In this document: positions 1-64,000 of the stretch, piece by piece | Position numbering within the stretch: position 1 is the first letter of the stretch | Layout of the letters: the number at the start of each line of letters is the position of its first letter | NCBI GenBank assembly: GCA_035622275.1 | Contig: DASPVQ010000020.1 | Location: 86,067 to 150,066, forward strand | Direction: 5' to 3' | Source: Thermoplasmata archaeon | Lineage (GTDB): Archaea; Thermoplasmatota; Thermoplasmata; Lutacidiplasmatales; UBA184 | DNA length: 64,000 nucleotides | Position numbers and translations under genes: made by a program | The notes under the pieces: generated by a model | Told to the model about the DNA's origin: nothing | What the model saw: only the letters and a program-made list of their open reading frames with translations | Database searches by the model: none

Positions 1-1696
1 CTTAGGTTGGTCCGCGGACCAGGTGCTCGCCCAGCTCGACACGGACGGAGGGGAGGAGGGCGACTTCGCCTTCCCCGTCCACCGCGCCGCCGCCGAGGCC
101 CACCGACCGGCGGAGGAGTTCGCCGGCGCGCTCGCGCGGGCGTTCCCGGCCGATGCCCAGCTCCTGCCCCCGCGCGCGAAGGGCGCGTACCTCAACGTCG
201 CCGCCGATCCCCGCCGTCTCACGGAGGCCACCCTCGGCCTCGTGCTCGGCCGCCGCGATCGCTACGGGCGCCGCGAGCGTGCCGGACCGGCCACGTGCGT
301 CGAGCACACCAGCGCGAACCCGACCGGCCCGTTCCACATCGGCCGCGTCCGCAACGCGATCATCGGCGACACGCTCGCGCGGATCGTGCGGGCGAGCGGA
401 GCGGCGGTCACGACGCAGTACTACGTCGACGACATGGGCCGGCAGGCCGCGCTGATCAGCTGGATCTGGTCGAAGCCCCGCGATCAGTGGCCGGCCGCGG
501 TTCGCGAGGCGGTCGACGGCCATGAGGAACCCGGCGAGAAGCCGGACCGGCGCTGGGGGCGGCCCTATCCCGCGGCGAGCGCGTATCTCAAGGAGCACGC
601 GGACGCGCAGGCCGAGGTCGCGGCCCGAGTGCAACAGATCGAGAGTGGCGCTCCGCCACCGGACCACCGGCAGATCACGCAGCAGATCCTCGATGGGATG
701 CTCGCGTCACTCGCGCGGCTCGACATCCACTTCGACGAGTTCGTCTGGGAGTCGGACTTCCTGCGGGACGGTTCGGTCGAGCGCGTCCTCGAGCGGCTCC
801 GCCAGGCGCCGCACGCCGTGCGCGAGGACAACGGGGCATGGGCGATCGACGCCGCCGGCTACGGACTTCCCAAAGCGACCTCGCGGGTGATCTTCCAGCG
901 CGGGAACGGCACGAGCCTCTACGTGACGCGCGACGTCGCCTACCACCTCGCGAAGTTCGCCCGCTTCGCGTCCCTCATCGACGTGCTCGGCCAGGACCAC
1001 CAGCTCCACGCCCGCACGCTGAACGCGTTGCTCGCCGAGGTCGGCGAGGCGCGGCGCCCGACGTACCTCGTGTACCAGGACATCACGGTCCCCGAGGGCG
1101 GCCGGATGTCGACGCGCAAGGGATCGGCCGTCTGGCTCGACCAGCTCATCGAGGAGGCCGTCGAGCGGGCGCGCCGCGAGGTCCGCTCCCGACGGGAGGA
1201 CCTACTGGAGTCGGACCTCGAGCGGATCGCCGAGGCCGTCGCGACCGGGGCGATCCGCTACCACATCGCGCGGGTCGCCCCGGAGAAGCCCGTCGCCTTT
1301 CGCTGGGAGGACGCCCTCAGTTTCGAGGGGCGAAGCGGTCCGTTCCTCCAGTACGCCTACGCGCGGGCGTCGAGCGTGCTCCGAAAGGCGGAGCAGGACG
1401 CGGGCCCGTTCCCGTTCGATGCCGGCCGCCTGACCGATCCGGAGGAGGCGGCGCTCGTTCGGATCCTCGCGCGGTTCCCCTCCACGGTCGCGCGGGCGGC
1501 CCGGTCCATGCACGTCCAGTCCGTCGCGGGCTACGCGCACGAACTGGCCGACCGGTTCAACCGGTTCTACCACGCGGTCCCCGTGCTGCGGAGCGGGGAG
1601 GAGCGCGCGAGCCGGATCGCGCTGGTCGCGGCCGTACGGCAGGCGCTGGGCAACGCCCTGGACCTCCTCGGCGTCGCGCGCCTGGAGACGATGTAG
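1..1696 (+). CDS. argS: Arginine--tRNA ligase (5' end probably outside the window)
   Basis: The frame is open from position 2. The class I HIGH-like motif PTGPFHIGRVRN and an MSTRKG (KMSKS-like) motif are present, with a DALR-type C-terminus. The HIGH motif lies only about 105 aa from the window edge, so the N-terminal domain is likely upstream. Confidence 0.85.
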   Translation, partial: LGWSADQVLAQLDTDGGEEGDFAFPVHRAAAEAHRPAEEFAGALARAFPADAQLLPPRAKGAYLNVAADPRRLTEATLGLVLGRRDRYGRRERAGPATCVEHTSANPTGPFHIGRVRNAIIGDTLARIVRASGAAVTTQYYVDDMGRQAALISWIWSKPRDQWPAAVREAVDGHEEPGEKPDRRWGRPYPAASAYLKEHADAQAEVAARVQQIESGAPPPDHRQITQQILDGMLASLARLDIHFDEFVWESDFLRDGSVERVLERLRQAPHAVREDNGAWAIDAAGYGLPKATSRVIFQRGNGTSLYVTRDVAYHLAKFARFASLIDVLGQDHQLHARTLNALLAEVGEARRPTYLVYQDITVPEGGRMSTRKGSAVWLDQLIEEAVERARREVRSRREDLLESDLERIAEAVATGAIRYHIARVAPEKPVAFRWEDALSFEGRSGPFLQYAYARASSVLRKAEQDAGPFPFDAGRLTDPEEAALVRILARFPSTVARAARSMHVQSVAGYAHELADRFNRFYHAVPVLRSGEERASRIALVAAVRQALGNALDLLGVARLETM

Positions 1697-1750
1697 TCGT
1701 CGGTCGCGGAACCATCAAGTAGCGGGGGGGCGGTTCCGCTCGAGATTTCC

Positions 1751-2194
1751 ATGGGGAGCATCCGCGAGGACTTCCAGAAGTTCATCAGCCGAGGGAACCT
1801 GATCCAGCTGGCGATCGCGTTCGTGATGGGCGTCGCGTTCACCGCGCTGGTCACGGCGCTGGTCGTGGACATCTTCACGCCGCTCATCGGCGTCGCCGGG
1901 AAGTTCAACTTTCAGTCCTGGAACTACACGCTCAACGGCAGCACGTTCATGCAGGGCGCCTTCCTCAACGCGGTCATCACGTTCATCACGATCGTGGTCG
2001 TCGTCTTCTTCGCGATCGCGCTGCCCTATCAGCGCTACCAGGACCGACAGGCGGCGAAGAAGGCCGCCGCGCCCCCGACGACCCGACCGTGCCCGGAGTG
2101 CCTGTCCGACATCCCCCTCGCGGCGAAGCGCTGCGCCTTCTGCACCTCGATGGTGAGCCCGGTGGACGCGAGCACGGTCGCCAAGCCGAGCTAG
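1751..2194 (+). CDS. mscL: Large-conductance mechanosensitive channel MscL
   Basis: The N-terminus FQKFISRGNLIQLAIAFVMGVAF and a second TM helix match MscL. It is 147 aa, with a conserved MscL-like C-terminal Cys motif. Confidence 0.85.
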   Translation: MGSIREDFQKFISRGNLIQLAIAFVMGVAFTALVTALVVDIFTPLIGVAGKFNFQSWNYTLNGSTFMQGAFLNAVITFITIVVVVFFAIALPYQRYQDRQAAKKAAAPPTTRPCPECLSDIPLAAKRCAFCTSMVSPVDASTVAKPS

Positions 2195-2880
2195 GCGCGC
2201 ACGAGGAGCGGGTCGACGACGCCGGCGGCGGCGAAGCCACGCGCCCTCAGCCGGCAGGCGTCACAGCGGCCGCAGGGCCGCGTCCCGCCCGCGTAGCAGC
2301 TCCACGTGAGCGCCCACGGAACGCCGAGCCGCTCGCCGGCGCGCACGATCTCGGCCTTGGTCCACCGCAGGAGCGGGGCCCGGACCCGCAGGCGCGCGCG
2401 ACCTTCGACCCCGCGCCTCGTTCCGAGCCGGGCCACGCGCTCGAACGCACGGAGGAACTCCGGCCGGCAGTCCGGGTAGCCGGAATAATCGATCGCGTTC
2501 GCGCCGAGGTAGATCCGATCGAGGCCGTGGGACTCGGCGTAGCCCAGGGCGAGCGCGAGGAGGACCGTGTTGCGCGCCGGCACGTACGTCGCCGGGATCG
2601 CGCCAGGGCGCGGTCCGCCGCGCGGGAGCGCCCTCCTCCGGTCCGTGAGCGCCGAATCGACGAGCGACGCGATCGGGACCCGGACCACGACGTGCCGCCG
2701 GGTCCGGAATCGGCGGGCGAGAGCGCGCGCGGAGCGGACTTCGCGCGCGTGCCGCTGGCCGTAGAGGACGGTGAGCGCATGGACCTCCCGATGCGCGCGC
2801 CGCGCGATCGCGAGGCAGGTCGCGGAGTCCATGCCGCCGGACAGGAGGACCACCGCCCCACGGCGCCGCTCCGGATTCAC
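2191..2880 (-). CDS. queC: 7-cyano-7-deazaguanine synthase QueC
   Basis: The PP-loop VVLLSGGMDSATC and the C-terminal Cys cluster CxxC...CGRCDAC match QueC. It is 229 aa when started at GTG 2880, which overlaps the stop of the upstream gene (GTGA). The listed 376-aa ORF is read-through into the neighbouring gene. Confidence 0.85.
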   Translation of the reverse strand: MNPERRRGAVVLLSGGMDSATCLAIARRAHREVHALTVLYGQRHAREVRSARALARRFRTRRHVVVRVPIASLVDSALTDRRRALPRGGPRPGAIPATYVPARNTVLLALALGYAESHGLDRIYLGANAIDYSGYPDCRPEFLRAFERVARLGTRRGVEGRARLRVRAPLLRWTKAEIVRAGERLGVPWALTWSCYAGGTRPCGRCDACRLRARGFAAAGVVDPLLVRA

Positions 2881-3638
2881 AGCGCCCCTCCGGCGGCCAC
2901 CACCACGAGCGCGGCGATCCCAACGGCGGCGAGCATGCCGAGGAAGTTCGTCGATCCCTTGGAGAGGTACCCGCGGTTCTCCAGGGTCTCGCCGAGCACG
3001 GAGTCGATCTGACATCCCACGAAACCGGCGACGACGACGGTGATCAGGAACAGCGGGAAGTCGGGCAGCGGCGTCGCGAACAGTCGGAACAGCCCGAGCC
3101 CCACGATCGCCGTCGTCCCGGCGCCGACGAACGCCCAGGCCTCGCCGATCCCCGAGACCCCGCCGTTCGTCCCGGGCGGGACCGGTCGCAGCGTGAGGAT
3201 GCTGCGCGCGCGACCGGCGAGGACACCGAGCTCGCTCGCGAAGGTGTCCGCCGCGCCGAAGGCGAGGGCGCTCGCATAGAGCACCGCGAGGGCCGGCATC
3301 GGGAGCGCCGGCGGCCCCCATCCCCCCGCCAGCGCGAGCCCCGTGGGGATCACGATGTGCGCGACGACGTTCGATACCCCGCGCTCGCCCGAGGCACCCT
3401 CCTGGACCTGCGCCCGCCGCTTCTCGTCGAAGCGGAACCGCGTCACGGCGACGCTCGCCACCACGAACAGAATCATCATCGCCAGGAACGGGAATCCCGC
3501 GAACACCACGATCACGATGCCGAAGGCGGCGGCGACCCCGCCGGCGACCGGCGTCAGGGCCCGGGCCGCAACGGCGCCCAGCGCGAGGGCGACCGTGACG
3601 AGCGCCCCCGCGAGTGCCGGCCAGAACGAGAGCACCAA
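2877..3638 (-). CDS. DUF92/TMEM19-family integral membrane protein
   Basis: The protein is 253 aa, multi-pass hydrophobic and Gly/Ala-rich, typical of the DUF92 family. It is translationally coupled to queC. Confidence 0.55.
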   Translation of the reverse strand: MVLSFWPALAGALVTVALALGAVAARALTPVAGGVAAAFGIVIVVFAGFPFLAMMILFVVASVAVTRFRFDEKRRAQVQEGASGERGVSNVVAHIVIPTGLALAGGWGPPALPMPALAVLYASALAFGAADTFASELGVLAGRARSILTLRPVPPGTNGGVSGIGEAWAFVGAGTTAIVGLGLFRLFATPLPDFPLFLITVVVAGFVGCQIDSVLGETLENRGYLSKGSTNFLGMLAAVGIAALVVVAAGGAL

Positions 3639-3698
3639 GGGCGGTCCTCGAGGGCGAGCAGGCGCGGCGCTTAACGCCTTCCCGAGCGCCGAGCCTCG

Positions 3699-4283
3699 TC
3701 AGCCGCGCGCGAGGATGCGCTGCACCGCATTGGCGAACGTGCTCGCGACGATCTCCGGCGCGGCGTCGGCCCGCTCCGGCGCGCCCGCGAGCGGGGGGCT
3801 CACCGAGACGGGCGGGACGAGCGCGGTCAACAGCCCGAGACGTCGCCCGGCCTCGATGTCGATATCGCGGTCGCCGACGATCGCGCTGGAGGCGAAGTCG
3901 ATCTGCCAGTCGCGGCGGGCCTCCTCGAACAGGAGCGTGCCGGGCTTGCGGCAGGCGCAGGCGTGCTCGGGGGCGTGCGGACAGTAGTAGAACGCATCGA
4001 TCCGCGCGCGGTGCGCTCGCAGGAGCTCGTTGAGTCTCGCGTGGATCTGCTCGACATCCTCGCGCGTGTAGAGCCCGCGTTCGACGCCGGATTGATTCGT
4101 CACGCAGATCGCCAGGAACCCGTGGTCGTGGGCGAGGGACAGCGCGTCGCCGACCCCGCGGAACAGCTCGAGCCGGTCGGCGTCCTTGAGGTAGTGCAGG
4201 TCGGGATTGAGCGTCCCGTCCCGATCCACGAACAGGGCACGACGCACCGGAGGTTCCGACGCCGGCCGGGGAGAGGTTGCCAT
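3699..4283 (-). CDS. HAD-IIIA family phosphatase (GmhB / histidinol-phosphatase-like)
   Basis: The motif FVDRDGTLN carries the DxDGT nucleophile. CVTNQSG and a GDRDID C-terminal motif fit the family, as does a CPHxPxxxCxCRKP zinc motif typical of GmhB. Confidence 0.7.
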   Translation of the reverse strand: MATSPRPASEPPVRRALFVDRDGTLNPDLHYLKDADRLELFRGVGDALSLAHDHGFLAICVTNQSGVERGLYTREDVEQIHARLNELLRAHRARIDAFYYCPHAPEHACACRKPGTLLFEEARRDWQIDFASSAIVGDRDIDIEAGRRLGLLTALVPPVSVSPPLAGAPERADAAPEIVASTFANAVQRILARG

Positions 4284-4335
4284 CGTACCGCCGCTAGAGC
4301 GCCGGCCGATAAGCGTTGACGGCCTGCGGCGAGCG

Positions 4336-5109
4336 ATGGCGGCGGGGCGACGCGCGTCCTCCGCGCCGGGCGAGGAGGGGCTCTATCTCGAGCTCGATCG
4401 GGCGTTCGCGCCGGCCCTTCAGGCGATCGCCGAGCCGGCGGCTCCACTCTGCCTGCTCTTCTCCGGCGGCGTGGACTCCGGGTTGCTCGCCTGGGAACTG
4501 CGCTCCCGTCGCGACGTGCAGCTACTGACCGTCGGCGCGCGGGGGGCCACCGACTTTGCCGCGGCGGCCGAAGCGGCCCGGACCCTCGGACTGCCCTGGA
4601 CGCCGGAGGAAGTGGACGAGCGCGCGGCCCGCGACGTGCTCGCGACCGTGCCACCGGAGGTGCGGCGTCTGCCGTTGACGCCCCGAACGGTCCTGGTCGC
4701 CCTTGCGATCGCGCTGAGCCGAACTCCGCCGTCCCACGTCCTCTGCGGCCAGGGACCGGACGAGCTCTTCCTCGGCTACGCGCACTTCCAGGGCCTCTCC
4801 GTGGACGGCGCCCGACGACGGGTGCAGTACGACCTCCGTGCGGCCCTCGACCGCGACTGGCCGCTCACCCAGGAGATCGCGAGCGGTCGGGGGAGACGCA
4901 TCAGCGCGCCATACCTAAACGAGCGATTCGTCGCCGCCGCCGAAGCGATCCCGCTCGAGCGACGGCGGCCGGATCCCGAACCCAAGGGTCTCTTCCGACG
5001 GTGGGCGCGCCACCGTGGGCTGCCGGAGTCGATCGCGCGTCGGCCGAAGCGGGCGCTCCAGTTCGGCAGCGGGCTCGCCCGCCTCCTCCGCTCGATCGGC
5101 GAGGGCTGA
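4336..5109 (+). CDS. Asparagine-synthetase-B C-terminal-like PP-loop ATP pyrophosphatase (stand-alone synthetase domain)
   Basis: The PP-loop LLFSGGVDSGLLAW is present, together with AsnB-C-terminal-like blocks GQGPDELFLGY and RPKRALQFGSG. The start is taken at the internal ATG 4336 to avoid overlap with the divergent HAD gene. Confidence 0.6.
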   Translation: MAAGRRASSAPGEEGLYLELDRAFAPALQAIAEPAAPLCLLFSGGVDSGLLAWELRSRRDVQLLTVGARGATDFAAAAEAARTLGLPWTPEEVDERAARDVLATVPPEVRRLPLTPRTVLVALAIALSRTPPSHVLCGQGPDELFLGYAHFQGLSVDGARRRVQYDLRAALDRDWPLTQEIASGRGRRISAPYLNERFVAAAEAIPLERRRPDPEPKGLFRRWARHRGLPESIARRPKRALQFGSGLARLLRSIGEG

Positions 5110-5190
5110 GGGAGCCCGGTCCGCGCGCCCGCCCCTCCGTCAGCGTCTCGCCGCACTATCCCTATATATCCGGCACCGGGTCCCGCGGAC

Positions 5191-6555
5191 GTGACGGCCG
5201 ATGCGGCCTCGCTTTTCTGTCCACTCGAGTTCCGCTACGGCCGCGCTGAGGTGCGCGAGCTGTTCTCGCGGGGCGCGCGGCTCGCGCGGGCCCTCCAGGT
5301 CGAGGCGGCGCTGGCAGCCGCCGAGGCCGAGCAGGGGATGATCCCGACGGAGGCCGCGGCCCAGATCGCGCGCGCCGCGGATCTAGCCCACGTGTCGGTG
5401 GAGACGGTCGACGAGATCGAGCGCTCCACCCACCACGACGTGATGGCGATGACGCGCGCGCTCGCGCGGGCCGCCGGCGACGGCGGACGGTGGGTCCACT
5501 ACGGAGCGACCAGCGCGGACATCACCGAGACCGCGCTAGCACTCGAGCTCAAGGAGTGTGCCGCGGTCCTGCGGAGCGACCTCACCGATCTCGCCCGGAC
5601 GCTCGCCGAGCTCGCACGACGCCACCGGGCGACCGCCGAGATCGCCCGCACCCACGGTCAACACGGCATCCCGATCAGCTTCGGCCACAAGATGGCGGTC
5701 GCGGCCGCCGAGGTCGCGCGGCACCGGCGGCGCCTCGACGAGCTGCGGCCGCGCCTGCTCGTCGGCAAGATGGCTGGCGCGGTCGGCACCGGCGCCGGGT
5801 TCGGAACCCACGCCGAGGCGGTCGAGTCCGGCGTGATGCAGCGCCTCGGGATCGCCGCCGACGAAGCCCCGACCCAGCTGGTCGGGCGCGACCGGCTCGC
5901 GGAGTTCACGAACTGGCTCGCGCTGGTCGCCGCCACCGCCGAACGGCTGTCCACCGAGGTGCGCAACCTTCAGCGCACCGAGATCGCGGAGGTCTCCGAG
6001 CCGTTCGACGAGGCGAGCCAGGTCGGCAGCTCGACGATGGCGCAGAAGCGCAACCCGATCGTCTCGGAGAACATCACCAGCCTCGCCCGCCTGATCCGGG
6101 CCTTCGCGCTCCCGCCGCTGGAGAACATGGTCCAGTGGCACGAGCGGGACCTCGCGAACTCGGCGAACGAGCGGATCGTCCTGCCGCACGCGATCGTGCT
6201 CGCCGACGACGTTCTCGTCAAGCTCACCGAGGTGTTTCGGGGCCTGCACGTCGACGCGGCTCGCATGGCCGACGTCGTGGCCGCGTCGGACGCCGCGATG
6301 ACCGAGAGCCTCGTGCTGGCGCTGACCGCCAAGGGGCTCGCGCGGGCCGACGCTCACGAGGCCCTTCGTCGCCTGACCCGGGACGCGGGGCGCGGCGCGC
6401 GGATCGCTGAACGGGCCAAGAGCGATCCGGCCGTGACGAGCTACCTCACGGCCGCCGAGATCGACACGATCCTCGATCCGTCGAGCTACGTCCGGTCGGC
6501 GAGCGCCCGCACGGACCGGATCCTGGCCTCGCTCGAGCGGGACCTCACCGGATGA
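5191..6555 (+). CDS. purB: Adenylosuccinate lyase
   Basis: The fumarate-lyase superfamily signature GSSTMAQKRNP and the PurB N-terminus (EFRYG) are present. It is 454 aa. Confidence 0.9.
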   Translation: MTADAASLFCPLEFRYGRAEVRELFSRGARLARALQVEAALAAAEAEQGMIPTEAAAQIARAADLAHVSVETVDEIERSTHHDVMAMTRALARAAGDGGRWVHYGATSADITETALALELKECAAVLRSDLTDLARTLAELARRHRATAEIARTHGQHGIPISFGHKMAVAAAEVARHRRRLDELRPRLLVGKMAGAVGTGAGFGTHAEAVESGVMQRLGIAADEAPTQLVGRDRLAEFTNWLALVAATAERLSTEVRNLQRTEIAEVSEPFDEASQVGSSTMAQKRNPIVSENITSLARLIRAFALPPLENMVQWHERDLANSANERIVLPHAIVLADDVLVKLTEVFRGLHVDAARMADVVAASDAAMTESLVLALTAKGLARADAHEALRRLTRDAGRGARIAERAKSDPAVTSYLTAAEIDTILDPSSYVRSASARTDRILASLERDLTG

Positions 6556-6836
6556 CCGCGGCGCCCAGCGTCTGGACGGCGCGACTCACCGTCGCGCTCG
6601 GCGAGGCGCGCCGGGCCGCTCGCCTGGCCGAGGCGCTCGGCCCCGAGTCCCGGCGGGAGGTGCCCCGCGCGTCGGCGGCGGTCGACCGGCCGGGGCCGGG
6701 AACAGTCGAACTGCTCGTTCGGGCCCGAGATTCCGGCGCGATGCGGGCGGCGCTGAACACCTACCTCGGCTGGATCCATCTCGCCCTCGAGACCGAGCGG
6801 GCCGGTCGGGCTCCGGAGGTCGAGCCCGGAGCCTGA
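6552..6836 (+). CDS. KEOPS complex subunit Pcc1-like protein
   Basis: It is 94 aa. The C-terminal block ALRAALNTYLGWIHLALE resembles the conserved Pcc1 ALR..NSYLRWI helix. Its ATG overlaps the purB stop (ATGA). Confidence 0.5.
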   Translation: MTAAPSVWTARLTVALGEARRAARLAEALGPESRREVPRASAAVDRPGPGTVELLVRARDSGAMRAALNTYLGWIHLALETERAGRAPEVEPGA

Positions 6837-6908
6837 TCCCGCGCGCTCGGCGCGTCCGCGCGATGCCGGCCGCCGAAGCGCTTATGTTCGGAGTCGGGTG
6901 GCCGGGCC

Positions 6909-7292
6909 GTGGCGCTGCCGGCGAAGCTTCAGAACGACCTCAAGCAGTTCCAGCGACTCCAACAGGAGCTCGGGAACGCGCAGCAGCAGCGGCTCCAGAT
7001 CGACCTCAAGCTGCGCGAGGTCACGCACACCCTGGAGGAGCTCAAGGGCGTCGCGGACGACGGCGTCATCTACCGCCCGATCGGCGGGCTGCTGGTCCGG
7101 GCGAAGAGCAAGAAGGAGGTCGATGACCTCCTGACCGAGGAGAAGGAGACCCTCGAGGTCCGCCTCAAGGCGCTCGAGCGGCAGGAGGGCCACCTGCGCG
7201 AGCGCTACACGACGATGCAGCAGGAGCTCTCCCAGGCGCTCCAGGCCGCCGGGGTGTCTCCGGCGGGCCCCGCCGACACCGGCGACGAGTAG
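6909..7292 (+). CDS. pfdB: Prefoldin beta subunit
   Basis: It is 127 aa with a coiled-coil / beta-hairpin / coiled-coil layout (LQRLQQEL...IYRPIGGLLV...LEVRLKALE). The start is GTG. Confidence 0.8.
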   Translation: MALPAKLQNDLKQFQRLQQELGNAQQQRLQIDLKLREVTHTLEELKGVADDGVIYRPIGGLLVRAKSKKEVDDLLTEEKETLEVRLKALERQEGHLRERYTTMQQELSQALQAAGVSPAGPADTGDE

Positions 7293-7295
7293 CGC

Positions 7296-8357
7296 TCAGG
7301 ACCGCCGGCGCACGAGGCGGTCGGCGATCTCCCGGACGAGCGGCTTGGCCGACGGCGGGATCGACCGTGTCCGATCGAGCCGGGCGAGGGCGCGGGCGGT
7401 GAGCGCGGCGATGCGCGTCTCGGAGCAGGCCAGACTCCCGGTCGCCCGTATCACCTCGCGCGCCCGCTCGACGTCCTCCGGCGTCGCGTTGGGGTTGCCG
7501 AGGACGCGCGAGAGCCGTCCGCGGTCCGCCTCGCTCGCCGCGGCCCAGGCCCTGACGAGCAGCAGCGTGCGCTTGCCCTCGGGCAGATCGTTCGGGCTCT
7601 TGCCGGTCTCCTCCGCGTCGAAACCGGCGCCGAGGACATCGTCGCGCAACTGGAACGCGATCCCGAGATCGAGCCCGATCGACTCCAGGTCGCCGAGGCG
7701 ATCCGGCCGCATCCCTCCGAGGAGCGCGCCGATCCTCAGCGGCGCCGCCACGGTGTAGACCGCGGACTTTAGGCGGTGGACGTTCAGCACATCGTCCTCG
7801 GTCACGGACCCCGGGTCGAGCGTCGCGTTGCGGATGTCGAGGAGCTGGCCGTACGCGGTCCAGCGCGTCATGCGAACGTACTCGCCGAGGGCGGCCAGGC
7901 GGGCGGGGAGGGGGGCGCGCACGGAAAGCAGCGCGTCGACGGTGAACGGCTCCTCGAGGTCGCCGAGCGTGATGCCGATGCCCACCCCGTACTCCTCGCT
8001 CGATCCGACACGGTGCTCGCGCCGGTGCATCGCCTCGGCCGCCCGGTGCACGCTGGGCCCACCGCGTCGCTGCTCCGCGTGGTCGATGATGTCGTCATGC
8101 ACCAGCATCCAGCTCTGGAAGTGCTCGAGGGCCGCGGCCGCCGGCAGCGCCGGCGTCGGCGGGCGGCGCGTCGCGAGATGGTAGCCGGCGAGCACCAGGA
8201 TCGCGCGGAAGCGCTTGCCACCGCGCAGCGTGAACTCCCGGTTCACGTCGAGGTAGGGCCGTACCGTCTCGGGCGCCGCGCTCCGGGCCCGGGCGTACGA
8301 TCGCGCGAGTTCACGCTCGAGCGGTCGGAGGTACCGGTAGAGACCGTTCAGATCCAC
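7296..8357 (-). CDS. idsA: Polyprenyl (geranylgeranyl) diphosphate synthase
   Basis: The first DDxxD motif (LVHDDIIDHAE) and the second DD motif (FQLRDDVLG) are present. It is 353 aa. Confidence 0.8.
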   Translation of the reverse strand: MDLNGLYRYLRPLERELARSYARARSAAPETVRPYLDVNREFTLRGGKRFRAILVLAGYHLATRRPPTPALPAAAALEHFQSWMLVHDDIIDHAEQRRGGPSVHRAAEAMHRREHRVGSSEEYGVGIGITLGDLEEPFTVDALLSVRAPLPARLAALGEYVRMTRWTAYGQLLDIRNATLDPGSVTEDDVLNVHRLKSAVYTVAAPLRIGALLGGMRPDRLGDLESIGLDLGIAFQLRDDVLGAGFDAEETGKSPNDLPEGKRTLLLVRAWAAASEADRGRLSRVLGNPNATPEDVERAREVIRATGSLACSETRIAALTARALARLDRTRSIPPSAKPLVREIADRLVRRRS

Positions 8358-8379
8358 GGCGGCTGCGCGTGGACTCCCA

Positions 8380-8392
8380 CGTATTTAATGAA
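8380..8392. promoter_or_regulatory. Shared AT-rich TATA element (TATTTAAT / ATTAAATA) between divergent idsA and TPR genes
   Basis: This is the only AT-rich stretch in the 55-bp divergent spacer. It lies about 26-32 bp upstream of the idsA GTG start (8357, minus strand) and about 23-30 bp upstream of the TPR ATG (8412, plus strand). Confidence 0.4.
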
Positions 8393-8411
8393 CCCTGCCT
8401 TGCGAACCTCG

Positions 8412-9530
8412 ATGGCCTCGCCGACGTTCGTCCAGCTGGCCGGCGGCCTCGTGGAGGCGATGGGTCAGCGCCTCGACGCCGCGAAGCCGCTAGCGGAGGG
8501 CCTCGTGCTCCAGACGGAGGACGGGTTCCTCTACGCGTTCCTCGAGGACCCCGACCAGGTCTCCCTCGAGTCGGTGCGGCGGATCGCCGGGGAGGGCGTC
8601 GGCCCCGCCCGGCTGGTCGTGCTGACCCCTGGTCGCCTCCCGCTCGCGATCACGGCGGAGGTGCTCCAGCGGTCCGGGACGGTGATCGAGGGCGCTCGCT
8701 TCGCCGAGCTCGCGCGCCAGCTCGGTCTCGAGTCGCTGATGGGCGAAGAACCGCGCCGTCCGCCCGAACCGCGGAACCGGCTGTTGCCGAGCGCGCAGCT
8801 GCTGGACGCCGTCATGGGCCGCGCGAGGACCTGGCTCGATTGGGGGGTCCCCGCGCTCGCGTTGCGCTTCTACCGCCAGGCCGCCGCGATGAAGCCGGGA
8901 TTCCTGCCGGCCCGCATCGGGATCGGCCGCTCGCTGCTGGGACTCGGTCTGCTCGACGATGCCGACCGGCTGTTCGCCGAGGTCCGCGCGACGCGCCCCG
9001 ACGATCTCGACGCTCGCCTCGGACAGGCGGCCGTCCTCGGCGCGCGGGCCAAGCCGCGCGAGGAGATCGCGATCTACCGCGCGCTCCTGGCCGAGGACGA
9101 GGCGCGGGTCGAGGTCCGGGCGCACCTGGTCGCTGCGCTGGTCGATCTCGGAGACTGGGCGGCCGCCCGCGTCGAGATCGAGGCGATGCTCGAACGGACG
9201 CCCGAGGAGCCGCAGCTGCGGTTCCTGCACGCCATCGCGCTCGAGCGCACCGGGCCGGCGGACGCATCGGAGCGCGAGCGCGCCGAGGCGCGTCGCCTCG
9301 GGCTGACCGTCGAGCGCGAGCGCGCGCTGTGCCAGCATCTGGGGATCCCGCTCCCCCCACTCCCGGGTGAGGCCGCGGGACCCCCCGCCCGGGGCCCGGC
9401 GAGGCGACGCGGCGCGAAACGCACCGCTCCGGACCGTCCCCGGCGCACTCGCCGTGCCGGGCCGCGGCGACCGGTGGTCCGGCGCGGCGGGGACTCGCCC
9501 CGGCGCGCGCGACACCGCAAAGGTAAGTAA
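8412..9530 (+). CDS. TPR-repeat protein
   Basis: Repeated TPR-like helical pairs run through the C-terminal two thirds (ALRFYRQAAAM..., IAIYRALLAEDEA..., LRFLHAIALERTG). The listed ORF from 7776 is antisense to idsA in its first 212 codons, so it is trimmed to ATG 8412. Confidence 0.6.
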   Translation: MASPTFVQLAGGLVEAMGQRLDAAKPLAEGLVLQTEDGFLYAFLEDPDQVSLESVRRIAGEGVGPARLVVLTPGRLPLAITAEVLQRSGTVIEGARFAELARQLGLESLMGEEPRRPPEPRNRLLPSAQLLDAVMGRARTWLDWGVPALALRFYRQAAAMKPGFLPARIGIGRSLLGLGLLDDADRLFAEVRATRPDDLDARLGQAAVLGARAKPREEIAIYRALLAEDEARVEVRAHLVAALVDLGDWAAARVEIEAMLERTPEEPQLRFLHAIALERTGPADASERERAEARRLGLTVERERALCQHLGIPLPPLPGEAAGPPARGPARRRGAKRTAPDRPRRTRRAGPRRPVVRRGGDSPRRARHRKGK

Positions 9531-9564
9531 CGCACCGACCGATTTGCGCCGGGCCTCGGCGAAC

Positions 9565-10467
9565 ATGCGGATCGTCTCCGTTCTCCCCAGCGCGACCGAG
9601 ATCGTCTTCGTCCTGGGGCACGGCGCGGAACTGGTCGGCCGCAGCGCGGAATGCGACTATCCCCCCGAGGTCGCTTCGCTCCCGGTCGTCATGCGGCCGC
9701 GGACTCTGGACCTCGACCGCTCCTCCGCGGAGATCGACCGACGCGTGCAGGACGTCCGCGGGCGGGACGAGAGCCTCTACGATCTCGACATCGACCGCCT
9801 AAGCGAACTCGCGCCGGACCTGATTCTGACGCAGGACCTGTGTCGGGTCTGCTCGGTGACCGATGCCGAGGTCGCGAGCGCGTGCGCGCGGGCGGACGTG
9901 GCGCCGAGGATCGTCTCGCTCACCCCGAGGACGCTCGCGGGCGTCTTTGCGTCGATCGAGGCGGTCGGTCGAGCGCTGGAGGATCCCGCACCGGCGCGAG
10001 CGCTGACCCGACGCCTGCGGGAGCGCTGCGCCCGGCCCCCGGGTCCCGCCGTCGCTCGGGTCGCGGTGGTGGAGTGGCTCGACCCCCCGATCGTGGCCGG
10101 GCTGTGGACACCGGACATCGTGCGGGCGGCGGGCGGGGAGTCGATCGGCCCGCGGTCCGGCCGGCCGGGCGAGCGCACGGGCTGGGCTCGGCTCTCCTCC
10201 GATCCCCCCGACCTCCTCGTGCTGTCTCCCTGCAGTTTCTCGGTCGATCGCTCGCGTCGCGAGCTCGAGGCCCCCGCGCTGCGTCGCGCCGTCGCCGGGG
10301 TGCGGGCCCCGCTCGGGACGTTCATCGCGGACGAGGCCTACTTCTCCCGACCGGGGCCGCGCCTGGCCGACGGGGTCGAGCTCGTGCGGCACCTGCTCGC
10401 GCGAGCCCCCTGGGACCCGCCGATGCCGGTGGCGCCGTACGCGGCCGGGCCGGAGGCGGCGGCATGA
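9565..10467 (+). CDS. BtuF/TroA-like (class III) substrate-binding protein lacking a signal peptide
   Basis: The N-terminus RIVSVLPSATEIVFVLG is the BtuF-like mature start. ILTQDLC and VVEWLDPPIVAGLWTPDIV blocks are also present. There is no hydrophobic leader or lipobox. Confidence 0.6.
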   Translation: MRIVSVLPSATEIVFVLGHGAELVGRSAECDYPPEVASLPVVMRPRTLDLDRSSAEIDRRVQDVRGRDESLYDLDIDRLSELAPDLILTQDLCRVCSVTDAEVASACARADVAPRIVSLTPRTLAGVFASIEAVGRALEDPAPARALTRRLRERCARPPGPAVARVAVVEWLDPPIVAGLWTPDIVRAAGGESIGPRSGRPGERTGWARLSSDPPDLLVLSPCSFSVDRSRRELEAPALRRAVAGVRAPLGTFIADEAYFSRPGPRLADGVELVRHLLARAPWDPPMPVAPYAAGPEAAA

Positions 10468-11162
10468 GCTCGGGGATCCCCTACACGTACAGTTGGACGG
10501 CGACCGAGCCGGCCCGGGGGCGGATCACGACCTCCCGCCAGGAGGTGCTTCAGATCAGCGTCGCGTTCGCGGTCCTCACGCTCGACTTCGTGCTGATCCT
10601 GTTCGTGGGCGGGGTGTTCACCGGGAGCAGCGTCAGTTCGATCGTCGCCGTGCCGCTCGACCTCGTCGGGTTCGCCGCCCTCGTCGCGCTCACCGCGTTC
10701 GTCTGCCACGAGCTCGCCCACAAGATCTCGGCGCAACGCCACGGCTACTGGGCCGAGTTCCGCTGGTCGCCGATCGGACTGGCGTTCTCGGTGGTCACCG
10801 CCTACCTAGGACTCCTGTTCGCCGCGCCGGGAGCGACCGTGATCGGCGGCATGGGCAACGTCCGCGACTGGGGCCGGACGAGCCTCGCCGGGCCGCTCAC
10901 GAACCTGTCGTTCGCGGCCGCGTTCTACGCGGGAGCGACCGCGGCGTGGTTCTTCGCGAGCCCGCTCTACTTCTGGCTGCTGCTGCTGGCCTGGTTCAAC
11001 TCGTTCTTCGGCGTGTTCAACCTCCTGCCCTTCGGCCCCCTCGACGGCGCGAAGGTCCTGCGCTGGAGCAGCGCGATCTGGGTCGTCGCCTTCGTCGTCG
11101 GCGTTGCGGCGGCCGTCGTCTCGTATCTCGCCGTAGTCGTGGTCGGACGGCCGGTCCTGTAG
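10464..11162 (+). CDS. Site-2 protease family (peptidase M50) membrane metalloprotease
   Basis: The HELAHK (HExxH) motif sits in a TM helix. The NLLPFGPLDG (LDG) motif is present. It is multi-pass, and its ATG overlaps the upstream stop (ATGA). Confidence 0.7.
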   Translation: MSSGIPYTYSWTATEPARGRITTSRQEVLQISVAFAVLTLDFVLILFVGGVFTGSSVSSIVAVPLDLVGFAALVALTAFVCHELAHKISAQRHGYWAEFRWSPIGLAFSVVTAYLGLLFAAPGATVIGGMGNVRDWGRTSLAGPLTNLSFAAAFYAGATAAWFFASPLYFWLLLLAWFNSFFGVFNLLPFGPLDGAKVLRWSSAIWVVAFVVGVAAAVVSYLAVVVVGRPVL

Positions 11163-11171
11163 GAGGAGGTC

Positions 11172-12158
11172 GTGTCCCGTCCGCGCCTCCGGGAGCTCGG
11201 GCGCGATCGCCAGCTCATCGACACTGACTTCCGCGACACCGAGGGGCTCGTCGCCGCCTATCTCGTGCCGGAGGAGGAGGGTTGGATGCTCATCGAGACC
11301 GGCCCCACGAGCTGCCGGGAGGCGCTGCTCGCCGGCATCGATCGGGCCGGGGTCGAGCGCGCGGCGATCCGGCACGTCCTGGTCACCCACATCCACCTCG
11401 ACCATGCCGGCGGCGTCGGGGCGCTGGCCGACGCGCTCCCGCGCGCGACGTTCTATGCGCACGAGCTCGGCGTCCCGCACCTGATCGATCCGACGCGCCT
11501 GATCGCGAGCGCCCGGCGGGCCTGGGGCGCGGCGGCGGACCCCCTGTGGGGACCGATCGTCCCGGTCGCGGCCCCGAGGATCCAGGCCCTGCGCGGCGGG
11601 GAGCGCTTTCCCGTCCGGGGCGGGGAGGTCCGCGTGCTCGCGACGCCCGGGCACGCCCGGCATCACCTCGCCTTCTTCGATAGCGCGATCCGCGGGGTGT
11701 TCACGGGTGACGGGGCGGGCGTGCGCCTGGAGCACAGCCCGCGCGTGCGCCCGGCGGTGCCCCCTCCGGATCTCGATCTCGAGCAGCTCTTCGCGAGCGT
11801 CGAGGCGATGCGGGGCCTCGACCCGGTGCTGGTGCTCTACAGTCACTTCGGACCGAGTCCCGACGGTGCCGCGGACCTCGCGCGCTATCGCGGCATCGTG
11901 GAGGCCTGGCGGGACGTGGCGCTCGCCGCGGCGCGGGAGCGGGCCGACCCGGACTACGTCGCCGAGCGGCTGCGCGAGTTCGACCGACGGGGCGTCGAGC
12001 CGGCGGGCGCGGCGCGCGCGGGGACCGACGACCGCGCGGTCCTGGTCTCGGGATATGACCTGGCCGCGCGCGGATTTCTGCGCTACTTCGAGACCCGCGG
12101 GGTGGTGACGGTCCCGGGCGAGCGCGAGGGATCCGGTCCGGTCAGTCCACGAGCGTGA
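11172..12158 (+). CDS. MBL-fold metallo-hydrolase
   Basis: The metallo-beta-lactamase motif HVLVTHIHLDHAGG is present. It is 328 aa. Confidence 0.7.
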   Translation: MSRPRLRELGRDRQLIDTDFRDTEGLVAAYLVPEEEGWMLIETGPTSCREALLAGIDRAGVERAAIRHVLVTHIHLDHAGGVGALADALPRATFYAHELGVPHLIDPTRLIASARRAWGAAADPLWGPIVPVAAPRIQALRGGERFPVRGGEVRVLATPGHARHHLAFFDSAIRGVFTGDGAGVRLEHSPRVRPAVPPPDLDLEQLFASVEAMRGLDPVLVLYSHFGPSPDGAADLARYRGIVEAWRDVALAAARERADPDYVAERLREFDRRGVEPAGAARAGTDDRAVLVSGYDLAARGFLRYFETRGVVTVPGEREGSGPVSPRA

Positions 12159-13554
12159 CGAGGTTGGTCGGTCGCCCCTCGACGGGATAGCCCGCGGTCA
12201 GCACGATCGGGCCCGGACCGGCGAACGAAGTCGAGTCCACCAGCGCCGCGACGTGGTCCCGGAGCTCGATCAGATTGCGGTGCGCGGGCACCGGGAGGGT
12301 CCGCACGCCGCGCACGAGCGCGAGACGGCGTCGGGCCGGCGCGGAGTGCGAGAGCGCGACCACCGGCGCGGTGGGTCGCAGGGCCGCCACGGTCCGCGCG
12401 GTCCGGCCGGAGTGCGTCGGCGTCGCGATCGCCCGCGCCCGCACTCCCTCGGCCAGCGTGACCGCCGCCGCCGCCACCGAGCGCTCGCTCGGCGCGCCCG
12501 GGGGCGTCGCCCGCAACAGCTCGCGCAGCCCTCGCGCGTCGTAGGCCGGCTCGGTCGCCTCGGCGATCCGGGCGAGCCAGCGGACCGCTTCGACCGGAAA
12601 TTCCCCGACCGCGCTCTCCTCGCTCAGCATCACCGCGTCGGCACCGTCGAGGACGGCGTTCGCGACGTCCGTCGCCTCTGCGCGCGTCGGCCGCGGAGAG
12701 TGGATCATGCTGAGCAGCATCTGCGTCGCCACGATCACGAACTTGCCGGCGACGTTCGCCTTGCGGACGAGCCGCTTCTGCTCGAGGGCGAGCCGCTCGA
12801 GCGGCACCTCGATGCCAAGGTCGCCGCGCGCCACCATGATCCCGTCGGCGGCGGACAGGATCCCGTCGATCTCGTCGAGCGCGTCGCGCCGCTCGATCTT
12901 GGCGATCAGACCGACCTCCCGGCCCCCGGCCTGGTGGTCGAGCCATCGGCGCGCGCGGACCACGTCGGAGGCGTCCCGGACGAACGAGAGGGCGACGAAG
13001 TCGGTGCCGCCGCGCAATCCGATCTGTGCGTCGTGCCGATCCTTCGGCCCGAAGACTTCGACGCGAAGATGGGCGCGGGGAAGATAGATGCCGGCGTGAC
13101 CGCTCACCGTTCCGCCGCTGATGACCCGGGTCTCGATCGCCCCGCGCCGGACGCGCTCGACGCGCAGCTCGACGACTCCATCGCCGAGGAGCACGGGATC
13201 GCCGGGCCGGGCCGCCCGGACGAACGACGGCAGCTGGACCCCGACCCGGCGACCGTCCCCCGGGCGGGAATCGGCGTCCAACCGCAACGACTGCCCGGGC
13301 TCGAGCGATATCGCCGGAGCGGCGAGCGCCCCGATGCGGATCTTCGGCCCTTGGACGTCCGCGACGATGGCCACGTCGCGCCCCGCCTGGCGGGCCGCCT
13401 CGCGCATCCGCCGCAGCGTGGCGCGATGCTCGGCGTCGGTCCCGTGCGAGAAATTGAGCCGAAAGCCGTCGGTCCCCGCCCGCAGGAGTTCCCGCAGCCG
13501 AGCCGGCCGATCGGATGCGGGCCCCACGGTAGCGAGGATCTTGGTCTTGCGCAC
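12142..13554 (-). CDS. pyk: Pyruvate kinase
   Basis: The N-terminus RKTKILATVGPAS and FRLNFSHG match pyruvate kinase. The start is taken at the GTG (V) codon 13554-13552, because the upstream part of the listed ORF would run antisense across the tRNA-Gln gene. Confidence 0.85.
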   Translation of the reverse strand: MRKTKILATVGPASDRPARLRELLRAGTDGFRLNFSHGTDAEHRATLRRMREAARQAGRDVAIVADVQGPKIRIGALAAPAISLEPGQSLRLDADSRPGDGRRVGVQLPSFVRAARPGDPVLLGDGVVELRVERVRRGAIETRVISGGTVSGHAGIYLPRAHLRVEVFGPKDRHDAQIGLRGGTDFVALSFVRDASDVVRARRWLDHQAGGREVGLIAKIERRDALDEIDGILSAADGIMVARGDLGIEVPLERLALEQKRLVRKANVAGKFVIVATQMLLSMIHSPRPTRAEATDVANAVLDGADAVMLSEESAVGEFPVEAVRWLARIAEATEPAYDARGLRELLRATPPGAPSERSVAAAAVTLAEGVRARAIATPTHSGRTARTVAALRPTAPVVALSHSAPARRRLALVRGVRTLPVPAHRNLIELRDHVAALVDSTSFAGPGPIVLTAGYPVEGRPTNLVTLVD

Positions 13555-13638
13555 GGCGACGGAGAGCGCACCGCCCTCATAGCCTCGGAGGCGCTGCCGG
13601 TGTTCGCGCTTTAGTACGGACCCCTCGTGTGCGTCCCC

Positions 13639-13711
13639 AGCCCCGTGGTGTAGCGGCCAAGCATGCTGGCCTTTGGAGCCGGCGACAGCGGTTCGAATCC
13701 GCTCGGGGCTA
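13639..13711 (+). tRNA. tRNA-Gln (anticodon UUG)
   Basis: A cloverleaf was folded by hand. The acceptor AGCCCCG pairs with CGGGGCU. The anticodon stem is CUGGC/GCCGG and the anticodon loop is CUUUGGA. The T-arm is AGCGG-UUCGAAU-CCGCU. CCA is not encoded. An AT-rich box TTTAGTA lies at about -29. Confidence 0.85.
13694..13711 (+). repeat. Direct repeat copy 1 (tRNA-Gln 3' end, att-like core CGAATCCGCTCGGGGCTA)
   Basis: This 18-mer recurs identically at 16179-16196. Its first 16 nt also recur at 18068-18083. Confidence 0.7.
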
Positions 13712-13745
13712 TAATTATAATAATTGAGGGGCCCTAGGTCCGGCG

Positions 13746-13967
13746 ATGGCAACCGACCGGATGACCTCGATTTCCATCCATGCGTCGACGCTGAGGATGC
13801 TCCAGCCCTTCAAGAAGGGGGACATGACCTGGGACGACGTACTCATCGATTTCATCGAGGAGCATGTCCCGAAGGAGTTCGTCCGCGCGATGATCCGGGA
13901 GGCGGAGAAGGGCCCGGGCATCCCGTTCGATCAGGTGTACCAGGAGCACGTTCGGCGGAGGGGTTAA
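13746..13967 (+). CDS. Ribbon-helix-helix antitoxin-like protein
   Basis: It is 73 aa. The N-terminal beta-strand plus helices (TSISIHASTLRML...WDDVLIDFIEE) fit an RHH/CopG fold. It ends 4 nt upstream of the toxin gene. Confidence 0.45.
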   Translation: MATDRMTSISIHASTLRMLQPFKKGDMTWDDVLIDFIEEHVPKEFVRAMIREAEKGPGIPFDQVYQEHVRRRG

Positions 13968-13970
13968 CGC

Positions 13971-14255
13971 GTGCCCGTCGTGGACATGAGCCACGAGGCG
14001 AGGCGACAGTTCTTGCTGCTCCCCCCAGAAATCGCCGACCGGTTCAAGGAGCTCGCGGACCATCTCAGGGAGAACCCCCACCGACTCCCTCCTTGGTGTG
14101 AGGTGAAGTCCATCGGTCGAGAGGGCGGAAAGGAGGTCTTTCGAGCACGTGTGGGCGAGTATCGCGCGTCCTACGTGTTCGATGGGGAGGTCATTCGATT
14201 CACACGATTCCGCTTACGGAAACACATGGGCTATTCCTCGCTTCCGAAGTCGTAG
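13971..14255 (+). CDS. RelE/ParE-family toxin
   Basis: It is 94 aa and basic. The stretch VGEYRASYVFDGEVIRFTRFRLRKH resembles the RelE/ParE core. It forms an operon with the upstream RHH gene. Confidence 0.55.
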   Translation: MPVVDMSHEARRQFLLLPPEIADRFKELADHLRENPHRLPPWCEVKSIGREGGKEVFRARVGEYRASYVFDGEVIRFTRFRLRKHMGYSSLPKS

Positions 14256-14407
14256 CGAACATCGCCTCCAATCACTCGCCCGGGACCAAAGTCACCTCCC
14301 GTTCCCCAGGATCTCAGAGTCAGTGGCGCAGCCGGGGTCGCGACCGAACCGCTGACCCCAAACGCGGGCGTCCGAGCCAGAGGTCTGAGGGCGTCGCCCA
14401 ACTGGCC

Positions 14408-14800
14408 CTAAATCGCTTTGCGCCGGATGATTCCTTGACAGAGCCCCACAAGGTGGCCCTCAGGATCCGTGAAGTAGGCGAACGCGACTTTTCCTCGACC
14501 CTTCGACGAGGGACGCTTGTCGGGGAAGGCTGTTGGGTTTCCGACCCGCTTCCCACCGAGCCGCTCGACCTCACGAAGAGCCGCCTCGAAGTCTGGGACC
14601 TCAACGAAGAAGGTCAGATGGCCCCCGTTCCCAGTCGGATCTGCTCCCAGTCCCCCGCCAATCCCGCGGGATGCCGCCTCGGTGACTCCGTAGTCCGCGC
14701 CTGGAGCGACATCGGCCGCCTTCCACCCGAAGAGGTCGCCGTAGAAGGTTCTGAGACGCTGCCCACTCTTTCCCGTTACCTCGAACCACGCAACGGGCAT
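14408..14800 (-). CDS. VOC (glyoxalase/bleomycin-resistance/dioxygenase) family protein
   Basis: The VOC N-terminal strand MPVAWFEVTGKSGQRLRTFYGDLFGWKA and the C-terminus AYFTDPEGHLVGL are present. The start is taken at the internal ATG 14800. Confidence 0.65.
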   Translation of the reverse strand: MPVAWFEVTGKSGQRLRTFYGDLFGWKAADVAPGADYGVTEAASRGIGGGLGADPTGNGGHLTFFVEVPDFEAALREVERLGGKRVGNPTAFPDKRPSSKGRGKVAFAYFTDPEGHLVGLCQGIIRRKAI

Positions 14801-14829
14801 CGGAAGATCATTCTCTGCTCTCATCGGTT

Positions 14830-15312
14830 CTATACGGCACCGCCCTTGCCGGTCTCGAGATAGTTCTTCATGCTGCCCATTAGGTAGGTCCAGGCCCCAT
14901 CGCATGGGCCGAAGCAGGCGCATTTGGGTGTCAGACCCGCGTGGAGGAAGCGGAGTTCGGAGCGGCTGGCGCCTTTGGAGCCGATCTGGAAAAGGATCTT
15001 CGTCCCAATGAGCTCCTTCTTTTCGGACTGGTCAACGACCTTCCACTCGACCCTCGCCGGCCGCGTCGCCTTCACTAGGCTGAGCGTCCACACGTCGTTC
15101 GGGAATTTCAGGACCAGCTTGCTACCTTCCTTGTCCGAGCCGTCGATGTTCTTGCACCACCACCCGCGCAACCCGCCGGCGGTCGAGACGGTCTCGAAGA
15201 CGTCATTCGCCGAAGCGTCAACTTCGAGCGTCCGTGTGACTCCTGCAGGGGGTACAACGTCCACGTGCTCGACCTCGGTACTCGCCGTCATCGAACGGGC
15301 TATGGAATCCAT
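14830..15312 (-). CDS. SRPBCC (AHSA1/polyketide-cyclase-like) domain protein
   Basis: It is 160 aa with an alpha/beta grip pattern (GGLRGWWCKNIDG...ELRFLHAGL). The start may instead be the ATG at 15291. Confidence 0.55.
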   Translation of the reverse strand: MDSIARSMTASTEVEHVDVVPPAGVTRTLEVDASANDVFETVSTAGGLRGWWCKNIDGSDKEGSKLVLKFPNDVWTLSLVKATRPARVEWKVVDQSEKKELIGTKILFQIGSKGASRSELRFLHAGLTPKCACFGPCDGAWTYLMGSMKNYLETGKGGAV

Positions 15313-15420
15313 ACTATTTTATTCGACTACGGCGGAAAACCATAGCGAGCTCGAGTTGAGTACTCGACAGGCTCTGAGACGGGACGCGGCCGTGACCAAA
15401 TACTTGTTATTTCATAGGTA

Positions 15421-16062
15421 GTGCGGAGACCTCCGGTGATCGTCGGCCCCCAAGCGCACAACAAGGGACAGCCAGCCCCCTACCTGCTGTTCACACGCCC
15501 CGAGGGTTCGATTGGCTGCCCTATCCGCGCGTCACTAGGCGTACTCGGCCACAAGTGGTCGTTCATTATCCTTCGAGACGTAGCGTTCCTTCCCGCTCCG
15601 ACCTTCAACCTGATTCAGCACCGTAATCCGGGCCTGACGCCCAGGGTTCTTTCTGAACGCCTAAAGGAGCTGCGTGCGACGCAGCTCATCGAGAAGGTCG
15701 CCCATCCGAGGGACGAGCGTGTGTACTTTTACAGACTCACGGACAAGGGGCGGGACGCGATACCGGTTCTCGCTTCGATGATGCAGTTCGGAATGAAGCA
15801 TCTCGCAGAGAAGGTATTCGAGGACGGCAAGCCGAGGACAATGAAGGATTGCTTCCCGGGCCTGGCGGAACGTTTTCTCGGAGAACTTTTCGACTACGCG
15901 ATCTCAGACTTCAAGTCGGGCGTGGGACCCCCAGAGGGGATTCTTCTCTCGCCTTCAACCGCCCCGAAGTTCGGCGTGGCTGTCCGTAGCGGACCTCTGG
16001 CTTCCGGGGGACCGCGGCGAAAGAGGAAGCGCTTCGTGGTCCGACCTTCCCGTCCGCCTTAG
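15421..16062 (+). CDS. HxlR-family winged-helix transcriptional regulator with a C-terminal extension
   Basis: The HxlR core CPIRASLGVLGHKWSFIILRDV...LSERLKELRATQLIEKV...YRLTDKG is present. It is 213 aa. The start is GTG. Confidence 0.65.
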   Translation: MRRPPVIVGPQAHNKGQPAPYLLFTRPEGSIGCPIRASLGVLGHKWSFIILRDVAFLPAPTFNLIQHRNPGLTPRVLSERLKELRATQLIEKVAHPRDERVYFYRLTDKGRDAIPVLASMMQFGMKHLAEKVFEDGKPRTMKDCFPGLAERFLGELFDYAISDFKSGVGPPEGILLSPSTAPKFGVAVRSGPLASGGPRRKRKRFVVRPSRPP

Positions 16063-16178
16063 CAACGAGTTCCCGCTAAGCCAATTTCATCTCGCCGTGA
16101 CCGGATCGAGCGCTTCAATCACTCCCCCAAGGGGGTGGCAGCACCGTGCTTGTATCCCATTCTGAAGAAAAATACCAG

Positions 16179-16196
16179 CGAATCCGCTCGGGGCTA
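16179..16196 (+). repeat. Direct repeat copy 2 (18/18 identical to tRNA-Gln 3' end)
   Basis: It lies in an intergenic stretch after the HxlR gene. The flanking sequence is unrelated to the tRNA body. Confidence 0.7.
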
Positions 16197-16255
16197 CCCA
16201 TTCCGGCGGGCCCGCGTGGCGCTAGCCTTTTGGGCCGAACGCTAGTCCCCCTCAG

Positions 16256-17731
16256 ATGGCGATGCGGGAACCGGCCCCGCTGGACCTGTTCGCGTCGCGA
16301 CTGATGCGTCGCTTCCGGATTCCGGGACTATCGCTCGGAATCTCGAGGAACGGCCGACCGATTTTGTCCCGGGGCTACGGCTGGCGCGACCGCGAACTTC
16401 GACGGCCCGCCTCCTCGAAGACGGTGTACGGGATCGCCTCGATCACGAAGTCGTTCACCGCGCTCGCCATACTGCGGCTCGAAGAGGAAGGACTCCTGCG
16501 GGTGACGGACCCCGTCGTGCGCCATCTTCCGGAGTTTCGGAGTCCGAATCCCCGCTGGACGGCGAAGATCTCGCTCCACCACCTCCTCACCCACTCCTCC
16601 GGAATGCCGCCGTTGGCAGGGACGTACCTCTCCCAGCTTCGTTCGCGCGCCCGCGACCCGTCCTTCGACGCGCGCTCCGTCCGGCGGGTGGGCATCGACC
16701 TTGAGGCGGGGCCGCTCGACAGCTTCGAACAACTGCTGGAGTACCTCACTACGGTGCGGTACCAACCCATCGCTCCGCCGGGCCATCAGTTCAGCTACTC
16801 GAACGAGGGGTTCATGCTGCTCGGGGCGGTGATCGAGCGCAGCGCCGGCCGCACCTACGAGAACTATCTCGACGAGCAAATCCTACGACCGTGTGGAATG
16901 CGGCACACGACCTGCGATGCCGGGATCATGCTTCGCTACCCGGAAGTCACCACCCTGTACTCACCACAACGAATCCGATCCCGCGTGCGGATGGTCCCCT
17001 CCCAGAACTGCGGCATGGCCGGGATCCTCCGACCGGCGGGTGGACTGCTGACCAATATCGAGGACCTTCTGCGCTACCTCGAGATATTCCGCACCGGAGG
17101 GAGAGCCGGCCGGGAGCGGATCCTGACCCCGAAGAGCGTGAGCAAGATGCTCCGTCCCGCCATCCCCATCGACACGGACCGTTTCTACGGCTACGGCATC
17201 GTGGTTCGACCCGCCTACCATGGTCACTTGGTCGCGTACCATGGCGGCGGGACGAAGGGCGTCTCCTCAGAGTTCGCGGTCGTTCCACGCAAGGGCATCT
17301 GCGGGGCGGTTCTGGCCAACGTGGAGCGCGTCCCGTCGTTCAACGTCCTGTTCGCGGGGATCAATCGACAGCTCGGGTTACCGATGTCGACCCCGTTCTT
17401 CGAGACGCCGTCCGTGGTCTCCCGCGCCGGTCCGCTCGCGGAGTTCGAGGGGTGGTACTGGGGCGGGGACGGCTTCAAATGCAACGTGAGGGCGGGTCGG
17501 CGCGAACTGACCCTACGTTTCTGGGAGCTCGATGGTAACACGCACGTCGTCCGCGCGGCGCCGTGCGGAACCGATCGATTCTTGATTCGGCTCTTTGGCC
17601 TTCCGTGGACCATCAGATTCGTGCGGGATGCTTCGAAGCGGGTGTCCGCGGTGTTCGTGTCGTACTGGTGGTACCGTCGCCGCACCGAGCAAGAGGTTCG
17701 ACACGGCCGACGAAACCGGTTCGCCTGGTGA
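16256..17731 (+). CDS. Serine hydrolase of the beta-lactamase / penicillin-binding-protein (class C-like) family
   Basis: The SxxK active-site motif SITKSF is present, along with YSNEGF (YxN-like) and HGG (KTG-position) motifs. It is 491 aa. Confidence 0.75.
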   Translation: MAMREPAPLDLFASRLMRRFRIPGLSLGISRNGRPILSRGYGWRDRELRRPASSKTVYGIASITKSFTALAILRLEEEGLLRVTDPVVRHLPEFRSPNPRWTAKISLHHLLTHSSGMPPLAGTYLSQLRSRARDPSFDARSVRRVGIDLEAGPLDSFEQLLEYLTTVRYQPIAPPGHQFSYSNEGFMLLGAVIERSAGRTYENYLDEQILRPCGMRHTTCDAGIMLRYPEVTTLYSPQRIRSRVRMVPSQNCGMAGILRPAGGLLTNIEDLLRYLEIFRTGGRAGRERILTPKSVSKMLRPAIPIDTDRFYGYGIVVRPAYHGHLVAYHGGGTKGVSSEFAVVPRKGICGAVLANVERVPSFNVLFAGINRQLGLPMSTPFFETPSVVSRAGPLAEFEGWYWGGDGFKCNVRAGRRELTLRFWELDGNTHVVRAAPCGTDRFLIRLFGLPWTIRFVRDASKRVSAVFVSYWWYRRRTEQEVRHGRRNRFAW

Positions 17732-18067
17732 GGGCGAAGTCCCGAGGTCCCCACGAGAACGTGACTCTCGTGCGACGGGAGTCGAAGTTCATCAGGAGGA
17801 TTCGGATCGGGCTCGATTCCGTTCCCCGTCGATGGCGGAGCACGTCCCTCGACGCGCTCCATCGACGACCTCGACCTCCCTCGCCGACCTCGCGGACGGA
17901 CCCCCCGGCGAGGTTCTTCACAGGTCCACGACACCGGCGTCTTAGGCTACCCGAGCGTGCACGACAGCACGGTCGGACGGTACGCCGAGGTGGGAACCCG
18001 CGAGCTGAAGGACGCCTTGGATTCGGCCACCGGCCTGGGGGTGTGCACCGCGATCGGCAACCGACCA

Positions 18068-18083
18068 CGAATCCGCTCGGGGC
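18068..18083 (+). repeat. Direct repeat copy 3 (16/16 identical to tRNA-Gln 3' end)
   Basis: It sits in a high-GC region with no convincing ORF. Identity ends after GGGGC. Confidence 0.6.
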
Positions 18084-18812
18084 GGTCCGAGAGCGATTTC
18101 TGCCCAGTGCCCACATGAACACAACGATCGCGGCGGCCCGGCCGTCGCTACGCCACCAAAATTCGCTCCCTGCCCGTACCTCTCTTCCACGCCGTAGCGA
18201 CTGGTCCGACCGCGTTCGGGGGTTCGAACGGGCCACCGCTCCTTTCTAGGAAAGCAGCGCCGTTACCGACTGTCCGACACGTTCGCGGAAGCGGCCACGG
18301 CGAGGACTTGGCCACGCGAGAGGCCGGTCTTCCTCGGGAGGCTCGGTCCCGATCGTTCACGCCATGCGGGACGCTTCGGGCGAAGACTTCCGGGGCGGGG
18401 TCGAAGATTAGGTCAGAGCTCGACCGGAACCAAGGGGTGGATGCCGGCAACGCGCGGGACATCCTGATCGTCGCGGGGCGAGATCGGATGGCTGGCTGCG
18501 TCCCGGACGCGCTCGCCTTCGTCGAACTCGCGCAAGCCCGAAGAGTTCGGGTCGTCGCGGCTCCTCGAGCGACCGACACCGATTCTCCGGCAAGCCGGCG
18601 GACTCCCACCCTACATCCCCGGGCCGCGGAGTTCGAGAGTGAACTGACGCCGGAAGCGGACTCGAGCCGCGATCGCGGCCATCCCGGAAGGCCGCCAGCA
18701 TACCAAGACCCGGCGCGAGCCGGGCCGATCGCGGACGATCGTTCCCGAGGCCGCCGCACGGGTCCGCAGCTCGAAGGTTCGCGCGACGCACCGCTGCTCG
18801 GAACCCAGACGG

Positions 18813-19298
18813 TCACCGACCGCGAGCGGCCCGGGATCTCGCATCGGTCGCCAGGGCTTCGTGGCGATGGGGGTGCTCGTGCCCCGTCGTTCCCCCGGCG
18901 ACGGCCGGGGTGCCGAGCGTGTATCGGCCGTAGGCGATGCCCTTGACACCCCGCAGGTCCTCAGCGGCGGCGACCACCTCGTCGCTCCTTCCCACGAGAC
19001 CGATCAGCTGCATGCACGAGCCGCCCTCGAGATGGACGTGGGAGGAGGACCGGACGTGCGTCCCCCAGCGATGCTCGGCGGCGGTGAGCCGCTGGAGGAC
19101 ATTGGGGGTGTCATGTCGGTACACGAGCAGGACGCCGGCCACCGAATCGGAACCTGGGTCGCCCAGCGAGCGTTCCGCGAGCTCCTTGCGAATGAGAGCG
19201 CGGATCGCATCCGACCGGCTACGGCAGTTCCGCTCCTTCACCCAGCTGTCCAGAAGGGCGAGGAGCTCCCGTTCGAGGGAAACGCCCAGGCGCACCAC
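18813..19298 (-). CDS. nikR: Nickel-responsive regulator NikR
   Basis: An N-terminal RHH (VVRLGVSLERELLALLDSW...RSDAIRALIR) is followed by a C-terminal ACT-like metal-binding domain with His/Cys ligands (HVHLEGGSCMQLIGL, HEHPH). The GTG start choice is approximate. Confidence 0.7.
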   Translation of the reverse strand: MVRLGVSLERELLALLDSWVKERNCRSRSDAIRALIRKELAERSLGDPGSDSVAGVLLVYRHDTPNVLQRLTAAEHRWGTHVRSSSHVHLEGGSCMQLIGLVGRSDEVVAAAEDLRGVKGIAYGRYTLGTPAVAGGTTGHEHPHRHEALATDARSRAARGR

Positions 19299-19505
19299 GT
19301 AGTCGCCCCTTCGTTGCCGCAGATGGGCCGCCGGGACGGCGACATCTCCCGCTAGCGTTCGTCGTCGCGGGTGCCTCACCGTACCGCTCCTTTCGGGGAG
19401 GCGAGCTCGACTCCGTTCATAATGGTACGGATGGGGTCCCACCCGGCGCGACGCGTGCGTGTTACGATTAAGAAATACGACCGAAGCAGTTAAGAACCGC
19501 CGCGG

Positions 19506-20675
19506 TTGGCACGCTCAGTGTCTTTTGCCTCGACCGAGATTCGGAACCCGATCGTCCTTTCCCGACAGGAGTGGGTCAAGGTCATCTTGATCTACGCCGG
19601 CATCGCCGCCGCGACCGGCGTCGGGATCTATCTTACCTTCTGGGTCGGTACCCAGTACGCGATCTTCTGGCCGCTGGGCATCCTGGCCTACACGCTGGGT
19701 CTACGGCACGGCGTGGACGCCGACCACATCTGTGCCATCGACAACACCACGCGCAAACTGATCCAGCAGGACAAGCGCCCGACCACGGTCGGGACCTGGT
19801 TCTCCCTGGGTCACTCGACCATCGTCGTCGCCATGCTGGGTCTGCTGGTCGTGGCCAGCCGATTCATCGAGAGCAACCTGCCCGCCTTCGAGGCCGACGG
19901 AGCGATCTTGGGCACGATCATCTCCGGAGCGTTCCTCTACATCATCGCGCTGATCAACTTCCTGATCTTCTGGCAGGTCTATCTCATCTACCGGGAACTC
20001 CGGACGGGCCGGCTCGACCAGAAGAAGCTGGACGAGACGCTGCTGAAGCGGGGCTTCATGAATCGCTACTTCGGCAAGCTGTTCCGATTCGTCAACGAGC
20101 CCTGGCAGATCTATCCGATCGGGGTGCTGTTCGGACTTGGCTTCGACACCGCGTCCGAGGTCGCTCTGATCGCGATCACGGTGACGACGGCCGCCCTCGC
20201 GTTCCCGCTGTGGATGGTGATGGTGCTGCCGTTCATGTTCACCTGCGGCATGGTCCTCACGGACACCACCGACGGATTCGGGATGCGCTTTGCCTACGGG
20301 TGGGCCTTCATGAAGCCGATCCGGAAGGTCTACTACAACCTCACGATGACGGTGATTTCGGTCCTCGTCGCCATCGTGATCGGGACGATCGAACTGCTCG
20401 GAGTGCTCGCCTCGGAGCTCAATCTGAGCGGGGGACCGTTCGGGTTCTGGAACACGATGAACTGGTTGAACAACTCGAATGGGCCCGGCGACATCGAGAT
20501 CTGGGGCTGGTGCGGGATTCTCATCATCGCGCTGTTCTGCGGGTGTTGGGCGGTCTCTATCGCGATCTATCGATGGAAACACATCGAGGACGTGGGGTTC
20601 GGCAAGCCCCCGACGCCGGTGAACCCGGTCGACGCCGCGCCGGAGCCGGGCACTTCCTCCTCAGAACCTGCGTGA
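19506..20675 (+). CDS. NiCoT-family nickel/cobalt transporter (HoxN/NixA-like)
   Basis: The signature HGVDADH (HX4DH) lies in TM2, and GHSTIV is present. It is multi-pass. The start codon is uncertain (TTG 19506 or GTG 19518). Confidence 0.75.
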   Translation: MARSVSFASTEIRNPIVLSRQEWVKVILIYAGIAAATGVGIYLTFWVGTQYAIFWPLGILAYTLGLRHGVDADHICAIDNTTRKLIQQDKRPTTVGTWFSLGHSTIVVAMLGLLVVASRFIESNLPAFEADGAILGTIISGAFLYIIALINFLIFWQVYLIYRELRTGRLDQKKLDETLLKRGFMNRYFGKLFRFVNEPWQIYPIGVLFGLGFDTASEVALIAITVTTAALAFPLWMVMVLPFMFTCGMVLTDTTDGFGMRFAYGWAFMKPIRKVYYNLTMTVISVLVAIVIGTIELLGVLASELNLSGGPFGFWNTMNWLNNSNGPGDIEIWGWCGILIIALFCGCWAVSIAIYRWKHIEDVGFGKPPTPVNPVDAAPEPGTSSSEPA

Positions 20676-20909
20676 GCGCGGGATCCCGGTCGAGGATCCC
20701 GGGCGGGCCCGCGGCGAACGGAGACGGGGCAGGTTCCACCGAAGGGGGGGAGCGTGTTCGGCGGCGGACGGCCGTAGGCTACTCCTTCCCTCCCACGTCG
20801 TGGCGAACCGACCCGTCGAGCGCGAGGTCCCGGACACCGACGACCCGCGTCTCCGTGGATATACGTATCCCGACAATATTTACATAGCAAGAACTCATCC
20901 ACCCGCTTC

Positions 20910-22826
20910 GTGGCGGGCGCAACCGCGGCCGTCGACCAGGTCCTCGTCGCGGACGCTTCCGATAAGCAGCTCCGCCGCGCGCTGTCGTTTCAAGATCTCT
21001 TCATGATCTCGTTCGGCGGGGTCGTTGGCTCGGGCTGGCTCTTCGCCGTCGCGGCCTCCTCGCACCTCGCGGGCCCGGCCTCCGTGGTGTCGTGGATCAT
21101 CGCGGGGATCTTCATGATCGCCATCGCCCTCTGCTTCTCCGAGACGGCTTCGGCCCTGCACAAGACGGGCCAGCTCGTGCGCGGTCCGCTCTACACCCAC
21201 GGTGGTTTCACCGGGTACATCATCGGCGCCGCCTACATCCTCGGATCGATCACGGTCCCGGCGATCGAGGCCGAGGCCGTCATCACGTATGCGAGCACCT
21301 ACGAGCCGACGTGGCTGGGTTCGAACGGGCTGATCACTCCGACCGGCCTGGTCTTCGCCGTTCTGCTCCTGGTTGGATTCTTCTTCCTGAACTACGTCGG
21401 CGTGCGCTTCCTCGGCGCCTTCAACACGGTCGTGACGTGGTGGAAGTTCATCATTCCGGTGTTGACGATCATCTTCCTGTTCACGATCTTCCACTCGACG
21501 AACTTCACCGTGTCCGGCGGGTTCATCCCGTTCGGATGGCCCGGGGTCTTCATCGCGATCCCGTCGGCCGGCATCGCATTCGCCTACCTCGGGTTCCGGG
21601 GCGCGGCGCAGTTCTCGGGCGAAGCGAAGAACCCGCAGCGCGACGCGCCGAGGGCGATCATCCTGTCGATCACCGCGGCCGTGATCCTCTACGTCCTGCT
21701 CCAGGTCGTGTTCATCGGCGCCATCAACTGGGGCGCGAACGGTCTGGCGCCGGGCGACTGGGCCGGCCTGAGCTCGGTCACGACGACGCTGTACTCGGCG
21801 CCGTTCTACACGGTCATGCAACAGGCCAGCGTCGCGCTGCTCGGCGGGTTCGCGACGATCCTCCTCATCGACGCCATCATCTCGCCGTCGGGGACCGGTT
21901 GGGTGTTCCTGGGGGAGGCGACGCGCGCGGTCTACGGAGTCGGCGCGGACGGATTCTTCCCGCGGGGCCTATTGAGCATCCAGCGCCGGACCCGGATCCC
22001 TTGGGTCGCGCTCATCGCGACGACGGTGGTCGGCGGGATCTTCATCATACCGCTGCCGTCCTGGTACCTGTTTGCCGGGTTCGTGACCGACGCCTTCACC
22101 ATCTCGCTCCTCATGGGACCGCTGACCCTCTTCGTTCTACGCTGGCACGCCCCGAACATCAAGCGGCCGTTCCAGTTGCCCGGCGCGCTGGTCGTCGGCG
22201 GCCTCGCCTTCGTCGGCGGCTCCCTCGTGATCTACTGGTCCGAGTTCGGCGGGCTCTTCTACGTCTTCTCGGTGATCTTCATGGTCCTCCCGCTGTTCTA
22301 CTTCTTCTACGCACCGCGGAACCTGGGGATCAAGCCGTCCACGGCGCTCGCGATCGGGATCGTCCAGCTGGCCGTGGTGGTGATCGACACCGTCTGGGGC
22401 TACATCAACCTCTACATCGGCAACGTCGTGTCGCTCAGCCCGACGCCCGTCACGGTCTCGAACTCGACCCTCACGATGACCTTCGCGATCTACTACGTGG
22501 TGCTCCTCCTCGCGATTTGGGTGCCCACGCTCGTGACGACGATGCTCGCCCATCCGGACGGCAGGCGCATGATGCGCGCGGGCTACTGGGTCCTGGTCCT
22601 GCTCTCGGTCGAGATGGTGCTCTCCTGGTTCTCGGTGCTCGGCACGTTCCCGTTCGGGCCGTTGAACGGCAACCCGTACATCCCGTTCCCCTACGACACG
22701 ATCGCGATGGCGATCATCGCCGCGGGCATCTACGCCTGGGGCCTCATGAGCGGCTACCGCACCAAGGACCTCGCCGAGGTCGAGGCCCTGATGGCCCGAC
22801 CCGAGGCGGACGCCGCCACGGCGTGA
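20910..22826 (+). CDS. APC-superfamily amino-acid permease
   Basis: It is 638 aa with about 12 or more TM helices. The stretch FMISFGGVVGSGWLF resembles the APC consensus. Confidence 0.8.
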   Translation: MAGATAAVDQVLVADASDKQLRRALSFQDLFMISFGGVVGSGWLFAVAASSHLAGPASVVSWIIAGIFMIAIALCFSETASALHKTGQLVRGPLYTHGGFTGYIIGAAYILGSITVPAIEAEAVITYASTYEPTWLGSNGLITPTGLVFAVLLLVGFFFLNYVGVRFLGAFNTVVTWWKFIIPVLTIIFLFTIFHSTNFTVSGGFIPFGWPGVFIAIPSAGIAFAYLGFRGAAQFSGEAKNPQRDAPRAIILSITAAVILYVLLQVVFIGAINWGANGLAPGDWAGLSSVTTTLYSAPFYTVMQQASVALLGGFATILLIDAIISPSGTGWVFLGEATRAVYGVGADGFFPRGLLSIQRRTRIPWVALIATTVVGGIFIIPLPSWYLFAGFVTDAFTISLLMGPLTLFVLRWHAPNIKRPFQLPGALVVGGLAFVGGSLVIYWSEFGGLFYVFSVIFMVLPLFYFFYAPRNLGIKPSTALAIGIVQLAVVVIDTVWGYINLYIGNVVSLSPTPVTVSNSTLTMTFAIYYVVLLLAIWVPTLVTTMLAHPDGRRMMRAGYWVLVLLSVEMVLSWFSVLGTFPFGPLNGNPYIPFPYDTIAMAIIAAGIYAWGLMSGYRTKDLAEVEALMARPEADAATA

Positions 22827-22862
22827 TCCTACTCTCGGGTTGGGCCCGGGCCGACGGGTCCC

Positions 22863-23765
22863 TCACTTCCACTGGTAGAGGGCCTGGCCGCACTTCTCAC
22901 AGACTTCCGTGTTGAAGTTCGGGTGAAAGCGCGGGTGCGTCATCCGGTGGCACCACGGACACTCGAAGCGCGGTAGCGGGAACGGAATTCCCGCGTCGTC
23001 GTGGAGCAGGTCCATCAGGATCGGCTGGGTCGATGCCGGTGGCATGCCCCGGGACGCTTCGAGCCGGTCGAGGACATGGGAGCATCCCTCGAACGCGGCG
23101 ACGATCCCGGCAACGCGCTCCGGCTCGCTCGTGGTGGGAAGGGTCAGCGTCGCCTCCGTGCCGTACACGGCGAGCGTCGGCAGGTCCCGCTCGGGGTGGG
23201 GGGAGAGGGCGGCCGCGGCGCGCAGGAACCGGTGGACCTCGGCCTCCCGGTAGACGGCCGCCATCCCGGCGTCGTAGGTGTAGACCACCCAGCGCCGGTC
23301 GAGGTCGGCGTCTCCGGTTCGGGTCCCCTTCGCGCTCCCCCGGCCCTGGCGGTACCGCTCGAGGATCCGGTCCGTGCCGACCGAGCCGCGGCTGAAGACC
23401 CGGGGCCGGATTCCGGCGTAGAGCCACGGCATCCGGTAGTGGGGCATCGCCGGTGGGTCGATGAGCCGCACCGAGGTCGTGATCCCGACCTGCATCTCGG
23501 GCGAGAAGAGCCGCGGCTCCAGGAAGCTGAGCTCCCAGAGCCGGCCGGCGGCGGGGCCCACGAGGGACGGGGGCCCGGACGGAGCGCGGCGGCCCGGCGG
23601 TGCGACGGCTCGCTCGCTACGGAAGCCCGGGAACTGGGAGGCCATGCGGGCCGACAGGCGCTTCCAGAACTCGGCGGGGACGAGCGGCGCCTCGATGTTC
23701 CGCATCCGGGCGGCGGTCGAACGGAGCCACCGACCAAAAAAGCTCCGGCTGCCCGTGGCGAGCAC
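22863..23765 (-). CDS. Hypothetical protein with C-terminal zinc ribbon
   Basis: It is 300 aa. The C-terminus carries CPWCHR...CEKCG (CxxC-x15-CxxC). No other recognisable motif was found. Confidence 0.4.
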   Translation of the reverse strand: MLATGSRSFFGRWLRSTAARMRNIEAPLVPAEFWKRLSARMASQFPGFRSERAVAPPGRRAPSGPPSLVGPAAGRLWELSFLEPRLFSPEMQVGITTSVRLIDPPAMPHYRMPWLYAGIRPRVFSRGSVGTDRILERYRQGRGSAKGTRTGDADLDRRWVVYTYDAGMAAVYREAEVHRFLRAAAALSPHPERDLPTLAVYGTEATLTLPTTSEPERVAGIVAAFEGCSHVLDRLEASRGMPPASTQPILMDLLHDDAGIPFPLPRFECPWCHRMTHPRFHPNFNTEVCEKCGQALYQWK

Positions 23766-23786
23766 GGTGCCGGCCCGAGGGCCGCC

Positions 23787-24371
23787 TCACGGCCCCGGGG
23801 GCCGGCTGATCCGGATCCTCCGGATGCGGTGGACCGCGCGGCCACGACGCTCGTCCACTTCGTGCATGGCGACTGAGAGATCGTGACCTCGGACGAGGTC
23901 GAGGAGCGGGCCGACCGATTGCGCCGGCAGGTTTCCGTAGACCGAGCCCGGACCCGCGAAGAACACATGCCGCCGCGCTTCGGCGGTCGAACGCGGGTCC
24001 GCGCCGAGGTCGTCCAGCACCAGCACGAGGCCCACGCGGGACCAGCGGCGCGTGGTGGGCGCGCCCCAGCGGTACTGGTAGGTGAAGCCGCGCGCGTCCG
24101 CGCGTAATGCGATGACCGGGTTGATGAGGCCCGTGCGCAGGCTGAGGAGGATCAACCCGATGCCGAGGACGATCAGGAGGATCGCGAGGACCTCGTCGGC
24201 GAGCGGCCCGGTCCGGGCGAGCGGGCCGACGAGGTAGCCCCCGATCCCGATGAAGGCGCTTCCGATCCCGAGCCCCGTGGCCGTCACCGGGATGCGGGTG
24301 CGAAGAAAGGCGCGCGCCTCCTCGCCGAGGTCGAGCTCGAGCTCGGGCGCCGCCACGCCACGGCCCGCCAT
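23787..24371 (-). CDS. Hypothetical membrane protein
   Basis: Two to three TM helices (GLGIGSAFIGIGGYLV, LAILLIVLGIGLILL) precede a soluble domain. The start is taken at the internal ATG. Confidence 0.35.
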   Translation of the reverse strand: MAGRGVAAPELELDLGEEARAFLRTRIPVTATGLGIGSAFIGIGGYLVGPLARTGPLADEVLAILLIVLGIGLILLSLRTGLINPVIALRADARGFTYQYRWGAPTTRRWSRVGLVLVLDDLGADPRSTAEARRHVFFAGPGSVYGNLPAQSVGPLLDLVRGHDLSVAMHEVDERRGRAVHRIRRIRISRPPGP

Positions 24372-24483
24372 CGCGCAGGGTAGGGCACTGTCCTTATCAT
24401 ACGAGCCTCGGGCATCGCCCGCCTCGAAAACCCGGACGCTCCGGGCGAATCCTAAAGGCGCCGCGGCGAGAGCCCGCGGGGGC

Positions 24484-25317
24484 ATGTCGGTCCGTTCACA
24501 TCGCCCCCGCCCCACAGCTCGCGCCGACTCGGCGCGCTCCAACCTCGCGTCCTGGGAGCGGACGGCCGAACGCTACGAACGGCGGCACGCCCACGCCCTG
24601 GGCCGCGACGGCGGGGAGGCCTGGGGCCTGTTCCGGATCCCCGAGCACACCCTGCGGATGGTGGGCCCGGTCCGAGGGCGCGACGTGCTCGAGCTCGGAT
24701 GCGGCGCGGCCTGGTGGTCGATCGCGCTTGCCCGGCGTGGCGCGCGGGTGATCGGCGTCGACTTCTCCCCCGTGCGGCTCTCGCAGGCGAGCGCCCGGGT
24801 GCGGTCCGCCGGGCGATCCGTCGCGCTCGTGCGCGCGCGGGCCGAGCGGTTGCCGTGCGCGGACGCTTCGTTCGACCTCGTGCTCTCGGACTACGGAGCG
24901 ACGACGTTCGCCGATCCGCGGCGGACAATCCCCGAGGCCGCCCGTGTGCTTCGTCCCGGCGGGCACCTCGTCTTTGCTCACGCGAGCCCCTGGCGGTCCG
25001 TCTGCGAGAGCCCGCGCAGCGGGCGGCCGACGCAGAGGCTCGTCCGGCCCTACTTCGGGATCCACGCGCTGCGCACCCCCGGCTCCACGGAGTTCCAGCT
25101 CACCTACGGGGAATGGATCGATCTCTTCCGGGCGAGCGGACTATCGGTCGAGCGGCTCGTCGAACCGTCCGCGGTCGGGGCCCGCCAGAGCACCTACGTC
25201 TCTCGGGCCGGCCAGCGCTGGGCGCGGCGCTGGCCGATCGAGACGATCTGGAAGCTCGTCCGACTCCCGGGTCCCACGGGCCGCCGGCGTCCGCGCCGCG
25301 CGCGAAGGCCACGCTAA
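24484..25317 (+). CDS. Class I SAM-dependent methyltransferase
   Basis: Motif I is VLELGCGAAWW. Post-I is VIGVDFS. Motif II is FDLVLSDY. Confidence 0.7.
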   Translation: MSVRSHRPRPTARADSARSNLASWERTAERYERRHAHALGRDGGEAWGLFRIPEHTLRMVGPVRGRDVLELGCGAAWWSIALARRGARVIGVDFSPVRLSQASARVRSAGRSVALVRARAERLPCADASFDLVLSDYGATTFADPRRTIPEAARVLRPGGHLVFAHASPWRSVCESPRSGRPTQRLVRPYFGIHALRTPGSTEFQLTYGEWIDLFRASGLSVERLVEPSAVGARQSTYVSRAGQRWARRWPIETIWKLVRLPGPTGRRRPRRARRPR

Positions 25318-25958
25318 CGAAGGACCTTGAAGGCGACGCGGAAGTTGGCGAAGCTGGACGCGACGCGCACCCAGAGCGGCACGAGCGCCTCGAGCCATCG
25401 GGCTCCCTCGATTCCTCCGACGTCGATCGCGCCCGGCCAACCGAACTGCCGGAGGATCGAGACCACCTCCGACTTCGCCGTGGGATCGTTGCCGGCGATC
25501 ATCATGTCCGGCATCTCCCCGCCGACGCTCGGGTTCGCCATGACCGAGTTCGGGACGATGTTGAAGCACTTGACGACTCGAGCTCGGGGCAGCTTGTGCT
25601 GCACCTGCTCGCCCAGCGAGTCGGTCGTCCCCACGAACAGGCCCGGAGGATTGCCCTTCGAGAAATCGAGCGGGTTCGTGACGTCGATCAGGATCTTGGC
25701 TTCGAACCGAGCGGGTCCCGCGAGGTCGATCACGGTGAGCGCGGCCGATCCGAGGCAGCACAGGACGACGAGCTCGCCGTGCGCCGCGGCCTCGGGGAAC
25801 GTCCCGAGCGCGGCGTTCGGACCGACGGAACGCTGCCAGGCGGCGAGCTCGGGCTTCCCCGGGTTCTTCGTTCCGAGGACGACGTCGTGACCCTTCTGGG
25901 CGAACGCTTGCCCGAGCGCCTGTCCCACCGCACCGCTGCCGAGGATTCCGACGCGCAT
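25314..25958 (-). CDS. NADP oxidoreductase, coenzyme F420-dependent family (Rossmann fold)
   Basis: The N-terminus is MRVGILGSGAVGQALGQAFAQKGHDVVLG (GxGxxG). It is about 214 aa. Confidence 0.6.
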   Translation of the reverse strand: MRVGILGSGAVGQALGQAFAQKGHDVVLGTKNPGKPELAAWQRSVGPNAALGTFPEAAAHGELVVLCCLGSAALTVIDLAGPARFEAKILIDVTNPLDFSKGNPPGLFVGTTDSLGEQVQHKLPRARVVKCFNIVPNSVMANPSVGGEMPDMMIAGNDPTAKSEVVSILRQFGWPGAIDVGGIEGARWLEALVPLWVRVASSFANFRVAFKVLR

Positions 25959-26092
25959 CGCCCGGTCGAGCCGAACGGCGGGGAAAGGGATTGCGGTCGC
26001 CGGAAGCCCCCGAGCGTCTCGGGGCCACCGGAGGTGAGCCTTCCGGGTGCGTTCCAACCTTATCTGGTCCGACCCTTGACCGACCGGTCAGC

Positions 26093-27109
26093 ATGGACGA
26101 TCCGATCATCGCCGAAGCGCTCGTCAAGGTCTACAACGGCAAGATCCGAGCCGTGGACGGCGTGAGCTTCCGGGTCCGCGAGGGCGAGCTGTTCGGCTTC
26201 CTCGGGCCCAATGGTGCCGGGAAGACCACCACGGTCGGGATGCTCACCGCGAACCTGCGCCCGACCCAGGGCCGCGCGAGCGTCGGCGGCCTCGATGTCG
26301 CCAAGGACTCGACCGAGGTGAAGCGCCGGATCGGGCTCGTGTTCCAGGAGTCGACCGCCGACAGCGATCTGACCGGTCGCGAGAACCTCGAGCTTCAGGC
26401 TGCGCTGTACGCGGTCCCGACCGCGGAAGCGAATCAGCGAATCGACTCGCTGCTCGAGCGCATGCAGATCGCCGACGCCGCCGAGCGCCCCGTGAAGACG
26501 TTCTCGGGCGGCATGCGCCGACGCTTAGAGCTCGCGGCGGGGATCGTCCACGCGCCGCGGCTCCTCTTCCTCGACGAGCCCACGCTCGGACTCGACCCGC
26601 AGGGCCGCGCCGGCTTCTGGCGCTACATCCAGGAGCTCCGCAAGGAGCTCGGCCTCACCGTGTTCCTCACGACGCACTACCTGGACGAGGCGGACAATCT
26701 CTGCGACCGGCTCGCGATCATCGACCACGGCAAGATCGTCGCCACGGGCACGCCGGCCGAGCTCAAGGACCGGCTCGGCGGCGACATCATCACGATCCGC
26801 CTCAAGGAGTCCGGCCACAATCTCACGGCCCTGTTCTCGGGCCTCGCCGGCGTGGTCTCGGTCCAAACGCAGGACGGGGCGTACCGCATCAAGTGCGCCA
26901 ACGGCGAGGCGATGATCCCACAGGTCGTGGAGGCCGCGGCCGGCGCCGGCGAGACTGTCACCGGGGTCTCGCTCAAGCGGCCGAGCCTGGACGAGGTGTT
27001 CCTCGAGTTCACGGGCCGGGAGTTCCGGGAGGAGGAGGGGCCGACCGCGACCGACATGGCGGTGCGGATCGGCCAGGTGCGTCAGGGCATGGGCCGGGGA
27101 GGTCGCTGA
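26093..27109 (+). CDS. ABC transporter ATP-binding protein (ABC-2/DrrA-like)
   Basis: Walker A is GPNGAGKTT. The signature is LSGGMRRRL. Walker B is LLFLDEPT. Confidence 0.85.
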   Translation: MDDPIIAEALVKVYNGKIRAVDGVSFRVREGELFGFLGPNGAGKTTTVGMLTANLRPTQGRASVGGLDVAKDSTEVKRRIGLVFQESTADSDLTGRENLELQAALYAVPTAEANQRIDSLLERMQIADAAERPVKTFSGGMRRRLELAAGIVHAPRLLFLDEPTLGLDPQGRAGFWRYIQELRKELGLTVFLTTHYLDEADNLCDRLAIIDHGKIVATGTPAELKDRLGGDIITIRLKESGHNLTALFSGLAGVVSVQTQDGAYRIKCANGEAMIPQVVEAAAGAGETVTGVSLKRPSLDEVFLEFTGREFREEEGPTATDMAVRIGQVRQGMGRGGR

Positions 27110-27936
27110 TGGCGCGCCCCATCACCGCGCTGACGCGGCGCGAGCTTCTGCGCCTCGCGCGCAACCCGGCGGCGCTCTTCACGAGCCTGCTGATCCCGAT
27201 TCTCTACCTGACCCTCTTCGGCCAGGGGTTCGCCAACATCACCGGCGGCGGGCATCCGCTGCCGCCGGGCTACATCCTGAGCTCGCCGAACTTCTTCTCG
27301 TCGTTCGCGGTGGGCATGGCCGGCTTCGTCGCACTCACCGGCACGCTGTTCACCGGCGCGAACGTGATCTTCGACAAGCTCTTCGGCATCTTCAAGCGGA
27401 TCGCCGCGTCGCCCGCCTCTTCCTGGGCCGTCTTCGGTTCTCGAGTCCTGGCGGGCTCGGTCCAGCCGACGCTGCTCTCGTTCTTCGTCCTCGGGCTCGC
27501 CGTCCTGCTGGGCCACACGGGCATCGCGAGCCTCAACGGCCTCGACGTGACCCAGTCGCTGACCGCGATCGGCGCCGTCGAGATCGTGGTGGCGGTCGTG
27601 CTCGTCTCCGCGATGTTCGCCGGACTCTTCGTCGCCTTCGGCTTCCTCATCCAGCAACCGCAGTCGTACTTCGCGGTCGTGAACGCGATCAACCTGCCGG
27701 TGCTGTTCACCTCGAACGCGATCTACCCCTGGGGCGCGATGCCCGCCTGGCTGCAGACGGTCGCGACGTACAACCCGGTGAGCCTCGCGATCAACGTGCT
27801 GCGCGAGAACTTCTTCGGGACCGCCTACTACGCCTACCCACCGTATGTCTATCTCGCCGGGCTCGCGGCCTGGACGGTCGTTATTTTCCTGCTCGCCACG
27901 CTGCTCGCGCGCCGGACGCTCCTCCCCACGGCCTGA
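27109..27936 (+). CDS. ABC-2 family transporter permease
   Basis: It has six TM helices. Its ATG overlaps the ATPase stop (TGATG), giving a classic ABC-2 pair. Confidence 0.7.
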   Translation: MARPITALTRRELLRLARNPAALFTSLLIPILYLTLFGQGFANITGGGHPLPPGYILSSPNFFSSFAVGMAGFVALTGTLFTGANVIFDKLFGIFKRIAASPASSWAVFGSRVLAGSVQPTLLSFFVLGLAVLLGHTGIASLNGLDVTQSLTAIGAVEIVVAVVLVSAMFAGLFVAFGFLIQQPQSYFAVVNAINLPVLFTSNAIYPWGAMPAWLQTVATYNPVSLAINVLRENFFGTAYYAYPPYVYLAGLAAWTVVIFLLATLLARRTLLPTA

Positions 27937-27946
27937 GCGTCGGCGA

Positions 27947-29398
27947 TCAATCCCCGGCGTCGGCGATCGGCGCGGGCGGGGCGCGGCGGCGCGGCCGCTG
28001 CAGCGCGAGGGGGACGAGCGACAGCAGGATCAGCCCGGCGGAGACCAGGAAGATCAGGTGGATCGACTGCAGGAAGCCGCTCGCGACCGTGACCGGACCG
28101 TGCATCACGGTGCCGCCGGTGAGGATCACCTCGAGCGCGCTGCGCGGCACGACGGTCGACATGATCAGGAGGGTGAGTCCGAGGCTCACCGTCGCGCCGG
28201 TGTTGAGGAAGGTCGTGCCGACGCCGCTGGCCACGCCCCGGCGGCTCGGAGGGACGGCGGTCATCATCGTCGCCCGGTTCGGCGCGGCGAACAGTCCCAT
28301 CCCCGTGCCGACGAGCACGAGCGGGGCGGCGAGCTGCACGAACGAGTCGTTCGAGCCGATCGTCGATAACCAGACGAAACCGCCCGCCGAGACGAGCAGC
28401 CCGGCGATCAGGAACCACTTCGGCCCGAAGCGGTCGGAGAGGAACCCGCTCACGGGGCCGAACGTGGCCAGCGCGGCCGAGACGGGGATCAGGAAGAGGC
28501 CCGCCGTGAACGGATCGAGGTAGCGCGGCGGGCCCTGCAGGTAGAAGACGAGCACGAAGAGGAACGCGCCGCGCGCGAGAGAATTGAGCAGCGTCGCGAT
28601 CGAGGACGTCGCAAAGATACGGTTGCGGAAGAGGCTCAGGTCCAGCATCGGGGAGGCGACCCGGGACTCGACCCAGGCGAACACGGGAAGGAGCGCGACC
28701 CCCACCGCCACGAGCGCGATCGCGACGGGAGCCGAGACATCCGCGAGCGCGCCGAGGGTGACCCCCAGCAGCAGGAGGGTGAGCGCGCCGGCGAAGACGA
28801 TGTTGCCGATCCAATCGATCCGGGGCGTCGCCTCGCGGGGAGCGAGCTCCTTCAGGTCGACGCGGGCCCGCAGCGTCGCGATCAGTCCGATCGGGACGTT
28901 GACGAAGAAGATCCACCGCCAGCCGATGGTGGAGGTGATGACCCCGCCGAGCACCAGGCCGGCGACCGCGCCGACGACGATCGAGATCTGGTTGATGCCG
29001 AGCGCGCGGCCCCGCTCGTTCGGCGGAAAGGCGTCCGTGATGATCGCCGCCGAGTTCGAGAACAGGAAGCCCGCGCCGATCGCCTGGACGAGCCGGAACA
29101 GGACGAGCTCGAGGCCGGTCTGGGAGAGGCCGCAGACCAATGAGCCGGCCGTGAAGATCGCGAAACCGAGCACGTAGAGTCGGACCCGGCCGAACATGTC
29201 GCTGAGCCGACCGAAGTTGAGCAGGACCACCGCGGTGAGCAGGGAGTAGCCGAGCAGGATCCACAGCAGCGTCGTCGCGCTGGTGCCCGGCAACTGCCGG
29301 CCGATCGTGGGCAGCGAGATCAGCACGATGTTGGTGTCGATCGCCGCCATCAGCGTGGCGAGCGTCGTGTTGGAGAGGACCACCCACTTGTACTTCAT
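27947..29398 (-). CDS. MFS transporter (DHA2/EmrB-like, 14-TMS type)
   Basis: The MFS motif LGRQLPGTSATTLLWILLGYSL...GRLSDMFGRVR is present. It is about 484 aa. The start is taken at the internal ATG 29398. Confidence 0.75.
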   Translation of the reverse strand: MKYKWVVLSNTTLATLMAAIDTNIVLISLPTIGRQLPGTSATTLLWILLGYSLLTAVVLLNFGRLSDMFGRVRLYVLGFAIFTAGSLVCGLSQTGLELVLFRLVQAIGAGFLFSNSAAIITDAFPPNERGRALGINQISIVVGAVAGLVLGGVITSTIGWRWIFFVNVPIGLIATLRARVDLKELAPREATPRIDWIGNIVFAGALTLLLLGVTLGALADVSAPVAIALVAVGVALLPVFAWVESRVASPMLDLSLFRNRIFATSSIATLLNSLARGAFLFVLVFYLQGPPRYLDPFTAGLFLIPVSAALATFGPVSGFLSDRFGPKWFLIAGLLVSAGGFVWLSTIGSNDSFVQLAAPLVLVGTGMGLFAAPNRATMMTAVPPSRRGVASGVGTTFLNTGATVSLGLTLLIMSTVVPRSALEVILTGGTVMHGPVTVASGFLQSIHLIFLVSAGLILLSLVPLALQRPRRRAPPAPIADAGD

Positions 29399-29474
29399 CG
29401 GGGACCTCGGCGCCCGCGGGCCGGCCCGGGGTGGGCCGGTGCGGGCGACGGCGAGCGCGACACCCTGATCTCGC

Positions 29475-29912
29475 TCAGCCGAGCGGAGAGGCCTGCGACT
29501 GATACGACGCGATCTCGCTGGAGAGCCGGTCCACGTACTCGCGGAACATCTGGAGGACATTGCGCGAGGTGATGACCCCGAGCACCCGGTCCCCGGCCCG
29601 CACGACCATCCGGCGGATGCCGCGCTCGGCCATCGTGGCGATCACCTCGTCGGTGGGGGTCTCCGGTGCGCAGGAGTCGACCGACGCGGTCATGATCGCG
29701 CGGACGGGCGTCTGCGCGGCATCGAGCCCCGGGGCGACGATCTTCGCGAGGAAGTCCCACTCGGTGACGATCCCGGCGATCGCGCCGGCGCGCACGAGCA
29801 CGGCGTAGCCCTTGTGGCGCTCGACCATCGAACGCGCGCACGCCAGCGCGTCGGCGTCGACGTCGACCGTGAGCACCGACGGGTCCATGATGTCCTTGGC
29901 GACCTGCACCAT
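29475..29912 (-). CDS. CBS-pair domain protein
   Basis: Two CBS motifs are present (IMDPSVLTVDVDA; IMTASVDSCAPET...IRRMVV). Confidence 0.7.
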   Translation of the reverse strand: MVQVAKDIMDPSVLTVDVDADALACARSMVERHKGYAVLVRAGAIAGIVTEWDFLAKIVAPGLDAAQTPVRAIMTASVDSCAPETPTDEVIATMAERGIRRMVVRAGDRVLGVITSRNVLQMFREYVDRLSSEIASYQSQASPLG

Positions 29913-31029
29913 CGCACGCGGGAGGTCCCCGACATTAATACGGTCGGCGCGTCGGCGGTCGAGGAGCCCTACGTCGCGCGAGCTACCGGAGCTGCCGATC
30001 GATACCGCGCTGCTGCGCGGCTTCCGCTTCGACTGCCGGCCCGATTGCGGTCTCTGCTGTTACGCGAGCCCTCGCATCGAAGCGCGGGAGCGTCCTCAGC
30101 TCCTGGCGATCGCGCCGGAGGCCGAGTTCCGGGGCAGCCCCGCGGATGGGTTCCTCGCCGCGCGCCCGCTCGGCGGTGCGTGCCAGTTCCTTCGGGAGCT
30201 CCGGTGCGCGGTTCATTCCGCACGGCCGAGCGCGTGCCGCGAGTTCCCGATCACCGTGCACGTGGGGCTCCGCTTGCAAGCGACGGTGGTCCTCGGCTGT
30301 CCCGGTCTGGACCTCACGGGCTTGCTGGCGTATCGGACGTCGCAGTCGCGCGACGAGCCGGTCGGGCTCGCGGAAGAGCTCGCGGCCGCCCGGGCCCGGG
30401 CGGCGTGGGCCCGCCCCGACCGGCTCCGCGTCGGCGCGCGCGACCATCGACGGATCGTCCGAACCCTCGTGCGCGACGGCCGTTGGACGGACGAACAGGA
30501 GGTGCGCGCGCGACTGCGCGGTCGGCTGCCCTGGCCGGAAGCAGGGAACTTTCCGGTCCCCGAGCCACCTCCGGCCGACGAAGGGCTCGAGGGACTGCCC
30601 CTCTTCTTCGACGGGCGGCCCGGTCCGGTCGCGATCGCCGCGGCGCTCGGCGGTTGGGAGCTGCTGGAGCTGCGAGCGGCCGGCGGCATCGAGCGCTCGC
30701 TCGGTGTGATCCCGGCCCCGGATCGGCCGCCGCCGCTCCACGCCACGGGCCGGGAGCTCCTCGAGGCGTACCTCCGCTACTGGCTCGAGCGGGACGCGCT
30801 GTTCGGGACGGCACTGCTCGCGGCCGCGCAGGCCGGTGACGGAAGCGTCGAAGAATGGGTGGCCGAAGACCTTCGGGCGATCGGCGCGCTCGTGCTCGCC
30901 CGGGCGGACGTGCGGGCGCGCGGGCGGCGGGGGGACCCCGGTCCGCTCACGGCCGACGACATCGCCGACGGCATCCGCGCGAGCGACCTCGAGCTGCTCG
31001 ACCGGCCGACCTGGGGCGACCGGCTCTAG
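29887..31029 (+). CDS. YkgJ/UPF0153-type CxxxCxxCC metal-chelating domain protein (long form)
   Basis: The motif CRPDCGLCCYAS is followed by additional Cys residues (CQF, CAVH, CREFP). The start is uncertain. Confidence 0.45.
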   Translation: MMSLATCTIARGRSPTLIRSARRRSRSPTSRELPELPIDTALLRGFRFDCRPDCGLCCYASPRIEARERPQLLAIAPEAEFRGSPADGFLAARPLGGACQFLRELRCAVHSARPSACREFPITVHVGLRLQATVVLGCPGLDLTGLLAYRTSQSRDEPVGLAEELAAARARAAWARPDRLRVGARDHRRIVRTLVRDGRWTDEQEVRARLRGRLPWPEAGNFPVPEPPPADEGLEGLPLFFDGRPGPVAIAAALGGWELLELRAAGGIERSLGVIPAPDRPPPLHATGRELLEAYLRYWLERDALFGTALLAAAQAGDGSVEEWVAEDLRAIGALVLARADVRARGRRGDPGPLTADDIADGIRASDLELLDRPTWGDRL

Positions 31030-31043
31030 CGGGGGGCTCACGC

Positions 31044-32180
31044 CTACGGGTCGTCCGGCGGCGGGAAGTGCACGCCGAGCGACGACTCCAGCTCGGCTAC
31101 GAGCTTCACGGTGTGCTCCGGTCGCCAGCGCGACGGCGACGGCTCCTCCGGATCGGCCCACGTGCGAGGCGGCGACGCCCCGATCTCGGCCCGGTACCGA
31201 TCCCGCCAGGCCGGCGGCACCGGATCGGTGCCCGCGGGCGGCTTCGCGTCCGCGAGCAACAGCCCGGCCCGCGCGAGCACCCGGGCCACCGCGTCCGGCC
31301 GATAGCCTCCGCCTCCGGTGACGAGGAGGCGGCCCTGGCAGAGCTCGCGCGCGAGCTCGATCGTGCTGGCGTCGATCTCGGCATAGGCGTCCGGGGAGTA
31401 CTGCAGGTGAGCGAGCGCGTCGCCGAGGTGGCCGTCCACGCCGTGCTGGAGCACGATCACCTCCGGACGGAACGATCGCAGGAGCGGGGGCACCACCCGG
31501 TGGAAGAGCGGCAGGAGCGCCTCGTCGCCCGAAAGCGGCGCGAGCGGGAGGTTCGCCTTGAGGCCGGCGCCGTCGCCGGTCCCGGACTCCCGGGGGAAGC
31601 CGGTCCCGGGGAACAGCGTGCGGCCGTCCTGGTGGAAGTCGATGTCGAGGACACGACCCGAGGCATAGAAGCCGTACATCACGCCGTCGCCGTGATGGGC
31701 ATCGATGTCGAGGTAGGCGACCCGGCGACCGGCGGCGACGGCGGTCGCGATCGCGACGGCCACGTCGTTGAAGATGCAGAATCCGCTCGCGCGCTCGGGA
31801 TGCGCGTGGTGGAGTCCGCCGGCCGGGTGGAACGCGGGGCGATCGTGATGCAGCACCCAGTCGAGGGCCCGTTCCGCGCCGCTGACGATCCGACCCGCCT
31901 CCTCGTAGCAACCCGGGAACGACGGCGTGTCGCCGGCATCGAGCGCGACCGTTGTCTCCTCTCCGCTCGCTCGCTCCACGAAATCGAGGTACGCGGCGTC
32001 GTGGAACCGCTCGAGGACCTCGCGCGAGGCGGGCGAGACCGCCCGCATCCAATCGACCGGCGGCGCGGCACGCTCGGCGAGCGTCGTCTCGAGGAGGTCG
32101 ACCGCGAGCGCGCGACTGCGCTCGCTGAACGGGTGGTCGGGGCCGAGGTCGTAGTGTCGGAAACGGGGATCCCAGACCAC
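31044..32180 (-). CDS. Histone deacetylase / acetoin-utilization AcuC family protein
   Basis: The zinc-binding motifs GFCIFNDVAVA and DIDAHHGDG are present, along with HPAGGLHHA. Confidence 0.8.
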   Translation of the reverse strand: MVWDPRFRHYDLGPDHPFSERSRALAVDLLETTLAERAAPPVDWMRAVSPASREVLERFHDAAYLDFVERASGEETTVALDAGDTPSFPGCYEEAGRIVSGAERALDWVLHHDRPAFHPAGGLHHAHPERASGFCIFNDVAVAIATAVAAGRRVAYLDIDAHHGDGVMYGFYASGRVLDIDFHQDGRTLFPGTGFPRESGTGDGAGLKANLPLAPLSGDEALLPLFHRVVPPLLRSFRPEVIVLQHGVDGHLGDALAHLQYSPDAYAEIDASTIELARELCQGRLLVTGGGGYRPDAVARVLARAGLLLADAKPPAGTDPVPPAWRDRYRAEIGASPPRTWADPEEPSPSRWRPEHTVKLVAELESSLGVHFPPPDDP

Positions 32181-32381
32181 CGTCAGGGCCGGTTCGGTCA
32201 GCGTGCCTCCCGATCAGGGGCCGCGCGCGCGCGGTCCGCGAGGCCCGCGCACCGGCCGCGTGTCCGCCGACCGCGCGCGACGGTCCCTCCCGGCGCGACA
32301 ACGTCGGGCGGGATAATAGTCCGCTGCCGTCCCCGGCGCCACCGTTAACTGGCGGGAGCGGTCGGGGGGCCGGGCATCGGC

Positions 32382-32606
32382 ATGGCGATCGAGGACGAGG
32401 TCTCCGCCAACGCGGTCAAGGTCTACAAGGCGATGAAGGAGATGGGGACGATCTCGGAAGAGAAGATGGGCACCGCCGAGCGGATCACCCAGAGCGTGCG
32501 CCTGCCCAAGACCATGGTCCTGAACGCGCTCCAGGAGCTGCAGGGGAAGGGCTTCGCCCGGCGGAAGGTCCGGGAGAAGGCAGCGGGTTACTACCTCACC
32601 CGCTAG
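32382..32606 (+). CDS. Small winged-helix-like DNA-binding protein
   Basis: It is 74 aa. A helix-turn-helix-like core (TAERITQSVRLPKTMVLNALQELQGKGF) is present. It is divergent from the HDAC gene. Confidence 0.35.
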   Translation: MAIEDEVSANAVKVYKAMKEMGTISEEKMGTAERITQSVRLPKTMVLNALQELQGKGFARRKVREKAAGYYLTR

Positions 32607-33597
32607 CCGGGTCGTCGTTCGGCCGCGCCGTCCCGCGCGCGCCCCAGACCTTTTCGAGCAGGCGGCTCGTGGAACGCAGGGTGACCTCGGTCACCGCGCT
32701 GACACGAGCGACCTCGGCGCGGGAGCGGTGCTCGGTGTTCTGGTCGGCCGCCAGATAGATCAGCGCGGCGACGAGCCCGTGGGGCGACAGGCCCGAGAGC
32801 TCGGGATCGTCCCGGGTCTCGTCCAGCATCGACTCGACCGCCGAGCGGACCCGCGGCGAGAGCGCGAGCTCCTCGGCATAGCGCTGCAGGAACGCCTTCG
32901 TTCCGACCGACGGGACGATCAGGCCGATGCCCCGCTGGATGACCTTGAACGTCCGTCCGACCTCCGAGCGCTTCGCGCTCACCGCCTCCGCGACCTCGCC
33001 GAGGGTCCGGGGAACGGAGAATCGGCGGCACGCCGTGTACACCGCAGCGCCGACGCTCGCGGGCAGACTGCGGCCCCGGAAGAGGCCCTGGCGGCGGGAC
33101 TCGCGGTAGATCTGCTCGGCTTCGGCTCGGACGACCGGCGGAAGCCCGAGCCGTTCGGACGCAAGCCCGATCTCGTTGCGCGCGGGAGAGCGATCCGCGG
33201 GCCCGTCCGGCGTGCGGGCGGTCTGTCGCTGCATGACGCGCTTGAGGTGCTGGAACTCGTAGCGTCGGTGCCAGTCGAGGCGACGGCCCTGGCCGTCCCG
33301 TGCGATCGACAGCGTGGAGCCGAGCGCGCGCTTGGAGTTCCCAGGGGCCACGAACGGACCGATGCCGCGTCCGCTCCCCTCCGTGCCCCCGATCTCGGGG
33401 GTGGGGGGGGCAGTGGCCACCAGCGCGTTCGAGTCGAAGACCAGGCCGCACTCCGCGCAGTGGGTCTCGGCCCGGACGGGGTCCTGGATCCGGTGAGCGC
33501 TGCCGCACATGGGGCAGGCCGGGCTCGCCGGCGGGCTGCCGCCGGCCGCCGTTTCCGCGGGCGTGACAGACCTTGTCACGGTTACTCTAGGATGCAT
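32596..33597 (-). CDS. tfb: Transcription initiation factor IIB (TFB)
   Basis: An N-terminal zinc ribbon CPMCGS...CAECG is followed by two cyclin-fold repeats. The first true ATG is at 33597, one codon inside the listed GTG. Confidence 0.85.
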   Translation of the reverse strand: MHPRVTVTRSVTPAETAAGGSPPASPACPMCGSAHRIQDPVRAETHCAECGLVFDSNALVATAPPTPEIGGTEGSGRGIGPFVAPGNSKRALGSTLSIARDGQGRRLDWHRRYEFQHLKRVMQRQTARTPDGPADRSPARNEIGLASERLGLPPVVRAEAEQIYRESRRQGLFRGRSLPASVGAAVYTACRRFSVPRTLGEVAEAVSAKRSEVGRTFKVIQRGIGLIVPSVGTKAFLQRYAEELALSPRVRSAVESMLDETRDDPELSGLSPHGLVAALIYLAADQNTEHRSRAEVARVSAVTEVTLRSTSRLLEKVWGARGTARPNDDPASG

Positions 33598-33704
33598 CAC
33601 ACCTAATACGTCTGACCCCTCCTCGGCCCCGGTGGGGGAACGGGGTCCGCGGGGCCGCCTGAGCGAGCCAAGCCTTTTCCTCGACTTCCGTCTCCCGCGG
33701 TTCC

Positions 33705-34361
33705 GTGCGTACTTGGCTCCTCGTCACCGGCATTGCCATCACGGTCGTGGGGATCGGGGTCCTCGTGGCGGCGTTCAGCATCACGCCGGGGCCCTCCGGA
33801 TCCACGCTCCAGCACGTCAGCGTTCCGGATCTGGGGGCGCACCAGCTGAGCGTCCAGGTGATCTCGAGCGCGCTCGTCTCCTCAGCCTCCGTCGTCTTCA
33901 GCTGGTCGGCGAACCAGTCCTTGCAGGTCGCGATCTACGTCGGGGCGCCCTGCTCGCCCGGAAACGCGACGCTGTGCCCGAGCGGACCGGCGCAGGCCGT
34001 CTGGTGGAGCACGACCGGCGGGTGGACCTACACCGGGGCGGTGACCAACCCCTGGCTCCTCAAGGTCTACAACCCGAACGCGACCGTCGCGATCTTCAAC
34101 GCCACCCTGGTGGAGTCCTATCCGGCGACCGGCTCGTCCGGTCCGGCCTGGACCCTGCTCGTCCTGCTCCTCGGCTCCCTGTTCCTGCTCGGCATCGGCG
34201 CGCTCGCGCTGTTCCTCGGGCTCTTCCTGCGCGGCGGTGTCTACGGTGGCGGCCGTCCGCCCGTCCCGCCGCCGGACGCGGGCATCCTCGACGACGGTCT
34301 GGACGACGATCTCGATGCGGGTCCGGGGGAACTGGACGACGCCCCGGAGATCGATCGCTGA
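33705..34361 (+). CDS. Membrane-anchored surface protein with multiple N-glycosylation sequons
   Basis: An N-terminal TM helix is followed by a Ser/Thr-rich beta-rich ectodomain with four N-x-S/T sequons, then a C-terminal TM helix and an acidic tail. The start is GTG. Confidence 0.45.
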   Translation: MRTWLLVTGIAITVVGIGVLVAAFSITPGPSGSTLQHVSVPDLGAHQLSVQVISSALVSSASVVFSWSANQSLQVAIYVGAPCSPGNATLCPSGPAQAVWWSTTGGWTYTGAVTNPWLLKVYNPNATVAIFNATLVESYPATGSSGPAWTLLVLLLGSLFLLGIGALALFLGLFLRGGVYGGGRPPVPPPDAGILDDGLDDDLDAGPGELDDAPEIDR

Positions 34362-34374
34362 GGCGCGAGCGGTC

Positions 34375-36135
34375 CTACTGACCCCAGAACGGGTGGGCCG
34401 GGCGGTGGATCCGCGCGACCTCCTCGAGGATCTCCGACTCGCGGGGCGTGAGCTCCTGACCCCGCAGCACGCGGGCCACCGACTCCGGTATCGAGACCAG
34501 CAGCTGATCGCCCTCGCGCACGTTGCGGCCGACCACGGCGCCGTCGATCGACGCGGCCAGCTCGGCGTTCTCCTCGGCCTGGGGTACCGAATCACCGTCC
34601 TTCTGCAGCGCCTTGAGGACGCCGATCTCCGTGCCGTCCGGCTTCATGAGGCGCACGCCCGGACGGATCGTGCCCCCGACGACGCGGATCCCGACGATCG
34701 CCGGCTTCGACGCCCGGAAGATGAAGCCGGCGAGGATCTCGATCTTCGCCGGATGCGCGAGCTCGAGCCGGCGCTGTGCCCGGAGCTCCCGCAGCCGCTC
34801 GTCGCGCCAGCGGCTGTACTCGTCGATCAGGCGGTACATCACGTCGCTGCGGAAGACGCGGACCGCGCCGGCCTCTCCCTCCGGCTGGGCGTCAGGAAGG
34901 ACCGCGACGTTGAAGGCGAGGACCGCCCGATGCGACGGGTCCTTGACGTCCGCGACGCGCATGATCGTGGGGCGCGACACCGGACCCACCGACGCCTCGT
35001 GGACCGGGATCTTGTTCTCCCGGCACTCGAAGGCGAGGGCCTCGAGTCCGCCGAGCGCGTCCGCGCAGAGCGCGACCCCGCTCTCCGCCAGCTCCGCCAC
35101 CGGCTGGGCCTCCTGCGCGAGCTCGGAGCGGGCCGCCGCGGCGTCCTCCTCGCTGCGGACGACCTTCAATAGGCCACCGGGCATCGCGTCCTCGACTCCC
35201 GGCGCGGCGAGGTAGACCCCGGCGGCGGCCACGACCTCCTCGAGCGAGCGCAACTTCACCTGCTTGGAGGCGGTGCCCGGCTTGAGGGGCACCGGCCGGT
35301 AGATCCCCCGCACCCGGGTCGAGAACGGCTCGCTGCGGCCGGTGACGACGATCTCGTCGCCGACCGCGAGGCGCCCCTTGTAGACGATCACGTTGCCGAC
35401 GGGGCCGACGCCCTTCTGGTCGCTCCGCTCCAGGATGGTCGCCTCCCCGCCTCCCGTGACGAGCGCGAGCTCTTCCTTCAGGAACCGCTGGGAGAGACCC
35501 ACGAGGAGCGCGATCAGCTCCGGGACGCCGACGCCGGTCTTGGCCGAGACCGGCACGAGCCCCACGTTGCGCGTGAAGTCGCTCACCCGATCGTACCGCT
35601 CGCCCGAGAAGCCGAGCTGGTCGAGCTGCTCGGCGATCGCGTAGAGCCGCTGGTCGAGCGTCTTCGAGAACTCCGGCGACTTCGCGATCTGCTCGGTGAG
35701 GTGCACCGGCCCCGCCGGCTTGCGCCAACCGCTGAGCAGGTCGATCTTGGTCAGCGCGATCGCGAACGGCGTCTTCTCGTGGCGCAGGATCTGGATCGAC
35801 TCGCGGGTCTGGGGCATCACGCCTTCGCGCACATCGATCACCAGGATCGCGAGGTCGGCGAGCGCGCCGCCGCGGCGACGCAGGGTCTCGAACGAGCGGT
35901 GGCCCGGCGTGTCGACGAACAGTAGGCCGGGGACCGACAGCTGCTCGGTACGCAGGATCCCCTCGCAGAGGCGGCGCACCGTCGCCCCCGGGACCTCGAT
36001 CGCACCGATGTGCTGGGTGATCCCGCCGGCCTCCTTCGAGGCGCGCACGCTCCCGGCGATCCGGTCGAGCAGGGTCGTCTTGCCGTGGTCGACGTGCCCC
36101 AGCAGTGAGACGATCGGCTCGCGCAGCTCCGACAC
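34375..36135 (-). CDS. infB: Translation initiation factor aIF5B (IF-2 homologue)
   Basis: The G1 motif is [13 protein letters not shown]3 is DTPGH. G4 is TKID. It is 586 aa. The start is GTG. Confidence 0.85.
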
Positions 36136-36159
36136 GCTCGCACGACCGGCGGCGAGCGT

Positions 36160-37185
36160 TTAGGATTTGTGCGCGCCCGATCCGGCGGTCGACGCCAGGC
36201 TCGCGGCGAGCCGTTCTGCCGCCGTCTCGGGGGAGACCGGGTTCACCGGCAGCTCCCCGGCGAGCTCGAAGCCGTCCGGCCGGACCAGCCGGGGGACCAC
36301 CTCGATGTGCCAGTGGAACGGCGCGCCGAGGCGCTCGGGCAGGCCGTGCGCGCACCAGTTGAACGAGGCTCCCGGCACGACCGCGTCGAGCGCGCGCAGG
36401 AGCGCGGGCAACCGCTCGGCGAGCGCGTCGACCTCCGCCTCGGTCGCCTGGGCCAACGACGGCCGGTGGACCCGCGGGACGATGCGCATCTCGTAGGGGT
36501 GCTCCGAGCCGAAGGGAGCGACCGTGGTGAAGTGCTCGTCTTCGACGATCACGCGGCGAGCCTCGGTCCGCTCCGCGCGCGTGGTCGCCTCCAGGGGGCA
36601 GTCGTCCCCGCCTCCCGAGGAGCCCGGGCCGAACCGGGCCGCCTCCTCCTCGAGCCGCCGCGGGCGCTGCTCGGTCGCCACCAGCTGGGCGTGCGGGTGC
36701 CAGAGCGTCCCGCCGGACTCCGGCCCCCAGTTCTCGAACAGGACCGCGCCGGCGATGTCCGAGCGCGACTCGAGCAGGCGCAGGCGCTCGCGGTACATCC
36801 GGAAGAGCGACCGACGCGCCGCGGCATCCAGGTACGGCATCCCCGGCGCGTGGCGGGGGCTCTCGATCACCACTTCGTGGACCCCGCGAGCGGCAGCCCG
36901 CTGAAACGGCGCCCGGCTCAGAGGGCGCGCGGGGCTCAGGTCGACCGTCGGAAACTTGTTCGGGATCACTCGGATGGACCAGCCGGGCCCGTCGGGCCGG
37001 GAGCCTGTCGGTCGCAGGGCAGCGAGCTCGGGCGGAGTCCGGGCCTCGTGCCCCTCACAGAACGGGCAGTCCAGATCGTCGATCTGGACGGGGGCCGGGG
37101 CCGAGTGCTCGTTGGGTCGGGCGCCACGGCCCTCGGCGATGATCGTCCAGCGACCCGTGAACGGGTCCCGTCGCAGCTCCGACAT
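36160..37185 (-). CDS. galT: Galactose-1-phosphate uridylyltransferase (GalT, HIT superfamily)
   Basis: The zinc site CPFCEGHE and the HPH active-site motif (LWHPHAQ) are present. It is 341 aa. Confidence 0.75.
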
Positions 37186-37210
37186 CGCGGTCGAGCGGAG
37201 GAGGCCGGGT

Positions 37211-38341
37211 CTATTGAGCCCGCGCCCCGGGATCGGCCCCGGGCGACCGTTCGTTCGCGGGCGCGAAGTGGTCGAGCGACGCTTGGCGCTGCGTTCGCTC
37301 CGACAGGTGCTCGGTTCGCACCGAGACGGTGCGGACCGAGCGGCCCCTCCGGGCCTGCTCCGACGCCCACAGCTCCCGTCCGAGGCGCAGCGATGCCGCG
37401 ACGAGCGGCTCGGGACCCTCGTGGGCGGCGCCGAGGGACCGGCTGCGCTGGGATCGCTGGAAATCCGCCCAGCGGAACGCGACCCCGACCGTCGCGTAGC
37501 GAAGCCCTTCGCTCTCGAGGCTTGATGCGAGGTCGACCGCGAGCGGCCGCAGGGCGTCGGCGAGCTCGCTCCAGGTCGTGGCGTCCCGAGCGAACGTGCG
37601 GTCGGTGGAGCGCGACCGCGGCCCGGAATCCACCTCCGTGGGATCGGTCGCCTCGCCCCGGGCGAGCAATACGAGGTCGCGTGCGAAGCCGCCGGCGCTC
37701 GATCGCAGCTCGGAGGGGCGCCGGGACGCTAGCTCGCCGATCGTCGTCACTCCGGCCGCTCGCAGGCGGGCCTCGGTCTTCGGCCCGACGCCGGGGATAG
37801 CGCGGACCGGCAGCGGGGCGAGGTAGCGCGCCTCCTCGCCCGCCCGCACCACCTGGATCCCGCCCGGTTTCGCGCGATCGCTGGCGATCTTGGCGACCAC
37901 ACGGCTCGTCGCGACGCCGATCGAGGCTGGCAGGTGGAGCTCGTCGGCGAGGGCCCGCTGGATCGTCAGCGCGAGGCAGCGGGCCGTCTCGGCATCTGCC
38001 ACGTCGAGGCGGACGGCCGCCTCGTCGATGCTCAGCGGCAGCACCTCGGGCGAGAAGCGTCGGAGGAGCGTCCGGACCTCCTCGGCGACGCGGCCGTACT
38101 TGGCGAAGTCGGCCGGTACCCAGATCGCGTTCGGGCAGAGCCGGGCCGCTTGCGCCACGGGCTGGGCGCTGTGGACGCCGAAGGCCCGCGCTTCGTAGCT
38201 CGCCGAGAGGACGACCCCCCGCGTCGGCGCGGCGGCCGGGGACGGCCCGACGATCACCGGTTGACCGAGGAGCTCGGGCCGGTCCCGGCTCTCGCAGGCG
38301 ACGTAGTAGGCATCGAGGTCGACGTACAGTGTCCAGTGCAT
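37211..38341 (-). CDS. dinB: Y-family DNA polymerase IV (DinB/Dpo4-like)
   Basis: The N-terminus is VDLDAYYVACE. The stretch SIDEAAV and a little-finger domain are present. It is 376 aa. Confidence 0.85.
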   Translation of the reverse strand: MHWTLYVDLDAYYVACESRDRPELLGQPVIVGPSPAAAPTRGVVLSASYEARAFGVHSAQPVAQAARLCPNAIWVPADFAKYGRVAEEVRTLLRRFSPEVLPLSIDEAAVRLDVADAETARCLALTIQRALADELHLPASIGVATSRVVAKIASDRAKPGGIQVVRAGEEARYLAPLPVRAIPGVGPKTEARLRAAGVTTIGELASRRPSELRSSAGGFARDLVLLARGEATDPTEVDSGPRSRSTDRTFARDATTWSELADALRPLAVDLASSLESEGLRYATVGVAFRWADFQRSQRSRSLGAAHEGPEPLVAASLRLGRELWASEQARRGRSVRTVSVRTEHLSERTQRQASLDHFAPANERSPGADPGARAQ

Positions 38342-38395
38342 GGCACGGCGCGGCCCGAGAGGCCGATGAGGGCTTGCCGCTTGCGCCCCCCCGGG

Positions 38396-39121
38396 CTACG
38401 GGGCGCCGAAGTCGACCGCCTTCGCGTCAACGGCGATCCCCCCCGGGCCGATCGCGTAGGGCTGCACCGTGCGCGCATGCGCCGTCCGGCGCATCTTGAG
38501 GATCCGCAGCGACAGGCCGATGCGGTGGCCGTCGGCGCCGCTGCTGTAGCCGAGGACGAGGACGCCGTCCGAGACGTACTCACTGAGCCCGTCCCGGCTC
38601 ACCTCGGGGTGACGCGGGTCCGCCTCCGCCGTGAGGACCGCGGTCGCACCGGCCTTGCGGCAGGCACCGGCGAGCGCGAAGAGCGTCGCGCGTCGGTTCG
38701 GCTCGTCGTCGCTCAGCATGTTGAGCAGCGAGACCGAGTCGACGACCAGCCGTTGCGCGCCGAGCTTCGCGAGCTCCTCGCCGAGCTCCCCCTGCACGCG
38801 GTGGAGGCTCTGGCGCGTCTCGCGCGGGTCGAGCCGGACGACCTTGAGGGTCCCCGCGTCGACCGCGGCGTCCACCGGCCAGCGGAACTGCCGTGCGGTT
38901 TCGAGCAGCTGCGGGATATCCTCTTCGAGGGAGAGAAAGACGCCCTTCTCCCCGGCCCGCGCGCCGGCCAGGAGGAACTGCAGGCCAAAGCAGGTCTTGC
39001 CCGTGCCGGGGAGTCCGGTGACCAGCACCACGTGGCCCTTGGGGAACCCTCCGCCGAGCATCTCGTCCAGCCCGCCGATGCCGGTCGGCACCCGCGGACG
39101 CGCCGACTCAGACCCGCTCAT
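38396..39121 (-). CDS. KaiC/RecA-superfamily ATPase (single KaiC-like domain)
   Basis: The N-terminus is PTGIGGLDEMLGGGFPKGHVVLVTG. Walker A is LPGTGKTCF. Walker B is LVVDSVS. It is 241 aa. Confidence 0.7.
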   Translation of the reverse strand: MSGSESARPRVPTGIGGLDEMLGGGFPKGHVVLVTGLPGTGKTCFGLQFLLAGARAGEKGVFLSLEEDIPQLLETARQFRWPVDAAVDAGTLKVVRLDPRETRQSLHRVQGELGEELAKLGAQRLVVDSVSLLNMLSDDEPNRRATLFALAGACRKAGATAVLTAEADPRHPEVSRDGLSEYVSDGVLVLGYSSGADGHRIGLSLRILKMRRTAHARTVQPYAIGPGGIAVDAKAVDFGAP

Positions 39122-40025
39122 ACTGCGTCGTCACCAACCCGCTCTTCGAGTTCACCTGGATCACGAACCGGCCCTGGTGCTCGACCGGCAGGCGGGCGAG
39201 CACCGGCATGAACTTCTCGATCAGCATCGCGCGCTGCCGGTGGCTCGAGGTCGCGCTGGCGAGCCAGCTGAAGTGCAGCACGCCGTCGACCGAGTCGAGC
39301 ACCGCCTGTTCGACCGGTGCCGGGGCCACCCCCTCGGACAGCACCACGTAGACGAGGCCGCCCCACTCCTTGGCCCTCCGCCGCAGCCCCTTGAGGAGCG
39401 CGAGCACGTCCGATGACTCGACCCCGCGCCGGACCAACAGGTCGGTGAGGGAGTCGAGGATGACGAGCTGGTTCCCCTCGATGCCGTCGATCGCGTCGGC
39501 GAGCGCCCGCAGCGGTCCCTCGGTGGGGGGCGCGGGCGCGGTCGTGGCGGCGAGCAGCGGCCGGGGCACGCTCGACCACGAGGCCGGCACGACCGTGTCG
39601 GCAAAGTAGGCGCTCGAGAGGTCGCCGAAGATGAGGTGACGGTCGAGCACGGTAGAGTAGACGCCGTCGAAGGCGCCCCGCATCTCGCCGATCATCTGCT
39701 CGCGCGATCGGCTCGTGCTGAGATAGATCACCGACTGGGGGTAGGAGAACGGGCCCTTCGCCTGGCCGAGGAAGAAGCGGTGGAGCCGCGGGTCGTCCCA
39801 GCGCAGCATGAGGTGGACGGCCGAGGTGAGCGCGAACTCCTGGTGGCCCGCGCCGGCGGTTCCGAACAGGAGGACGACCGACCCGGCGGGCAGCCCGCCG
39901 GTCAGGTAGTCGAAGTCGGGCACCCCGGTCGGCACGCGCGCGACGCCCCCGCTCAGCTCGGGAGGACGGAACGGGCGCGAGGAGCGCACCGGGATCACGA
40001 ACGGTCGAGGAGAATCGGTCGCCAT
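39108..40025 (-). CDS. KaiC/RecA-like paralogue with degenerate Walker A (probable pseudo-ATPase)
   Basis: The N-terminus PTGVPDFDYLTGGLPAGSVVLLFGTAGAGHQEF lacks the Walker A Lys/Thr (GAGHQ replaces GxGKT). Walker-B-like VILDSLTD is retained. It overlaps the downstream KaiC-like gene by 14 nt. Confidence 0.55.
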   Translation of the reverse strand: MATDSPRPFVIPVRSSRPFRPPELSGGVARVPTGVPDFDYLTGGLPAGSVVLLFGTAGAGHQEFALTSAVHLMLRWDDPRLHRFFLGQAKGPFSYPQSVIYLSTSRSREQMIGEMRGAFDGVYSTVLDRHLIFGDLSSAYFADTVVPASWSSVPRPLLAATTAPAPPTEGPLRALADAIDGIEGNQLVILDSLTDLLVRRGVESSDVLALLKGLRRRAKEWGGLVYVVLSEGVAPAPVEQAVLDSVDGVLHFSWLASATSSHRQRAMLIEKFMPVLARLPVEHQGRFVIQVNSKSGLVTTQYERV

Positions 40026-40073
40026 GGAGGCCGGGATCGACGCGGCTCGAGCCCGCGGTTGAGTATTAGTAGG

Positions 40074-41426
40074 CTATCCTGCACCCGCGGCCGACGACGT
40101 CCGGCGCGCCCCGTCCTTGAGGTACTCGCGCAGCAGCACGGTCGCGTAGGCGCCCTTCGGCAGGGCGAAGCGGAACCGCACCGCCCCCTCCTCTCCCGCG
40201 AGTCCCATCGGCGGCGCCGGCACGACGATCGGTCGGTACGTCCCCCGACTGGCGAGCTCGGGCGCCGCCCGGACCGCGAACTGCGCGCGCTCGATCCCCT
40301 CCTCCGCGAGGATCCGTTCGAGCAGGCGACCCGCCTCCCCCACGGATGGCGGCGAGTCGAAGCCGACGATCGGGCCACCGACCCGCGCGCCCCCCCGGCG
40401 GACGAGTTCGGCGCACTCGGCCCGGTTATCCGCCTCGACGGGCACGGAATCGTTTCCCCGGATCGTGCCATCGCGGCCGATCCGGAGGATCCGGTCGCCC
40501 TCGACGGGTCCGTCGAGCGGCAGGCCGCCGGCCCGGCGGTCAGAGAGCCACCGATTGAAGATCCACGACTGATAGGCATGCACGAAGAGCGTCCGCAGAT
40601 CCCGCGAGAGCGCGCGCAGGGCGCGCTCGGGGGAATGCCCCCGCGCGAGGTGCTCGAGCAGGCGATGCTCGAACCGGTAGGTCGCCGGGAACTCTCGGAG
40701 CGCACGGGCCGGATCGTGGTGCTCGGCGAACGCCACGCGGGCCGCGTCGCCCGGGCCGGGCTCGCCCTCCACCGGGCGCTCCGCCAGATAGACGTCGACC
40801 GCGCGCGCCAGATCTCCCCGAACGATCCAGCGCCCGACCTCGTGGGTGACCGGCCGCACCTCTCCAAAGCGCTGGGGCCCGAAAAAGTTCGGGAATCCCG
40901 GGCCCTCCCGCAGGCTCCGTTCGGTGCGCCGAAACGACTCGAGGGCCGCCTCGGTCCCCCGAGCGAGCTCGGAGACGACGATGTCGAACGCGTTCCCGTA
41001 GTGGTGCCCGAGCACGAGGCCGTCGCGTGCCCGGTACCAGCCCCGGAGCTCGACATCGCGCAGCCCGAAATCGGTCTCGGGGGGTGGGCCTCGATAGGAG
41101 AACAGCCGCTGGGAGACCGCGCGCCGGTCCTTCGTGCCGGACCAGTGGACCGAGCCCGGCGCGAGGTGGAGGCGGCGGGCCACCGCCTCCGCGAGCTCGT
41201 GTTGCTCCCAGTCCCGGCTGGCGAGCGTGAGGACGACGTAGCTGCCCTCGGGGTCCGGCAGCGGATGGCTCGAGATCTCCGTGACCCGGAACGCCTCGGC
41301 CGACGCCTTCAGCGCCCCGACGACGCCGGGAGTGTCGGTAGCGTAGAAGCCGAGACCGAGCCGTTCTTCCCGCTCGGGGGGCCGCCAGGCGCCCTCCGCC
41401 ACAGCGCGCGCGAGCGCGGCCGACAT
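40074..41426 (-). CDS. truD: tRNA pseudouridine(13) synthase TruD/Pus7 family
   Basis: The catalytic motif GTKDRRAVSQ (GxKD) and NFFGPQRFG are present. It is 450 aa. Confidence 0.75.
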   Translation of the reverse strand: MSAALARAVAEGAWRPPEREERLGLGFYATDTPGVVGALKASAEAFRVTEISSHPLPDPEGSYVVLTLASRDWEQHELAEAVARRLHLAPGSVHWSGTKDRRAVSQRLFSYRGPPPETDFGLRDVELRGWYRARDGLVLGHHYGNAFDIVVSELARGTEAALESFRRTERSLREGPGFPNFFGPQRFGEVRPVTHEVGRWIVRGDLARAVDVYLAERPVEGEPGPGDAARVAFAEHHDPARALREFPATYRFEHRLLEHLARGHSPERALRALSRDLRTLFVHAYQSWIFNRWLSDRRAGGLPLDGPVEGDRILRIGRDGTIRGNDSVPVEADNRAECAELVRRGGARVGGPIVGFDSPPSVGEAGRLLERILAEEGIERAQFAVRAAPELASRGTYRPIVVPAPPMGLAGEEGAVRFRFALPKGAYATVLLREYLKDGARRTSSAAGAG

Positions 41427-41469
41427 TAATTAGTCAAGGGGCGGTGCAGGACGCCGTCGAAGGCGGCGG

Positions 41470-41949
41470 ATGATCCTCGCAACGGCCCGCGTGCTGAGGA
41501 ACGTCATCGAGATCAAGGTCGGGGACGCGCTCTGGGAGTGCCGGCCCGTCCAGTCGGAGCAGCAGGGTGTCGGCGCCGCCGTGGCGGCGCTGTTCTCCAC
41601 CGAGTACCACACGTTCCTGCCCGGCCGCCCGGCCGAGGTCCACTCGACGGTCACCTACCTGCGCAAGAACGACGAGATCCGGATCCAGGTGGGCGACCAG
41701 CGCTGGCGCACGGTCTCCCAGCCGCTCGGCCCGATGACGGTTGACTACAACGGGGTGCACCTCACCATCAACGAGCGCCTCACCGGCCGCTTCGGCATCC
41801 TGCGCGGGAACGAGTCCGTCGCGACCGTGCAGCTCGGCTTCCGCTCCTGCCGGCTCGAGGGCTATCCGAGCGAGCTCGAGCCGTTCTTCGCGAACCTCGC
41901 GCTCGGCTACGTGATCCGCACGCTCACTTGGGAGACGTTCTTCGCGTGA
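41470..41949 (+). CDS. Hypothetical protein
   Basis: It is 159 aa, starts at ATG, has no recognisable motifs and appears beta-rich. Confidence 0.35.
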   Translation: MILATARVLRNVIEIKVGDALWECRPVQSEQQGVGAAVAALFSTEYHTFLPGRPAEVHSTVTYLRKNDEIRIQVGDQRWRTVSQPLGPMTVDYNGVHLTINERLTGRFGILRGNESVATVQLGFRSCRLEGYPSELEPFFANLALGYVIRTLTWETFFA

Positions 41950-43357
41950 GCTCCGCGCCGTCCCATCGGCGGGGCGGCGCGGGGACGGCCGCCCGCGTGC
42001 TGCGCGCGAGCGTCGGGTGCCGGTGGCCCGCGCTGTGGGGCAGTCGGAACAGGTGGAACGGGATCGGCGCGAGCATCAGGCCGCCGACGATCACGATGAG
42101 CGCGGCGAGCGAGTAGGTGAGGTGGACCCCCCAGGTCGCGTACAGCCAGCCCCCGAGCAGGGTCCCGATGAGGCCGCCGGCGCCCGCCACCGCGCTATAA
42201 AGGCCGAGCGCCCGACCGCGCGCCGAGCGGCCCACGAGCCGCACGAGGAACAGCGTGCTCGCCGTGCTGATGAACGCCCAGGTGACGCCGAGCAGCCCGT
42301 TGAGCAGCGTGAGCCAGCCGAGGAGCGCCGGACTGCCGAGCCCGAAGAGGACGTAGAGCGGACCCCACAGGAACAGCAGCATCAGCCCGACGCGCCCGGC
42401 CAGCGAGCCGAGGAAGATCCGCTTGGGAGAGTGCGTGTCGACCGCCCGGCCCGAGTGGAAGAACAGCGCCGTCGAGGCGACCGCCGCGCCCAGGTAGACG
42501 ATGAAGACGCCGGCGTCGGTGAAGTGAGCGTTGCGCCAGAGGAAGACCGGGAACGGGCCGTAGAAGATGTCGAAGCCCGCGCTCATCACCCCGAGCGCGG
42601 CGAGGAAGAGGTACTCCTTGCCCGGGAGCTTCTGCGCGCTCGAGCGGGTCAGGTCGATGATGCCGACGACGCGGGTGCGGATCTGTCGCACGCGTTCGGT
42701 CACTCCCGGATGGAGATGGATGAGGTCGGAAACGCTGCGACGCTCGATGCGATCGTTCGGCTCCTCGATCCAGGCCCAGGCGATGCCCGCGGACAGCAGG
42801 GCGAGCGCGCCCGAGAGCAGCAGCAGCGCCGTCATCGCCGCGATGACGTTCTCGTTGACCCCGATCACGAAGAGCCAGACGAAGCCGAGCGCGAGGCCCG
42901 CCGTCGACCCGAGGCCCGAGATCAGACCGAAGAAGCCGATGTCGGTCGGCCACCAGCGCTTGTGGCGGGTCTCGAGCAGGAGCATCGTCCCGATCGGGGC
43001 GCTCGCCGCCGACGCGAGGCCCTCCGCGATGTTCAGCCAGAAGTAGGTGAGGATGTCGCGGGCGAGGGCGATCGCGATGATGCTGACACCGGTCGCGAGG
43101 AACGACGCCACGAGGAAGTACTTGCGGTGCGCGACCCGGTCGGACAGGTTCCCCCACAGGATCGTGAACGGTACCTGGCTCATCGCGGAGGCCGCGATGA
43201 TGATCGTCACCGCGAACGCGCTCGCCGAGAACTTCTGGAGCGCGAGGAGGGGGATCAGCGGGGTCGCGATCCCGTCGGAGATCGCGAGCGGCAGGTAGGC
43301 CAGGAACCACAGGTCGCTCGTCGACGGCCGGATCGGGACATGCGCCTTGATGTCCAT
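41924..43357 (-). CDS. MFS transporter
   Basis: It is 477 aa with about 12 TM helices. The MFS-type loop motif GNLSDRVAHRK is present. Confidence 0.7.
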   Translation of the reverse strand: MDIKAHVPIRPSTSDLWFLAYLPLAISDGIATPLIPLLALQKFSASAFAVTIIIAASAMSQVPFTILWGNLSDRVAHRKYFLVASFLATGVSIIAIALARDILTYFWLNIAEGLASAASAPIGTMLLLETRHKRWWPTDIGFFGLISGLGSTAGLALGFVWLFVIGVNENVIAAMTALLLLSGALALLSAGIAWAWIEEPNDRIERRSVSDLIHLHPGVTERVRQIRTRVVGIIDLTRSSAQKLPGKEYLFLAALGVMSAGFDIFYGPFPVFLWRNAHFTDAGVFIVYLGAAVASTALFFHSGRAVDTHSPKRIFLGSLAGRVGLMLLFLWGPLYVLFGLGSPALLGWLTLLNGLLGVTWAFISTASTLFLVRLVGRSARGRALGLYSAVAGAGGLIGTLLGGWLYATWGVHLTYSLAALIVIVGGLMLAPIPFHLFRLPHSAGHRHPTLARSTRAAVPAPPRRWDGAELTRRTSPK

Positions 43358-43480
43358 GCGCGGACGCCGAGAACCTCGGGGTGGCAGGGGATTGCCGGGG
43401 TCCGAGGGATAAAGGCGGCGTTCCTCGCGAACCCGGGCGCGGTCCGTGCGCCGACCGGGCGAGCGGGCGCGTTCGACGAC

Positions 43481-44068
43481 CTACTTCGCCGGCACCCCGA
43501 GCGTCCCGAGCAACACCCGGTGCTCGGCCGCCGAGATCCACTCGACCTTGAGGTAGTCGCGCAGGAATCGATCCGACACGCCGAGCTCGCGCGCTTCGTC
43601 CACCACGAGCCGGTACGCCTCGATCTCCGTCCAGCGGTCCACGTAGCGGACGCCGGGCTCCCACAGGTTCGCGCCGCCGCGACGCTGCCGCACGTGGCAG
43701 AGCTCGTGGTAGATGTCCATGAACAGCACGAGCGCGGGGCTGTCGCGGAGGTGACTCTGGCCGACGACGATGCAATCGGAGCCCGGCGCGACGACCGGCC
43801 GCCAGCGCCCTTTGAACTGGGGCGGCAGGTCCCACGGCGCGACGTACATCCACATGTCGGCGTCGACCACCTCGATGCACGTGTCCTCGAACATGCGCTC
43901 GCGCCTCGCGGGGTCCGGCTCGAGGCGGCGAGCGATCGGCAGCGCTTCGAGACCGGGGAACGCGGCGAGGAGCGGATGCCGCCCGACCGGGAGGTCCCGG
44001 ACGATCCGGAACCCCTTCGGAGGGTCGGGCTCCGGCTCCGGCGGGGGTTTCGACTTGGCGCGCGGCAT
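43481..44068 (-). CDS. Putative HExxH zinc metallopeptidase-like protein
   Basis: The motif IYHELCHVRQ is followed by EIEAY about 26 aa downstream, a gluzincin-like arrangement. The start is taken at ATG 44068. Confidence 0.35.
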   Translation of the reverse strand: MPRAKSKPPPEPEPDPPKGFRIVRDLPVGRHPLLAAFPGLEALPIARRLEPDPARRERMFEDTCIEVVDADMWMYVAPWDLPPQFKGRWRPVVAPGSDCIVVGQSHLRDSPALVLFMDIYHELCHVRQRRGGANLWEPGVRYVDRWTEIEAYRLVVDEARELGVSDRFLRDYLKVEWISAAEHRVLLGTLGVPAK

Positions 44069-44188
44069 CGCGGCGGGTCGAAGAGACCTCACAGATAACC
44101 TCCGCGCCCGATCGCCCGTTCGGTGACATGGGAGCACCCCTTTTCGGTTGGAGCGCCTCCCTGATGCGTGCGCTCCTCTCCTGCGACG

Positions 44189-45130
44189 ATGACGCTGGTC
44201 CGCGGGCTGCGCGTCGGCCAGGTCGAGACACCCGACGGCACGAGCGGCGTCACGGTGACACTGTTCGTGCCTCCCGCACCCGTCGTGGTCGATGTGCGCG
44301 GGGGAGCGTCGGCCACCTTCGACATCGCCTCTCTGGGCCTCGACGCCACCTTCGGCCGACGCTGGGCGGTCTTCTTCGCCGGCGGCAGTCTCTTCGGCCT
44401 GGACGCCGCGCGCGGTGTACGGGTGCGTATCGCCGAGACCGGTGGGGGCCAGAGCGCTTTCGGGAACCCGAACCCCGTGATCCCGATCTCGGGGGCGGCC
44501 CTGTTCGACCTGCCCCGTCGTTCGGGCCCGGTCCCGGACTATCTGCCCCTCGGCTACGAGGCAGCTCGCCGCGCCGGCCGGGCGCCCGTGGCGTGCGGCC
44601 GAGTCGGCGCGGGCGCGGGGGCGACCGTGGGAAAGTACCTCGGACGGGCGCGCGCGATGCTCGGCGGGATCGGCTCGGCCGCGCGGCGGATAGGTCGGCT
44701 CGGTGCCGTGGGCGCGCTGGTCGCCGCCAACCCGGTCGGCGCCGTGCGCGATCCGTCCAACGGCCGCTGGCTGGCCGGCGCGCGCGGTCCGCGAGGAGAG
44801 ATCCAGCCGCCGATCGAGCGCGCCCGCGGTCGGGATCGACCGACCGGCACGACCCTCGCGCTCGTCGCAGTGGAGTTATCCGTCGGCCGAGCGGCGCTGC
44901 AACGGATCGCTGCGATGGCGCATGCGGGCCTCGCCTCCGCAATCCACCCGTTCCACAGCTCGACGGACGGGGACGCGGTGTTCGTGGCGTCGACGGGCGT
45001 CGTGCGGCGTTCGCCGAGGGAGGAGCGGCCCGGGGAGCTCGCGGACCGCCTGGGCACGGCGGCGTCGGAGCTCGCCGTCGCAGCGCTGCTCGATGCGATC
45101 CGGGCCGCGAACCGCTCCGCCCGTCGTTAG
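44189..45130 (+). CDS. DmpA/OAT-like (peptidase S58, Ntn-hydrolase fold) aminopeptidase family protein
   Basis: The protein is Gly-rich and beta-rich (GVTVTLF, ACGRVGAGAGATVGK, TTLALVAVE), consistent with the S58/DmpA family. Confidence 0.55.
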   Translation: MTLVRGLRVGQVETPDGTSGVTVTLFVPPAPVVVDVRGGASATFDIASLGLDATFGRRWAVFFAGGSLFGLDAARGVRVRIAETGGGQSAFGNPNPVIPISGAALFDLPRRSGPVPDYLPLGYEAARRAGRAPVACGRVGAGAGATVGKYLGRARAMLGGIGSAARRIGRLGAVGALVAANPVGAVRDPSNGRWLAGARGPRGEIQPPIERARGRDRPTGTTLALVAVELSVGRAALQRIAAMAHAGLASAIHPFHSSTDGDAVFVASTGVVRRSPREERPGELADRLGTAASELAVAALLDAIRAANRSARR

Positions 45131-45705
45131 CCGGTCGCGCGGCGACGCAGCGGTGTCCCTCGAAGCCCGCGGATCAGGTCGGTCTTCGTGGCGATGCCGA
45201 TCGGCTCACCACGACGGGCGACGAGGACCGCCGGGTACCGTCCGAAGAGTCCGGGGAGGAGCTCGGCCGGGAACGCCTCGTCCACGACCGGGTAGGCGCT
45301 CTCGAGGATGTCGCCCACCCGGGTCCGCTTCGCCCCGGGCAGCGCGAGGGCTCGCAGGAGTCCCGCCTCGCTCACCGAGCCGACGACCCGCCCCTCCTCG
45401 ACGACGGGTAACTGGGAGAACGCCCCGCTCTCGAGACGGTGCGCGGCCGTCGCGAGGGTGGCGGTGGAATCGATCGTCACGAGCTCGCGGTTCATGATGT
45501 CCGCGACGGTCAGTCGCGGCGTCCGCGTCCCTTCGTGCATCTCGAGATAGGCGAGGATCCGCTGTACGAGCTCGTAGGAGGGTCGGATCTGGCCCCGCTC
45601 GATGCGCGAAAGGGTCGCGGTGCTGCGCCCGACGGCCCGCGAAAGCTCACCCAGCGAGACCCCGAGGGCCGTGCGGCGTTTGCGGACCTCGGTGAGTTCG
45701 TCCAT
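45127..45705 (-). CDS. HTH (XRE-type) plus CBS-pair transcriptional regulator
   Basis: The helix-turn-helix LGELSRAVGRSTATLSRIERGQ is followed by two CBS motifs. The start is at ATG 45705. Confidence 0.7.
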   Translation of the reverse strand: MDELTEVRKRRTALGVSLGELSRAVGRSTATLSRIERGQIRPSYELVQRILAYLEMHEGTRTPRLTVADIMNRELVTIDSTATLATAAHRLESGAFSQLPVVEEGRVVGSVSEAGLLRALALPGAKRTRVGDILESAYPVVDEAFPAELLPGLFGRYPAVLVARRGEPIGIATKTDLIRGLRGTPLRRRATG

Positions 45706-45877
45706 GGCATCGCCCCAGGTCCGACCGGACCGACGGGGGCCGCTCGGCCGTACCGCGGTCCGCCGATATCCTTTCCCGGAGGCGGTCGGATAACTCGCCG
45801 CGCCGCCTCCCTCGTTCCCGGCGCTGAAATTCCCCGAAGGGTACAAGTTCCCGGACCGCTTCCCGGTGGGCGAGACC

Positions 45878-46138
45878 ATGAACGCGCCGTCCCGGCAGAT
45901 CTCGTGGATCAGCCCGCCGCCCGAGGTCTGCACGCTGTGCAAGGAGCCGCTCGGCAACCCGGCCGAGACCAGCTCCTGGAACGGCAGCCCGGCCCACCGC
46001 GACTGCGTCCGGGTCCATCTGCTGCAGCGGGACCCCGCGTTCCGGGAGACCGGCGAGGGGACCGACGCGCCCGAGGAGGGCGCCGACCAGTTCGACGGCA
46101 TCCTGCCCCGGGACGATGACGACGCGGACTTCGAGTGA
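45878..46138 (+). CDS. Possible small Cys/His-containing protein
   Basis: It is about 86 aa with CTLC...HRDC and an acidic tail. It sits in an otherwise unassigned 500-bp gap. This may be a spurious ORF. Confidence 0.2.
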   Translation: MNAPSRQISWISPPPEVCTLCKEPLGNPAETSSWNGSPAHRDCVRVHLLQRDPAFRETGEGTDAPEEGADQFDGILPRDDDDADFE

Positions 46139-46171
46139 GCCGGATCTGTCGCTTCCGGCGCTTCGCAACCG

Positions 46172-46178
46172 ATAAAAA
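46172..46178 (+). promoter_or_regulatory. Candidate TATA box (ATAAAAA) for the radical SAM gene, with SD GGAGGT at 46221-46226
   Basis: It is an AT-rich box about 55 bp upstream of ATG 46230. A Shine-Dalgarno sequence lies 4-9 nt before the ATG. Confidence 0.35.
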
Positions 46179-46229
46179 GGGGGCATTCGTGCTCGCTGCG
46201 ATTCTGACCGTCCAGGTCGGGGAGGTTCC

Positions 46230-47822
46230 ATGCCCGAGGTCGTGATCACGTGCGACTGGACGATGATGAGCAACCACCACGGCAAGGAGTTCCTCGGCTT
46301 CGGGACCACGACCCCGGCCTACCTCCTGCCCGAGTCGGTTTACGCCCGGATGTTCTACCCTCCGATGCCCGTCGACGAGCACGGCTTCCCGCGGCAGGCG
46401 CCGTACGGGATGCGGAAGATCGAGGCGGCCCTGATGGACGGTGGCTTCGATGCCCGCATCGTGCACCCGGGCCACCTCGACAAGTACATGCCGGGGGAGG
46501 CGAAGGTCCTCCTGATCTCAGGCCACGACTACTTCGGCCTCAACCCGCCGAGCTCTACGTTCGGCGGCGTGATGAAGAAGGAGCCGCTGAACTGCGTCAA
46601 TTTCAAGCGGATGCTGACCCAGCCCGCGGTCGTCGAGGCGCGCAAGCAGGGTCTCAAGATCATCGCGGGCGGACCGTGCGCCTGGCAGCTTTCGCCCGCC
46701 ACCCGGATGAAGCTGCCGTGGATCCAGGAGTTCCTCGACTCGTTCGGCGGGGTCGACGCGGTCGTCGAGGGCGAGAGCGACATCTTCGTCAAGGAGATCG
46801 TCGCGAAGGCACTGCGCGACGAGTTCCTGCCGCCGCACGTCGTCCTCAGCGCGAAGGAGGCGCCCAAGGTCGAGCAGATCTCCTCGATCCGCTTCCCGAG
46901 CGTCAACGGGCTCATCGAGATCGGCCGGGGCTGCTGCCGCGGCTGCTCGTTCTGCTCCGTCACGACGCGACCGACGCGCTGGTACCCCCTCGAGAAGATC
47001 GAGGAGGAGCTGAGGGTCAACGCCCGGCTCGGGATCCGCAAGGGCCTGCTGCACTCGGACGACGTCTACTTCTACGGCAGCCCGAACGTAATGCCGCACG
47101 AGGACAAGCTGATCCCCCTGCTCCGGCTCGCCAAGCGCTACTACGAGCAGGTCGGCTGGAGCCACGTCGCGGTCGCCTCCCTCATGACGAAGCCCAAGCT
47201 CCTGTCGAGGTGCGCCGAGGTCCTCGTCGACGACAAGCAGACCTGGTGGGGGGTCGAGGTCGGCGTCGAGACCGGCTCGCCGCGGATGATCACCGCCGCG
47301 ATGCCGGGCAAGGTCGCGCCGTTCAAGGCGTCGCAGTGGCCCGAGCTCGTCGTCCAGGCGGCGGGACTGATGAACGACAACCACGTCTATCCCGCCTGCA
47401 CGTTCATCGTCGGCCTGCCGCAGGAGACGGAGGACGACGTCGCGCGGACGATCGACCTGATCGACGACCTGTGGGACTTCAAGGCGATCCTCGTTCCGAT
47501 GTTCTTCGTGCCGCTCGGGCACCTCAAGTCCCGCGACTGGTTCCGCCGGGACCGTCTCTCGCCGCTCCAGGAGGAGCTGTTGAAGCGCGCCCTCACGCAC
47601 GGGCTGCGGCAGTCGCGCGGGCTGCTCAACGACTTCTTCGACTGGGAAGGCAACCACACGCGGCTCTACCGCGCGTCCTTCCGCCTGTTCATCAACTTCC
47701 TCGAGGGGATCACGAAGATGCACGGGCTCTACAGCCCGTCGCCGAAGCAGGGCCGCGACATCGTCGACCCGAACCGGTACCCGGATCGCCTCCCGGTCCC
47801 GACGATCCCGGTGCGCGAGTAG
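46230..47822 (+). CDS. B12-binding-domain radical SAM protein
   Basis: The radical SAM cluster motif is GRGCCRGCSFC (CxxxCxxC). An N-terminal Rossmann-like B12-binding-type domain is present. It is 530 aa. Confidence 0.8.
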   Translation: MPEVVITCDWTMMSNHHGKEFLGFGTTTPAYLLPESVYARMFYPPMPVDEHGFPRQAPYGMRKIEAALMDGGFDARIVHPGHLDKYMPGEAKVLLISGHDYFGLNPPSSTFGGVMKKEPLNCVNFKRMLTQPAVVEARKQGLKIIAGGPCAWQLSPATRMKLPWIQEFLDSFGGVDAVVEGESDIFVKEIVAKALRDEFLPPHVVLSAKEAPKVEQISSIRFPSVNGLIEIGRGCCRGCSFCSVTTRPTRWYPLEKIEEELRVNARLGIRKGLLHSDDVYFYGSPNVMPHEDKLIPLLRLAKRYYEQVGWSHVAVASLMTKPKLLSRCAEVLVDDKQTWWGVEVGVETGSPRMITAAMPGKVAPFKASQWPELVVQAAGLMNDNHVYPACTFIVGLPQETEDDVARTIDLIDDLWDFKAILVPMFFVPLGHLKSRDWFRRDRLSPLQEELLKRALTHGLRQSRGLLNDFFDWEGNHTRLYRASFRLFINFLEGITKMHGLYSPSPKQGRDIVDPNRYPDRLPVPTIPVRE

Positions 47823-47825
47823 TCG

Positions 47826-48362
47826 CTACGCCTCGTCCTCCGGGAACGCCGCCTCCTTCGCGGAGGACGGCGGGCCGGGCGGGCGCGGCCGTTGCCGATA
47901 GACGCTCGGCTCGGGCACGGGCGCTCCTCCGCGCGTCTCCACCACCGAAAGATGCGTTTCCTGGCCGTTGCCGTCGTAGGCGCGCCAGGCGCCGAGGGAG
48001 TACGGGGCGCCGAGGATCAGATGGCGCTGGCCCCAGCTGCGGAAGAGCCGCAGGTCGGCGTCCGAGGGGTGGAGCGCGCCGGACGGATGGGAGTGCACGG
48101 TCCCGGCGACCGACAGGTCCGCGTGCAGCATCCAGAGCTGGAAGTTCGCGTGCCGACGCCCGGCGACGGTGCCGGGCAGCAGCAGCAGCTCGCTGATCAC
48201 CCCCGGCGGGTCGGCGCGTAGCACCCCCCCGAACTCGTTCGGGTAGGCCGAGCGCGCGCTCGCGAGCGCGCTATCGAGCGCCGCGCGGGTGATGGTGGTG
48301 GGCGTGTCGCCGAGGCGCGCGCCGCCCTCCGGCCGCCTACGGTGGGGGCGGAAGATCGGCAA
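47826..48362 (-). CDS. JAMM/MPN-domain metalloprotease
   Basis: The JAMM motif EFGG...HSHPSGALHPSDAD (E-x-HxH-x7-S-x2-D) is present. The start is uncertain. Confidence 0.65.
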   Translation of the reverse strand: MPIFRPHRRRPEGGARLGDTPTTITRAALDSALASARSAYPNEFGGVLRADPPGVISELLLLPGTVAGRRHANFQLWMLHADLSVAGTVHSHPSGALHPSDADLRLFRSWGQRHLILGAPYSLGAWRAYDGNGQETHLSVVETRGGAPVPEPSVYRQRPRPPGPPSSAKEAAFPEDEA

Positions 48363-49215
48363 GGGCCGGGCCCTCCTCGGCGAACTCCTCGGACCAGGGA
48401 AGGATCCGCTTGCCCTGGAGCCGGTGGAAGAACTGCGAGCCGAATCGCACCAGAACCGCGCGCCGGGGGGAGCGGTAGATCGTCACCGGCTGCGTCGGGG
48501 TGACCGGGAACTCATCGTCGCCGTCGGCGACGACGATCGCCCCCGGGCCCTCCTCGACCGGCCGCAGTCGCACCGAACGTAACGGCTCGAGCACGACCGC
48601 GCGCGGGTCGGTGCGGAACGGGGCGATCGCGATCAACAGGATGGCGTCGACCGCGCTGTCGACGATCGGCCCGCGCGAGCTCAGCGCGTAGCCGGTAGAG
48701 CCGGTCGGGCTCGCCACGATCAGCCCGTCGGCCCGCAGCCGCCCGGCGACGTGGCCGTCGAACGCGAGCTCGAACCACCCCATCTTCGCGACCGCCGCCG
48801 AGTGCACGACGAACTCGTTGGTGGCGTCCGGTAGCATCTTCGTGCCGATCTGGGCCGCGAGCTTCATGCGCTCCTCCAGGAAGTACAGGCCCCGGAGCAG
48901 CCGCTCGACGGCAAAGTCGATCTCCTTCGGGCGGCGGGCCTCGACCTCGGCGAGGACTCCGACCGTTCCGGCGTTGATCGGCAGCAGCGGCACCTCGGTG
49001 CGCCGCAGCGCGTGCAGGAACGTCCCGTCGCCACCGATCGCGACGACGACGTCCGCCCCGAGGCGCGAGAGCGGGGCGTGCGGCCGGCGCGGCGCGACCG
49101 CCGGGATCTCGTCGCTGAGCACGAGCTCCGCCCGGTCTCCGACGAGCTCGACCACCCGCTCGGCCAGGGCGAGGGCGTGCGGTTTCTCCGGATGCGCCGT
49201 GAGGCCGATCCTCAC
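48337..49215 (-). CDS. nadK: NAD kinase
   Basis: The motif GGDGTFL is present, along with NAGTVGVL and the C-terminus TGSTGYALS. The GTG start at 49215 overlaps the stop of the upstream IMPase-family gene (GTGA). Confidence 0.8.
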   Translation of the reverse strand: MRIGLTAHPEKPHALALAERVVELVGDRAELVLSDEIPAVAPRRPHAPLSRLGADVVVAIGGDGTFLHALRRTEVPLLPINAGTVGVLAEVEARRPKEIDFAVERLLRGLYFLEERMKLAAQIGTKMLPDATNEFVVHSAAVAKMGWFELAFDGHVAGRLRADGLIVASPTGSTGYALSSRGPIVDSAVDAILLIAIAPFRTDPRAVVLEPLRSVRLRPVEEGPGAIVVADGDDEFPVTPTQPVTIYRSPRRAVLVRFGSQFFHRLQGKRILPWSEEFAEEGPALADLPPPP

Positions 49216-50087
49216 AGGTAGTTCGCCTCCAGCGTCCTTCGGAAGGCGGGGTCGCCCCAGGCCAGCACGCTCGTGCGGCGCTCCAGGCCGAGCGGGAACG
49301 GCTCGAGGCTGTGCCCGGTCGCGTCCGCGATCCCCCCGCCGGCCTCCAACAGGATGCGGTAGGCCGCGGCGAGGTCGGTCGCGCGCAGGTTGCGCTCCTC
49401 CGTTCGGTTCTCGAAGAAGTAGCCGTCGGCGCTGCCCTGCGCCACCATGAGGATCTCCTGCGAAGCGCAGCCGAGCGACCGCACCCGCCGTGCCTTGCCG
49501 GCGAGCCGGAGCGATCGCTCGGTCGCGTTGGAGCCGAGATTGAGGAAGACGGTCTCGGTCCGGGCGTCCCAGGCGCGCACGCGGATCGGACGGCCATCGC
49601 GGAACGCGCCGGTCCCTTCGGCCGCCCACCAGGTCGTCCCGTGGTGAAGATCCCGGACGAGGCCGGCCTCGATCCCGGCCAGGTGGTCGTGGCCGAGGGC
49701 GAGGCAGACGGCGTAGAACGGACGGTTGCGCAACGCGTTGTGGGTGCCGTCGATCGGGTCGACGACGAGCGTCCGCGCGCCGCCCCGCTCCACGCGCCCT
49801 ATCTCCTCGGACAGCAGGTTCCAGTCGACCCCCTCGGCGTCGAGGACGCGAAGGATCTCCGTCTCGGCCAGGTGGTCGAGCTCTTCGGTCGGGGTGCCCG
49901 AGGCGCCGATCGCGACGACGTCGGCCCGGTGCGGAGAGCTCTGGGCGTCCCGGACGATCTCGTGCACCCGGACGCTCGCCCGGTAGAGGACCTCGAGGTC
50001 GCGGGGGTCGCGCCCGGCCACGCGGCCGGGACGTGGGTCGCGGTTATGACGCCTTCTCGGCGGGCGGATTACGTTATGTCGCCCCAC
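49212..50087 (-). CDS. Inositol-monophosphatase/FBPase-family phosphatase (candidate NADP phosphatase)
   Basis: The metal-binding motifs VVDPIDGT and WDxxA-like WDARTE are present. It is about 290 aa. The true start may be a few codons downstream of the listed GTG. Confidence 0.7.
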   Translation of the reverse strand: MGRHNVIRPPRRRHNRDPRPGRVAGRDPRDLEVLYRASVRVHEIVRDAQSSPHRADVVAIGASGTPTEELDHLAETEILRVLDAEGVDWNLLSEEIGRVERGGARTLVVDPIDGTHNALRNRPFYAVCLALGHDHLAGIEAGLVRDLHHGTTWWAAEGTGAFRDGRPIRVRAWDARTETVFLNLGSNATERSLRLAGKARRVRSLGCASQEILMVAQGSADGYFFENRTEERNLRATDLAAAYRILLEAGGGIADATGHSLEPFPLGLERRTSVLAWGDPAFRRTLEANYL

Positions 50088-50101
50088 CGTACGCGGACGC
50101 G

Positions 50102-51334
50102 ATGGACCTCCAGTTCCTCGGAGGGGCCTCCGAGATCGGCTCCCTCGGCCTGGTCGTGCGCGATCAGGGCCGAACCCTGCTGTTCGACTACGGCATGACG
50201 CCGACCGACCCGCCGTCGTACCCGCGGCCGGCGCCGACGAGCGTCGACGTGGCGTTCCTGTCGCACGCGCACCTCGACCACTCCGGCATGACTCCGGTGC
50301 TCAGCCGGCTGCCGCGCGCGCGGATCGTGGCGACCCCGGTCACGATCGCCGTCGCGGACCTCCTCACCCGGGACGCGCTGAAGGTCGCCCGGCTCGAGGG
50401 GTACCTCGCCCCGTACACCCCGCAGGACATCCACGCGCTGCACGGCCGCTTCACGGCGGTCGACCGGCGGGGAACCTTCCGCCACCACGGCATCGAGGTA
50501 GAGCTCACACCGGCCGGGCACATCCCCGGCGCCTCGATGATGCTCTACCGGGGTGCGAAGGACGTGCTCTTCACGGGCGACCTTCAGACGATCCCCACGC
50601 ACCTCGTGGGCGGGGCCGAGCCGGTGGAATGCGACATCCTGGTGATGGAGTCGACCTACGCCGGTCGCGAGCACCCGGACCGGAAGGAGACCGAGCGCCG
50701 CTTCCGCGACCAGGTCGCCGAGACGGTTGAGCGCGGCGGCAAGGTGATCGTCCCGGCCTTCGCCGTGGGGCGCGCGCAGGAGGTGCTGATGGCGCTCGCA
50801 TCGTCCGGCTTCGAGACGTACCTCGATGGCATGGCGCGGGCGGTCAACGAGATCTACCTCAGCGCGCCGGAGTACCTCGCCGACGCCCGGCGCTTCCGTC
50901 GCGCGCTGGAGGGGGTCCACGTCGTCGAGCACCCGGGCGAGCGTCGCAAGGCGCTACGCGAGGCCGACGTGATCGTGACGACCGGCGGAATGCTCGACGG
51001 CGGTCCGGTGCTCTACTATGTCGGCGAGCTGTACCGCGATGCGAACAGCTCGATCTTCCTGACCGGCTTCCAGGTCGAAGGCTCGAACGGTCGCCAACTG
51101 CTCGACGAGGGGACCCTCACGATCGATGACACGACGATCCACCCCGCGTGCCAGGTCGAGAAGTTCGACTTCTCGGCCCACGCCGGCCACTCCGATCTCG
51201 TGCGGCTCGCGCGGGAGAGCCGGGCCCACACCGTCGTCCTGATGCACGGGGACCACCGCGAGGCGCTGCGCGACGCCCTTCCGAGCTCTGTCAACGTCCT
51301 CCTGCCCGAGAACGGGAAGTCGTTCTCGCTCTGA
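50102..51334 (+). CDS. Beta-CASP family MBL-fold ribonuclease (aCPSF/RNase J-like)
   Basis: Motif HxHxDH is VAFLSHAHLDHSG. The beta-CASP motifs are in the C-terminal half (MESTYAGREH, HAGHSDL). Confidence 0.75.
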   Translation: MDLQFLGGASEIGSLGLVVRDQGRTLLFDYGMTPTDPPSYPRPAPTSVDVAFLSHAHLDHSGMTPVLSRLPRARIVATPVTIAVADLLTRDALKVARLEGYLAPYTPQDIHALHGRFTAVDRRGTFRHHGIEVELTPAGHIPGASMMLYRGAKDVLFTGDLQTIPTHLVGGAEPVECDILVMESTYAGREHPDRKETERRFRDQVAETVERGGKVIVPAFAVGRAQEVLMALASSGFETYLDGMARAVNEIYLSAPEYLADARRFRRALEGVHVVEHPGERRKALREADVIVTTGGMLDGGPVLYYVGELYRDANSSIFLTGFQVEGSNGRQLLDEGTLTIDDTTIHPACQVEKFDFSAHAGHSDLVRLARESRAHTVVLMHGDHREALRDALPSSVNVLLPENGKSFSL

Positions 51335-51349
51335 GCGCCGGGGCGCCCG

Positions 51350-51871
51350 CTACGCCGCCCGTGACGCGACGCGGACGCGGTGCGCCGCCGCGACGCGTCC
51401 CCCGCGGCCCGCGCGAAACAGCGCTGCCGCTCCCCCCGCGGCGACCGCCGCGGTGCCGAGGAGGCCCCAGGGGCTGACCACGACCCCCGTGCCGGCGGCG
51501 AGCCCGACCGACGCCAGCGCCCAGCTGAACGACCAGAGGAAGAGGACCGCGGCCACCAGGAGGTAGACGAGCGAATCGTCGTGGCGCGCGACCTCCCTCC
51601 GCGCCGGAGCAGCGCCGAGGCGGCGGCCCTCCGCGCGCCCCGCGAGGTAGACCAGGACAGCGCCCGCCGTCATCAGGCAGACCGCCGCGAGGAGCCAGCC
51701 GAGGTCGAAGGCGAGACCGACGAACTGGAGCGTAACGGGGGGGCCGAGATTCCCAGCGGTGGACGAACCGCTCGAGACCACCGTGACGTAGACCGATCGG
51801 ACGGCCGCGGCCAGTCCCGCCGTGACGAGCCCGCTCCCGCCCGCCAGTCGGAGCGCCACCGACCCGCCCAT
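51350..51871 (-). CDS. Hypothetical membrane protein
   Basis: It is 173 aa with about four hydrophobic helices. High-GC codon bias makes spurious ORFs common here. Confidence 0.3.
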   Translation of the reverse strand: MGGSVALRLAGGSGLVTAGLAAAVRSVYVTVVSSGSSTAGNLGPPVTLQFVGLAFDLGWLLAAVCLMTAGAVLVYLAGRAEGRRLGAAPARREVARHDDSLVYLLVAAVLFLWSFSWALASVGLAAGTGVVVSPWGLLGTAAVAAGGAAALFRAGRGGRVAAAHRVRVASRAA

Positions 51872-51955
51872 CGCACTTCGCTATGGCCCTGCCCGAGTTT
51901 AGCTTCTTCCGCGCCGGCGGAACGCCCGCCCTCCACTCCTGCGGTGGGCGGGCGT

Positions 51956-53065
51956 CTACCGGCGCTTACGAGGACTCCGGCGGGCGGGCGGTGCGTCGGC
52001 GCCATCCGCACGGTCGGCGCCGCGGGAGACCCCCGAATTGTCGATCGCCTCGGGAGTCTCCACGAGCTCCTCCTGCACCGGCGGCAACTCCCCCCTCGGC
52101 CGCAGCTGCGGACGCAGTGTAGCCCAGAGGGCGTCGATGCCCGCGCCAGTTACGGCCGAGACCCGGAGCCGACCGGTCTCCTGCGTCGCGAGGTCGGACT
52201 TGGTCTCGACCGCGATGATCGGGGTCCTGGGAAGCTCTTCCCGCCACCGCTCGAGCAACGCCTCCTGCTCGGCGACGCTGTAGCCCGAGCGGCCGGTCGG
52301 ATCGATCACGAACAGCACGACCGTGGCGGCGCGGTGGACCGCGGTCGAGGCCTCGCGCTCGGCCGGATTCGCCCGATCCGTGCGCCCCAGCACCCCCGGC
52401 GTGTCGAGCACCTGGAGTCGGTCGAAGCCCAGGTCCGCGTGACCGACCGCGATCGACAGTGTCGTGAAGGGGTAGTCCGCGATCTTCGGACGGGCGCTCG
52501 AGAGCCGCGCGACCAGCGAGGACTTGCCGACGTTCGGGAAGCCGGCCACCACGAGCGTGGGCGCGCCGGGCTCGAGCTGGGGACGACGGCGCAGGAACGC
52601 GGTGATCTCCCTCGCCCGGGCAAGATCCGGGTCGACCTCGCGGACGAAGCTCGAGACGCGGCCGTAGAAGGCGCGGACACGCTCCCCGAGCTCCTCGGGT
52701 CCGGAGGCCCGGGCGATCCCGCGCTCGGCCTCGCGGGCGAGCCCGCGGATCCGTTCCTCGGCGCGCCGAAGGCGCGTGACCGATCGCGCCAGCACCCCCC
52801 GTCCGAGCGTCTCGTCGACCAGCGTCTGCTCGAACTCGGTCAGCCGGGGGGGCGACAGCCGCCGGGTCTCCAGGCGCAGGTGCCGTACGATGGTCGCGGC
52901 GCTGCGGACGATCTTCAGCCGCGCACGGAGCCGGTCCCGCGCCGCCTTGGTCTCCCCGTGGGGGGTGGCGAGCGAGGCGCGATGGAAGGCGGTGTCGAGG
53001 ATCCCGACCGACGCGGGCGCTCGCGCGGGCGCTCGGCGCGCCGGACGAACACGGCTGGTACCCAT
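51956..53065 (-). CDS. NOG1-family GTPase (Obg-like)
   Basis: G1 is GFPNVGKSSLV. G3 is DTPGV. The NOG1-type N-terminal helical domain is present. Confidence 0.75.
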   Translation of the reverse strand: MGTSRVRPARRAPARAPASVGILDTAFHRASLATPHGETKAARDRLRARLKIVRSAATIVRHLRLETRRLSPPRLTEFEQTLVDETLGRGVLARSVTRLRRAEERIRGLAREAERGIARASGPEELGERVRAFYGRVSSFVREVDPDLARAREITAFLRRRPQLEPGAPTLVVAGFPNVGKSSLVARLSSARPKIADYPFTTLSIAVGHADLGFDRLQVLDTPGVLGRTDRANPAEREASTAVHRAATVVLFVIDPTGRSGYSVAEQEALLERWREELPRTPIIAVETKSDLATQETGRLRVSAVTGAGIDALWATLRPQLRPRGELPPVQEELVETPEAIDNSGVSRGADRADGADAPPARRSPRKRR

Positions 53066-53178
53066 GGTCCGCCCGCCTCGGTCGGGCACGCGGTAGCGGC
53101 GATTACCTTTGTCCCACGGCCGCGAGAGTCCGAAGCGATTTATGGCACGGCCGACTCGGCCGACCTCCGGGGAGAGGC

Positions 53179-54558
53179 GTGCCTCGCTGGATCCGCGACG
53201 AGCCCGGCGAGGAGGCGGCCCTCCTGTCGGCGCTCGGGATCTCGTCCGTCGACGAGCTCTTCGCCGATGTGCCCAAGAAGGCGCGCGTCGGACGGCTCGG
53301 CGTCGGTCCAGGGCACGAGGAGCGCGAGGTCGTTCGCGAGATCGACCGCCTGCTCGATCGCAACAAGCCGCTCGCTAAGTTCGCGAGCTTTCTCGGAGGC
53401 CGGATCGCCCCGCGATACTCGCCGGCCGCGGTCGACGCGATCGTCTCGCGCAGTGAGTTCTACACGTCCTACACGCCCTACCAGCCTGAGGCCAGCCAGG
53501 GGATGCTCCGGGCCCTCTTCGAGTTCCAGAGCCTCTGGGTCGAGCTGACCGGGCTCGACGTCGCCAACGCGTCGCTCTACGACGGTGCCACGGCGGAGGG
53601 CGAGGCGCTCCTGCTCTGCCGCCGGGCGCACGAGGGACGCCGGTTCCTCGTCCCCGCGAGCCTTCCCTGGGAGGAGAAGAGCGTCCTCGCCAACTACGCG
53701 AGCGGCCCGAACCTCTCGCTGGAGGAGGTCCCGTTCGACGGTCGGACCGGCCGCATCGACCTCGACGCCGTGCGACGGGCGGTCGCGGGCGGGGAAGTCT
53801 TCGGCATGCTGGCGGACGTGCCGAACGGCTTCGGCCACTTGGACGAAGGGATCGCGGACCTGAAGGCGATCCTGGGGTCGATCCCGCTCGTCGTCGCCGC
53901 GGATCCCCTCTCGCTCAGCGTACTCGAGCCGCCCGGCCGCTACGGCGCGGACGTGGTCGTCGGCGAAGGCCAGGGCTTCGGGATCCCGCCATCGTTCGGC
54001 GGCCCGCTCCTCGGGCTGTTCGCCTGCCGCCGAGAGCTCGTGCGGCTCGCGCCCGGCCGGATTGTCGGCGCGACCCGGGACGTCGCGGGCCGGCCGGCCT
54101 TCGCTCTCACGCTACAGACTCGGGAGCAGCACATCCGGCGCTCTCGGGCCACCTCGAACATCTGCACGAACCAGTCGCTGATGGCGCTCGCGTTCGTCGT
54201 CTACGCCACGGTGGTCGGCCCGCGAGGGCTTGCCGCCCTCCAGGCCTCGCTCGCCGAGAAGGCACGGACCCTTTCGAGCGGCCTCGCCGGGGTGGACGGA
54301 ATCCAGTCGCCCCGGTTCGACGCGCCGTACCTCGGCGAGTTCTCGATCGAGCTCGCCCACGTCGACGCCGCCGAGTTCCTCGAGCGCCTGCGACGCAAGA
54401 AGATCCTGGGGGGGCACTCCCTCGCCGACCCCCGCCCGGGTGCGAGCCCGAGCCCGGCGCGGGTGCTCGTCGGGGTCTCGGAGGCCGTGGGCGATCGCGA
54501 GATCCAGAAGTACGTCCGCTCCGCGCGCAGCGCGGCGACGGCGCGGCAGGGGCCATGA
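53179..54558 (+). CDS. gcvPA: Glycine dehydrogenase (decarboxylating) subunit 1
   Basis: The N-terminus and the conserved block SRSEFYTSYTPYQPEASQG are present. It is 459 aa. Confidence 0.9.
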   Translation: MPRWIRDEPGEEAALLSALGISSVDELFADVPKKARVGRLGVGPGHEEREVVREIDRLLDRNKPLAKFASFLGGRIAPRYSPAAVDAIVSRSEFYTSYTPYQPEASQGMLRALFEFQSLWVELTGLDVANASLYDGATAEGEALLLCRRAHEGRRFLVPASLPWEEKSVLANYASGPNLSLEEVPFDGRTGRIDLDAVRRAVAGGEVFGMLADVPNGFGHLDEGIADLKAILGSIPLVVAADPLSLSVLEPPGRYGADVVVGEGQGFGIPPSFGGPLLGLFACRRELVRLAPGRIVGATRDVAGRPAFALTLQTREQHIRRSRATSNICTNQSLMALAFVVYATVVGPRGLAALQASLAEKARTLSSGLAGVDGIQSPRFDAPYLGEFSIELAHVDAAEFLERLRRKKILGGHSLADPRPGASPSPARVLVGVSEAVGDREIQKYVRSARSAATARQGP

Positions 54559-56042
54559 GCTTCCGTCAGGCCCGCTGGGACGAGCCAAATGTCTGGGACC
54601 TCGTACCGGAGTCGGAGGCGGCAGCGCCGGCGCCGATCCCCGGGGTCCCCGAGCGACTTCGCCGCAAGGAGGCGGTCCGGTGGCCCGAGCTCTCCGAGCT
54701 CGAAGTCGTGCGCCACTACACCCGCCTGTCCCAGATGAACTTCGGGATCGACACGTCGCCCTATGCGCTCGGCTCCTGCACGATGAAGTACAATCCGAAG
54801 GTCTCCGAACTGCTTGCGCGACGTGCGGGGGCGGCGGACCTCCATCCGTACCAGCCGGAGGCGACGACCCAGGGCGCGCTCGAGATCCTCTGGCGGCTCG
54901 AACGTCTCCTCGCCAAGGTCACGGGCCTCCCCGAGGTCTCGCTGCAGGCGGCCGCGGGCGCGCACGGCGAGTGGGCCGCCCTCCTCATGGTCCGGGCCTA
55001 CTTCCGCGACCAGGGCACCCTCGCGCAACGCACGGAGGTCCTGTTACCGGACACGGCGCACGGCACGAACCCCGCCTCGGCGATGATGGCGGGCTTCACG
55101 ACCCGCGAGCTCCCGTCGACGGAAGGCTGCGTCGATCTCACGGCACTGCGCTCCGCCGTTGGCGACCGGACGGCCTGCTTCATGCTCACGAACCCGAACA
55201 CGGCCGGCCTCTTTGAGAGCGACATCCTCGAGATCGCCGAGATCGTTCACGGGGCGGGCGGCACCCTCTACTACGACGGCGCGAACCTCAACGCGATCCT
55301 CGGGATCACGCACCCCGGTCGCATGGGCTTCGACGTCGCGCACCTGAACCTCCACAAGACGTTCGCGACCCCGCACGGGGGCGGGGGTCCCGGCGCCGGG
55401 GTCCTCGCGGCGGGAGAGACGTTCGGGCCGTACCTCCCGGTGCCACGCGTGGTGAAGGAGGGGCGGCGGTTCCGCCTCGACTACGACCGTCCGAAGTCGA
55501 TCGGCAAGATCAAGGCCGCCTACGGCAACTTCGGGCTCGACCTGCGGGCCTACGCCTTCGCGCTGACTCACGGCGAGGAGGGCCTGAAGCACGTCGCCCG
55601 CCGCGCCGTCCTGAACTCGAACTATCTCGGCGCCCGCCTCGGCCGCAGCCTGCCCCGTCCGTTCCGCACGCTCGTCAAGCACGAGTTCCTGCTCTCGGGC
55701 ACGCCGCTCCGGGCGCGGGGCCTGCGCACGCTCGATCTCGCCAAGCGCCTGCTCGACGAGGGGGTCCACGCCCCGACCGTCTACTTCCCGACGATCGTCG
55801 ACGAGGCGCTGATGATCGAGCTCCCCGAGACCGAGTCGAAGCGCGAGCTCGACGGCTACGTGGCGGCGATCGAGCGCTCGCTCGCGGATTCCGACGAGAA
55901 CCTCCACGCGGCCCCTCGCTCGCTCTCGGTCGGCCGGATCGACGAGGTCCGCGCGGCGCGCGAACCGCGCCTCTCCTGGAAGGACCTGCGCGAGACCGCC
56001 CCAAAGGTTGAAGGGGCGCCGTCGGTAGGCTCGGCCCGATGA
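54555..56042 (+). CDS. gcvPB: Glycine dehydrogenase (decarboxylating) subunit 2
   Basis: The PLP-lysine region NLHKTFATPHGGGGPG is present. Its ATG overlaps the gcvPA stop. Confidence 0.9.
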   Translation: MSFRQARWDEPNVWDLVPESEAAAPAPIPGVPERLRRKEAVRWPELSELEVVRHYTRLSQMNFGIDTSPYALGSCTMKYNPKVSELLARRAGAADLHPYQPEATTQGALEILWRLERLLAKVTGLPEVSLQAAAGAHGEWAALLMVRAYFRDQGTLAQRTEVLLPDTAHGTNPASAMMAGFTTRELPSTEGCVDLTALRSAVGDRTACFMLTNPNTAGLFESDILEIAEIVHGAGGTLYYDGANLNAILGITHPGRMGFDVAHLNLHKTFATPHGGGGPGAGVLAAGETFGPYLPVPRVVKEGRRFRLDYDRPKSIGKIKAAYGNFGLDLRAYAFALTHGEEGLKHVARRAVLNSNYLGARLGRSLPRPFRTLVKHEFLLSGTPLRARGLRTLDLAKRLLDEGVHAPTVYFPTIVDEALMIELPETESKRELDGYVAAIERSLADSDENLHAAPRSLSVGRIDEVRAAREPRLSWKDLRETAPKVEGAPSVGSAR

Positions 56043-57145
56043 AGCCCCGCGTCCAGAAGATCTTCTCCCACCTCGATCCCGCGCCGGACGCCATCGTGCT
56101 CGCGAACGCCACCGAGCCGCATCTCGATCAGACCTTCTTCTACGTCTTCGACGTTCCTTCCGGGCTCTTCGAGGCGTCCGCGGCGATCGCCTACCCGGAC
56201 GGCGAGCTCGCGATCGTCACCGCCCCGCTCGAGGCCGACACCGCGTTCGAGGCGGCGAAGCGGGACCCGCACGTGAAGGTGCACGTCGCGCCGCGGGAGG
56301 AGACCGCTCGCGAGGTCCGCAAGCTGCTCGGGAACGCCCGCTCGATCGGCCTCAACTTTCGCGAGCTCACCCACGAATGGTTCCTCAAGTTCGATGACGT
56401 GTTCCCGGATGCGAAGTGGGTCGACACCTCGAACGCGATCCGCATCGCGCGGGTGACGAAGGACCCGAACGAGCTCCAGCTGCTGCGCCGCGCGGCCGAG
56501 ATCGGCTCGAAGGTCGGCCGCGAGATCCCGTCCCTCCTCAAGGCCGGCATGAGCGAGGTCGAGCTGGCGGCCGAGATGGAGTACCGGATGAACCGCTACG
56601 GAGCGCGCGGCGCTTCGTTCTCCACGATCGTCGGCTTCGGGGCCCACAGCGCCGAGCCGCACTACTCGCCCGGCGAGACGAAGCTCCAGGCGGGCGACTC
56701 GATCGTCTGCGACTTCGGCGCTTGGTTCCACCGCTACGCGAGCGACATCACGCGCTCGTTCCACTTCGGTCGTCGCGACGACGAGCTCAAGCGCGTCCAC
56801 GAGACCGTCGAGCGAGCCCAGCAGGCCGCCCTCGGCGTGATCCGACCGGGGGTCGCGGCGAAGGACGTCCACGCGGCCGCGCAGAAGGTGATCGACGCGT
56901 CGCCCTGGAAGGGCCGGTTCACGCACGGCCTGGGACACTCGATCGGGCTCGCCGTCCACGACGGCTGGAGCTACGGGCCGAACGCCCAGGACTCCCTCGA
57001 GGTGGGCATGGCGTTCACCGTCGAACCGGGGATCTACCTCGTCGGACGGGGCGGCGTGCGGATCGAGGACGACATCGTCGTCACGAAGAGCGGCTACGAG
57101 TTCCTCACGACGACTCCGCGGGAGTACGTCGAGGTCGCGGCGTGA
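56039..57145 (+). CDS. M24-family Xaa-Pro aminopeptidase/dipeptidase
   Basis: The metal-ligand blocks are DFGAWFHRYASD, HGLGHSIGLAVHD and VEPGIY. It is 368 aa. Confidence 0.8.
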   Translation: MKPRVQKIFSHLDPAPDAIVLANATEPHLDQTFFYVFDVPSGLFEASAAIAYPDGELAIVTAPLEADTAFEAAKRDPHVKVHVAPREETAREVRKLLGNARSIGLNFRELTHEWFLKFDDVFPDAKWVDTSNAIRIARVTKDPNELQLLRRAAEIGSKVGREIPSLLKAGMSEVELAAEMEYRMNRYGARGASFSTIVGFGAHSAEPHYSPGETKLQAGDSIVCDFGAWFHRYASDITRSFHFGRRDDELKRVHETVERAQQAALGVIRPGVAAKDVHAAAQKVIDASPWKGRFTHGLGHSIGLAVHDGWSYGPNAQDSLEVGMAFTVEPGIYLVGRGGVRIEDDIVVTKSGYEFLTTTPREYVEVAA

Positions 57146-58164
57146 GGTTCGGGGTCCTCACGGGGGGCGGGGACTGCCCCGGCCTCAACGCGGCGATCCG
57201 CGCGGTCGTCCGGCGCGCCGCGCGCTCCGGGCACGAGACCCTCGGATTCTCGGACGGCTGGAAGGGCGTGCGGGACGACCTCGTGCGGCCCCTGCCGCCG
57301 GAAGTCGTCGCCGGAATCCTGGCGCGCGGGGGGACGATCCTGGGGAGCTCCCGCACGAACCCGTTCGCCAAGGAGGCCGACGCGGAGAAGGTCGTGGCGA
57401 CCCTCGCCCGGCACCGCGTCGACACGCTCGTCGCGATCGGGGGCGACGACACGCTCTCGGCCGCGCGCGAGCTCGCTCGCCGAGGCGGCCAGGTCGTGGG
57501 GGTGCCGAAGACGATGGACAACGACGTCGCCGGCACCGACTGGACGTTCGGCTTCCACTCGGCCGTCGCGGTGGCGGTCGACGCCCTCGAGCGCCTGCGG
57601 GATACGGCGGAGAGCCACCACCGCGCGATCGTGCTCGAGGTGATGGGCCGTCACGCCGGCTGGGTCGCGCTCGCGACGGGGCTCGCGGGCGGAGCGGACG
57701 CGACGCTCGTGCCCGAGGAGCCCTACGATGAGGAGGCGCTCCTCGATCGGGTTCGGCGCGCCCTCGCCGCCCGGGGCCACGCGCTCGTCGTCGCCAGCGA
57801 GGGGATCGACCTCGGCCCGCGCAAGGGCTCGGCGGGAGCGGCGGACGAGTTCGGGCACGAGCTCCTGGGCGAGCGGGAGGTCGGGGCCGAGCTCGCCCGG
57901 AGGATCCAGCAGCGGACGGGCGTCGAGTCGCGCAGCGCCCAGATCGGACACATCCAGCGAGGCGGGGCGCCGGAGCTGTTCGACCGCCTCCTCGCGACGC
58001 GCCTGGGCGCCGGGGCGGTCGACCTCGCCTTGGCCGGGCGCTTCGGCGAGGTCGCGGTACTGCGGGGCGGCGCGATCGTGGGGATCCCGTTCGCCGAGGC
58101 GGTCGGCGCCCCGAAGCTCGTGACGCCGGATTGGCTCGATCTCCTCCACACCTTCGAAGGCTAG
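57142..58164 (+). CDS. pfkA: 6-phosphofructokinase
   Basis: The motifs GVLTGGGDCPGLNAAIR, GGDDT and MGRHAG are present. The GTG start overlaps the upstream stop (GTGA). Confidence 0.8.
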   Translation: MRFGVLTGGGDCPGLNAAIRAVVRRAARSGHETLGFSDGWKGVRDDLVRPLPPEVVAGILARGGTILGSSRTNPFAKEADAEKVVATLARHRVDTLVAIGGDDTLSAARELARRGGQVVGVPKTMDNDVAGTDWTFGFHSAVAVAVDALERLRDTAESHHRAIVLEVMGRHAGWVALATGLAGGADATLVPEEPYDEEALLDRVRRALAARGHALVVASEGIDLGPRKGSAGAADEFGHELLGEREVGAELARRIQQRTGVESRSAQIGHIQRGGAPELFDRLLATRLGAGAVDLALAGRFGEVAVLRGGAIVGIPFAEAVGAPKLVTPDWLDLLHTFEG

Positions 58165-58171
58165 CCCGCTC

Positions 58172-59176
58172 ATGCCGGTCCGGGCGCTCTGGTACGCTCG
58201 CGGAACCCTGTCCATCCTCGATCAGCGCGCGCTGCCCGGCCGGACGGTCGTCCGGCACCTTCGCACGCTGCGGCAGACCGCCGAGGCGATCCGGACGCTC
58301 GCGGTGCGCGGGGCGCCGTCGATCGGCGTCGCCGCGGCGTACGGGATGGTACTCGGTCAGCGGGAAGGTCGCTTTTCACCCGATCGAGCGGCGGCCCTTC
58401 TCCGAGCAACACGGCCGACCGCGGTGGACCTGTTCGTCGGCATCGAGACCGTGCGGCGGGCCTGGGTCGCCGGCGAGGACGTGGTCCGCGCCGCCGATGA
58501 CTACCGCGCCCGGATCGTCGAAGAGTGCCACCGCATCGGCACCGCCGGCGCGCCCCTCCTGCGCTCCGCCGAGCGGGTGCTCACGCACTGCAACGCGGGC
58601 GCGCTCGCGACGGTCGAGTGGGGCACTGCGCTCGCCCCGATCCGCGTCGCCCGGGACCGGGGCGCCCACCTGTTCGTCTGGGTGGACGAGACGCGGCCGC
58701 TCCTTCAGGGCTCGCGCCTGACCGCCTGGGAGCTCGCCCGCGAGCGCATCCCGCACGCGGTGATCGCCGACAACGCGGCGGGCCACTTCCTGCGGACGGG
58801 CCAGGTCGACGCGATCCTCGTGGGCGCGGACCGGATCGCGCGGAACGGCGACTTCGCGAACAAGATCGGGACGTACGAGAAGGCGGTGGTCGCCCACGAG
58901 AACCGGGTGCCGTTCTACGTCGCGGCGCCGTGGAGCACGTTCGACGTCGCTCGGGCCACCGGCGCGGCGATCCCGGTGGAGGAGCGGGCCGAGCACGAGG
59001 TGCTGACGTTGACCGGCCGTGCGACGGCACCGGCCCGCAGCCACGCCCGAAATCCCGCCTTCGACGTGACGCCGGCGCGCTACGTCACGGCGTTCGTCAC
59101 GCCGGACGGGGTCGTGCGTCCGGCCCGTCTCGCCGGCGCGCTGCGCGCGCGGGCTCGCCGCGCGTCGCGCGCCTAG
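58172..59176 (+). CDS. eIF-2B alpha/beta/delta-family isomerase (MtnA / ribose-1,5-bisphosphate isomerase-like)
   Basis: The N-terminus is LSILDQRALPG. The blocks RGAPSIGVAAAYG, VLTHCNAGALATVEWGTAL and ILVGADRIARNGD are present. Confidence 0.8.
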   Translation: MPVRALWYARGTLSILDQRALPGRTVVRHLRTLRQTAEAIRTLAVRGAPSIGVAAAYGMVLGQREGRFSPDRAAALLRATRPTAVDLFVGIETVRRAWVAGEDVVRAADDYRARIVEECHRIGTAGAPLLRSAERVLTHCNAGALATVEWGTALAPIRVARDRGAHLFVWVDETRPLLQGSRLTAWELARERIPHAVIADNAAGHFLRTGQVDAILVGADRIARNGDFANKIGTYEKAVVAHENRVPFYVAAPWSTFDVARATGAAIPVEERAEHEVLTLTGRATAPARSHARNPAFDVTPARYVTAFVTPDGVVRPARLAGALRARARRASRA

Positions 59177-59325
59177 CTCGTGGCGAGCGGGTGGCCCAGC
59201 AGATGCTCGCCGCTGCGGACCAGGGAACCGATCGCGGCGCTCACGTCGACCCCCAGGTGATTGAGGACGACGACGAGCGCGAGCACCCCGAGCACCGTCA
59301 GGAACCAGCTCATCATCGCGGTCAT
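59173..59325 (-). CDS. Possible small single-TM protein
   Basis: It is 51 aa with one hydrophobic helix (MTAMMSWFLTVLGVLALVVVL). This is weak evidence. Confidence 0.15.
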   Translation of the reverse strand: MTAMMSWFLTVLGVLALVVVLNHLGVDVSAAIGSLVRSGEHLLGHPLATS

Positions 59326-59506
59326 GGATCCGACCTCGCTTCCTCGCGTTGACGTTCGCGCCCTCGATAGATAAGCCGAGGCCTCCACTCGCAGGACGGG
59401 TCGGCGCCGCGCTCGCGCCCTCGCGCTGCGCACGCGCGCGGCGCGCGCGCGTGCGCCCGCGCGGGCGGCAAGTTTCATAGCAGCGAACGGTTAGGCCCGC
59501 GAGGCT

Positions 59507-59613
59507 GCCCTGGTAGTCTAGCGGTCTAGGATGTAGGTCTGTCGAGCCTGCGACTCGGGTTCGAAGGATCCGGGGGTCGCGCGCCCCCGGACCCGGAACT
59601 CCCGACCAGGGCG
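59507..59613 (+). tRNA. tRNA-Asp (anticodon GUC) with a 34-nt non-canonical intron in the T-loop (intron about 59566-59599)
   Basis: A hand fold was used. The acceptor GCCCTGG pairs with CCAGGGC (7/7). The anticodon stem is TAGGT/GCCTG and the anticodon loop is CTGTCGA. The T-stem TCGGG/CCCGA flanks TTCGAA-[34 nt]-T, which restores TTCGAAT after excision. The intron forms a GC-rich hairpin (CCGGGGG-TCGCGCG-CCCCCGG). A TCCG/CGGA helix next to the splice sites is BHB-like. Confidence 0.65.
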
Positions 59614-59641
59614 CCTCCCCGCGCGCGGGGCGCGCCGCGGC

Positions 59642-60490
59642 ATGGACCCCTTATGCCCGCTCGGGCCTAGGCCGGTCGTGGCCGAAGGCTCGACGCCCCG
59701 CCGGTCGTCATCGCCGTATCTCTCGCACATCGTGGGCGACACGCTGCGCGACCTGCAGGAGCGCCGGCTGCTCGAGCTCGTGCGGGCCGCGCCGGTGCCG
59801 AACCATCTCGCGATCATCATGGACGGCAACCGGCGCTTCGCGGGCGCCCACGGCCTCGGCATCAAGGACGGCCACGCCGCGGGCCGCGACACCCTCGAGC
59901 AGCTGCTCAACTGGTGCCTCGAGCTCCAGATCCGGATCCTGACCGTCTACGCCCTCTCCACCGAGAACCTCTCCCGGTCGCCGGAGGAGGTCGAGGGACT
60001 GATGGACCTGTTCGACCGGGCCCTGCGGGACATTGCGGTGGACGAGCGCGTGCACCGCCACCAGATCCGGGTCCGGGTGATCGGCGACCGCGCGGCGCTC
60101 CCGGCACGCGTGCAGGAGGCGATCGGCATCGCGGAGCGGGCGACCGAGCGTTACGACGCCTACCAGTACAACGTCGCGCTGGCCTACGGCGGCCGTGACG
60201 AGATCGTCGAGGCGATCCGGGCGATCGCGAGGGAGGTTCGCGACGGGGCGCTCGACCCGGAGCGGATCGACTCGACGGCCGTTTCCCGCCACCTCTACAC
60301 GCGAGACCTGCCAGACCCCGATCTCATCTTCCGGACCAGCGGGGAGGAGAGGATCTCGAACTTCCTGCTCTGGCAGTCCGCCTACAGCGAGCTGTACTTC
60401 TCGGACGTGCTCTGGCCCGGCCTCACGCGCCTGGAGTTCCTCCGCGCGATCCGGGCGTTTCAGCTGCGTCGCCGTCGCTATGGGGAGTGA
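59642..60490 (+). CDS. uppS: cis-Prenyltransferase (undecaprenyl-diphosphate synthase family)
   Basis: The blocks HLAIIMDGNRRFA, DLIFRTSGEERISNFLLWQSAYSELYF and RRYGE are present. Confidence 0.85.
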   Translation: MDPLCPLGPRPVVAEGSTPRRSSSPYLSHIVGDTLRDLQERRLLELVRAAPVPNHLAIIMDGNRRFAGAHGLGIKDGHAAGRDTLEQLLNWCLELQIRILTVYALSTENLSRSPEEVEGLMDLFDRALRDIAVDERVHRHQIRVRVIGDRAALPARVQEAIGIAERATERYDAYQYNVALAYGGRDEIVEAIRAIAREVRDGALDPERIDSTAVSRHLYTRDLPDPDLIFRTSGEERISNFLLWQSAYSELYFSDVLWPGLTRLEFLRAIRAFQLRRRRYGE

Positions 60491-61724
60491 GCCCGAGACG
60501 ACCGGGCGGCACGGCGAGATCCCAGAGCGCCCGCGCGAACAGGAACGCGGCGCCCGCGATCACCCAGACGATCGCGGCGATGAGGTACGTCCGCGACGTG
60601 CCGAACGCTCCGATGAGGAGGGCACCGCCGACTTCCGCGGCGGGCAGGATCGCGTAGCTGCCCAGGCCGTCGATGCCGTAGTAGCGACCCTGCATCTCGG
60701 CCGGCACGAGGAGCTGCGCCGCGGTGAGCCAGGCGGTCCCGGCGAAGCCGCCCAGCGCACCGAGGACGAACATCACGCCGATCGCCGCCGGCGCGAACGG
60801 CCACAGGGGCAGCGCGAGCGCGAGCACTCCCGAGACGATCCCGTACGGAACGACCCACGCCTTGCCCGCGTAGCGGACCGCGCCGAGCCGGCCCACCAGC
60901 AGCGATCCCAGGGAGAGACCCGCCACCTGGGCCGCCTGGAGCGCGGCGAAAACGAGCGCGGAGGCGTGCAGCACCTCCGTGACGTAGAACACGAGGAAGG
61001 TCCCGACCACGGTGCTGCAGAAATTGAACACCATCGCCGACATCGTCAGCTGGAAGAAGCCCTGGGCCTTCCAGAGCCAAGCGAAGCCGCCGCGCAGGTC
61101 GGCGAGATAGCCGGGGCGGGCCGGGTCCGGGACGAATCGGGGCGTTAGCATCCCCGAGATCAGCGCGGCCGAGATCGCGAACGTCGCCGCGTTCACGGCG
61201 ACGCCCGTCACCGGTCCGACCGTGACGATCAGCACCCCGGCCACGGCCGCGCCGACGAACTGGAACGCGGAGCGACTGGATCCCACCAGCCCGTTCGCGT
61301 CGGCCACCTCGGATTCGGACACGATCGCGGGCACGAGCGCCTGCTCGGCCGGGTTGAAGATCACGGTGAAGCCTCCCACGACCGCGCTCGCCGCCAGCAC
61401 GGTGGCCAGGTCGAAGCCACGCGTCCAGAGGACGGCGGCGACCGCGCCGAGCGCGAGCGCGCGCACGACGTCGGAAATGACCATCAGACGGCGTCGGTCA
61501 AAGCGGTCGACGAGCGTCCCTCCGAGCGTGCTCACCAGGATCGCCGGCACCAGCGCGGCGACCCCGAGGAATCCCACGTCCAGCGCGGACCCGGTATCGG
61601 CCGCGACGAGCCAGACCAGGCAGACGGCGGCGATCGAGGTGCCGGCGTACGATCCGATGCCCGCGGAGAAGATCCGGAGGAAGTTCGCGTTCCGCAACAG
61701 CCGAGCGTAGGTCGACCCCACCAT
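60423..61724 (-). CDS. MFS transporter
   Basis: It is 433 aa with about 12 TM helices. The MFS loop motif GTLVDRFDRRRLM is present. Confidence 0.7.
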   Translation of the reverse strand: MVGSTYARLLRNANFLRIFSAGIGSYAGTSIAAVCLVWLVAADTGSALDVGFLGVAALVPAILVSTLGGTLVDRFDRRRLMVISDVVRALALGAVAAVLWTRGFDLATVLAASAVVGGFTVIFNPAEQALVPAIVSESEVADANGLVGSSRSAFQFVGAAVAGVLIVTVGPVTGVAVNAATFAISAALISGMLTPRFVPDPARPGYLADLRGGFAWLWKAQGFFQLTMSAMVFNFCSTVVGTFLVFYVTEVLHASALVFAALQAAQVAGLSLGSLLVGRLGAVRYAGKAWVVPYGIVSGVLALALPLWPFAPAAIGVMFVLGALGGFAGTAWLTAAQLLVPAEMQGRYYGIDGLGSYAILPAAEVGGALLIGAFGTSRTYLIAAIVWVIAGAAFLFARALWDLAVPPGRLGLTPHSDGDAAETPGSRGGTPGA

Positions 61725-61814
61725 GGTCCCCGGTGCCGGGGAGGGCCACGGCTCCCCGAGGATAACCCCGGCGACCGCGCTCCCGGTAGGCGGACCCGCG
61801 CCGGCCCGGCGCGG

Positions 61815-62138
61815 CTAGACGATCGGCTCGAGCGGTGGCTCGCGACGAGCGCGGGCCGCAAGCGCGAGTCCGGCGATGAGCGTCAACAGTCCCGCCACGG
61901 GGACCGCGAGCACCAGCGTCATGCCGAGCGGCGTCGGTAGGTAGTCCGGCAGCGGATAGACGTACCCGTGGATCATGAGCTCGAAGAGCAGTCCGAAGAT
62001 GGTGACGACGGCGCCGATGAGGACGAGCGCCTTCCAGGTCGTGCCCGGCACGGTCCCCAGCGAATAGTGGCCGCCGCCGGCGAGGATCTCGTCCTGCGCG
62101 ACGTCGGCGTCGAACTCTTCCGACAGCTCGGCGCTCAT
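61815..62138 (-). CDS. Hypothetical small membrane protein
   Basis: It is 107 aa with an acidic N-terminus followed by two TM helices. Confidence 0.3.
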   Translation of the reverse strand: MSAELSEEFDADVAQDEILAGGGHYSLGTVPGTTWKALVLIGAVVTIFGLLFELMIHGYVYPLPDYLPTPLGMTLVLAVPVAGLLTLIAGLALAARARREPPLEPIV

Positions 62139-62275
62139 CGGACCCGTCCCCCAGCCCCGAGCGGTGAGATGATGCTTTCGTGAGGGCCTCGGCAGCGAGG
62201 GAGGAGCGCCCTAGCCCGACCGCGCGCCGTCGAGGGCCCGGCGGAGCCACCGCCCGCACCGCCGATAGGGGCCTA

Positions 62276-62292
62276 CGAATTCATTAAATAGA
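62276..62292 (+). promoter_or_regulatory. Candidate BRE/TATA (ACGAATTCATTAAATAG) for the thermosome gene; SD-like GGTGGTGA at 62329-62336
   Basis: It is the only AT-rich stretch upstream of the gene. It is the same TTAAATA core as the idsA TATA. It lies about 55 bp upstream of the ATG, consistent with a leadered, SD-containing transcript. Confidence 0.4.
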
Positions 62293-62342
62293 AGGGCTTT
62301 TCTACCGAACCTGACCACCGAGTGGAACTTCGGTGGTGAGAA

Positions 62343-64000
62343 CATGATGGCAGGGAACACGCCGATTCTGGTGCTGCGAGAGGGAACGAAGCGGGAGAAG
62401 GGGCGCGGAGCGCTCACGAACAACATCCAGGCCGCGAAGGCGATCGCCGATGCCGTGCGCTCGACGCTCGGCCCGCGCGGACTGGACAAGATGCTGGTCG
62501 ACTCGATGGGCGACGTCGTCGTCACGAACGACGGGGTCACGATCCTCAAGGAGATGGACGTCGAGCATCCCGCCGCGAAGATGCTGGTCGAAGTGGCCAA
62601 GACCCAGGACCAGGAGGCCGGGGACGGGACGACCACGGCCGTCGTTCTCGCCGGTGAGCTGCTGAAGCGCGCCGAGTCCCTCGTCGAACAGAACATCCAC
62701 CCCACGATCATCTCGCAAGGCTACCGCCTCGCCTCGCGCAAGGCGCTCGAGATCCTCAACCAGGTCAGCCAGCCGGTCGGCACCAACGACCTCGACACGC
62801 TCCGGCGGATCGCGGTCACCTCGATGGCCTCGAAGTCGGTCTCGTTCAACCGCGAGTCTCTCGGCGAGATCGCGGTCAAGGCGGTGAGCGCGGTCGCCGA
62901 GAAGAAGGGCGACGGCCACTATGTCGATCTCGACAACATCCAGTTGATCAAGAAGCAGGGCGGCCAGATCTCCGACACGTCCCTGATCGAGGGCGTCATC
63001 GTGGACAAGGAGAAGGTCCACGCGGGTATGCCCCCACGCGTCGAGAACCCGAAGATCGCGCTGCTCGATGCCGCGCTCGAGATCAAGAAGACCGAGATCG
63101 ACGCCAAGATCGAGATCAACGACCCGAGCCAGCTGAACGCGTTCCTCCAGGAGGAGGAGAACATGCTGCACCGCATGGTCGAGACCGTGAAGAAGGCGGG
63201 AGCGAACGTCGTGCTCTGCCAGAAGGGGATCGACGACCTCGCCCAGCACTACCTCGCGAAGGAGGGGATCTTCGCGGTCCGCCGCGTCAAGAAGTCCGAC
63301 ATGGAGAAGCTCGCCAAGGCGACCGGGGCGAACATCGTCTCGAAGGTCAGCGAGCTGACCGCCTCGGACCTCGGCGCCGCCGCGCTCGTCGAGGAGCGCA
63401 AGATCGGCGAGGATTCGCTCACGTTCGTCACGGGAGCGAAGAAGGCCAAGGCCGTCTCGATCCTCATCCGCGGCGGCACGGAGCACGTGCTGGACGAGAT
63501 CGAGCGCTCGCTCGATGACGCGCTCAACGTGGTCGCGGTCGCGGTCGAGGACGGGCGGTACGTCATCGGCGGCGGCGCGACGGCGGCGGAGCTCGCGCTC
63601 CACCTGCGCGACGAGGCGGCGAAGATCGGGGGCCGCGAGCAGCTCGCGTTCGAGAGCTTCTCGGAGGCGCTCGAGACCATCCCGCGCACGCTCGCGGAGA
63701 ACGCCGGGCTCGACCCGATCGACATCGTGATCGAGCTGCGCAAGGCCCACAAGAGCGGTCACACGAACGCGGGCGTCAACGTCCAGTCCGGCAAGGTCGA
63801 CGACATGGCGGCGCTCCACGTCCTGGAGCCGATCCGGGTCGGACGCCAGGCGATCGAGAGCGCCACCGACGCGGCGGTCATGATCCTGCGGATCGACGAC
63901 GTCATCGCGTCCAAGTCCTCGCCCCCTCCCTCCGGCGGCCCGGGCGGCCCCGGCGGTGGCGGCATGGGCGGCATGGGTGGCATGGGCGGCGGCGACTTCG
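62343..64000 (+). CDS. ths: Thermosome subunit (group II chaperonin), 3' end beyond the window
   Basis: The N-terminus is [17 protein letters not shown]...LGPRGLDKM. The block [15 protein letters not shown] and a C-terminal [12 protein letters not shown] tail are present. The frame is open to the window end. The gene is not in the supplied ORF list because no stop lies inside the window. Confidence 0.9.

Follow-up and report, generated by a model that had tools for sequence, protein, structure and literature searches.

The locus studied here belongs to an uncultured soil Thermoplasmata archaeon and was analysed within a 64-kb stretch of DNA, referred to below as the window. A pyruvate kinase gene (12142..13554, minus strand; Pfam PK/PK_C), part of the conserved chromosomal flank, is followed by a single intact tRNA-Gln(UUG) gene with anticodon TTG (13639-13711, plus strand). 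ARAGORN and Rfam (tRNA, 58.8 bits) agree on this gene, which does not encode CCA and whose sequence is almost unchanged across all relatives. Its last 18 nt, CGAATCCGCTCGGGGCTA (copy 1 of the core; 13694..13711, plus strand), comprise the 3' strands of the T-arm and of the acceptor stem together with the discriminator base. As stated in the original prediction, this 3' end is repeated downstream, at 16179..16196 (copy 2, plus strand, 18/18 identical) and at 18068..18083 (copy 3, plus strand). Copy 3 matches at 16/18 positions when all 18 nt are compared (18068-18085) and ends in GG, as against TA in the tRNA-Gln core. In both downstream copies the likeness to the tRNA breaks off sharply at the C of CGAATCC, the same base in each. 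All three copies have one orientation and lie within 4.4 kb downstream of tRNA-Gln, and a search of both strands of the 64 kb with up to four mismatches allowed gave no fourth copy; within this stretch the repeat is not a dispersed motif. Given the base composition of the window, the counts expected by chance per strand are 2.4e-6 for an 18-mer and 1.1e-4 for a 16-mer, and the core repeats are therefore non-random.

The core copies bound two short segments, which we call islets, with copy 2 at their junction. Islet 1 (13712..16178; 2.47 kb) carries five genes. The first two form a toxin-like pair: a 73-aa ORF (13746..13967, plus strand) with no family match, a putative antitoxin to judge by its location 4 nt before the neighbouring gene, and a RelE/ParE-like 94-aa protein (13971..14255, plus strand), a tentative toxin. 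The latter matches Pfam ParE_toxin weakly (E=6.4e-4, below the family cut-off); likewise weak is its match to chain 1WMI_A of the PDB entry 1WMI, which is named there as hypothetical protein PHS013 (E=0.085). They are followed by a 130-aa glyoxalase/VOC-fold protein (14408..14800, minus strand; Pfam Glyoxalase and Glyoxalase_6), a 160-aa SRPBCC protein resembling Polyketide_cyc2/AHSA1 (14830..15312, minus strand; Pfam match below cut-off) and, divergent from the SRPBCC gene, an HxlR-type winged-helix regulator of 208 aa (15436..16062, plus strand; Pfam HxlR, E=2e-15). The regulator and the toxin-like pair are thus present as had been described, but with such matches the call of an addiction module is a weak one. 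Islet 2 (16197..18067; 1.87 kb) consists of one gene and 336 nt of non-coding DNA. The gene encodes the single beta-lactamase-fold hydrolase that had been expected there, a serine hydrolase of 491 aa (HXW67393.1; 16256..17731, plus strand; Pfam Beta-lactamase, E=2e-61). It belongs to a large family including Thermoplasmata-annotated members, and its closest non-identical relative shares 60% identity. An ORF in the distal flank (18148-18816) is an ORFan.

Both islets stand out in base composition. The GC content is 60.4% in islet 1 and 65.7% in islet 2, compared with 73.1% in the upstream flank and 70.8% in the whole window. Islet 1 is indeed AT-richer, as had been claimed, although the 55-58% GC quoted for it was somewhat too low. 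The GC and tetranucleotide scan suggested at that time identified the two segments as the most deviant DNA in the window, the tetranucleotide deviation reaching its window-wide maximum, with z up to 4.4, over 13.5-17.5 kb. The GC3 of the islet genes is 0.69-0.86 versus about 0.90 in flanking host genes, and the genes at 19.5-24.4 kb are host-like in this respect (0.89-0.94). The compositional break coincides with the core positions, and islet 2 is nearer to the host composition than islet 1.

The islets have att sites on both sides and are without recombination or transfer genes. No Pfam integrase matched the genes of the window or the six frames of its non-coding DNA. Nor did an HMM specific for the integrase family found in relatives, built from 47 of its members, reveal any trace among all six-frame pieces of the window (best E 3.2), in line with the earlier statement that no integrase is present. 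Because none was found, the islets are best regarded as remnants or derivatives and not as autonomous members of such elements.

Comparison with relatives reveals the same tRNA gene in use by integrase-bearing elements. In nearly all of them the gene order ending in tRNA-Gln is M50 peptidase, metallo-beta-lactamase-fold protein and pyruvate kinase, the linkage of the last to the tRNA being kept in L003-L006, L022-L028, L045, L047, L048 and L056. Among the related loci with matching upstream order, nine or more have a tyrosine integrase gene whose start lies some 60 nt 3' of tRNA-Gln (the integrase-occupied loci are L028, L043, L045/L046, L047, L048-L051, L052, L053/L054 and L056-L059). These integrases, 425-496 aa long, belong to one family of 52 members, whose source-named members are all 'site-specific integrase [Thermoplasmata archaeon]'. 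They are distant tyrosine recombinases, a divergent clade matched weakly by Pfam Phage_integrase and NCBIfam XerA, and their genes head islands with defence and mobile-element genes. In L053/L054 the integrase is broken into three ORFs, which points to decay in progress at the tRNA-Gln site. L044 has an integrase-less one-gene islet between two identical cores, followed by an integrase. None of the integrase-bearing elements was obtained in full, with both of its att sites, since attR always lay past the 10 kb fetched.

The regions downstream of the tRNA gene differ entirely among relatives, and their distance precludes comparison at the level of bases. Homologues of the islet cargo were found downstream of tRNA-Gln in none of the relatives examined, and neither was a true empty site, the available relatives sharing no more than 60-69% identity in the adjoining pyruvate kinase. 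The 10 kb past core copy 3 are likewise missing from relatives, and the locus may accordingly be a broader variable hotspot. Two other assemblies of the same organism, 99.96-99.98% identical, have the same filled arrangement with no polymorphism. Among the 60 loci fetched, the core is confined to tRNA-Gln genes, the L044 array and L021. The L021 case is one 18-mer match in IMG/VR, located within a bacterial phage coding region, and is a chance hit.

The core is also accompanied by recurring arm motifs. A right-end motif, the 10-mer GTATCCCATT (16152..16161, plus strand), occurs once in the window, where it precedes core copy 2 by 17 nt (-27 from the core). L044-B has the same 10-mer at equal spacing (-27), and L044-A has it with one base inserted. 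The motif is defined by these three cases, because attR lies beyond the fetched DNA in every integrase-bearing element. In most left ends that bear an integrase, the inverse of the motif, GGGATAC/T, is located at +19 to +21; both islets lack it. Directly after copy 2 stands CCCATT (16197..16202, plus strand). Although a match of 6 nt is only suggestive, this may be a left-end vestige of P0005/P0007-type elements, in which CTA is followed by TCCCATT or by TCCACATT; here, neither the GGGATAT site nor the integrase that comes next in those elements is present. Immediately 3' of the tRNA, at the left end of islet 1, no such vestige is seen, and the upstream flank of copy 3 retains just GGTGT of the right-end motif.

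Based on these observations, we favour, with a probability of a little under 0.8, a reading in which tRNA-Gln(UUG) was the target of two integrations, one after the other, each followed by loss of the integrase end, so that the locus is now a scar with fixed accessory islets left behind. The recombinase would have been a lineage-specific tyrosine integrase of the 425-496 aa family, and each integration would have used the 18-bp core at the tRNA 3' end, with the tRNA gene as the target on the attL side. Every newcomer would restore the tRNA and shift the older 3' end downstream. The ancestor of islet 2, with its serine hydrolase, would have entered first, and its integrase and left arm would have been deleted while it abutted the tRNA, when selection for tRNA function still guarded the core. 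Next, the ancestor of islet 1, with the RelE/ParE-like pair, glyoxalase, SRPBCC protein and HxlR regulator, would have entered the regenerated tRNA; the old core would have become copy 2, with the right arm of islet 1 placed beside it. If the integrase end of islet 1 was subsequently lost as well, the outcome would be two accessory-gene islets that are probably immobile at present. Core copy 3 would in this history be the oldest attR, partly decayed. Its more degraded state and the more host-like composition of islet 2 are what an older insertion would be expected to show; on the other hand, its GG end would need two later substitutions, and this counts against the reading, as do the failure to find an empty site or a polymorphism, the small number of sequences behind the right-end motif, the left end of islet 1 without a vestige, the shortness of CCCATT and the variability past copy 3. 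Nonetheless, the original prediction of site-specific integration at tRNA-Gln, leaving two tandem islets without an integrase, is upheld by the integrases of relatives at the same tRNA, the arm motifs at copy 2, the cargo absent from relatives, the deviant composition and the null result of the HMM. Remnants of tRNA-anchored islands are an ordinary kind of genome feature, and the elements of relatives still have their integrase at the same tRNA.

It is also conceivable, if unlikely, that the islets never had an integrase of their own. They would then be small att-bounded cargo units, like the cis-mobilisable elements (CIMEs) of bacteria or satellite islands, which an integrase of the family, supplied by a co-resident element, would insert, excise or accrete and which are perhaps still mobilisable. 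The two islets and the one-gene islet of L044 are all bounded by intact cores yet lack an integrase, and the last stands in tandem with an integrase-bearing element, an arrangement that is only suggestive. The right-arm motif is preserved, and copy 2 is perfect although it lies outside any tRNA; however, deletion while the core was part of a functional tRNA would explain the perfection of copy 2 equally well. Moreover, neither islet has the left-arm site seen in most integrase-bearing elements, the 64 kb contain no integrase of the family, and the two other assemblies offer no alternative arrangement. An extension of this idea is that the 18-bp core and GTATCCCATT together define small integrase-less cassettes, stacked at tRNA-Gln by a trans-acting Thermoplasmata integrase. 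We consider this rather improbable. If true, it would mean a tRNA-anchored, integron-like accretion platform, and the two islets of the window and that of L044 would not be mere deletion remnants.

Very improbable, in our opinion, is a scenario without integration, in which some 14 kb (13.7-27.9 kb) are simply fast-evolving or rearranged and the core copies arose when the 3' end of the tRNA was partly duplicated through slippage or gene conversion. Consistent with it, relatives have nothing that corresponds to this interval downstream of their tRNA-Gln; synteny with L004 returns only at window position 27998, and the window has no integrase. Yet the downstream copies end at an identical base, one of them is accompanied by the arm motif seen in integrase-bearing elements, and many relatives have an integrase at this very tRNA. 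The scenario also sits poorly with a compositional break at the cores and host-like genes at 19.5-24.4 kb, and no core copy lies near 27.9 kb. Finally, the idea that the repeats are coincidental, or a motif dispersed in many copies with no tie to the tRNA, is effectively refuted by an expected number of 2e-6 in the window and by the distribution of the copies in the window and the fetched loci, even though chance hits such as the L021 match do occur in very large collections.

Returning to the preferred history of two integrations and later loss of the integrase ends, several known systems are worth comparing. The CIMEs of Streptococcus thermophilus, related to ICESt1/ICESt3, are tandem accretion and deletion derivatives of bacterial integrative elements; they belong to bacterial conjugative systems, and their cis-mobilisation has been demonstrated experimentally. 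They resemble the present locus as arrays of att-bounded segments at one chromosomal att site, some without recombination genes, and here too a toxin-antitoxin module could stabilise the island. Unlike CIMEs, the islets lack one of the two arm motifs. In integron cassette arrays, the recombination sites are imperfect attC hairpins and an IntI/attI platform is adjacent. The islets are similar in being short units of one to a few genes in tandem with a recurring recombination site between them, but that site is a tRNA 3' end and not an attC hairpin, the window has no adjacent IntI/attI, and the integrase of relatives heads large islands instead of cassette arrays. When folded, the junctions were no more stable than shuffled controls (z of 0.57, 0.18 and -0.98), and with no integrase in the window an integron cassette array was rejected.

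The SSV-type (type I) integrases of archaea split their own gene on integration: the core lies inside the int ORF, and int(N) and int(C) flank the element. An archaeal host and a tRNA gene as the target are common to both cases. However, the integrases of relatives are whole and start about 60 nt after the tRNA, so that the core is outside the int ORF, and no int(N)/int(C) fragments lie beside the islets; the possibility of a split integrase, touched on in the original prediction, is therefore without support. The closest resemblance is to archaeal tRNA elements with non-partitioned tyrosine integrases, which follow pNOB8-type logic and include the thaumarchaeal 'cryptic integrated elements' (PMC6563490). 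The archaeal integrated-element literature examined contains no description of such elements in soil Thermoplasmata. The present locus differs from them in that its copies are without any integrase and that the integrases of relatives form a divergent clade of 425-496 aa. In archaeal integrated elements the att sites are known to be short (the median in Thaumarchaeota is 17 bp, as compared to 18 bp here), and tandem arrays are known to form at a re-used att site (PMC6563490). Like the locus described here, they target the 3' part of tRNA genes, are bounded by direct repeats of the tRNA 3' end, re-use the site in tandem and carry toxin-antitoxin-like, regulatory and accessory cargo.

According to ARAGORN the window has just one tRNA gene, a + strand tRNA-Gln(TTG) at 13639-13711; Rfam confirms it (58.8 bits) and reports no other RNA family over 13.0-19.5 kb. 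As originally predicted, the 3' end of this gene is repeated downstream: its final 18 nt, CGAATCCGCTCGGGGCTA (13694-13711, core copy 1), recur exactly at 16179-16196 (copy 2) and, except that GG replaces the final two bases, at 18068-18085 (copy 3). All three copies have the same orientation, and both strands of the 64 kb contain no further copy even when up to four mismatches are allowed. Given the base composition of the window, chance would produce 2.4e-6 copies of the 18-mer and 1.1e-4 copies of the 16-mer on each strand; both a chance match and a dispersed motif are excluded as the source of the repeats. In the two downstream copies the similarity to the tRNA has an abrupt edge at the first C of the core, so that the repeats are of the boundary type rather than duplicated tRNA genes. 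The single IMG/VR match to the 18-mer was dismissed as chance: the collection is very large, and the match falls within coding sequence on a fragment of a bacterial tailed phage that has no tRNA.

The same arrangement is found in two more assemblies at 99.96-99.98% identity (ENA ERZ27251333 k141_564301 and Logan SRR7004343). Relatives were identified through the flanking pyruvate kinase (60-69% protein identity) and comprise Thermoplasmata MAG and metagenome loci. The upstream order of M50 peptidase, metallo-beta-lactamase-fold protein, pyruvate kinase and tRNA-Gln is kept in all relatives that reach far enough, and the tRNA itself is near-identical in all those retrieved. Downstream of the tRNA, none of them carries a homologue of any gene that lies at 13.7-27.9 kb in the window, so that synteny across the whole group breaks at tRNA-Gln. 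In one relative (L004), 4.4 kb of unrelated genes follow the tRNA before synteny resumes from window position 27998. When genome and metagenome collections were searched with pyruvate kinase for an empty site, only the relatives of 60-69% identity were found, the homologous distal flank being present in L004 alone; none was close enough to give an empty site at base level. As to additional att copies, the relatives contain only 11-mers at chance level. Several contigs break at the tRNA: three (L003, L024 and L026) end precisely at the 3' end of tRNA-Gln (1-73), a Logan contig of this organism begins inside it, at the equivalent of window position 13683, and L026 and L046, from one metagenome, resemble two sides of a single break. 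Such breaks may stem from strain differences at the hotspot or, just as well, from a near-identical tRNA in co-occurring species; because a 73-nt tRNA shared in this way is enough to break de Bruijn assemblies, we did not take them as evidence of strain polymorphism.

In one relative (L028), the ORF straight after tRNA-Gln encodes a tyrosine recombinase (Pfam Phage_integrase) with visible R…HxxR…Y catalytic motifs. Its homologues make up a family of 52 proteins, 425-496 aa when full-length, which is distantly related to XerA/XerC/XerD and whose members with a source name are recorded as 'site-specific integrase [Thermoplasmata archaeon]'. We examined the genomic context of nine members. An integrase starts about 60 nt after the syntenic tRNA-Gln in loci L043, L045/L046, L047, L048-L051, L052, L053/L054 and L056-L059. 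In other words, one integrase family has repeatedly targeted this tRNA-Gln in the lineage, and the window shows the same site in an integrase-less state. Together with the common arm motifs and the composition described below, this supports the proposal of site-specific integration into tRNA-Gln. Islands headed by these integrases carry GmrSD, an Eco57I-type methylase/restriction gene, HEPN_AbiV, Fic, resolvases and IS elements. The first four, GmrSD being a type IV restriction system, were observed in L048-L051 and L045/L046, and in some genomes the hotspot thus functions as a defence island. In L053/L054 the integrase next to tRNA-Gln (10001-11442) consists of three separate ORFs (218, 144 and 131 aa) in both the Illumina assembly and the NCBI MAG, which shows a pseudogenised integrase and decay in progress at the same hotspot. 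A more distant, 45%-identical member (P0038; L060, 9847-21380) adjoins tRNA-Glu(CTC), at the head of an element that also encodes a D5_N/DUF5906 primase-helicase, a resolvase and an IS66 transposase, indicating that the family extends to other tRNA genes as targets and to plasmid- or virus-like elements.

The window itself has no recognizable integrase. Pfam detects none among all its genes and no remnant in the six frames of non-coding DNA at 17690-18200. In a tblastn search of the window with the L028 integrase nothing scored below E=0.03 and nothing fell at 13-19 kb, and screening all six-frame pieces of the window with an HMM of 47 family members produced no match better than E=3.2. The claim that the islets lack an integrase is thereby borne out.

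Islet 1 (13712-16178) consists of five genes: a 73-aa ORF located 4 nt before a gene for a 94-aa RelE/ParE-like protein, a glyoxalase/VOC protein, an SRPBCC protein and a divergently transcribed HxlR regulator. The RelE/ParE assignment is weak (Pfam ParE_toxin E=6e-4, under the family cut-off; best PDB match 1WMI_A, E=0.085). The sole gene of islet 2 (16197-18067) encodes a 491-aa beta-lactamase-fold serine hydrolase, leaving 336 nt non-coding; the exact protein is NCBI HXW67393.1, with the source 'MAG TPA: Thermoplasmata archaeon'. PADLOC defence models have no matches in this cargo. The predicted compositional shift is likewise seen: the GC content is 60.4% in islet 1 and 65.7% in islet 2, compared with 73.1% upstream of the tRNA and 70.8% in the whole window, and GC3 is 0.69-0.86 in the islet genes versus about 0.90 for the metallo-beta-lactamase-fold and pyruvate kinase genes of the flank. 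Tetranucleotide deviation in 2-kb windows also peaks at 13.5-17.5 kb, where z reaches 4.4, the highest value in the window.

A common motif precedes every core that is not part of a tRNA, both in the window and in L044, the locus of integrase P0007, which has two perfect cores and no tRNA within 21 kb. GTATCCCATT, found only once in the window, lies exactly 17 nt ahead of CGAATCC in both window copy 2 and the second L044 core, and GTATCCGCATT lies 16 nt ahead of CGAATCC in the first; a 10-mer common to two cores at the same offset would be expected at about 1e-6 per position, by our own estimate. On the other side, the inverse motif GGGATAC or GGGATAT occurs at +19 to +21 past the core in most integrase-bearing elements, and elements of the P0005/P0007 type open with TCCCATT or TCCACATT. 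Read together, these motifs imply a candidate attP of the form GTATCCC(ATT)-N17-core-N19-GGGATAC/T with an 18-bp core. In the window, copy 2 is followed by CCCATT and then by neither GGGATAT nor an integrase, and copy 1, in the tRNA, has no recognizable left end. The upstream flank of copy 3 retains only GGTGT of the right-end motif; its differences, mostly AT-to-GC, are consistent with greater age. The L044 cores (8125-8170 and 9923-9942) bound a one-gene integrase-less islet encoding a YNCE-like beta-propeller, and the integrase begins 60 nt past the second core. The first core is directly followed by TGGTTCGAATCCGACCGAGGCTG, which looks like the 3'-terminal part of some other tRNA and hence like another att remnant. 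The same locus contains a dispersed motif, CCCCC(C)GG(A/G)GGTTCGAATCC, at least three times without a tRNA call (3790-3815, 12445-12470 and 12645-12670), a candidate small repeat element or set of tRNA-like fragments.

We consider serial integration followed by decay to be the best-supported account. An element with an integrase and the hydrolase would have entered tRNA-Gln and then lost its integrase and left arm; the core may have stayed intact because this deletion fell while it still served as the working tRNA 3' end. A second element would then have entered the regenerated tRNA, pushing the old core to 16179 and setting its own right arm beside it, after which its integrase end would have been lost too, leaving both islets presumably immobile. 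Retention of islet 1 may have been aided by the RelE/ParE-like pair. The main rival account is that the islets are integrase-less units that an integrase of the family handles in trans or in cis, similar to the bacterial cis-mobilisable elements (CIMEs), which are bounded by att sites. The L044 array leaves room for such handling; against it speak the missing left arm of both window islets and the lack of an alternative junction in three assemblies. Integron cassettes were rejected, as the junctions show no attC-like hairpin beyond shuffled controls. Near P0058, a homologue of the hydrolase at 57% identity, there is neither a tRNA nor a core, so its context says nothing about cassette behaviour.

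Around copy 3, the roughly 1.1 kb from the hydrolase stop to the NikR gene (17732-18816) lacks a codon-position GC signal in all frames. The 222-aa gene called there on the - strand (18148-18816) has flat GC1/GC2/GC3 values of 0.63/0.73/0.70 and is an ORFan, matching only itself among 5.8 billion proteins, and so offers no guide to an empty site; it is probably non-coding or decayed DNA around att copy 3 rather than a real gene. The region 18086-27997 encodes NikR, a NicO nickel transporter, an amino-acid permease, two unknown proteins, a methyltransferase, an F420-type oxidoreductase and an ABC transporter. The relatives have no counterparts of these genes behind their tRNA-Gln, and the gene order of L004 is rejoined only at 27998. 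GC3 is host-like (0.89-0.94) for the genes at 19.5-24.4 kb, and the far end of the region bears no att copy. The region may be an older ameliorated island or a product of ordinary lineage divergence.

The locus is an entry point of strain-specific accessory genes, here a toxin-antitoxin-like pair, a glyoxalase/SRPBCC/HxlR stress module and a serine hydrolase, in an uncultured soil Thermoplasmata lineage. The comparison with relatives also reveals a conserved integration hotspot, tRNA-Gln(UUG) beside pyruvate kinase, which is served by a previously uncharacterised tyrosine integrase family and holds defence cargo in relatives (GmrSD, an Eco57I-type restriction-modification gene, HEPN/AbiV). The integrase family, the hotspot and the candidate arm sites are by-products with annotation value rather than a surprise; the candidate attP, with its core between GTATCCC and GGGATAC sites, should help to annotate mobile DNA in archaeal MAGs.

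Integration targeted to tRNA genes, short att sites and tandem arrays at re-used att sites are well documented in archaea (PMC6563490), and the bacterial counterpart process is termed tandem accretion. SSV-type elements were rejected as a class for the window islets, which have the repeats, the composition and the hotspot location of integrated elements. They contain no integrase and for this reason are classed as remnants or derivatives and not as autonomous elements. The mechanism proposed for them, in which tRNA-targeted integration precedes tandem accretion and decay, is already well known.

Follow-up and report, generated by a model that had tools for sequence, protein, structure and literature searches.

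A conserved pair of predicted non-catalytic and intact KaiC-like proteins in archaea is a candidate heteromeric nucleotide switch

Introduction

Of the regulators of archaea that are still uncharacterised, KaiC-like ATPases are among the most abundant. In the 64,000-nt stretch of Thermoplasmata DNA that we analysed (the window; contig DASPVQ010000020.1, from a soil archaeon), two genes for single-domain proteins of this kind lie between truD and dinB, and the first of them has a disrupted Walker A motif. A first-pass annotation, made from the sequence by a model, had read these four genes as a damage-tolerance or recombination-mediator module in which an active and an inactive RecA-like ATPase are joined to a translesion polymerase. 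The locus therefore raises the question of whether the inactive protein is a genuine and conserved partner of the active one, which of the neighbouring genes belong with the pair, and what such a pair may do.

Results

Gene order and gene calls

The first-pass gene calls proved accurate in their order and coordinates (Table 1), as did the 14-nt overlap of the two KaiC-like genes; all four genes are on the minus strand. The letters across this junction read ...TATGAGCGGGTCTGA, and the overlap suggests that translation of the second gene is coupled to that of the first. Tight same-strand packing continues downstream of dinB, with 25 nt to a GalT-like gene and a further 24 nt to aIF5B; a phosphodiesterase gene sits between dinB and the GalT-like gene in most relatives. 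The DinB protein is a Y-family DNA polymerase IV by its domains (IMS, 5.5e-41; IMS_C, 4.6e-17; IMS_HHH, 8e-8), its score with NF002677 (256.3 against a cutoff of 256) and the VDLDAYY and SIDEA motifs in its translation. A PADLOC search gave no meaningful defence-system match.

Table 1. Features of the locus, in positions of the window
Feature	Position	Strand	Basis
truD, tRNA pseudouridine-13 synthase	40074-41426	-	Pfam 3e-110; TIGR00094 196 against cutoff 172
iKaiC, KaiC/RecA-fold protein, predicted non-catalytic, 305 aa	39108-40025	-	motifs, profiles, fold
Intact single-domain KaiC-like ATPase, 241 aa	38396-39121	-	Pfam KaiC domain 1.3e-54
Overlap of iKaiC stop and KaiC-ATPase start, 14 nt, ATGAGCGGGTCTGA	39108-39121	-	ORF coordinates
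TATA-like element TACTAATA, predicted promoter of the pair	40064..40071	-	AT-richness and conservation in relatives
dinB, Y-family DNA polymerase IV, 376 aa	37211-38341	-	IMS, IMS_C, IMS_HHH
GalT/HIT-like nucleotidyltransferase gene, context only	36160..37185	-	domain/family models

The upstream protein

The upstream protein, referred to here as iKaiC, carries both the N-terminal motif PTGVPDFDYLTGG and the altered Walker A sequence GTAGAGHQEF that had been reported for it, and in the latter the lysine and the threonine are both gone. The catalytic glutamate pair is also gone, since the SLEE of the active partner aligns with S-T-S-R in hhalign, and the position aligned with the arginine finger is a methionine (KFM). 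The Walker B aspartate is retained (ILDSLTD). The Walker A lysine and serine/threonine and the catalytic carboxylates that a competent RecA-type ATPase requires are thus lacking.

These losses extend through the family. Only 8 of 88 full-length cluster representatives have the Walker A lysine, and across the family the glutamate pair is replaced by S/T plus R/K. The residue aligned with the arginine finger is arginine in 41 of the 88, and has been lost in the clade of the window and in a clade of 40% identity. Other residues are well retained among the same representatives (G58 in 78, G60 in 83, E63 in 72, F64 in 77 and the Walker B aspartate in 67). An assembly error as the source of the Walker A change is excluded, as AGxGHQEFALTSAVHLM is invariant in 12 aligned homologues with 65-76% identity.

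The KaiC/aRadC fold is kept. Pfam models matched the N-terminal part of iKaiC only and fell just short of their thresholds (KaiC, PF06745, 25.2 bits against a gathering score of 26.6, over model positions 1-38; AAA_25, 26.6 against 27). A comparison of the family profiles of iKaiC and of the active partner with hhalign gave a probability of 96% (E 3.5e-9, 200 columns). An AlphaFold2 model built on 61 diverse sequences had a pLDDT of 85.5 and a pTM of 0.83; a run on the 12-sequence alignment (pLDDT 58.8) was discarded. The best Foldseek match of this model was 2w0m (SSO2452; 1.2e-14), which was also the best PDB profile match, followed by the CI domain of KaiC with target TM-scores of 0.73-0.79; E values for KaiC CI and SSO2452 were 1e-13 to 1e-14. 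No fusion to an active KaiC domain was seen among the long family members P0270, P0273, P0331 and P0339, whose additional length consists of extensions or insertions without a recognised domain. A literature search for DUF7125 found no papers.

Losses of this extent could be taken to mean that iKaiC is a decaying, functionless duplicate, which stays beside its partner through inertia after a tandem duplication; the missing Walker A residues and glutamates, the missing arginine-finger residue in the clade of the window and the slightly sub-threshold Pfam KaiC scores are all compatible with decay. However, the gene has an undisrupted reading frame in 132 species-level genomes, relatives having been recovered in 132 species genomes with the aid of the GHQEFALT pattern. 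Identity among the iKaiC proteins of the window's clade is 60-77%, and the mean identity to 80 relatives (67%) is higher than that of DinB (63%) or TruD (61.5%), a sign of purifying selection. The family comprises 149 clusters (E <= 1e-10) spread over Thermoplasmata, Methanomicrobia and Halobacteria; two homologue searches gave close relatives only (identity from 65% upwards in one and from 79% upwards in the other), and the distant members were reached with representative and profile searches. The remodelled P-loop is itself highly conserved, and the predicted fold is a confident one. Decay is effectively refuted by these conservation data and retains next to no probability. We predict, from sequence and from the structural model, that iKaiC is a true, conserved and non-catalytic KaiC/RecA-fold paralogue, as the first-pass annotation had thought likely. 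The strong conservation of an altered P-loop (G-x-x-G-A-G-x-x-E-F) suggests that the pocket may still bind something.

The downstream protein

The downstream protein has an intact set of motifs (Walker A GTGKT, catalytic SLEE, Walker B VVDSVS and KMRR), in agreement with the GLPGTGKTCF and LVVDSVS initially noted, and GTGKT, SLEE and VVDS are invariant in 12 orthologues. Orthologues located beside distant iKaiC genes are 40-49% identical and have every catalytic motif intact. The protein belongs to PF06745 (185.4 bits against 26.6, model positions 1-228 of 231); its best NCBIfam model was KaiC_arch_3 (TIGR03880), with a score below the cutoff (209.2 against 249.45 bits). Among PDB matches, KaiC (2.8e-58) was far ahead of SSO2452 (2.2e-18) and of RecA/RadA, and PH0284 (2dr3) was also matched. 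Both proteins of the pair are single-domain, and the circadian KaiC models (NF006799 and TIGR02655) were not reached by the active partner (140.6 against 408 and 93 against 546) or by iKaiC (21.8). Scores of the two proteins were similarly low with the RadB model (29.9 and 17.2 bits against a cutoff of 278) and the ArlH model NF052589 (39.1 and 19.8 bits against 215), and RadA in the PDB was matched at only 1e-5 to 1e-6 with the family profile. Neither protein is an ArlH, and neither scores as a RadB or RadA recombinase.

Conservation of the pair

The genes for iKaiC and the KaiC-like ATPase are adjacent in all 74 loci of the window's clade and in all eight independent gene contexts, which come from other Thermoplasmata and from Methanoculleus, including Methanoculleus sp. 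7T. In a second clade (80 loci) they adjoin in essentially all loci of sufficient length. Outside the window's clade the two genes overlap or are separated by 2-10 nt in seven of the eight contexts, and by 96 nt in the other (L083). The metagenome scan used an alignment (A5) drawn from a single clade. Haloarchaeal members of the iKaiC family have no adjacent active partner, which shows that the dead protein can exist without a coupled gene. The real unit is the pair, dead then live, and it is widespread in archaea.

A promoter-like element

The element TACTAATA lies about 40 nt upstream of the iKaiC start and is one of only three strongly AT-rich spots between 34 and 42 kb. The sequence T[AT]CTAATA or a close variant precedes iKaiC in about 73 of 78 related loci, mostly some 45 nt from the start. 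A separate AT-rich element is located upstream of truD, and none was found in the 54-nt spacer before dinB or in the 3' end of the gene upstream of it. A scan for bacterial-type promoters and terminators, which is unsuited to archaea, gave nothing. We predict from these sequence features that the pair has its own TATA-like promoter; transcription from it may continue into dinB, for which no separate promoter is visible.

The neighbouring dinB and truD genes

Possible read-through into dinB bears on the proposal that the pair is a recombination or damage-tolerance mediator resembling Rad55-Rad57 or aRadC, whose co-transcription with dinB would coordinate lesion bypass and strand exchange. SSO2452, the best PDB match of iKaiC in both fold and profile, is a Sulfolobus RadA paralogue (aRadC), and RadC1 and RadC2 of the same genus influence both recombination and sensitivity to damage (PMC4080772). 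The short, element-free spacer before dinB would also fit, and dinB adjoins the pair in 56 of 66 loci of the window's clade. However, adjacency of dinB and truD to the pair is limited to this order-level clade, in which synteny extends over the entire region of about 13 kb, with aIF5B, TFB and an MFS transporter among its genes. Even there about 10 of the 66 loci do not keep the linkage: unrelated genes separate the pair from dinB in eight, the four identified inserts all being on the opposite strand (a GltD-like oxidoreductase, a Na/H exchanger, TauE and isocitrate lyase), and two further loci lack dinB. No Y-family polymerase was found in any of the eight independent contexts or in the 80 loci of the second clade; in independent lineages the linkage is not conserved beyond shared synteny. 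Other repair genes do occur 3-5 kb from the pair in L081 (Hel308), L088 (RadA) and L083 (an RQC/HRDC protein), three of the other contexts, but at a distance of kilobases, mostly on the opposite strand, and with a different gene each time. With replication and repair accounting for some 4-5% of genes and about 12 neighbours per context, we estimate that about 40% of contexts would hold such a gene by chance. The active partner is, as noted, far nearer to KaiC than to SSO2452 or RecA/RadA, and DinB has a PIP-like motif (QASLDHFA) at its C terminus, so that the usual PCNA route is open to it.

On this evidence a mediator role together with DinB is very unlikely. The position of dinB next to the pair is local gene order and not conserved functional coupling, truD is an upstream neighbour outside the module, and the first-pass assignment of both to one system is not borne out. 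It might still be imagined that the pair is a split, two-polypeptide analogue of KaiC, in which a dead sensor and an active ATPase would form a slow nucleotide-driven timer or switch that, in the Lutacidiplasmatales-like clade, is wired, through co-transcription from a single promoter, to control or accompany translesion synthesis by DinB. We regard this reading as highly improbable; if true, it would be an archaeal counterpart of the Rad51-paralogue or ImuA-type accessory factors of error-prone polymerases.

Pilus genes near the pair

In some lineages the pair has neighbours of a different type. In Methanoculleus sp. 7T it is divergently adjacent to PilB3 (T2SSE) and T2SSF genes, and in another lineage genes for Pilin_N proteins and PilB3 come after it; by locus, PilB3/TadC adjoins the pair in L092, and a pilin and PilB3 are present in L085 and L175. 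These arrangements, and the comparative genomics of Makarova 2016 (PMC4858521), which places the KaiC families arCOG01172 and arCOG01173 beside VirB11/TadC operons in Methanomicrobia, suggest that a type IV pilus-like (PilB3/TadC) machine could have the pair as its dedicated accessory or regulator, much as ArlI/ArlJ of the archaellum have ArlH. The published context is matched by the Methanoculleus sp. 7T member; the supplements of PMC4858521 contain no text on arCOG01172 or arCOG01173. Against a dedicated pilus role, the queries applied to the window detected no archaellum or T2SSE genes, and no pilus genes lie near the pair there or in the six other Thermoplasmata contexts. Among about 10 independent contexts the association occurs in just 2, barely more than expected by chance (p ~0.2, our estimate), and the ArlH model is far below its cutoff for both proteins. 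We consider such a role unlikely.

Discussion

Our results suggest that the pair encodes a heteromeric nucleotide switch of the KaiC-like kind, one subunit of which is non-catalytic, a reading to which we give a probability of roughly 60%. The module would consist of two genes, for a dead KaiC-fold protein and then for a translationally coupled, intact single-domain KaiC-like ATPase. As the iKaiC gene is directly upstream of the intact gene in the contexts examined, an active/inactive heteromer is reasonable, and we infer it solely from the coupling of the genes and their joint inheritance. Hexamers are formed by single-domain KaiC-like proteins, for example PH0284 (2dr3, deposited with six chains) and ArlH. 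The two proteins would most likely join in a ratio of about 1:1 in a RecA-type ring, either as an alternating heterohexamer or as a stack of two rings resembling the CI and CII domains of true KaiC, and in either form ATP would be hydrolysed by the downstream subunit only. The part of the dead subunit would be that of a structural or regulatory partner, or of a platform for interactions. As the arginine at the KaiC arginine-finger position has been lost (Met here), it may not stimulate the ATPase of its neighbour in the classical way. By analogy with other archaeal KaiC-like ATPases, the complex could act as a nucleotide-dependent switch or signalling hub, with output partners that would vary by lineage and would include type IV pilus machinery in some. 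The two genes would be co-transcribed.

The strictly co-inherited dead and live proteins span Thermoplasmata and Methanomicrobia, and the dead member occurs alone in haloarchaea as well. As a heteromeric RecA-type switch in which one subunit is a pseudo-enzyme, the pair is a clean candidate. The remodelled and conserved P-loop (G-A-G-x-x-E-F) poses a specific question, namely whether nucleotide binding has been retained or another ligand is bound. For annotation, the message is that the neighbouring translesion polymerase should not be counted in the system of the pair.

The first-pass view that this is not a described archaeal system was half right. According to a citing passage in PMC5847659, inactivated KaiC domains ('iKaiC') and archaeal KaiC-like families (COG0467) had already been described by Makarova, Galperin and Koonin (2017, mBio), and two KaiC families beside pilus genes had been published (PMC4858521); the literature searched held no experimental study of any member of the pair's family. 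The upstream protein resembles those described, being an archaeal single-domain KaiC/RecA-fold protein with a disrupted ATPase site, paired with a KaiC-family gene. The Methanoculleus member lies beside a T2SSE/T2SSF operon, as published for arCOG01172/arCOG01173, and may correspond to these arCOGs, whereas the Thermoplasmata pair has no pilus context.

Cyanobacterial KaiC, a double-ring hexamer with tandem CI and CII domains, is similar in that the active partner matches KaiC CI at 1e-45 to 1e-58 and in that two KaiC-type domains follow one another in a set N-to-C order, encoded here by two coupled genes, which makes a stacked-ring or mixed-ring assembly conceivable. Unlike in KaiC, the domains are on separate polypeptides, the first is dead, whereas KaiC CI is a slow ATPase, and the full-length KaiC models score far below cutoff (140 against 408 bits). 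Domain calls on the genes to either side of the pair included no KaiB-like thioredoxin-fold family.

The RadA paralogues of Sulfolobus (aRadC) include the best structural and profile match of iKaiC, SSO2452, which, unlike iKaiC, has an intact GTGKT. Eukaryotic Rad55-Rad57 offers a heterodimer of RecA-like paralogues with an unequal need for ATPase activity. The pair has no conserved association with recombination genes. ArlH (FlaH), likewise single-domain and KaiC-like, functions together with an ATPase of the T2SSE type, and some relatives of the pair adjoin PilB3; however, ArlH is a single gene and not a dead/live pair, its model gives 39 and 20 bits against a cutoff of 215, and no archaellum genes are near the pair in the window. 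Finally, although homology with the F1/V1-ATPases is limited to the RecA fold and the non-catalytic F1 subunit keeps the P-loop lysine that iKaiC has lost, their alpha3-beta3 ring, in which catalytic and non-catalytic RecA-fold subunits from adjacent genes alternate, provides a mechanistic analogy for the proposed heterohexamer.

Gene content of the locus

The window has a G+C content of 72%, and the MAG of origin is a soil-type Thermoplasmata. Four genes named by the first-pass annotation (truD, two KaiC-like genes and dinB) were recovered by an open-reading-frame check on the minus strand with the boundaries assigned to them; the 14-nt overlap between the KaiC-like genes was verified in the sequence, and the quoted motifs were found in the translations. 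The upstream KaiC-like gene encodes a 305-aa protein with a degenerate Walker A motif (hereafter iKaiC), identical to the NCBI entry 'hypothetical protein VEL82_06025 [Thermoplasmata archaeon]', and the downstream gene an intact 241-aa ATPase, whose closest NCBIfam model, TIGR03880, scores 209 bits and so falls short of its cutoff (249). Tight same-strand packing extends past dinB to a GalT/HIT-like gene 25 nt on and then aIF5B 24 nt on, which makes the block a mixed cluster of housekeeping genes. Elsewhere, the window's only tRNA gene (tRNA-Gln) directly precedes a stretch of lower G+C content (0.60-0.67 versus about 0.72) with accessory-type genes (glyoxalase, HxlR regulator, beta-lactamase-family protein, NikR and amino-acid permease); no integrase was found among the ORFs scanned, and the stretch may be an acquired island.

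Positions of the features discussed in the text
Feature	Position	Strand	Basis or description
tRNA-Gln	13639-13711		
Lower-G+C stretch	13639-22000		starts directly after tRNA-Gln
DNA polymerase IV (dinB)	37211-38341	minus	IMS, IMS_C, IMS_HHH; NF002677 slightly above cutoff
PIP-like segment of DinB	37262-37285	minus	residues 353-360, QASLDHFA
KaiC-type ATPase	38396-39121	minus	single-domain, full-length; Pfam 1.3e-54
iKaiC	39108-40025	minus	sub-threshold N-terminal matches only: KaiC, AAA_25 (Pfam/NCBIfam)
N-terminal extension of iKaiC	39942-40025	minus	about 28 residues, Pro/Arg-rich, MAxESPRPF...RP..RPP
TATA-like AT-rich element, TACTAATA	40064-40071	minus	about 40 nt upstream of iKaiC
truD	40074-41426	minus	Pfam/NCBIfam TruD, 3e-110
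159-aa ORF	41470-41949	plus	divergent from truD

The degenerate P-loop of iKaiC

The altered P-loop noticed in the first-pass annotation is real: AGxGHQEFALTSAVHLM is invariant in 12 homologues of 65-76% identity, and the GHQEFALT pattern helped to recover relatives from 132 species-level genomes. Conservation among relatives rules out an assembly artefact. A decaying gene is also ruled out, as iKaiC (60-77% identity to the window copy over 80 related genomes, mean 67%) is better conserved than DinB (63%) or TruD (61.5%) in the same genomes.

Searching 1.84 billion cluster representatives with a profile yielded 360 clusters at E <= 1e-3, of which 149 reach E <= 1e-10. Among 88 aligned full-length representatives, the Walker A lysine is retained in only 8, the position after it is Ser/Thr in 7, and the Walker B aspartate is retained in 67; retention is 78 for G58, 83 for G60, 72 for E63 and 77 for F64. 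Profile-profile alignment with the family of the active partner (96% probability, E 3.5e-9, 200 columns) pairs S and R of iKaiC with the partner's catalytic Glu-Glu (SLEE), and K-F-M with its lysine/arginine-finger motif, K-M-R; the finger position is Arg in 41 of the 88 members and Met in the window's clade. Together, the invariant altered P-loop, the family-wide residue losses and the partner alignment argue that iKaiC is a predicted pseudo-ATPase, with a pocket that is remodelled yet conserved. The minority of distant members that keep the Walker A lysine (cluster representatives P0309, P0314, P0325, P0379, P0381 and P0385), mostly as K-S but as K-R in P0325 and K-D in P0381, may reflect the family's ancestral, active state.

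A shallow alignment gave a poor AF2 model of iKaiC, and a deeper one of 61 diverse sequences was used instead (pLDDT 85.5, pTM 0.83). The top Foldseek match in the PDB was SSO2452 (2w0m; 1.2e-14), a RadA paralogue ('aRadC') of Sulfolobus, followed by many KaiC CI chains with target TM-scores of 0.73-0.79; the family profile ranked PDB sequences in the same order, with RadA at 1e-5 to 1e-6 and FlaH at 4e-5. For the active partner, KaiC (2.8e-58) is a far better match than SSO2452 (2.2e-18) or RecA. In the window's clade, iKaiC also has an N-terminal extension with invariant R7 and P8, which other clades lack and which forms a low-confidence region in the model.

Gene order and transcription signals

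For the window's clade we retrieved 80 loci; their sources are all Thermoplasmata, among them UBA184 and a 'Candidatus Lutacidiplasmatales' MAG. Synteny covers the whole ~13 kb (CBS protein, orf320, orf218, MFS, orf159, truD, iKaiC, KaiC, dinB, in most loci a phosphodiesterase, galT, aIF5B, TFB), and adjacency at this depth therefore tells little about function. The ATPase gene follows iKaiC in all 74 loci of sufficient extent. Of 66 loci, 55 have dinB next to the pair; in 8 others it has been shifted by 1.9-4.8 kb, and 2 lack it. One more adjacent dinB, in a long-read MAG contig (L001, 8070-8788), is broken across reading frames, as is aIF5B (9919-11676) of that contig; both splits probably stem from indel errors in the assembly and not from pseudogene formation. 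The genes identified between the pair and a displaced dinB encode a GltD-like oxidoreductase, a Na+/H+ exchanger, TauE and isocitrate lyase; they are unrelated and all on the opposite strand, which rules out obligatory co-transcription.

Against a background of 72% G+C, AT-rich spots are conspicuous, and the region of 34-42 kb has only three strong ones: directly upstream of truD, upstream of iKaiC and, at a distance of ~30 nt, upstream of aIF5B. The motif T[AT]CTAATA, exact or nearly so, recurs upstream of iKaiC in ~73 of 78 related loci, mostly ~45 nt from the start; the pair thus very probably has its own promoter, independent of truD. The window and its closest relatives have no comparable element ahead of dinB, and in this genome read-through from the promoter of the pair may therefore transcribe dinB, perhaps with galT. 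Distant clade members have a spacer of 130-230 nt before dinB, with moderately AT-rich patches ~100-120 nt upstream of the gene, and there dinB may have its own promoter.

Outside the clade (relatives of 28-42% identity), iKaiC is directly followed by an intact KaiC-family ATPase gene of 231-260 aa in each of eight independent non-halophile contexts, Methanoculleus sp. 7T among them. The junction is an overlap or a 2-10 nt gap in seven and 96 nt in one, and the partners, orthologous to the ATPase of the window (40-49% identity), have every catalytic motif invariant. A Y-family polymerase or truD was found in none of these eight contexts. A second Thermoplasmata clade (80 metagenome loci) has its own synteny, with Hel308 (opposite strand), LonB, a CTP-transferase-like gene, CinA, the pair and an aminotransferase (opposite strand), and no dinB. 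Repair genes (Hel308, RadA, an RQC/HRDC protein) lie 3-5 kb from the pair in three contexts, different in each and mostly on the other strand; with an estimated 4-5% of genes in replication or repair and ~12 neighbours, ~40% of contexts would have one by chance.

The first-pass annotation had read the tight linkage of the pair to dinB as suggesting a damage-tolerance or recombination-mediator module. This linkage does not survive the comparison, being clade-limited, interrupted or lost in some loci and without dinB in the outside contexts; the 'operon' with dinB and truD reflects ordinary synteny of the lineage. A role of the pair in DinB-coupled repair would draw on the aRadC-type structural resemblance of iKaiC, which is real, and on the possible read-through in this genome, but the comparative evidence opposes conserved coupling and we regard such a role as very improbable.

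Type IV pilus genes adjoin the pair in two contexts, with PilB3 and T2SSF divergently upstream in Methanoculleus and pilins and PilB3 downstream in another lineage. Three haloarchaeal iKaiC members have no active partner next to them; in two loci (L086, 7048-8727; L091, 5952-8120), iKaiC is followed by a coiled-coil protein matching no Pfam family, DUF8135 and TFS (TFIIS zinc-ribbon). A TFS gene also adjoins the pair in one Thermoplasmata relative (L083, 7830-8135).

Some neighbouring genes deserve mention. A type I phosphodiesterase/nucleotide pyrophosphatase gene separates dinB from the GalT-like gene in most of loci L012-L074 (L012, 8938-10302) and is missing there from the window and its closest relatives. 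Near its C-terminus, DinB has a segment resembling a PCNA-interacting (PIP) box. The 159-aa ORF matches nothing in Pfam or PADLOC, yet 74 related loci carry it at 52-74% identity. In the distant relative L083, an ORF of 159 aa beside an MFS gene likewise lies ahead of the KaiC pair. The ORF looks like a conserved unknown paired with the MFS transporter.

A possible heteromeric switch

Our data favour joint action of the two gene products as one module. A stoichiometric complex of iKaiC and KaiC is suggested by the probable translational coupling of their genes, by strict co-inheritance and by the orthology of the partners. Single-domain KaiC-like proteins, such as PH0284 and ArlH, form hexamers; PH0284 (2dr3), matched by the window's ATPase, was deposited with six chains. 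In the simplest models, the two proteins would alternate in a hetero-hexamer, like the alpha3-beta3 rings of F1/V1, or form two stacked rings, recalling CI and CII of KaiC. Conservation of the glycine-rich loop and its Glu-Phe suggests continued ligand binding in the dead pocket. The published view, as relayed by a citing paper, is that archaeal KaiC-like ATPases are signalling hubs (PMC5847659); this and the pilus-gene contexts (PMC4858521; this analysis) make a regulatory switch the best guess. We put the probability of the heteromeric-switch core at about 0.6, and hold any particular output with much less confidence.

Inactivated KaiC-like domains as such are known and have been named 'iKaiC', according to PMC5847659, which cites Makarova et al. 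2017; for an iKaiC/KaiC pair like the uncharacterised one here, the literature searched contains no experimental study. Two KaiC families, arCOG01172 and arCOG01173, have been reported beside VirB11/TadC in Methanomicrobia (PMC4858521). The Methanoculleus member of our pair has exactly this context, and the pair is probably identical with arCOG01172/arCOG01173.

Follow-up and report, generated by a model that had tools for sequence, protein, structure and literature searches.

A predicted GrsA-type GDGT ring synthase and its conserved gene neighbourhood in a Thermoplasmata archaeon

Results

The 64-kb stretch of DNA analysed here (the window) comes from a Thermoplasmata archaeon and carries a gene for a 530-aa radical SAM protein that is, by sequence comparison, a close relative of GrsA and an ordinary member of the known family of GDGT ring synthases. 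The gene probably specifies a GrsA-type enzyme that would close cyclopentane rings on the saturated biphytanyl chains of GDGT-0. A sequence-only reading of the same DNA had tentatively proposed a lipid-modifying role, with GDGT cyclisation among its examples, and described the substrate as unknown. The role was upheld, and because of the match to the GrsA family it can be made specific, as cyclopentane ring formation in GDGTs, which makes the reservation about the substrate appear overcautious. The order at the locus is an HTH-CBS gene (minus strand), an 86-aa ORF (plus) and the radical SAM gene (plus), and the individual features are given in Table 1.

Table 1. Features of the grsA-like locus (positions are those of the window).
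Feature	Position	Strand	Basis
XRE-type HTH and CBS-pair protein, 192 aa, divergent from the small ORF	45127..45705	-	Pfam
Conserved 86-aa ORF, CxxC...HxxC zinc-finger-like core and acidic disordered tail	45878..46138	+	33 loci
Conserved promoter block: TGTCGC (46147-46152), TCGCAAC (46163-46169), TATA ATAAAAA (46172-46178)	46147..46178	+	Alignment
Shine-Dalgarno-like GGAGGT, 3 nt before ATG	46221..46226	+	Sequence
grsA-like gene, 530-aa GDGT ring synthase homolog (radical SAM)	46230..47822	+	ORF and GrsA match
N-terminal Rossmann/flavodoxin-like domain, B12-binding-domain-like (~residues 1-215)	46230..46874	+	
Radical SAM core (residues 229-411)	46914..47462	+	
CX3CX2C motif for [4Fe-4S] cluster (C235, C239, C242)	46932..46955	+	Invariant Cys
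Two long C-terminal helices (residues 445-469, 477-497)	47562..47720	+	AF2 secondary structure

The GrsA of S. acidocaldarius (WP_011278400.1), listed under 'GrsA_outgroup sequences' in PMC11186832, matched the 530-aa protein with 48% identity over 409 aa (BLASTP, E 1e-141), the alignment covering all 399 residues of the sequence used. With a full-length GrsA ortholog from locus L066, 472 aa of the query (88%) aligned at 46% identity (E 3e-159). Both matches lie within the published working cut-offs for Grs proteins (E <= 1e-40, at least 20% identity and at least 70% coverage; bioRxiv 2022.08.15.504015). The L066 homolog shares 88% identity with S. acidocaldarius GrsA, and that of L075 shares 99% with the GrsA of M. 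sedula; at the sequence level, the Sulfolobaceae matches from the genome scan are genuine GrsA orthologs. A suspicion that they represented a patchy paralog had arisen from the absence of S. acidocaldarius among the 120 matches listed, an artefact of nameless database entries, and was ruled out by direct comparison with the published GrsA sequences.

More than 1200 homologs were found, with PF04055 as the only precomputed Pfam annotation. They occur in Sulfolobaceae, Thermoproteales, Aigarchaeota, Bathyarchaeia and Thermoplasmata, a spread that agrees with the reported GDGT cyclisers. In a neighbour-joining tree, the window's group fell within the GrsA family, far from the canonical B12-radical SAM outgroups, and clustered with Bathyarchaeia, Methanolliviera and UBA186 in a subclade that is sister to, and apart from, the subclade of the validated S. 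acidocaldarius enzyme. To our knowledge, the window's own subclade (soil-type Thermoplasmata and Bathyarchaeia) has no validated member.

The likeness to GrsA (Saci_1585; Zeng et al. 2019) extends to the length class, the single CX3CX2C motif, the N-terminal motifs MxNHHGKEFLGF, APYGMRKIEA and HDYFxxxPPSST, and an overall plan of a Rossmann-like N-domain, a partial TIM barrel and C-terminal helices. The protein differs in an insertion of 9 residues around position 160 and in a conserved 30-residue C-terminal tail ending in ...LPxPTIPVRE, and its activity is a predicted one.

The GC content at the three codon positions of the ORF (0.63/0.41/0.96) is typical of coding sequence for this window of 72% GC. 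Residues 229-411 match Pfam Radical_SAM (E 2e-13), and the motif reads G232-R-G-C235-C-R-G-C239-S-F-C242. The protein has nine cysteines, and only C235, C239 and C242 are invariant across 46 homologs; no cysteines for an auxiliary cluster are conserved in this set, and the single CX3CX2C is what the literature expects for GrsA. An AF2 model (pLDDT 89) shows a Rossmann-like N-domain, a partial TIM barrel and C-terminal helices; for the C-terminus of GrsA, 'two elongated helices' have been described, with a suggested role as an anchor to membrane or substrate (PMC11186832). The ORF and its CxxxCxxC motif, as first read from the letters, were thus borne out by ORF scan, Pfam and the 46-homolog alignment, and the class-B-like two-domain architecture held as well.

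The cobalamin-type character that had been assigned to the N-domain stood in part. Within residues 1-227, Pfam showed no B12-binding match (PF02310) even with the threshold relaxed to E <= 10, in contrast to canonical B12-radical SAM proteins, in which that domain is Pfam-detectable. Profile-profile alignment (hhalign) of residues 58-442 with residues 25-401 of PF02310-bearing B12-radical SAM proteins gave a probability of 98.8% at 22% identity, and full-length fold matches of the model include MgmA, TsrM, CysS, TokK and OxsB. The non-cobalamin enzymes MiaB, RimO and AprD4, however, match the fold as well as the cobalamin enzymes do, and CheY-like domains match too, so the fold of the N-domain does not discriminate. 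What stands is a Rossmann-like domain remotely homologous to B12-binding domains by profile-profile and fold similarity; the binding of cobalamin itself is putative. According to a 2026 review, cobalamin in any Grs enzyme is a prediction only. The same hhalign values describe the remote relationship to the Gmm, Cgm and Pgm methylases and the Ted desaturase, for which tblastn returned nothing at 1e-5; the overall two-domain plan and, as predicted here, the GDGT substrate are what the window protein has in common with them.

The top NCBIfam matches of the protein were TIGR04013 (62 bits) and TIGR04014/MgmA (54 bits), and the closest solved structure to the model is MgmA (PDB 9ccb), a B12-dependent glutamine C-methyltransferase of methyl-coenzyme M reductase. 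Both would suit a class B radical SAM enzyme with a non-lipid target, for instance a methyltransferase of proteins or cofactors from the MgmA or MJ_1487 families, but the cut-offs of 251 bits (TIGR04013, the MJ_1487 family) and 360 bits (TIGR04014) are far above these scores, as holds for all NCBIfam models scored. MgmA acts on a protein, belongs to a different family and is 19-25% identical to the window protein, compared with 48% for GrsA, and the lineage has no methanogenesis context. A non-lipid enzyme is therefore exceedingly improbable, and is effectively refuted because of the GrsA match; the fit to a non-lipid subfamily that the sequence-only reading had named as fatal to its lipid idea does not occur.

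Within the Grs family, a different regiochemistry or product is conceivable: C-3 rings as in GrsB-like enzymes, another substrate, or a modification of the lipid tail such as desaturation. The separate placement of the window's subclade in the tree and the 46-48% identity to validated GrsA leave some room for this, as do the facts that GrsA and GrsB are homologs acting at different positions and that the chemistry of homologous lipid enzymes of the B12-radical SAM type differs (the methylases, Gmm homologs, versus the Ted desaturase). Nevertheless, 46-48% near-full-length identity is high for the superfamily, and GrsA' (TK0167), a further ring synthase according to the preprint, still yields GDGT-1 to GDGT-4. 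The N-terminal coiled coil reported for the GrsB clade (bioRxiv 2022.08.15.504015) is absent from the 530-aa model, which opens directly with a beta-strand. The literature places GrsB (Saci_0240), GrsA' and GrsB' (Cmaq_1853) in the same ring-synthase family, and the comparison with them draws on published descriptions. On balance a divergent chemistry appears unlikely, and a GrsA-type ring synthase is the preferred reading.

By tblastn, Tes, geranylgeranyl reductase and a canonical B12-radical SAM protein had no match within the window. Pfam searches of 40 other ORFs of the window returned housekeeping genes and, as the only prenyltransferase among them, one UPPS-family cis-prenyltransferase (59642-60490), whereas polyprenyl synthase genes had been surmised earlier. 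Core membrane lipids do not draw their isoprenoid chains from the UPPS family. In two distant relatives (L002 and L061), tes, which encodes the tetraether synthase (Tes/GDGT-MAS), also a radical SAM enzyme in this pathway, lies with a geranylgeranyl reductase gene 2-4 kb upstream of the GrsA homolog, tes itself at 3-4 kb; the two Tes proteins score 586 and 579 bits against NCBIfam NF045702 (cut-off 450). Neither tes nor another core-lipid gene accompanies the grsA-like gene within the 64 kb, so the host is no more than a putative GDGT producer. Canonical B12-radical SAM genes adjoin GrsA homologs in loci of Bathyarchaeia and Nezhaarchaeota, and Ted has been reported as co-located with a ring synthase gene (preprint). 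An rSAM-SPASM protein encoded nearby in L052 and L072 did not rise above the cut-off of any NCBIfam model, too little to assign it as Gms.

Upstream of the grsA-like gene, the ATAAAAA box and the GGAGGT motif were confirmed, and 38 related upstream regions were aligned, with motifs scored in 37 sequences. A TATA-like box was present in at least 24 of the 37, by a conservative regular expression that misses the window's own box; TGTCGC was found in 16, nearly always ~24 nt from the TATA box, and 31 have a purine-rich SD-like motif within the last 16 nt before the start. The conservation of TATA and SD-like elements in about 37 related loci supports the earlier view that the gene has a separate promoter and an SD-bearing leader. 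A recurrent stem-loop seen by eye just 5' of the SD was rejected, as folding of the last 42 nt plus ATG of 38 loci yielded a mean z of just -0.43 relative to dinucleotide shuffles; no selected leader structure or RNA thermometer was found in this segment.

The small Cys/His ORF had been placed on the opposite strand, which is wrong: codon-position GC (0.69/0.51/0.97, versus 0.57/0.70/0.89 for the overlapping minus-strand frame) and public annotations both assign the 86-aa gene to the plus strand, like the enzyme gene. In 33 related loci the ORF is the immediate upstream neighbour of grsA (50-79% identity), with C18, C21, H40, C43 and H47 invariant, and AF2 predicts a core of a beta-hairpin and a helix (pLDDT 81-88). 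Its relatives form 249 clusters, of which those with a named source are all 'hypothetical protein' of Thermoplasmata archaeon. No Pfam domain was found in the ORF or among the 120 clusters listed of the 249, and Foldseek against the PDB gave no significant match, the best (E 0.08) being LIM/RING-type zinc fingers.

The HTH-CBS gene was likewise confirmed by Pfam on the minus strand (HTH_31 and HTH_3 at residues 6-58, CBS in two stretches). The real gene starts MDELTEV and is not the 324-aa maximal ORF; independent calls in relatives range from 192 to 206 aa. It adjoins grsA in 28 loci, all with GrsA at least 77% identical, and the same layout appeared in two reverse look-ups. It is missing from L015, L019 and L023, which belong to the group of at least 77% identity and retain the small ORF, as well as at 67-72% GrsA identity (L001, L034-L038) and in all distant relatives. 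The 86-aa ORF is linked to grsA more tightly and slightly deeper than the HTH-CBS gene. Both are lineage-specific neighbours, any functional tie to the enzyme being hypothetical.

That the HTH-CBS protein is the gene's 'own regulator', sensing adenosyl ligands (SAM, AMP or ATP), was not established and appears doubtful. No more than 530 bp separate its gene from the enzyme gene in the 28 loci and the two reverse look-ups, the conserved TGTCGC...TCGCAAC block just upstream of the TATA box is a possible operator, and small transcription factors (PadR, MarR/TrmB-like) lie beside grsA in other lineages too. PDB relatives of the CBS part include the archaeal CBS proteins MJ1225 and MJ0100, both of which bind adenosyl ligands. 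However, the adjacency is confined to GrsA relatives of at least 77% identity, in which synteny also extends over a larger block of genes (MFS, S58 peptidase, JAB, NAD kinase, IMPase), is absent from the loci named above, and concerns a gene divergent from the small ORF and not from grsA. No solved HTH+CBS fusion was found in the PDB, where sequence matches cover the CBS part, plus one weak match to the HTH alone, and a literature search on HTH+CBS proteins returned nothing relevant. A fuller control module is a long shot: the HTH-CBS protein would read adenylate or SAM status and bind TGTCGC...TCGCAAC at the grsA promoter, and the lineage-specific 86-aa protein, always encoded just upstream, would partner with or modulate the enzyme.

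Discussion

The proposed pathway would begin with transcription from the grsA-like gene's own conserved TATA promoter, giving a leader of ~25-30 nt that carries the SD. By analogy with characterised enzymes, as outlined in PMC13459092 (citing Zeng et al. 2019), the reduced cluster would split SAM and yield a 5'-deoxyadenosyl radical. Activation of two C-H bonds, one on a methyl branch and one on a methylene four carbons away, would follow in two successive SAM-dependent steps, a putative cobalamin of the N-domain being proposed to hold the first radical. Closure of a C-C bond would then form the ring, its position most likely C-7, as comparison with the characterised enzymes suggests, and give GDGT-1 to GDGT-4.

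A GrsA-family gene is carried by a large set of Thermoplasmata MAGs of high GC content; their isolate names (SMAG, SPRUCE, MFD) point to soil, peat and similar habitats rather than to thermoacidophiles such as the host of the characterised GrsA. One recent survey found Grs homologs mainly in thermophiles and reported them absent from mesophiles. With the gene carried by MAGs of apparent soil and peat type, cyclised isoprenoid GDGTs in such settings may therefore come from these archaea. GDGT ring numbers underlie widely used palaeotemperature and pH proxies, and knowing which organisms carry ring synthases therefore matters for reading the records. If the control module were true, it would link the energy state of the cell to GDGT ring number, and the conserved promoter, the zinc-finger ORF and the HTH-CBS neighbour provide testable handles on the regulation of ring synthesis.

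Identification of a Probable Ring Synthase Gene

The 530-aa radical SAM protein encoded by grsA probably adds one more member to an established type of enzyme, the GrsA-family GDGT ring synthases. The window has a GC content of ~72%, and the codon-position GC of grsA (0.63/0.41/0.96) is usual for real genes within it. The sequence GRGCCRGCSFC at residues 232–242, together with a Pfam Radical_SAM domain (residues 229–411, the only Pfam match), bears out the CxxxCxxC motif noted in the sequence-only reading. A database search returned more than 1200 homologs; those at 66–88% identity are proteins of 530–532 aa from Thermoplasmata MAGs, while other Thermoplasmata and Bathyarchaeota supply matches at 47–57%. 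In a scan of species-representative genomes, the family extends at 44–50% identity to Aciduliprofundum, Bathyarchaeia, Sulfolobaceae, Caldivirga, Pyrobaculum and Nezhaarchaeota, among others. None of the NCBIfam models was passed: the best two, TIGR04013 and MgmA/TIGR04014, scored 62 bits (cut-off 251) and 54 bits (cut-off 360).

B12-type radical SAM enzymes described in the literature as acting on archaeal tetraethers are GrsA, GrsB, TK0167, Cmaq_1853, Cgm, Pgm, Gmm and Ted. Twenty 'GrsA' sequences are given by Li et al. 2024 (PMC11186832, supplementary file 8). One of them is the S. acidocaldarius protein WP_011278400.1, with which the window protein shares 48% identity over 409 aa (E = 1e-141). 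This match clears the working thresholds published for Grs homologs (at least 20% identity and 70% coverage, E ≤ 1e-40; bioRxiv 2022.08.15.504015). Judged by sequence, the Sulfolobaceae loci of the scan are GrsA orthologs: the protein of locus L075 matches M. sedula GrsA at 99% identity, and those of L066 and L079 share 88% and 83% identity with the S. acidocaldarius enzyme. The full-length L066 protein matches the window protein at 46% identity over 472 aa (E = 3e-159). A doubt raised by the missing name of S. acidocaldarius among the homologs listed was an artefact of nameless database entries. The lipid-modifying role proposed tentatively in the sequence-only reading appears to be right and, at 46–48% identity to GrsA, can be given the name of a GrsA-family ring synthase.

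Features of the grsA region and of other parts of the window
Feature	Position	Strand	Remark
DUF92 integral membrane protein	2877-3638		
Low-GC stretch	14001-22000		GC 0.60-0.67
Beta-lactamase-fold gene	16256-17731		low-GC stretch
NicO nickel/cobalt transporter	19506-20675		low-GC stretch
Amino acid permease	20910-22826		low-GC stretch
HTH-CBS gene	45127-45705	-	192 aa
Small Cys/His ORF	45878-46138	+	86 aa, between grsA and HTH-CBS gene
TGTCGC-10 nt-TCGCAAC block	46147-46169	+	immediately upstream of grsA TATA box
TATA box ATAAAAA	46172-46178	+	upstream of grsA
GGAGGT	46221-46226	+	3 nt ahead of grsA ATG
grsA ORF	46230-47822	+	530 aa
C-terminal tail ...RLPVPTIPVRE	47721-47819		residues 498-530 of the grsA product
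UPPS-type cis-prenyltransferase	59642-60490		

Predicted Structure and Placement within the Family

In the AF2 model of the window protein (pLDDT 89.4, pTM 0.90), an alpha/beta domain at the N-terminus is followed by a radical SAM barrel and then by two long helices near the C-terminus (residues 445–469 and 477–497), the same layout as in published GrsA models. Homologs sharing at least 66% identity keep the C-terminal tail, which is not found in GrsA of other lineages. Only C235, C239 and C242 are invariant cysteines in the homolog alignment, so an auxiliary cluster would be absent, as is expected of Grs enzymes. Profile–profile comparison with four radical SAM proteins that carry PF02310 aligned the N-terminal domains (probability 98.8%), and the 'B12-type' architecture is therefore backed by remote homology; Pfam returned no B12-binding domain in the window protein even at E ≤ 10. 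The cobalamin-binding-type N-domain read from the sequence thus stands as a remote relationship and not as a Pfam domain, and cobalamin binding is putative, as for Grs enzymes generally.

A neighbour-joining (NJ) tree, built without GrsB, TK0167 and Cmaq_1853, splits the family into two subclades. The first comprises Sulfolobus GrsA, which is validated, along with Thermoproteales, Aigarchaeota and Aciduliprofundum-type Thermoplasmatota, and the second the group of the window protein with Bathyarchaeia, Methanolliviera and UBA186. Because the second subclade has, to our knowledge, no validated member, and given the composition of the tree, the C-7 ring position, and even ring formation, are predictions from the 46–48% identity to GrsA. 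At locus L041 (10001–11583; chromosome OY970259.1 of a complete-chromosome MAG) the GrsA homolog was recovered in three tblastn pieces in differing frames, and is either a pseudogene or the product of assembly indel errors. The contigs of three homologs (L064, L013, L037) bear bacterial MAG labels (Krumholzibacteriaceae, 'bacterium'), which could reflect mis-binning or a transfer into bacteria; for Acidobacteriae, Grs genes have been reported.

Promoter and Upstream Genes

The TATA box and GGAGGT Shine–Dalgarno (SD) motif claimed for grsA are both present (see the table). Related upstream regions have in common TGTCGC, ~10 nt, TCGCAAC, a TATA box 53–72 nt ahead of the ATG and an SD-like stretch rich in purines; TGTCGC occurs in 16 of 37 related sequences, nearly always ~24 nt from the TATA box. 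This shared layout speaks for a promoter belonging to grsA itself, downstream of the small ORF, with a predicted leader of ~25–30 nt beginning near 46200–46206 when the transcription start is placed by the usual TATA-to-start spacing. The TGTCGC...TCGCAAC block is possibly an operator or an extended BRE. Hairpins in the leader were no more stable than in shuffled controls. Among 45 predicted starts surveyed roughly across the window, strong SD motifs were few and several A/T boxes lay at -27 to -37, in line with the earlier view that many genes around grsA are leaderless, although only indicative because start codons are uncertain.

The 86-aa Cys/His ORF, previously placed on the opposite strand, shares the strand of the enzyme gene, and is tied to grsA more tightly than is the HTH-CBS gene. 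In 33 loci, two of them at 70–72% GrsA identity, it is the ORF immediately preceding grsA, and reverse look-ups from two of its homologs recovered the same layout. The HTH-CBS gene adjoins in 28 loci, every one with a GrsA at least 77% identical; L015, L019 and L023 belong to that group and have the small ORF but not the HTH-CBS gene, which is also missing at 67–72% GrsA identity and in every distant relative. A larger block (MFS, S58 peptidase, JAB, NAD kinase, IMPase) is syntenic in the close loci as well, so co-location is no proof of a dedicated regulator, and the enzyme's "own" regulator is not established. A 324-aa maximal ORF was rejected as the HTH-CBS gene in favour of the 192-aa gene. 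In other lineages, small transcription factor genes of other types stand beside grsA (PadR, MarR/TrmB-like, NikR-like). Those upstream of grsA at L043–L048 and L057–L083 comprise a PadR gene pair in Bathyarchaeia and a MarR/TrmB-like gene in hydrothermal Thermoplasmatota, and a NikR-like gene is directly adjacent at L051, L055 and L064.

Residues C18, C21, H40, C43 and H47 of the small ORF are invariant, and its core is modelled as a zinc-knuckle, a beta-hairpin and a helix, followed by a disordered acidic tail; the best structural matches found were weak ones to LIM/RING fingers. The family comprises 249 clusters, all source-named ones being 'hypothetical protein' from Thermoplasmata archaeon, and no Pfam domain occurs among the 120 clusters listed.

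Genomic Neighbourhood

By Pfam, the surroundings of grsA are of housekeeping type: TruD, KaiC-like ATPases, a Y-family DNA polymerase (IMS/impB family), an IF-2-type translation GTPase, TFB, an MFS transporter, S58 peptidase, a JAB-domain protein, NAD kinase, IMPase, a beta-CASP nuclease and glycine cleavage P-protein, among others. No tes, geranylgeranyl reductase gene or second B12-radical SAM gene was found in the 64-kb window, and no neighbour of grsA is conserved family-wide among 84 related loci. The sole isoprenoid-related candidates found in the window were a UPPS-type cis-prenyltransferase, of a family that makes polyprenol carriers and not core-lipid chains, and a DUF92 protein, presumably linked to isoprenoids. 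The low-GC stretch (~0.72 elsewhere) may be acquired DNA.

Two distant loci, L002 and L061, show linkage to lipid genes: 2–4 kb upstream of the GrsA homolog are tes (NF045702; 586 and 579 bits, cut-off 450) and a gene for geranylgeranyl reductase. In Bathyarchaeia/Nezhaarchaeota, a canonical B12-radical SAM gene (456–488 aa; top NCBIfam match BchE-like, under cut-off) adjoins the GrsA homolog (L003:7499–8890, L054:1894–3264, L082:449–1840, L074:12487–13953). It may be related to the lipid enzymes Ted or Gmm, and fits the reported co-location of Ted with a ring synthase gene. In two further loci (L052:8568–10001, L072:491–1918), a radical SAM/SPASM gene (475–477 aa) with a TrmB-like regulator ahead of it ends at, or overlaps, the beginning of the GrsA homolog. 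Gms, the GMGT synthase, belongs to the SPASM radical SAM enzymes, but none of the family models confirmed this identity for the L052/L072 gene.

The interest of the locus lies in the presence of a GrsA-family gene in a probable soil or peat Thermoplasmata host, and in the conserved promoter block, the lineage-specific zinc-finger ORF and the HTH-CBS neighbour as candidates for the control of ring synthesis.

Follow-up and report, generated by a model that had tools for sequence, protein, structure and literature searches.

Positions 59507–59613 (+ strand) of the window, by which we mean the whole 64-kb stretch of DNA analysed here, hold a tRNA-Asp(GUC) gene composed of exon 1, a 34-nt intron, and exon 2, as read directly from the sequence. 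Comparison with related sequences confirms the feature as a real tRNA-Asp gene split by a short archaeal-type intron in the T-loop. [quoted passage not shown] Its recurrence in 17 related genomes and at least 106 metagenome contigs, with covariation, is far beyond chance.

Exon 1 (59507–59565, + strand) comprises tRNA positions 1–59, from the 5′ strand of the acceptor stem to residue A59 of the T-loop. It includes the anticodon GTC (59540–59542, + strand) in a 7-nt loop CTGTCGA, the 5′ strand of the T-stem (TCGGG; 59555–59559, + strand), and, at its 3′ end, T-loop residues U54 to A59 (TTCGAA; 59560–59565, + strand). The intron, GGATCCGGGGGTCGCGCGCCCCCGGACCCGGAAC, occupies 59566–59599 (+ strand). 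Exon 2 (59600–59613, + strand) provides U60, the 3′ strand of the T-stem (CCCGA; 59601–59605), the 3′ strand of the acceptor stem (CCAGGGC; 59606–59612), and the discriminator base G73 (59613). CCA is absent from the gene, in which G73 is followed by CCT. The exons together give a 7-bp acceptor stem (GCCCTGG/CCAGGGC), a D-arm (GTCT-AGCGGTCTA-GGAT) that retains the GG of the D-loop, an anticodon arm (TAGGT-CTGTCGA-GCCTG), a 4-nt variable loop, and a T-arm with the stem TCGGG/CCCGA and the loop TTCGAA-(34 nt)-T. When 59566–59599 is deleted in silico, ARAGORN calls a tRNA-Asp(gtc) with a regular cloverleaf. The sequence is as described in a first-pass annotation of this DNA, which had claimed a tRNA-Asp(GUC) with a 7-bp acceptor stem, the anticodon loop CUGUCGA, and the T-stem UCGGG/CCCGA.

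The uninterrupted call is obtained from the spliced form only. ARAGORN makes no call on the unspliced gene, even in intron mode (-i), which expects an intron in the anticodon loop, the place of the canonical 37/38 intron, and so misses one in the T-loop. On the whole 64-kb window, ARAGORN misses tRNA-Asp and reports a sole tRNA, tRNA-Gln(UUG) at 13639–13711, and Rfam at the gathering threshold likewise returns the tRNA-Gln gene alone. A permissive local Rfam scan gives a partial tRNA match of 18.8 bits at 59507–59561, within exon 1, and no further partial tRNAs across the 64 kb. The tRNA-Asp that ARAGORN calls in seven relatives is distorted, stopping within the intron in all seven and starting 1–2 nt early in six; over the related loci, the intron mode of the program yields mostly spurious giant introns. 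The expectation of the first-pass annotation that scanners without archaeal intron models would miss the gene is therefore borne out by ARAGORN and Rfam. Without archaeal BHB models, a tool either overlooks the tRNA-Asp or reports it as ending inside the intron, and genomes of this abundant acid-soil and peat clade can therefore seem to lack tRNA-Asp or be wrongly annotated. In its archaeal mode, tRNAscan-SE 2.0 by default looks for BHB introns wherever they lie in the tRNA (PMC8450103). The paper that describes the Lutacidiplasmatales reports tRNAs for all 20 amino acids in the type genome according to tRNAscan-SE 2.0.5 -A and makes no mention of introns (PMC9287336).

The tRNA-Asp gene lies between a gene for an IF-2B family protein (PF01008) upstream and uppS, a gene of the UPP-synthase family (PF01255), downstream. 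Soil and peat metagenomes, as well as MAGs labelled ‘Thermoplasmata archaeon’, contain homologues of UppS with 77–100% identity. The closest species-level genomes are uncultured Thermoplasmata throughout and include AcS1-67, AcS1-45, and AcS5-34, which carry the AcS naming of the study that defined the Lutacidiplasmatales, an order formerly known as TMEG. AcS1-67 and AcS1-45 appear in Table 1 of that paper, where the GC content is given as 67–71% (PMC9287336). The GC content of the window is ~72%. On these sequence relationships, the host is a member of a soil and peat clade of Thermoplasmata with 68–72% GC that includes named Lutacidiplasmatales (TMEG) genomes. The UppS homologues and the named genomes overturn the taxonomic hint of the first-pass annotation, which had pointed to a Thermoproteota-like lineage.

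The split gene is conserved among relatives of the host. In 17 related species-level genomes, a sequence 91–98% identical to exon 1 immediately precedes uppS, except that in one of them (L015) it lies ~2 kb upstream of uppS. All 17 genomes carry an insert of 31–34 nt at the identical position of the T-loop, so the claim of a 34-nt intron inside the T-loop holds, the site being 59/60. In the 18 genomes (window plus 17 relatives), exon 2 is invariant and the tRNA stems are 100% paired. We also scanned metagenomes with exon 1 alone as the anchor, which leaves the sequence 3′ of A59 free, and obtained at least 120 contigs. Among the matches listed, 106 of 120 contigs contain a complete intron of 29–34 nt (99 distinct), seven are high-GC contigs that end at or within the intron, and seven are intron-less, all of the latter having 31–46% GC and belonging to other lineages. 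The genomes and metagenome contigs together provide at least 110 distinct introns of 29–34 nt. A 34-nt intron identical to that of the window is present in locus L151.

No loss of the intron is seen on high-GC contigs among the matches listed (at least 106 complete genes). Of the contigs among the matches listed, 92 also carry uppS, and the encoded UppS is 61–100% identical to the protein of the window. The order IF-2B family gene, split tRNA-Asp gene, uppS is kept across contigs over this same range of UppS identity, which argues that the intron spans the diversity of the clade. By sequence comparison, the intron is conserved across the whole order (Lutacidiplasmatales/TMEG). One intron-less contig (L081) is Thermoplasmata-like by its protein neighbours. 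In the intron-less tRNA-Asp of this contig and of a second one (L106), the T-loop, the 3′ strand of the T-stem, and the 3′ strand of the acceptor stem are identical to those of the predicted spliced product.

A promoter-like box, AAGTTTCATAG, is positioned at 59470–59480 (+ strand), 27–37 nt 5′ of the mature tRNA end. It contains a TATA-like TTCATA (59474–59479, + strand) and is followed by a second conserved element, TA, near −14 (59492–59493, + strand). Across 18 orthologous upstream regions that cannot otherwise be aligned, the box AAGGTTCATAG and the TA that follows it show little or no variation. Judged from position and spacing only, the box would be an archaeal TATA box and the TA a proximal element.

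These observations bear on the reading of the locus as a tRNA-Asp pseudogene, disrupted by an insertion, with a functional intron-less copy elsewhere in the genome. In favour of this reading, our view of the genome is limited to the 64-kb window, which holds one other tRNA. However, the exons are invariant or show compensatory changes alone across genomes whose linked UppS proteins are 61–100% identical, the length, phase, and pairing of the insert persist in more than 100 variants, and the promoter-like box is conserved upstream. A decaying pseudogene would show neither exon invariance nor a constant insert nor a promoter-like box. In addition, there is no intron-less copy with this exon 1 on high-GC contigs among the matches listed. 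A pseudogene is therefore exceedingly improbable.

The substrate of the archaeal splicing endonuclease consists of two 3-nt bulges with a 4-bp helix between them and the flanking helices h and h′ (PMC3239211, PMC5829648). We derived the phasing of the motif from the known pairing between anticodon and intron in the canonical 37/38 case, in which the anticodon stem serves as h, residues 32–35 pair with the intron 4-mer that precedes the 3′ bulge, and each bulge is cut 3′ of its second base. This phasing is matched by a control tRNA-Met intron in L092, with three of four H pairs formed. The geometry at 59/60 is identical to that of the canonical intron, with the T-arm replacing the anticodon arm: positions 49–53/61–65 are equivalent to 27–31/39–43, positions 54–57 to 32–35, positions 58 and 59 to 36 and 37, and position 60 to 38.

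In the window, the 5-bp T-stem (59555–59559 with 59601–59605, + strand) serves as the outer helix h. The 5′ strand of the central helix H consists of U54, U55, C56, and G57 (59560–59563, + strand) and pairs with its 3′ strand H′, the sequence CGGA at 59594–59597 (+ strand; intron nucleotides 29–32, or n−5 to n−2). The 5′ bulge (59564–59566, + strand) is formed by A58, A59, and the first intron nucleotide, G, with a predicted cut at 59565/59566, and the 3′ bulge (59598–59600, + strand) by AC, intron nucleotides 33 and 34, and U60, with a predicted cut at 59599/59600. Between the bulges, the inner helix h′ and its hairpin (59567–59593, + strand) begin with the closing pair G59567–C59593, which is followed by an A–C mismatch and, by folding, an 8-bp stem (TCCGGGGG, 59569–59576, with CCCCCGGA, 59584–59591, + strand) capped by the loop TCGCGCG (59577–59583, + strand). 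The hairpin is stable by folding, in line with the strong GC hairpin noted in the first-pass annotation. In silico, the junctions are enclosed in a correctly phased 3-4-3 BHB.

The motif recurs throughout the variants. Among the matches listed, H′ forms all four pairs with U54–G57 in 109 of 110 distinct introns, the sole exception being the intron of L125, in which H′ is GGAA and forms three of four pairs. The H′ sequences of these 110 introns among the matches listed are CGGA (84), CGAA (20), CGAG (3), CGGG (2), and GGAA (1), so that a purine is always opposite U54 and U55; in the 109 fully pairing introns, H′ varies only by A or G opposite these two residues. The closing pair of h′ can form in 110/110 variants among the matches listed, and the intron bases of the 3′ bulge are AC in 99 of them, AT in 6, AA in 2, GC in 2, and AG in 1. 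By comparison, full H′ pairing together with the h′ closing pair is found in 2% of random introns of the same composition. The phasing 59/60 alone yields an invariant mature T-loop, TTCGAAT, in all 110 variants among the matches listed, and a junction shifted by one base in either direction yields variable T-loop products.

These counts revise part of the first-pass annotation. The junctions do have the form of an archaeal splicing-endonuclease substrate, as it had suggested, with a 3-4-3 BHB predicted in silico in 109/110 variants among the matches listed. The core of the motif, however, is not the helix it had chosen between TCCG (intron nucleotides 4–7) and CGGA. That helix forms four of four pairs in 3/110 variants among the matches listed, and its placement relative to the 5′ bulge violates the symmetry of a BHB, being on the wrong side; comparison with the other sequences indicates that it is an accident of the window’s own sequence. 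Nor is the conserved structure the relaxed BHB it had envisaged, but a properly phased 3-4-3 motif in which U54–G57 pair with CGGA (109/110 variants among the matches listed, counting its purine variants).

Two or more contiguous h′ pairs are present in 37 of the 110 variants among the matches listed, 12 of which have 9–10 pairs; introns of 29–30 nt, such as that of L129, reach a perfect h′ helix of 9–10 bp. The other 73 of 110 variants among the matches listed, the window’s included, have a long stem that is separated from a single h′ pair by a 1-nt irregularity. If h′ must have at least 2 bp, as the strictest definition demands, the modelled motif would be slightly relaxed in the window and in 73/110 variants among the matches listed. 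α4 and α2 endonucleases require the strict 3-4-3 hBHBh′ motif (PMC3239211), and (α-β)2 and ε2 enzymes accept relaxed motifs (PMC3239211, PMC5829648). Because the model contains the two 3-nt bulges as well as the 4-bp helix, any type of EndA should in principle cut the motif. No EndA-like ORF is found in the window or in the 200 loci examined (1.2 Mb).

The plain minimum free energy (MFE) fold of the window sequence contains no BHB but has a 6 × 6 internal loop instead. That an MFE fold misses a BHB is usual for such motifs, although it lends the model no support. We therefore dropped MFE as a test of the BHB and used constrained folding and comparative counts. For the window sequence, enforcing the BHB gives −26.7 kcal/mol, compared with −30.1 kcal/mol for the MFE fold, a cost of 3.4 kcal/mol; over the 110 variants among the matches listed, the median cost is 3.4 kcal/mol (range 0–4.6).

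Base pairs were counted in 90 distinct sequences whose alignment was guided by and fitted to the model structure, so that the counts are biased towards the model. In this model-fitted alignment, 97.6% of cells form pairs, compared with 90.1% in shuffles, and 23 pairs show double changes, compared with a shuffle mean of 8.7. All ten pairs of the intron hairpin show compensatory double changes in the fitted alignment of the 90 sequences. The central helix H has 99.7% paired cells by the same model-fitted count, its sole changes being from U-G to U-A on the intron side, and sliding the partners by 1–3 columns in this fitted alignment lowers pairing to 26–60%. An unfitted MAFFT alignment of the 18 genomes shows the same trend as the model-fitted counts. 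The covariation indicates that the BHB structure is maintained by selection across relatives.

The pairing also bears on whether the 34 nt are removed at all. If they were kept, the T-loop of the mature tRNA-Asp would be expanded by an additional GC hairpin, and the insert does form a very stable hairpin that might conceivably project from this loop. A retained arm, however, would need neither the conserved CGRR pairing with U54–G57 (109/110 variants among the matches listed) nor two 3-nt bulges in a fixed phase, both of which a BHB does need. Moreover, pairing of U54–G57 with the insert would destroy the tertiary contacts between the T-loop and the D-loop that are implied by the conserved G18-G19 and UUCGAAU, and the same tRNA body exists without the insert in lower-GC Thermoplasmata. 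Retention of the insert is thus very improbable, though somewhat less so than a pseudogene. Other forms of tRNA gene interruption were rejected. Group I and group II introns are built around a catalytic RNA core, hundreds of nucleotides long, that is recognisable by Rfam models; the insert has 29–34 nt and matches no Rfam intron family at E values up to 10. A split or permuted tRNA gene was discarded, as the exons are colinear and 34 nt apart.

For the BHB intron that we favour, the following pathway may be proposed. The tRNA-Asp gene would be transcribed from its own promoter, and in the precursor the T-arm would imitate an intron-containing anticodon arm. The T-stem (49–53 with 61–65) would be the outer helix, U54–G57 would pair with CGGA as the 4-bp central helix, the two 3-nt bulges would consist of A58-A59-G(i1) and A-C-U60, and the GC-rich intron hairpin would be the inner helix. 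EndA would then cleave each bulge, 3′ of A59 and 5′ of U60, and an RtcB-type ligase would join the exons into a regular tRNA of 73 nt whose T-loop reads UUCGAAU, and to which CCA would be added after exon ligation. The sequences themselves establish how the gene is built, how far it is conserved, and how its BHB is constrained; we infer cleavage, ligation, and the identities of the enzymes from the established biochemistry of archaeal tRNA splicing.

Why the intron is retained is a separate matter. [quoted passage not shown] Retention throughout the clade, with no loss on high-GC contigs in at least 106 complete genes, and a tightly bounded length of 29–34 nt among the matches listed would fit such a function; intron-dependent modification is documented in other systems (PMC4090602). 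Against it, loop and stem are free to change in sequence while the BHB determinants alone are conserved, and the difficulty of deleting an intron precisely from a probably essential single-copy gene can account for retention. Scans of viral contigs gave no match to either the uninterrupted 3′ segment or exon 1, and nothing in these scans supports a role in attachment-site protection. A functional reason for retention is accordingly unlikely, albeit a good deal less so than retention of the insert in the mature tRNA. Because the BHB determinants alone are conserved and the loop and stem sequences are free, the intron probably has no sequence-specific role. The likeliest account, from the sequence comparisons, is an intron constrained only at its BHB determinants, inherited vertically, and required to be spliced, with no sequence-specific function.

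Position 59/60 is among the non-canonical archaeal intron sites listed in the literature (PMC4090602), and published 59/60 introns include those of ARMAN-2 tRNA-Cys and tRNA-Pro (PMC3239211). In ARMAN-2 (Ca. Micrarchaeum), pre-tRNA-Cys(GCA) and pre-tRNA-Pro(GGG) have a short intron at the same site of the T-loop (PMC3239211, PMC5829648). The tRNA-Pro motif is described as a strict hBHBh′, which the motif here resembles in its 3-4-3 core, whereas the tRNA-Cys intron has 13 nt and a relaxed hBH motif that lacks one bulge. The two systems differ in host, which is a DPANN archaeon with an ε2 EndA in the case of ARMAN-2 and a member of the Thermoplasmata here, and in distribution, the ARMAN-2 cases being single-genome observations and the present intron being fixed order-wide in more than 100 variants.

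The same class of protein-spliced BHB introns outside 37/38, with 59/60 among the listed sites, is found in Thermoproteales and other Crenarchaeota and in Thaumarchaeota (PMC4090602, PMC4033280, PMC8450103). In those lineages a genome carries many non-canonical introns, a single gene often has several, and EndA is of the (α-β)2 type with a specificity loop, whereas one such intron is seen in the Thermoplasmata host here, in 64 kb that hold two tRNA genes. Older reviews ascribe only canonical-position introns to Euryarchaeota with α4 or α2 enzymes (including PMC4090602). Table S7 of tRNAscan-SE 2.0, however, puts the non-canonical introns of 144 euryarchaeal genomes at 25, of which the Methanomassiliicoccales have six in three genomes and the Thermoplasmatales one in five genomes (PMC8450103). 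These Thermoplasmatota belong to the same phylum as the host and show a similar rarity of such introns; the table covers orders other than Lutacidiplasmatales and gives counts rather than positions and isotypes. A literature search on the positions of tRNA introns in Methanomassiliicoccales gave nothing usable. As non-canonical introns of Thermoplasmatota were already counted by tRNAscan-SE 2.0 (PMC8450103), the mainly Thermoproteota-like distribution given in the first-pass annotation is not supported.

The intron thus belongs to a known class, of which it is an order-wide example undescribed in the literature searched. It is not a new mechanism, because 59/60 introns are documented and non-canonical introns of Thermoplasmatota have been counted before, and the understanding of archaeal tRNA splicing is unchanged by the finding. 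What the finding adds is a well-supported, order-wide intron at a non-canonical position in Thermoplasmatota, where such introns are rare.

A broader reading is that the entire order Lutacidiplasmatales/TMEG depends on splicing a T-loop intron in its probably sole tRNA-Asp gene, which we consider improbable, to about the same degree as a functional reason for retention. Reviews ascribe to this archaeal region strict-specificity α′2 endonucleases and canonical-position introns only (including PMC4090602). If the EndA of the clade were an ordinary α′2 enzyme without the specificity loop, the order would offer a clear natural demonstration that an intron may lie anywhere when its motif is near 3-4-3, and the at least 110 variants would be a ready mutational map of the tolerance of the enzyme, for example of the one-pair h′ in 73/110 of those among the matches listed. 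Alternatively, the unbroken retention could reflect a function, in that U54, U55, and A58 would be unavailable for modification until splicing. From more than 100 natural variants one can read off the nucleotides that are indispensable to a T-loop BHB, and the intron can be used as a sequence marker for the clade.

Intron-less tRNA-Asp(GUC) genes are present on two contigs, L081 (4783-4855) and L106 (4683-4755). Both contigs have a GC content of 43%, and their large TPR/ATPase protein is nearest to proteins of 'Thermoplasmata archaeon'. The acceptor, anticodon, and T arms of the intron-less genes agree with those of the split gene, and the D-arm alone differs. The occurrence of these intron-less tRNA-Asp genes suggests that the intron originated in the high-GC clade or was retained only there. 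On three low-GC contigs, intron-less tRNA-Asp is clustered with tRNA-Tyr and tRNA-Met (L092 1231-1742, L137 1085-1683, and L185 818-1201). ARAGORN in intron mode assigns anticodon-loop introns of 51-111 nt to the tRNA-Tyr and tRNA-Met of these clusters. The tRNA-Met intron of L092 presents a BHB in which one H pair is mismatched.

Among the variants of the T-loop intron, only that of L125 (419-523; TCGGCGCGCGGCCACCGCCGCCGCCGGGAAAC) has GGAA as H', the intron 3' strand of the BHB central helix, and it makes three of the four pairs with U54-G57. This intron may use CGGG as H' with a 4-nt 3' bulge, or else a relaxed motif.

In seven relatives, ARAGORN calls distorted 'tRNA-Asp' genes (L002 2610-2688, L004 2807-2898, L006 2790-2880, L012 2807-2898, L015 817-890, L045 2861-2935, and L065 2878-2954). 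The 3' end lies within the intron in all seven calls, and the 5' end is 1-2 nt too early in six, being correct in L015. Such calls could bring seemingly valid genes with wrong ends into annotations.

A box, AAGGTTCATAG, and a TA downstream of it are kept in 18 upstream regions of the split gene that are otherwise unalignable. In the window, the box reads AAGTTTCATAG (59470-59480) and the TA is at 59492-59493, a placement compatible with an archaeal TATA box and proximal promoter element. The intact tRNA-Gln(UUG) gene (13639-13711) has an AT-rich box, CTTTAGTA, at a comparable distance, unlike the box of the split tRNA-Asp. Immediately upstream of the promoter-like box is a perfect 13-bp GC inverted repeat with a 3-nt loop (GCGCACGCGCGCG / CGCGCGCGTGCGC, 59428-59456); relatives also have upstream GC palindromes, of different sequence. 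A 14-nt GC palindrome, CCCCGCGCGCGGGG (59617-59630), begins 4 nt past the tRNA-Asp 3' end, ahead of uppS. Counted from the first ATG, the UppS ORF (59642-60490) encodes 282 residues, and homologues have 270-271. The real start is probably ~12 codons further downstream, near 59678, which would widen the tRNA-uppS spacing.

Elsewhere in the window, three Rfam matches score below the gathering score: CRISPR-DR29 (30145-30179, minus strand; 27.1 bits against 39), the C/D-box sRNA sR44 (32429-32481, plus strand; 23.9 against 45), and the Guanidine-II riboswitch (49630-49674, minus strand; 23 against 32). All being under the curated cut-offs, they may have arisen by chance. The GC content is 0.66-0.67 at 12001-24000, the part that contains the tRNA-Gln gene, compared with 0.69-0.74 in the remainder.
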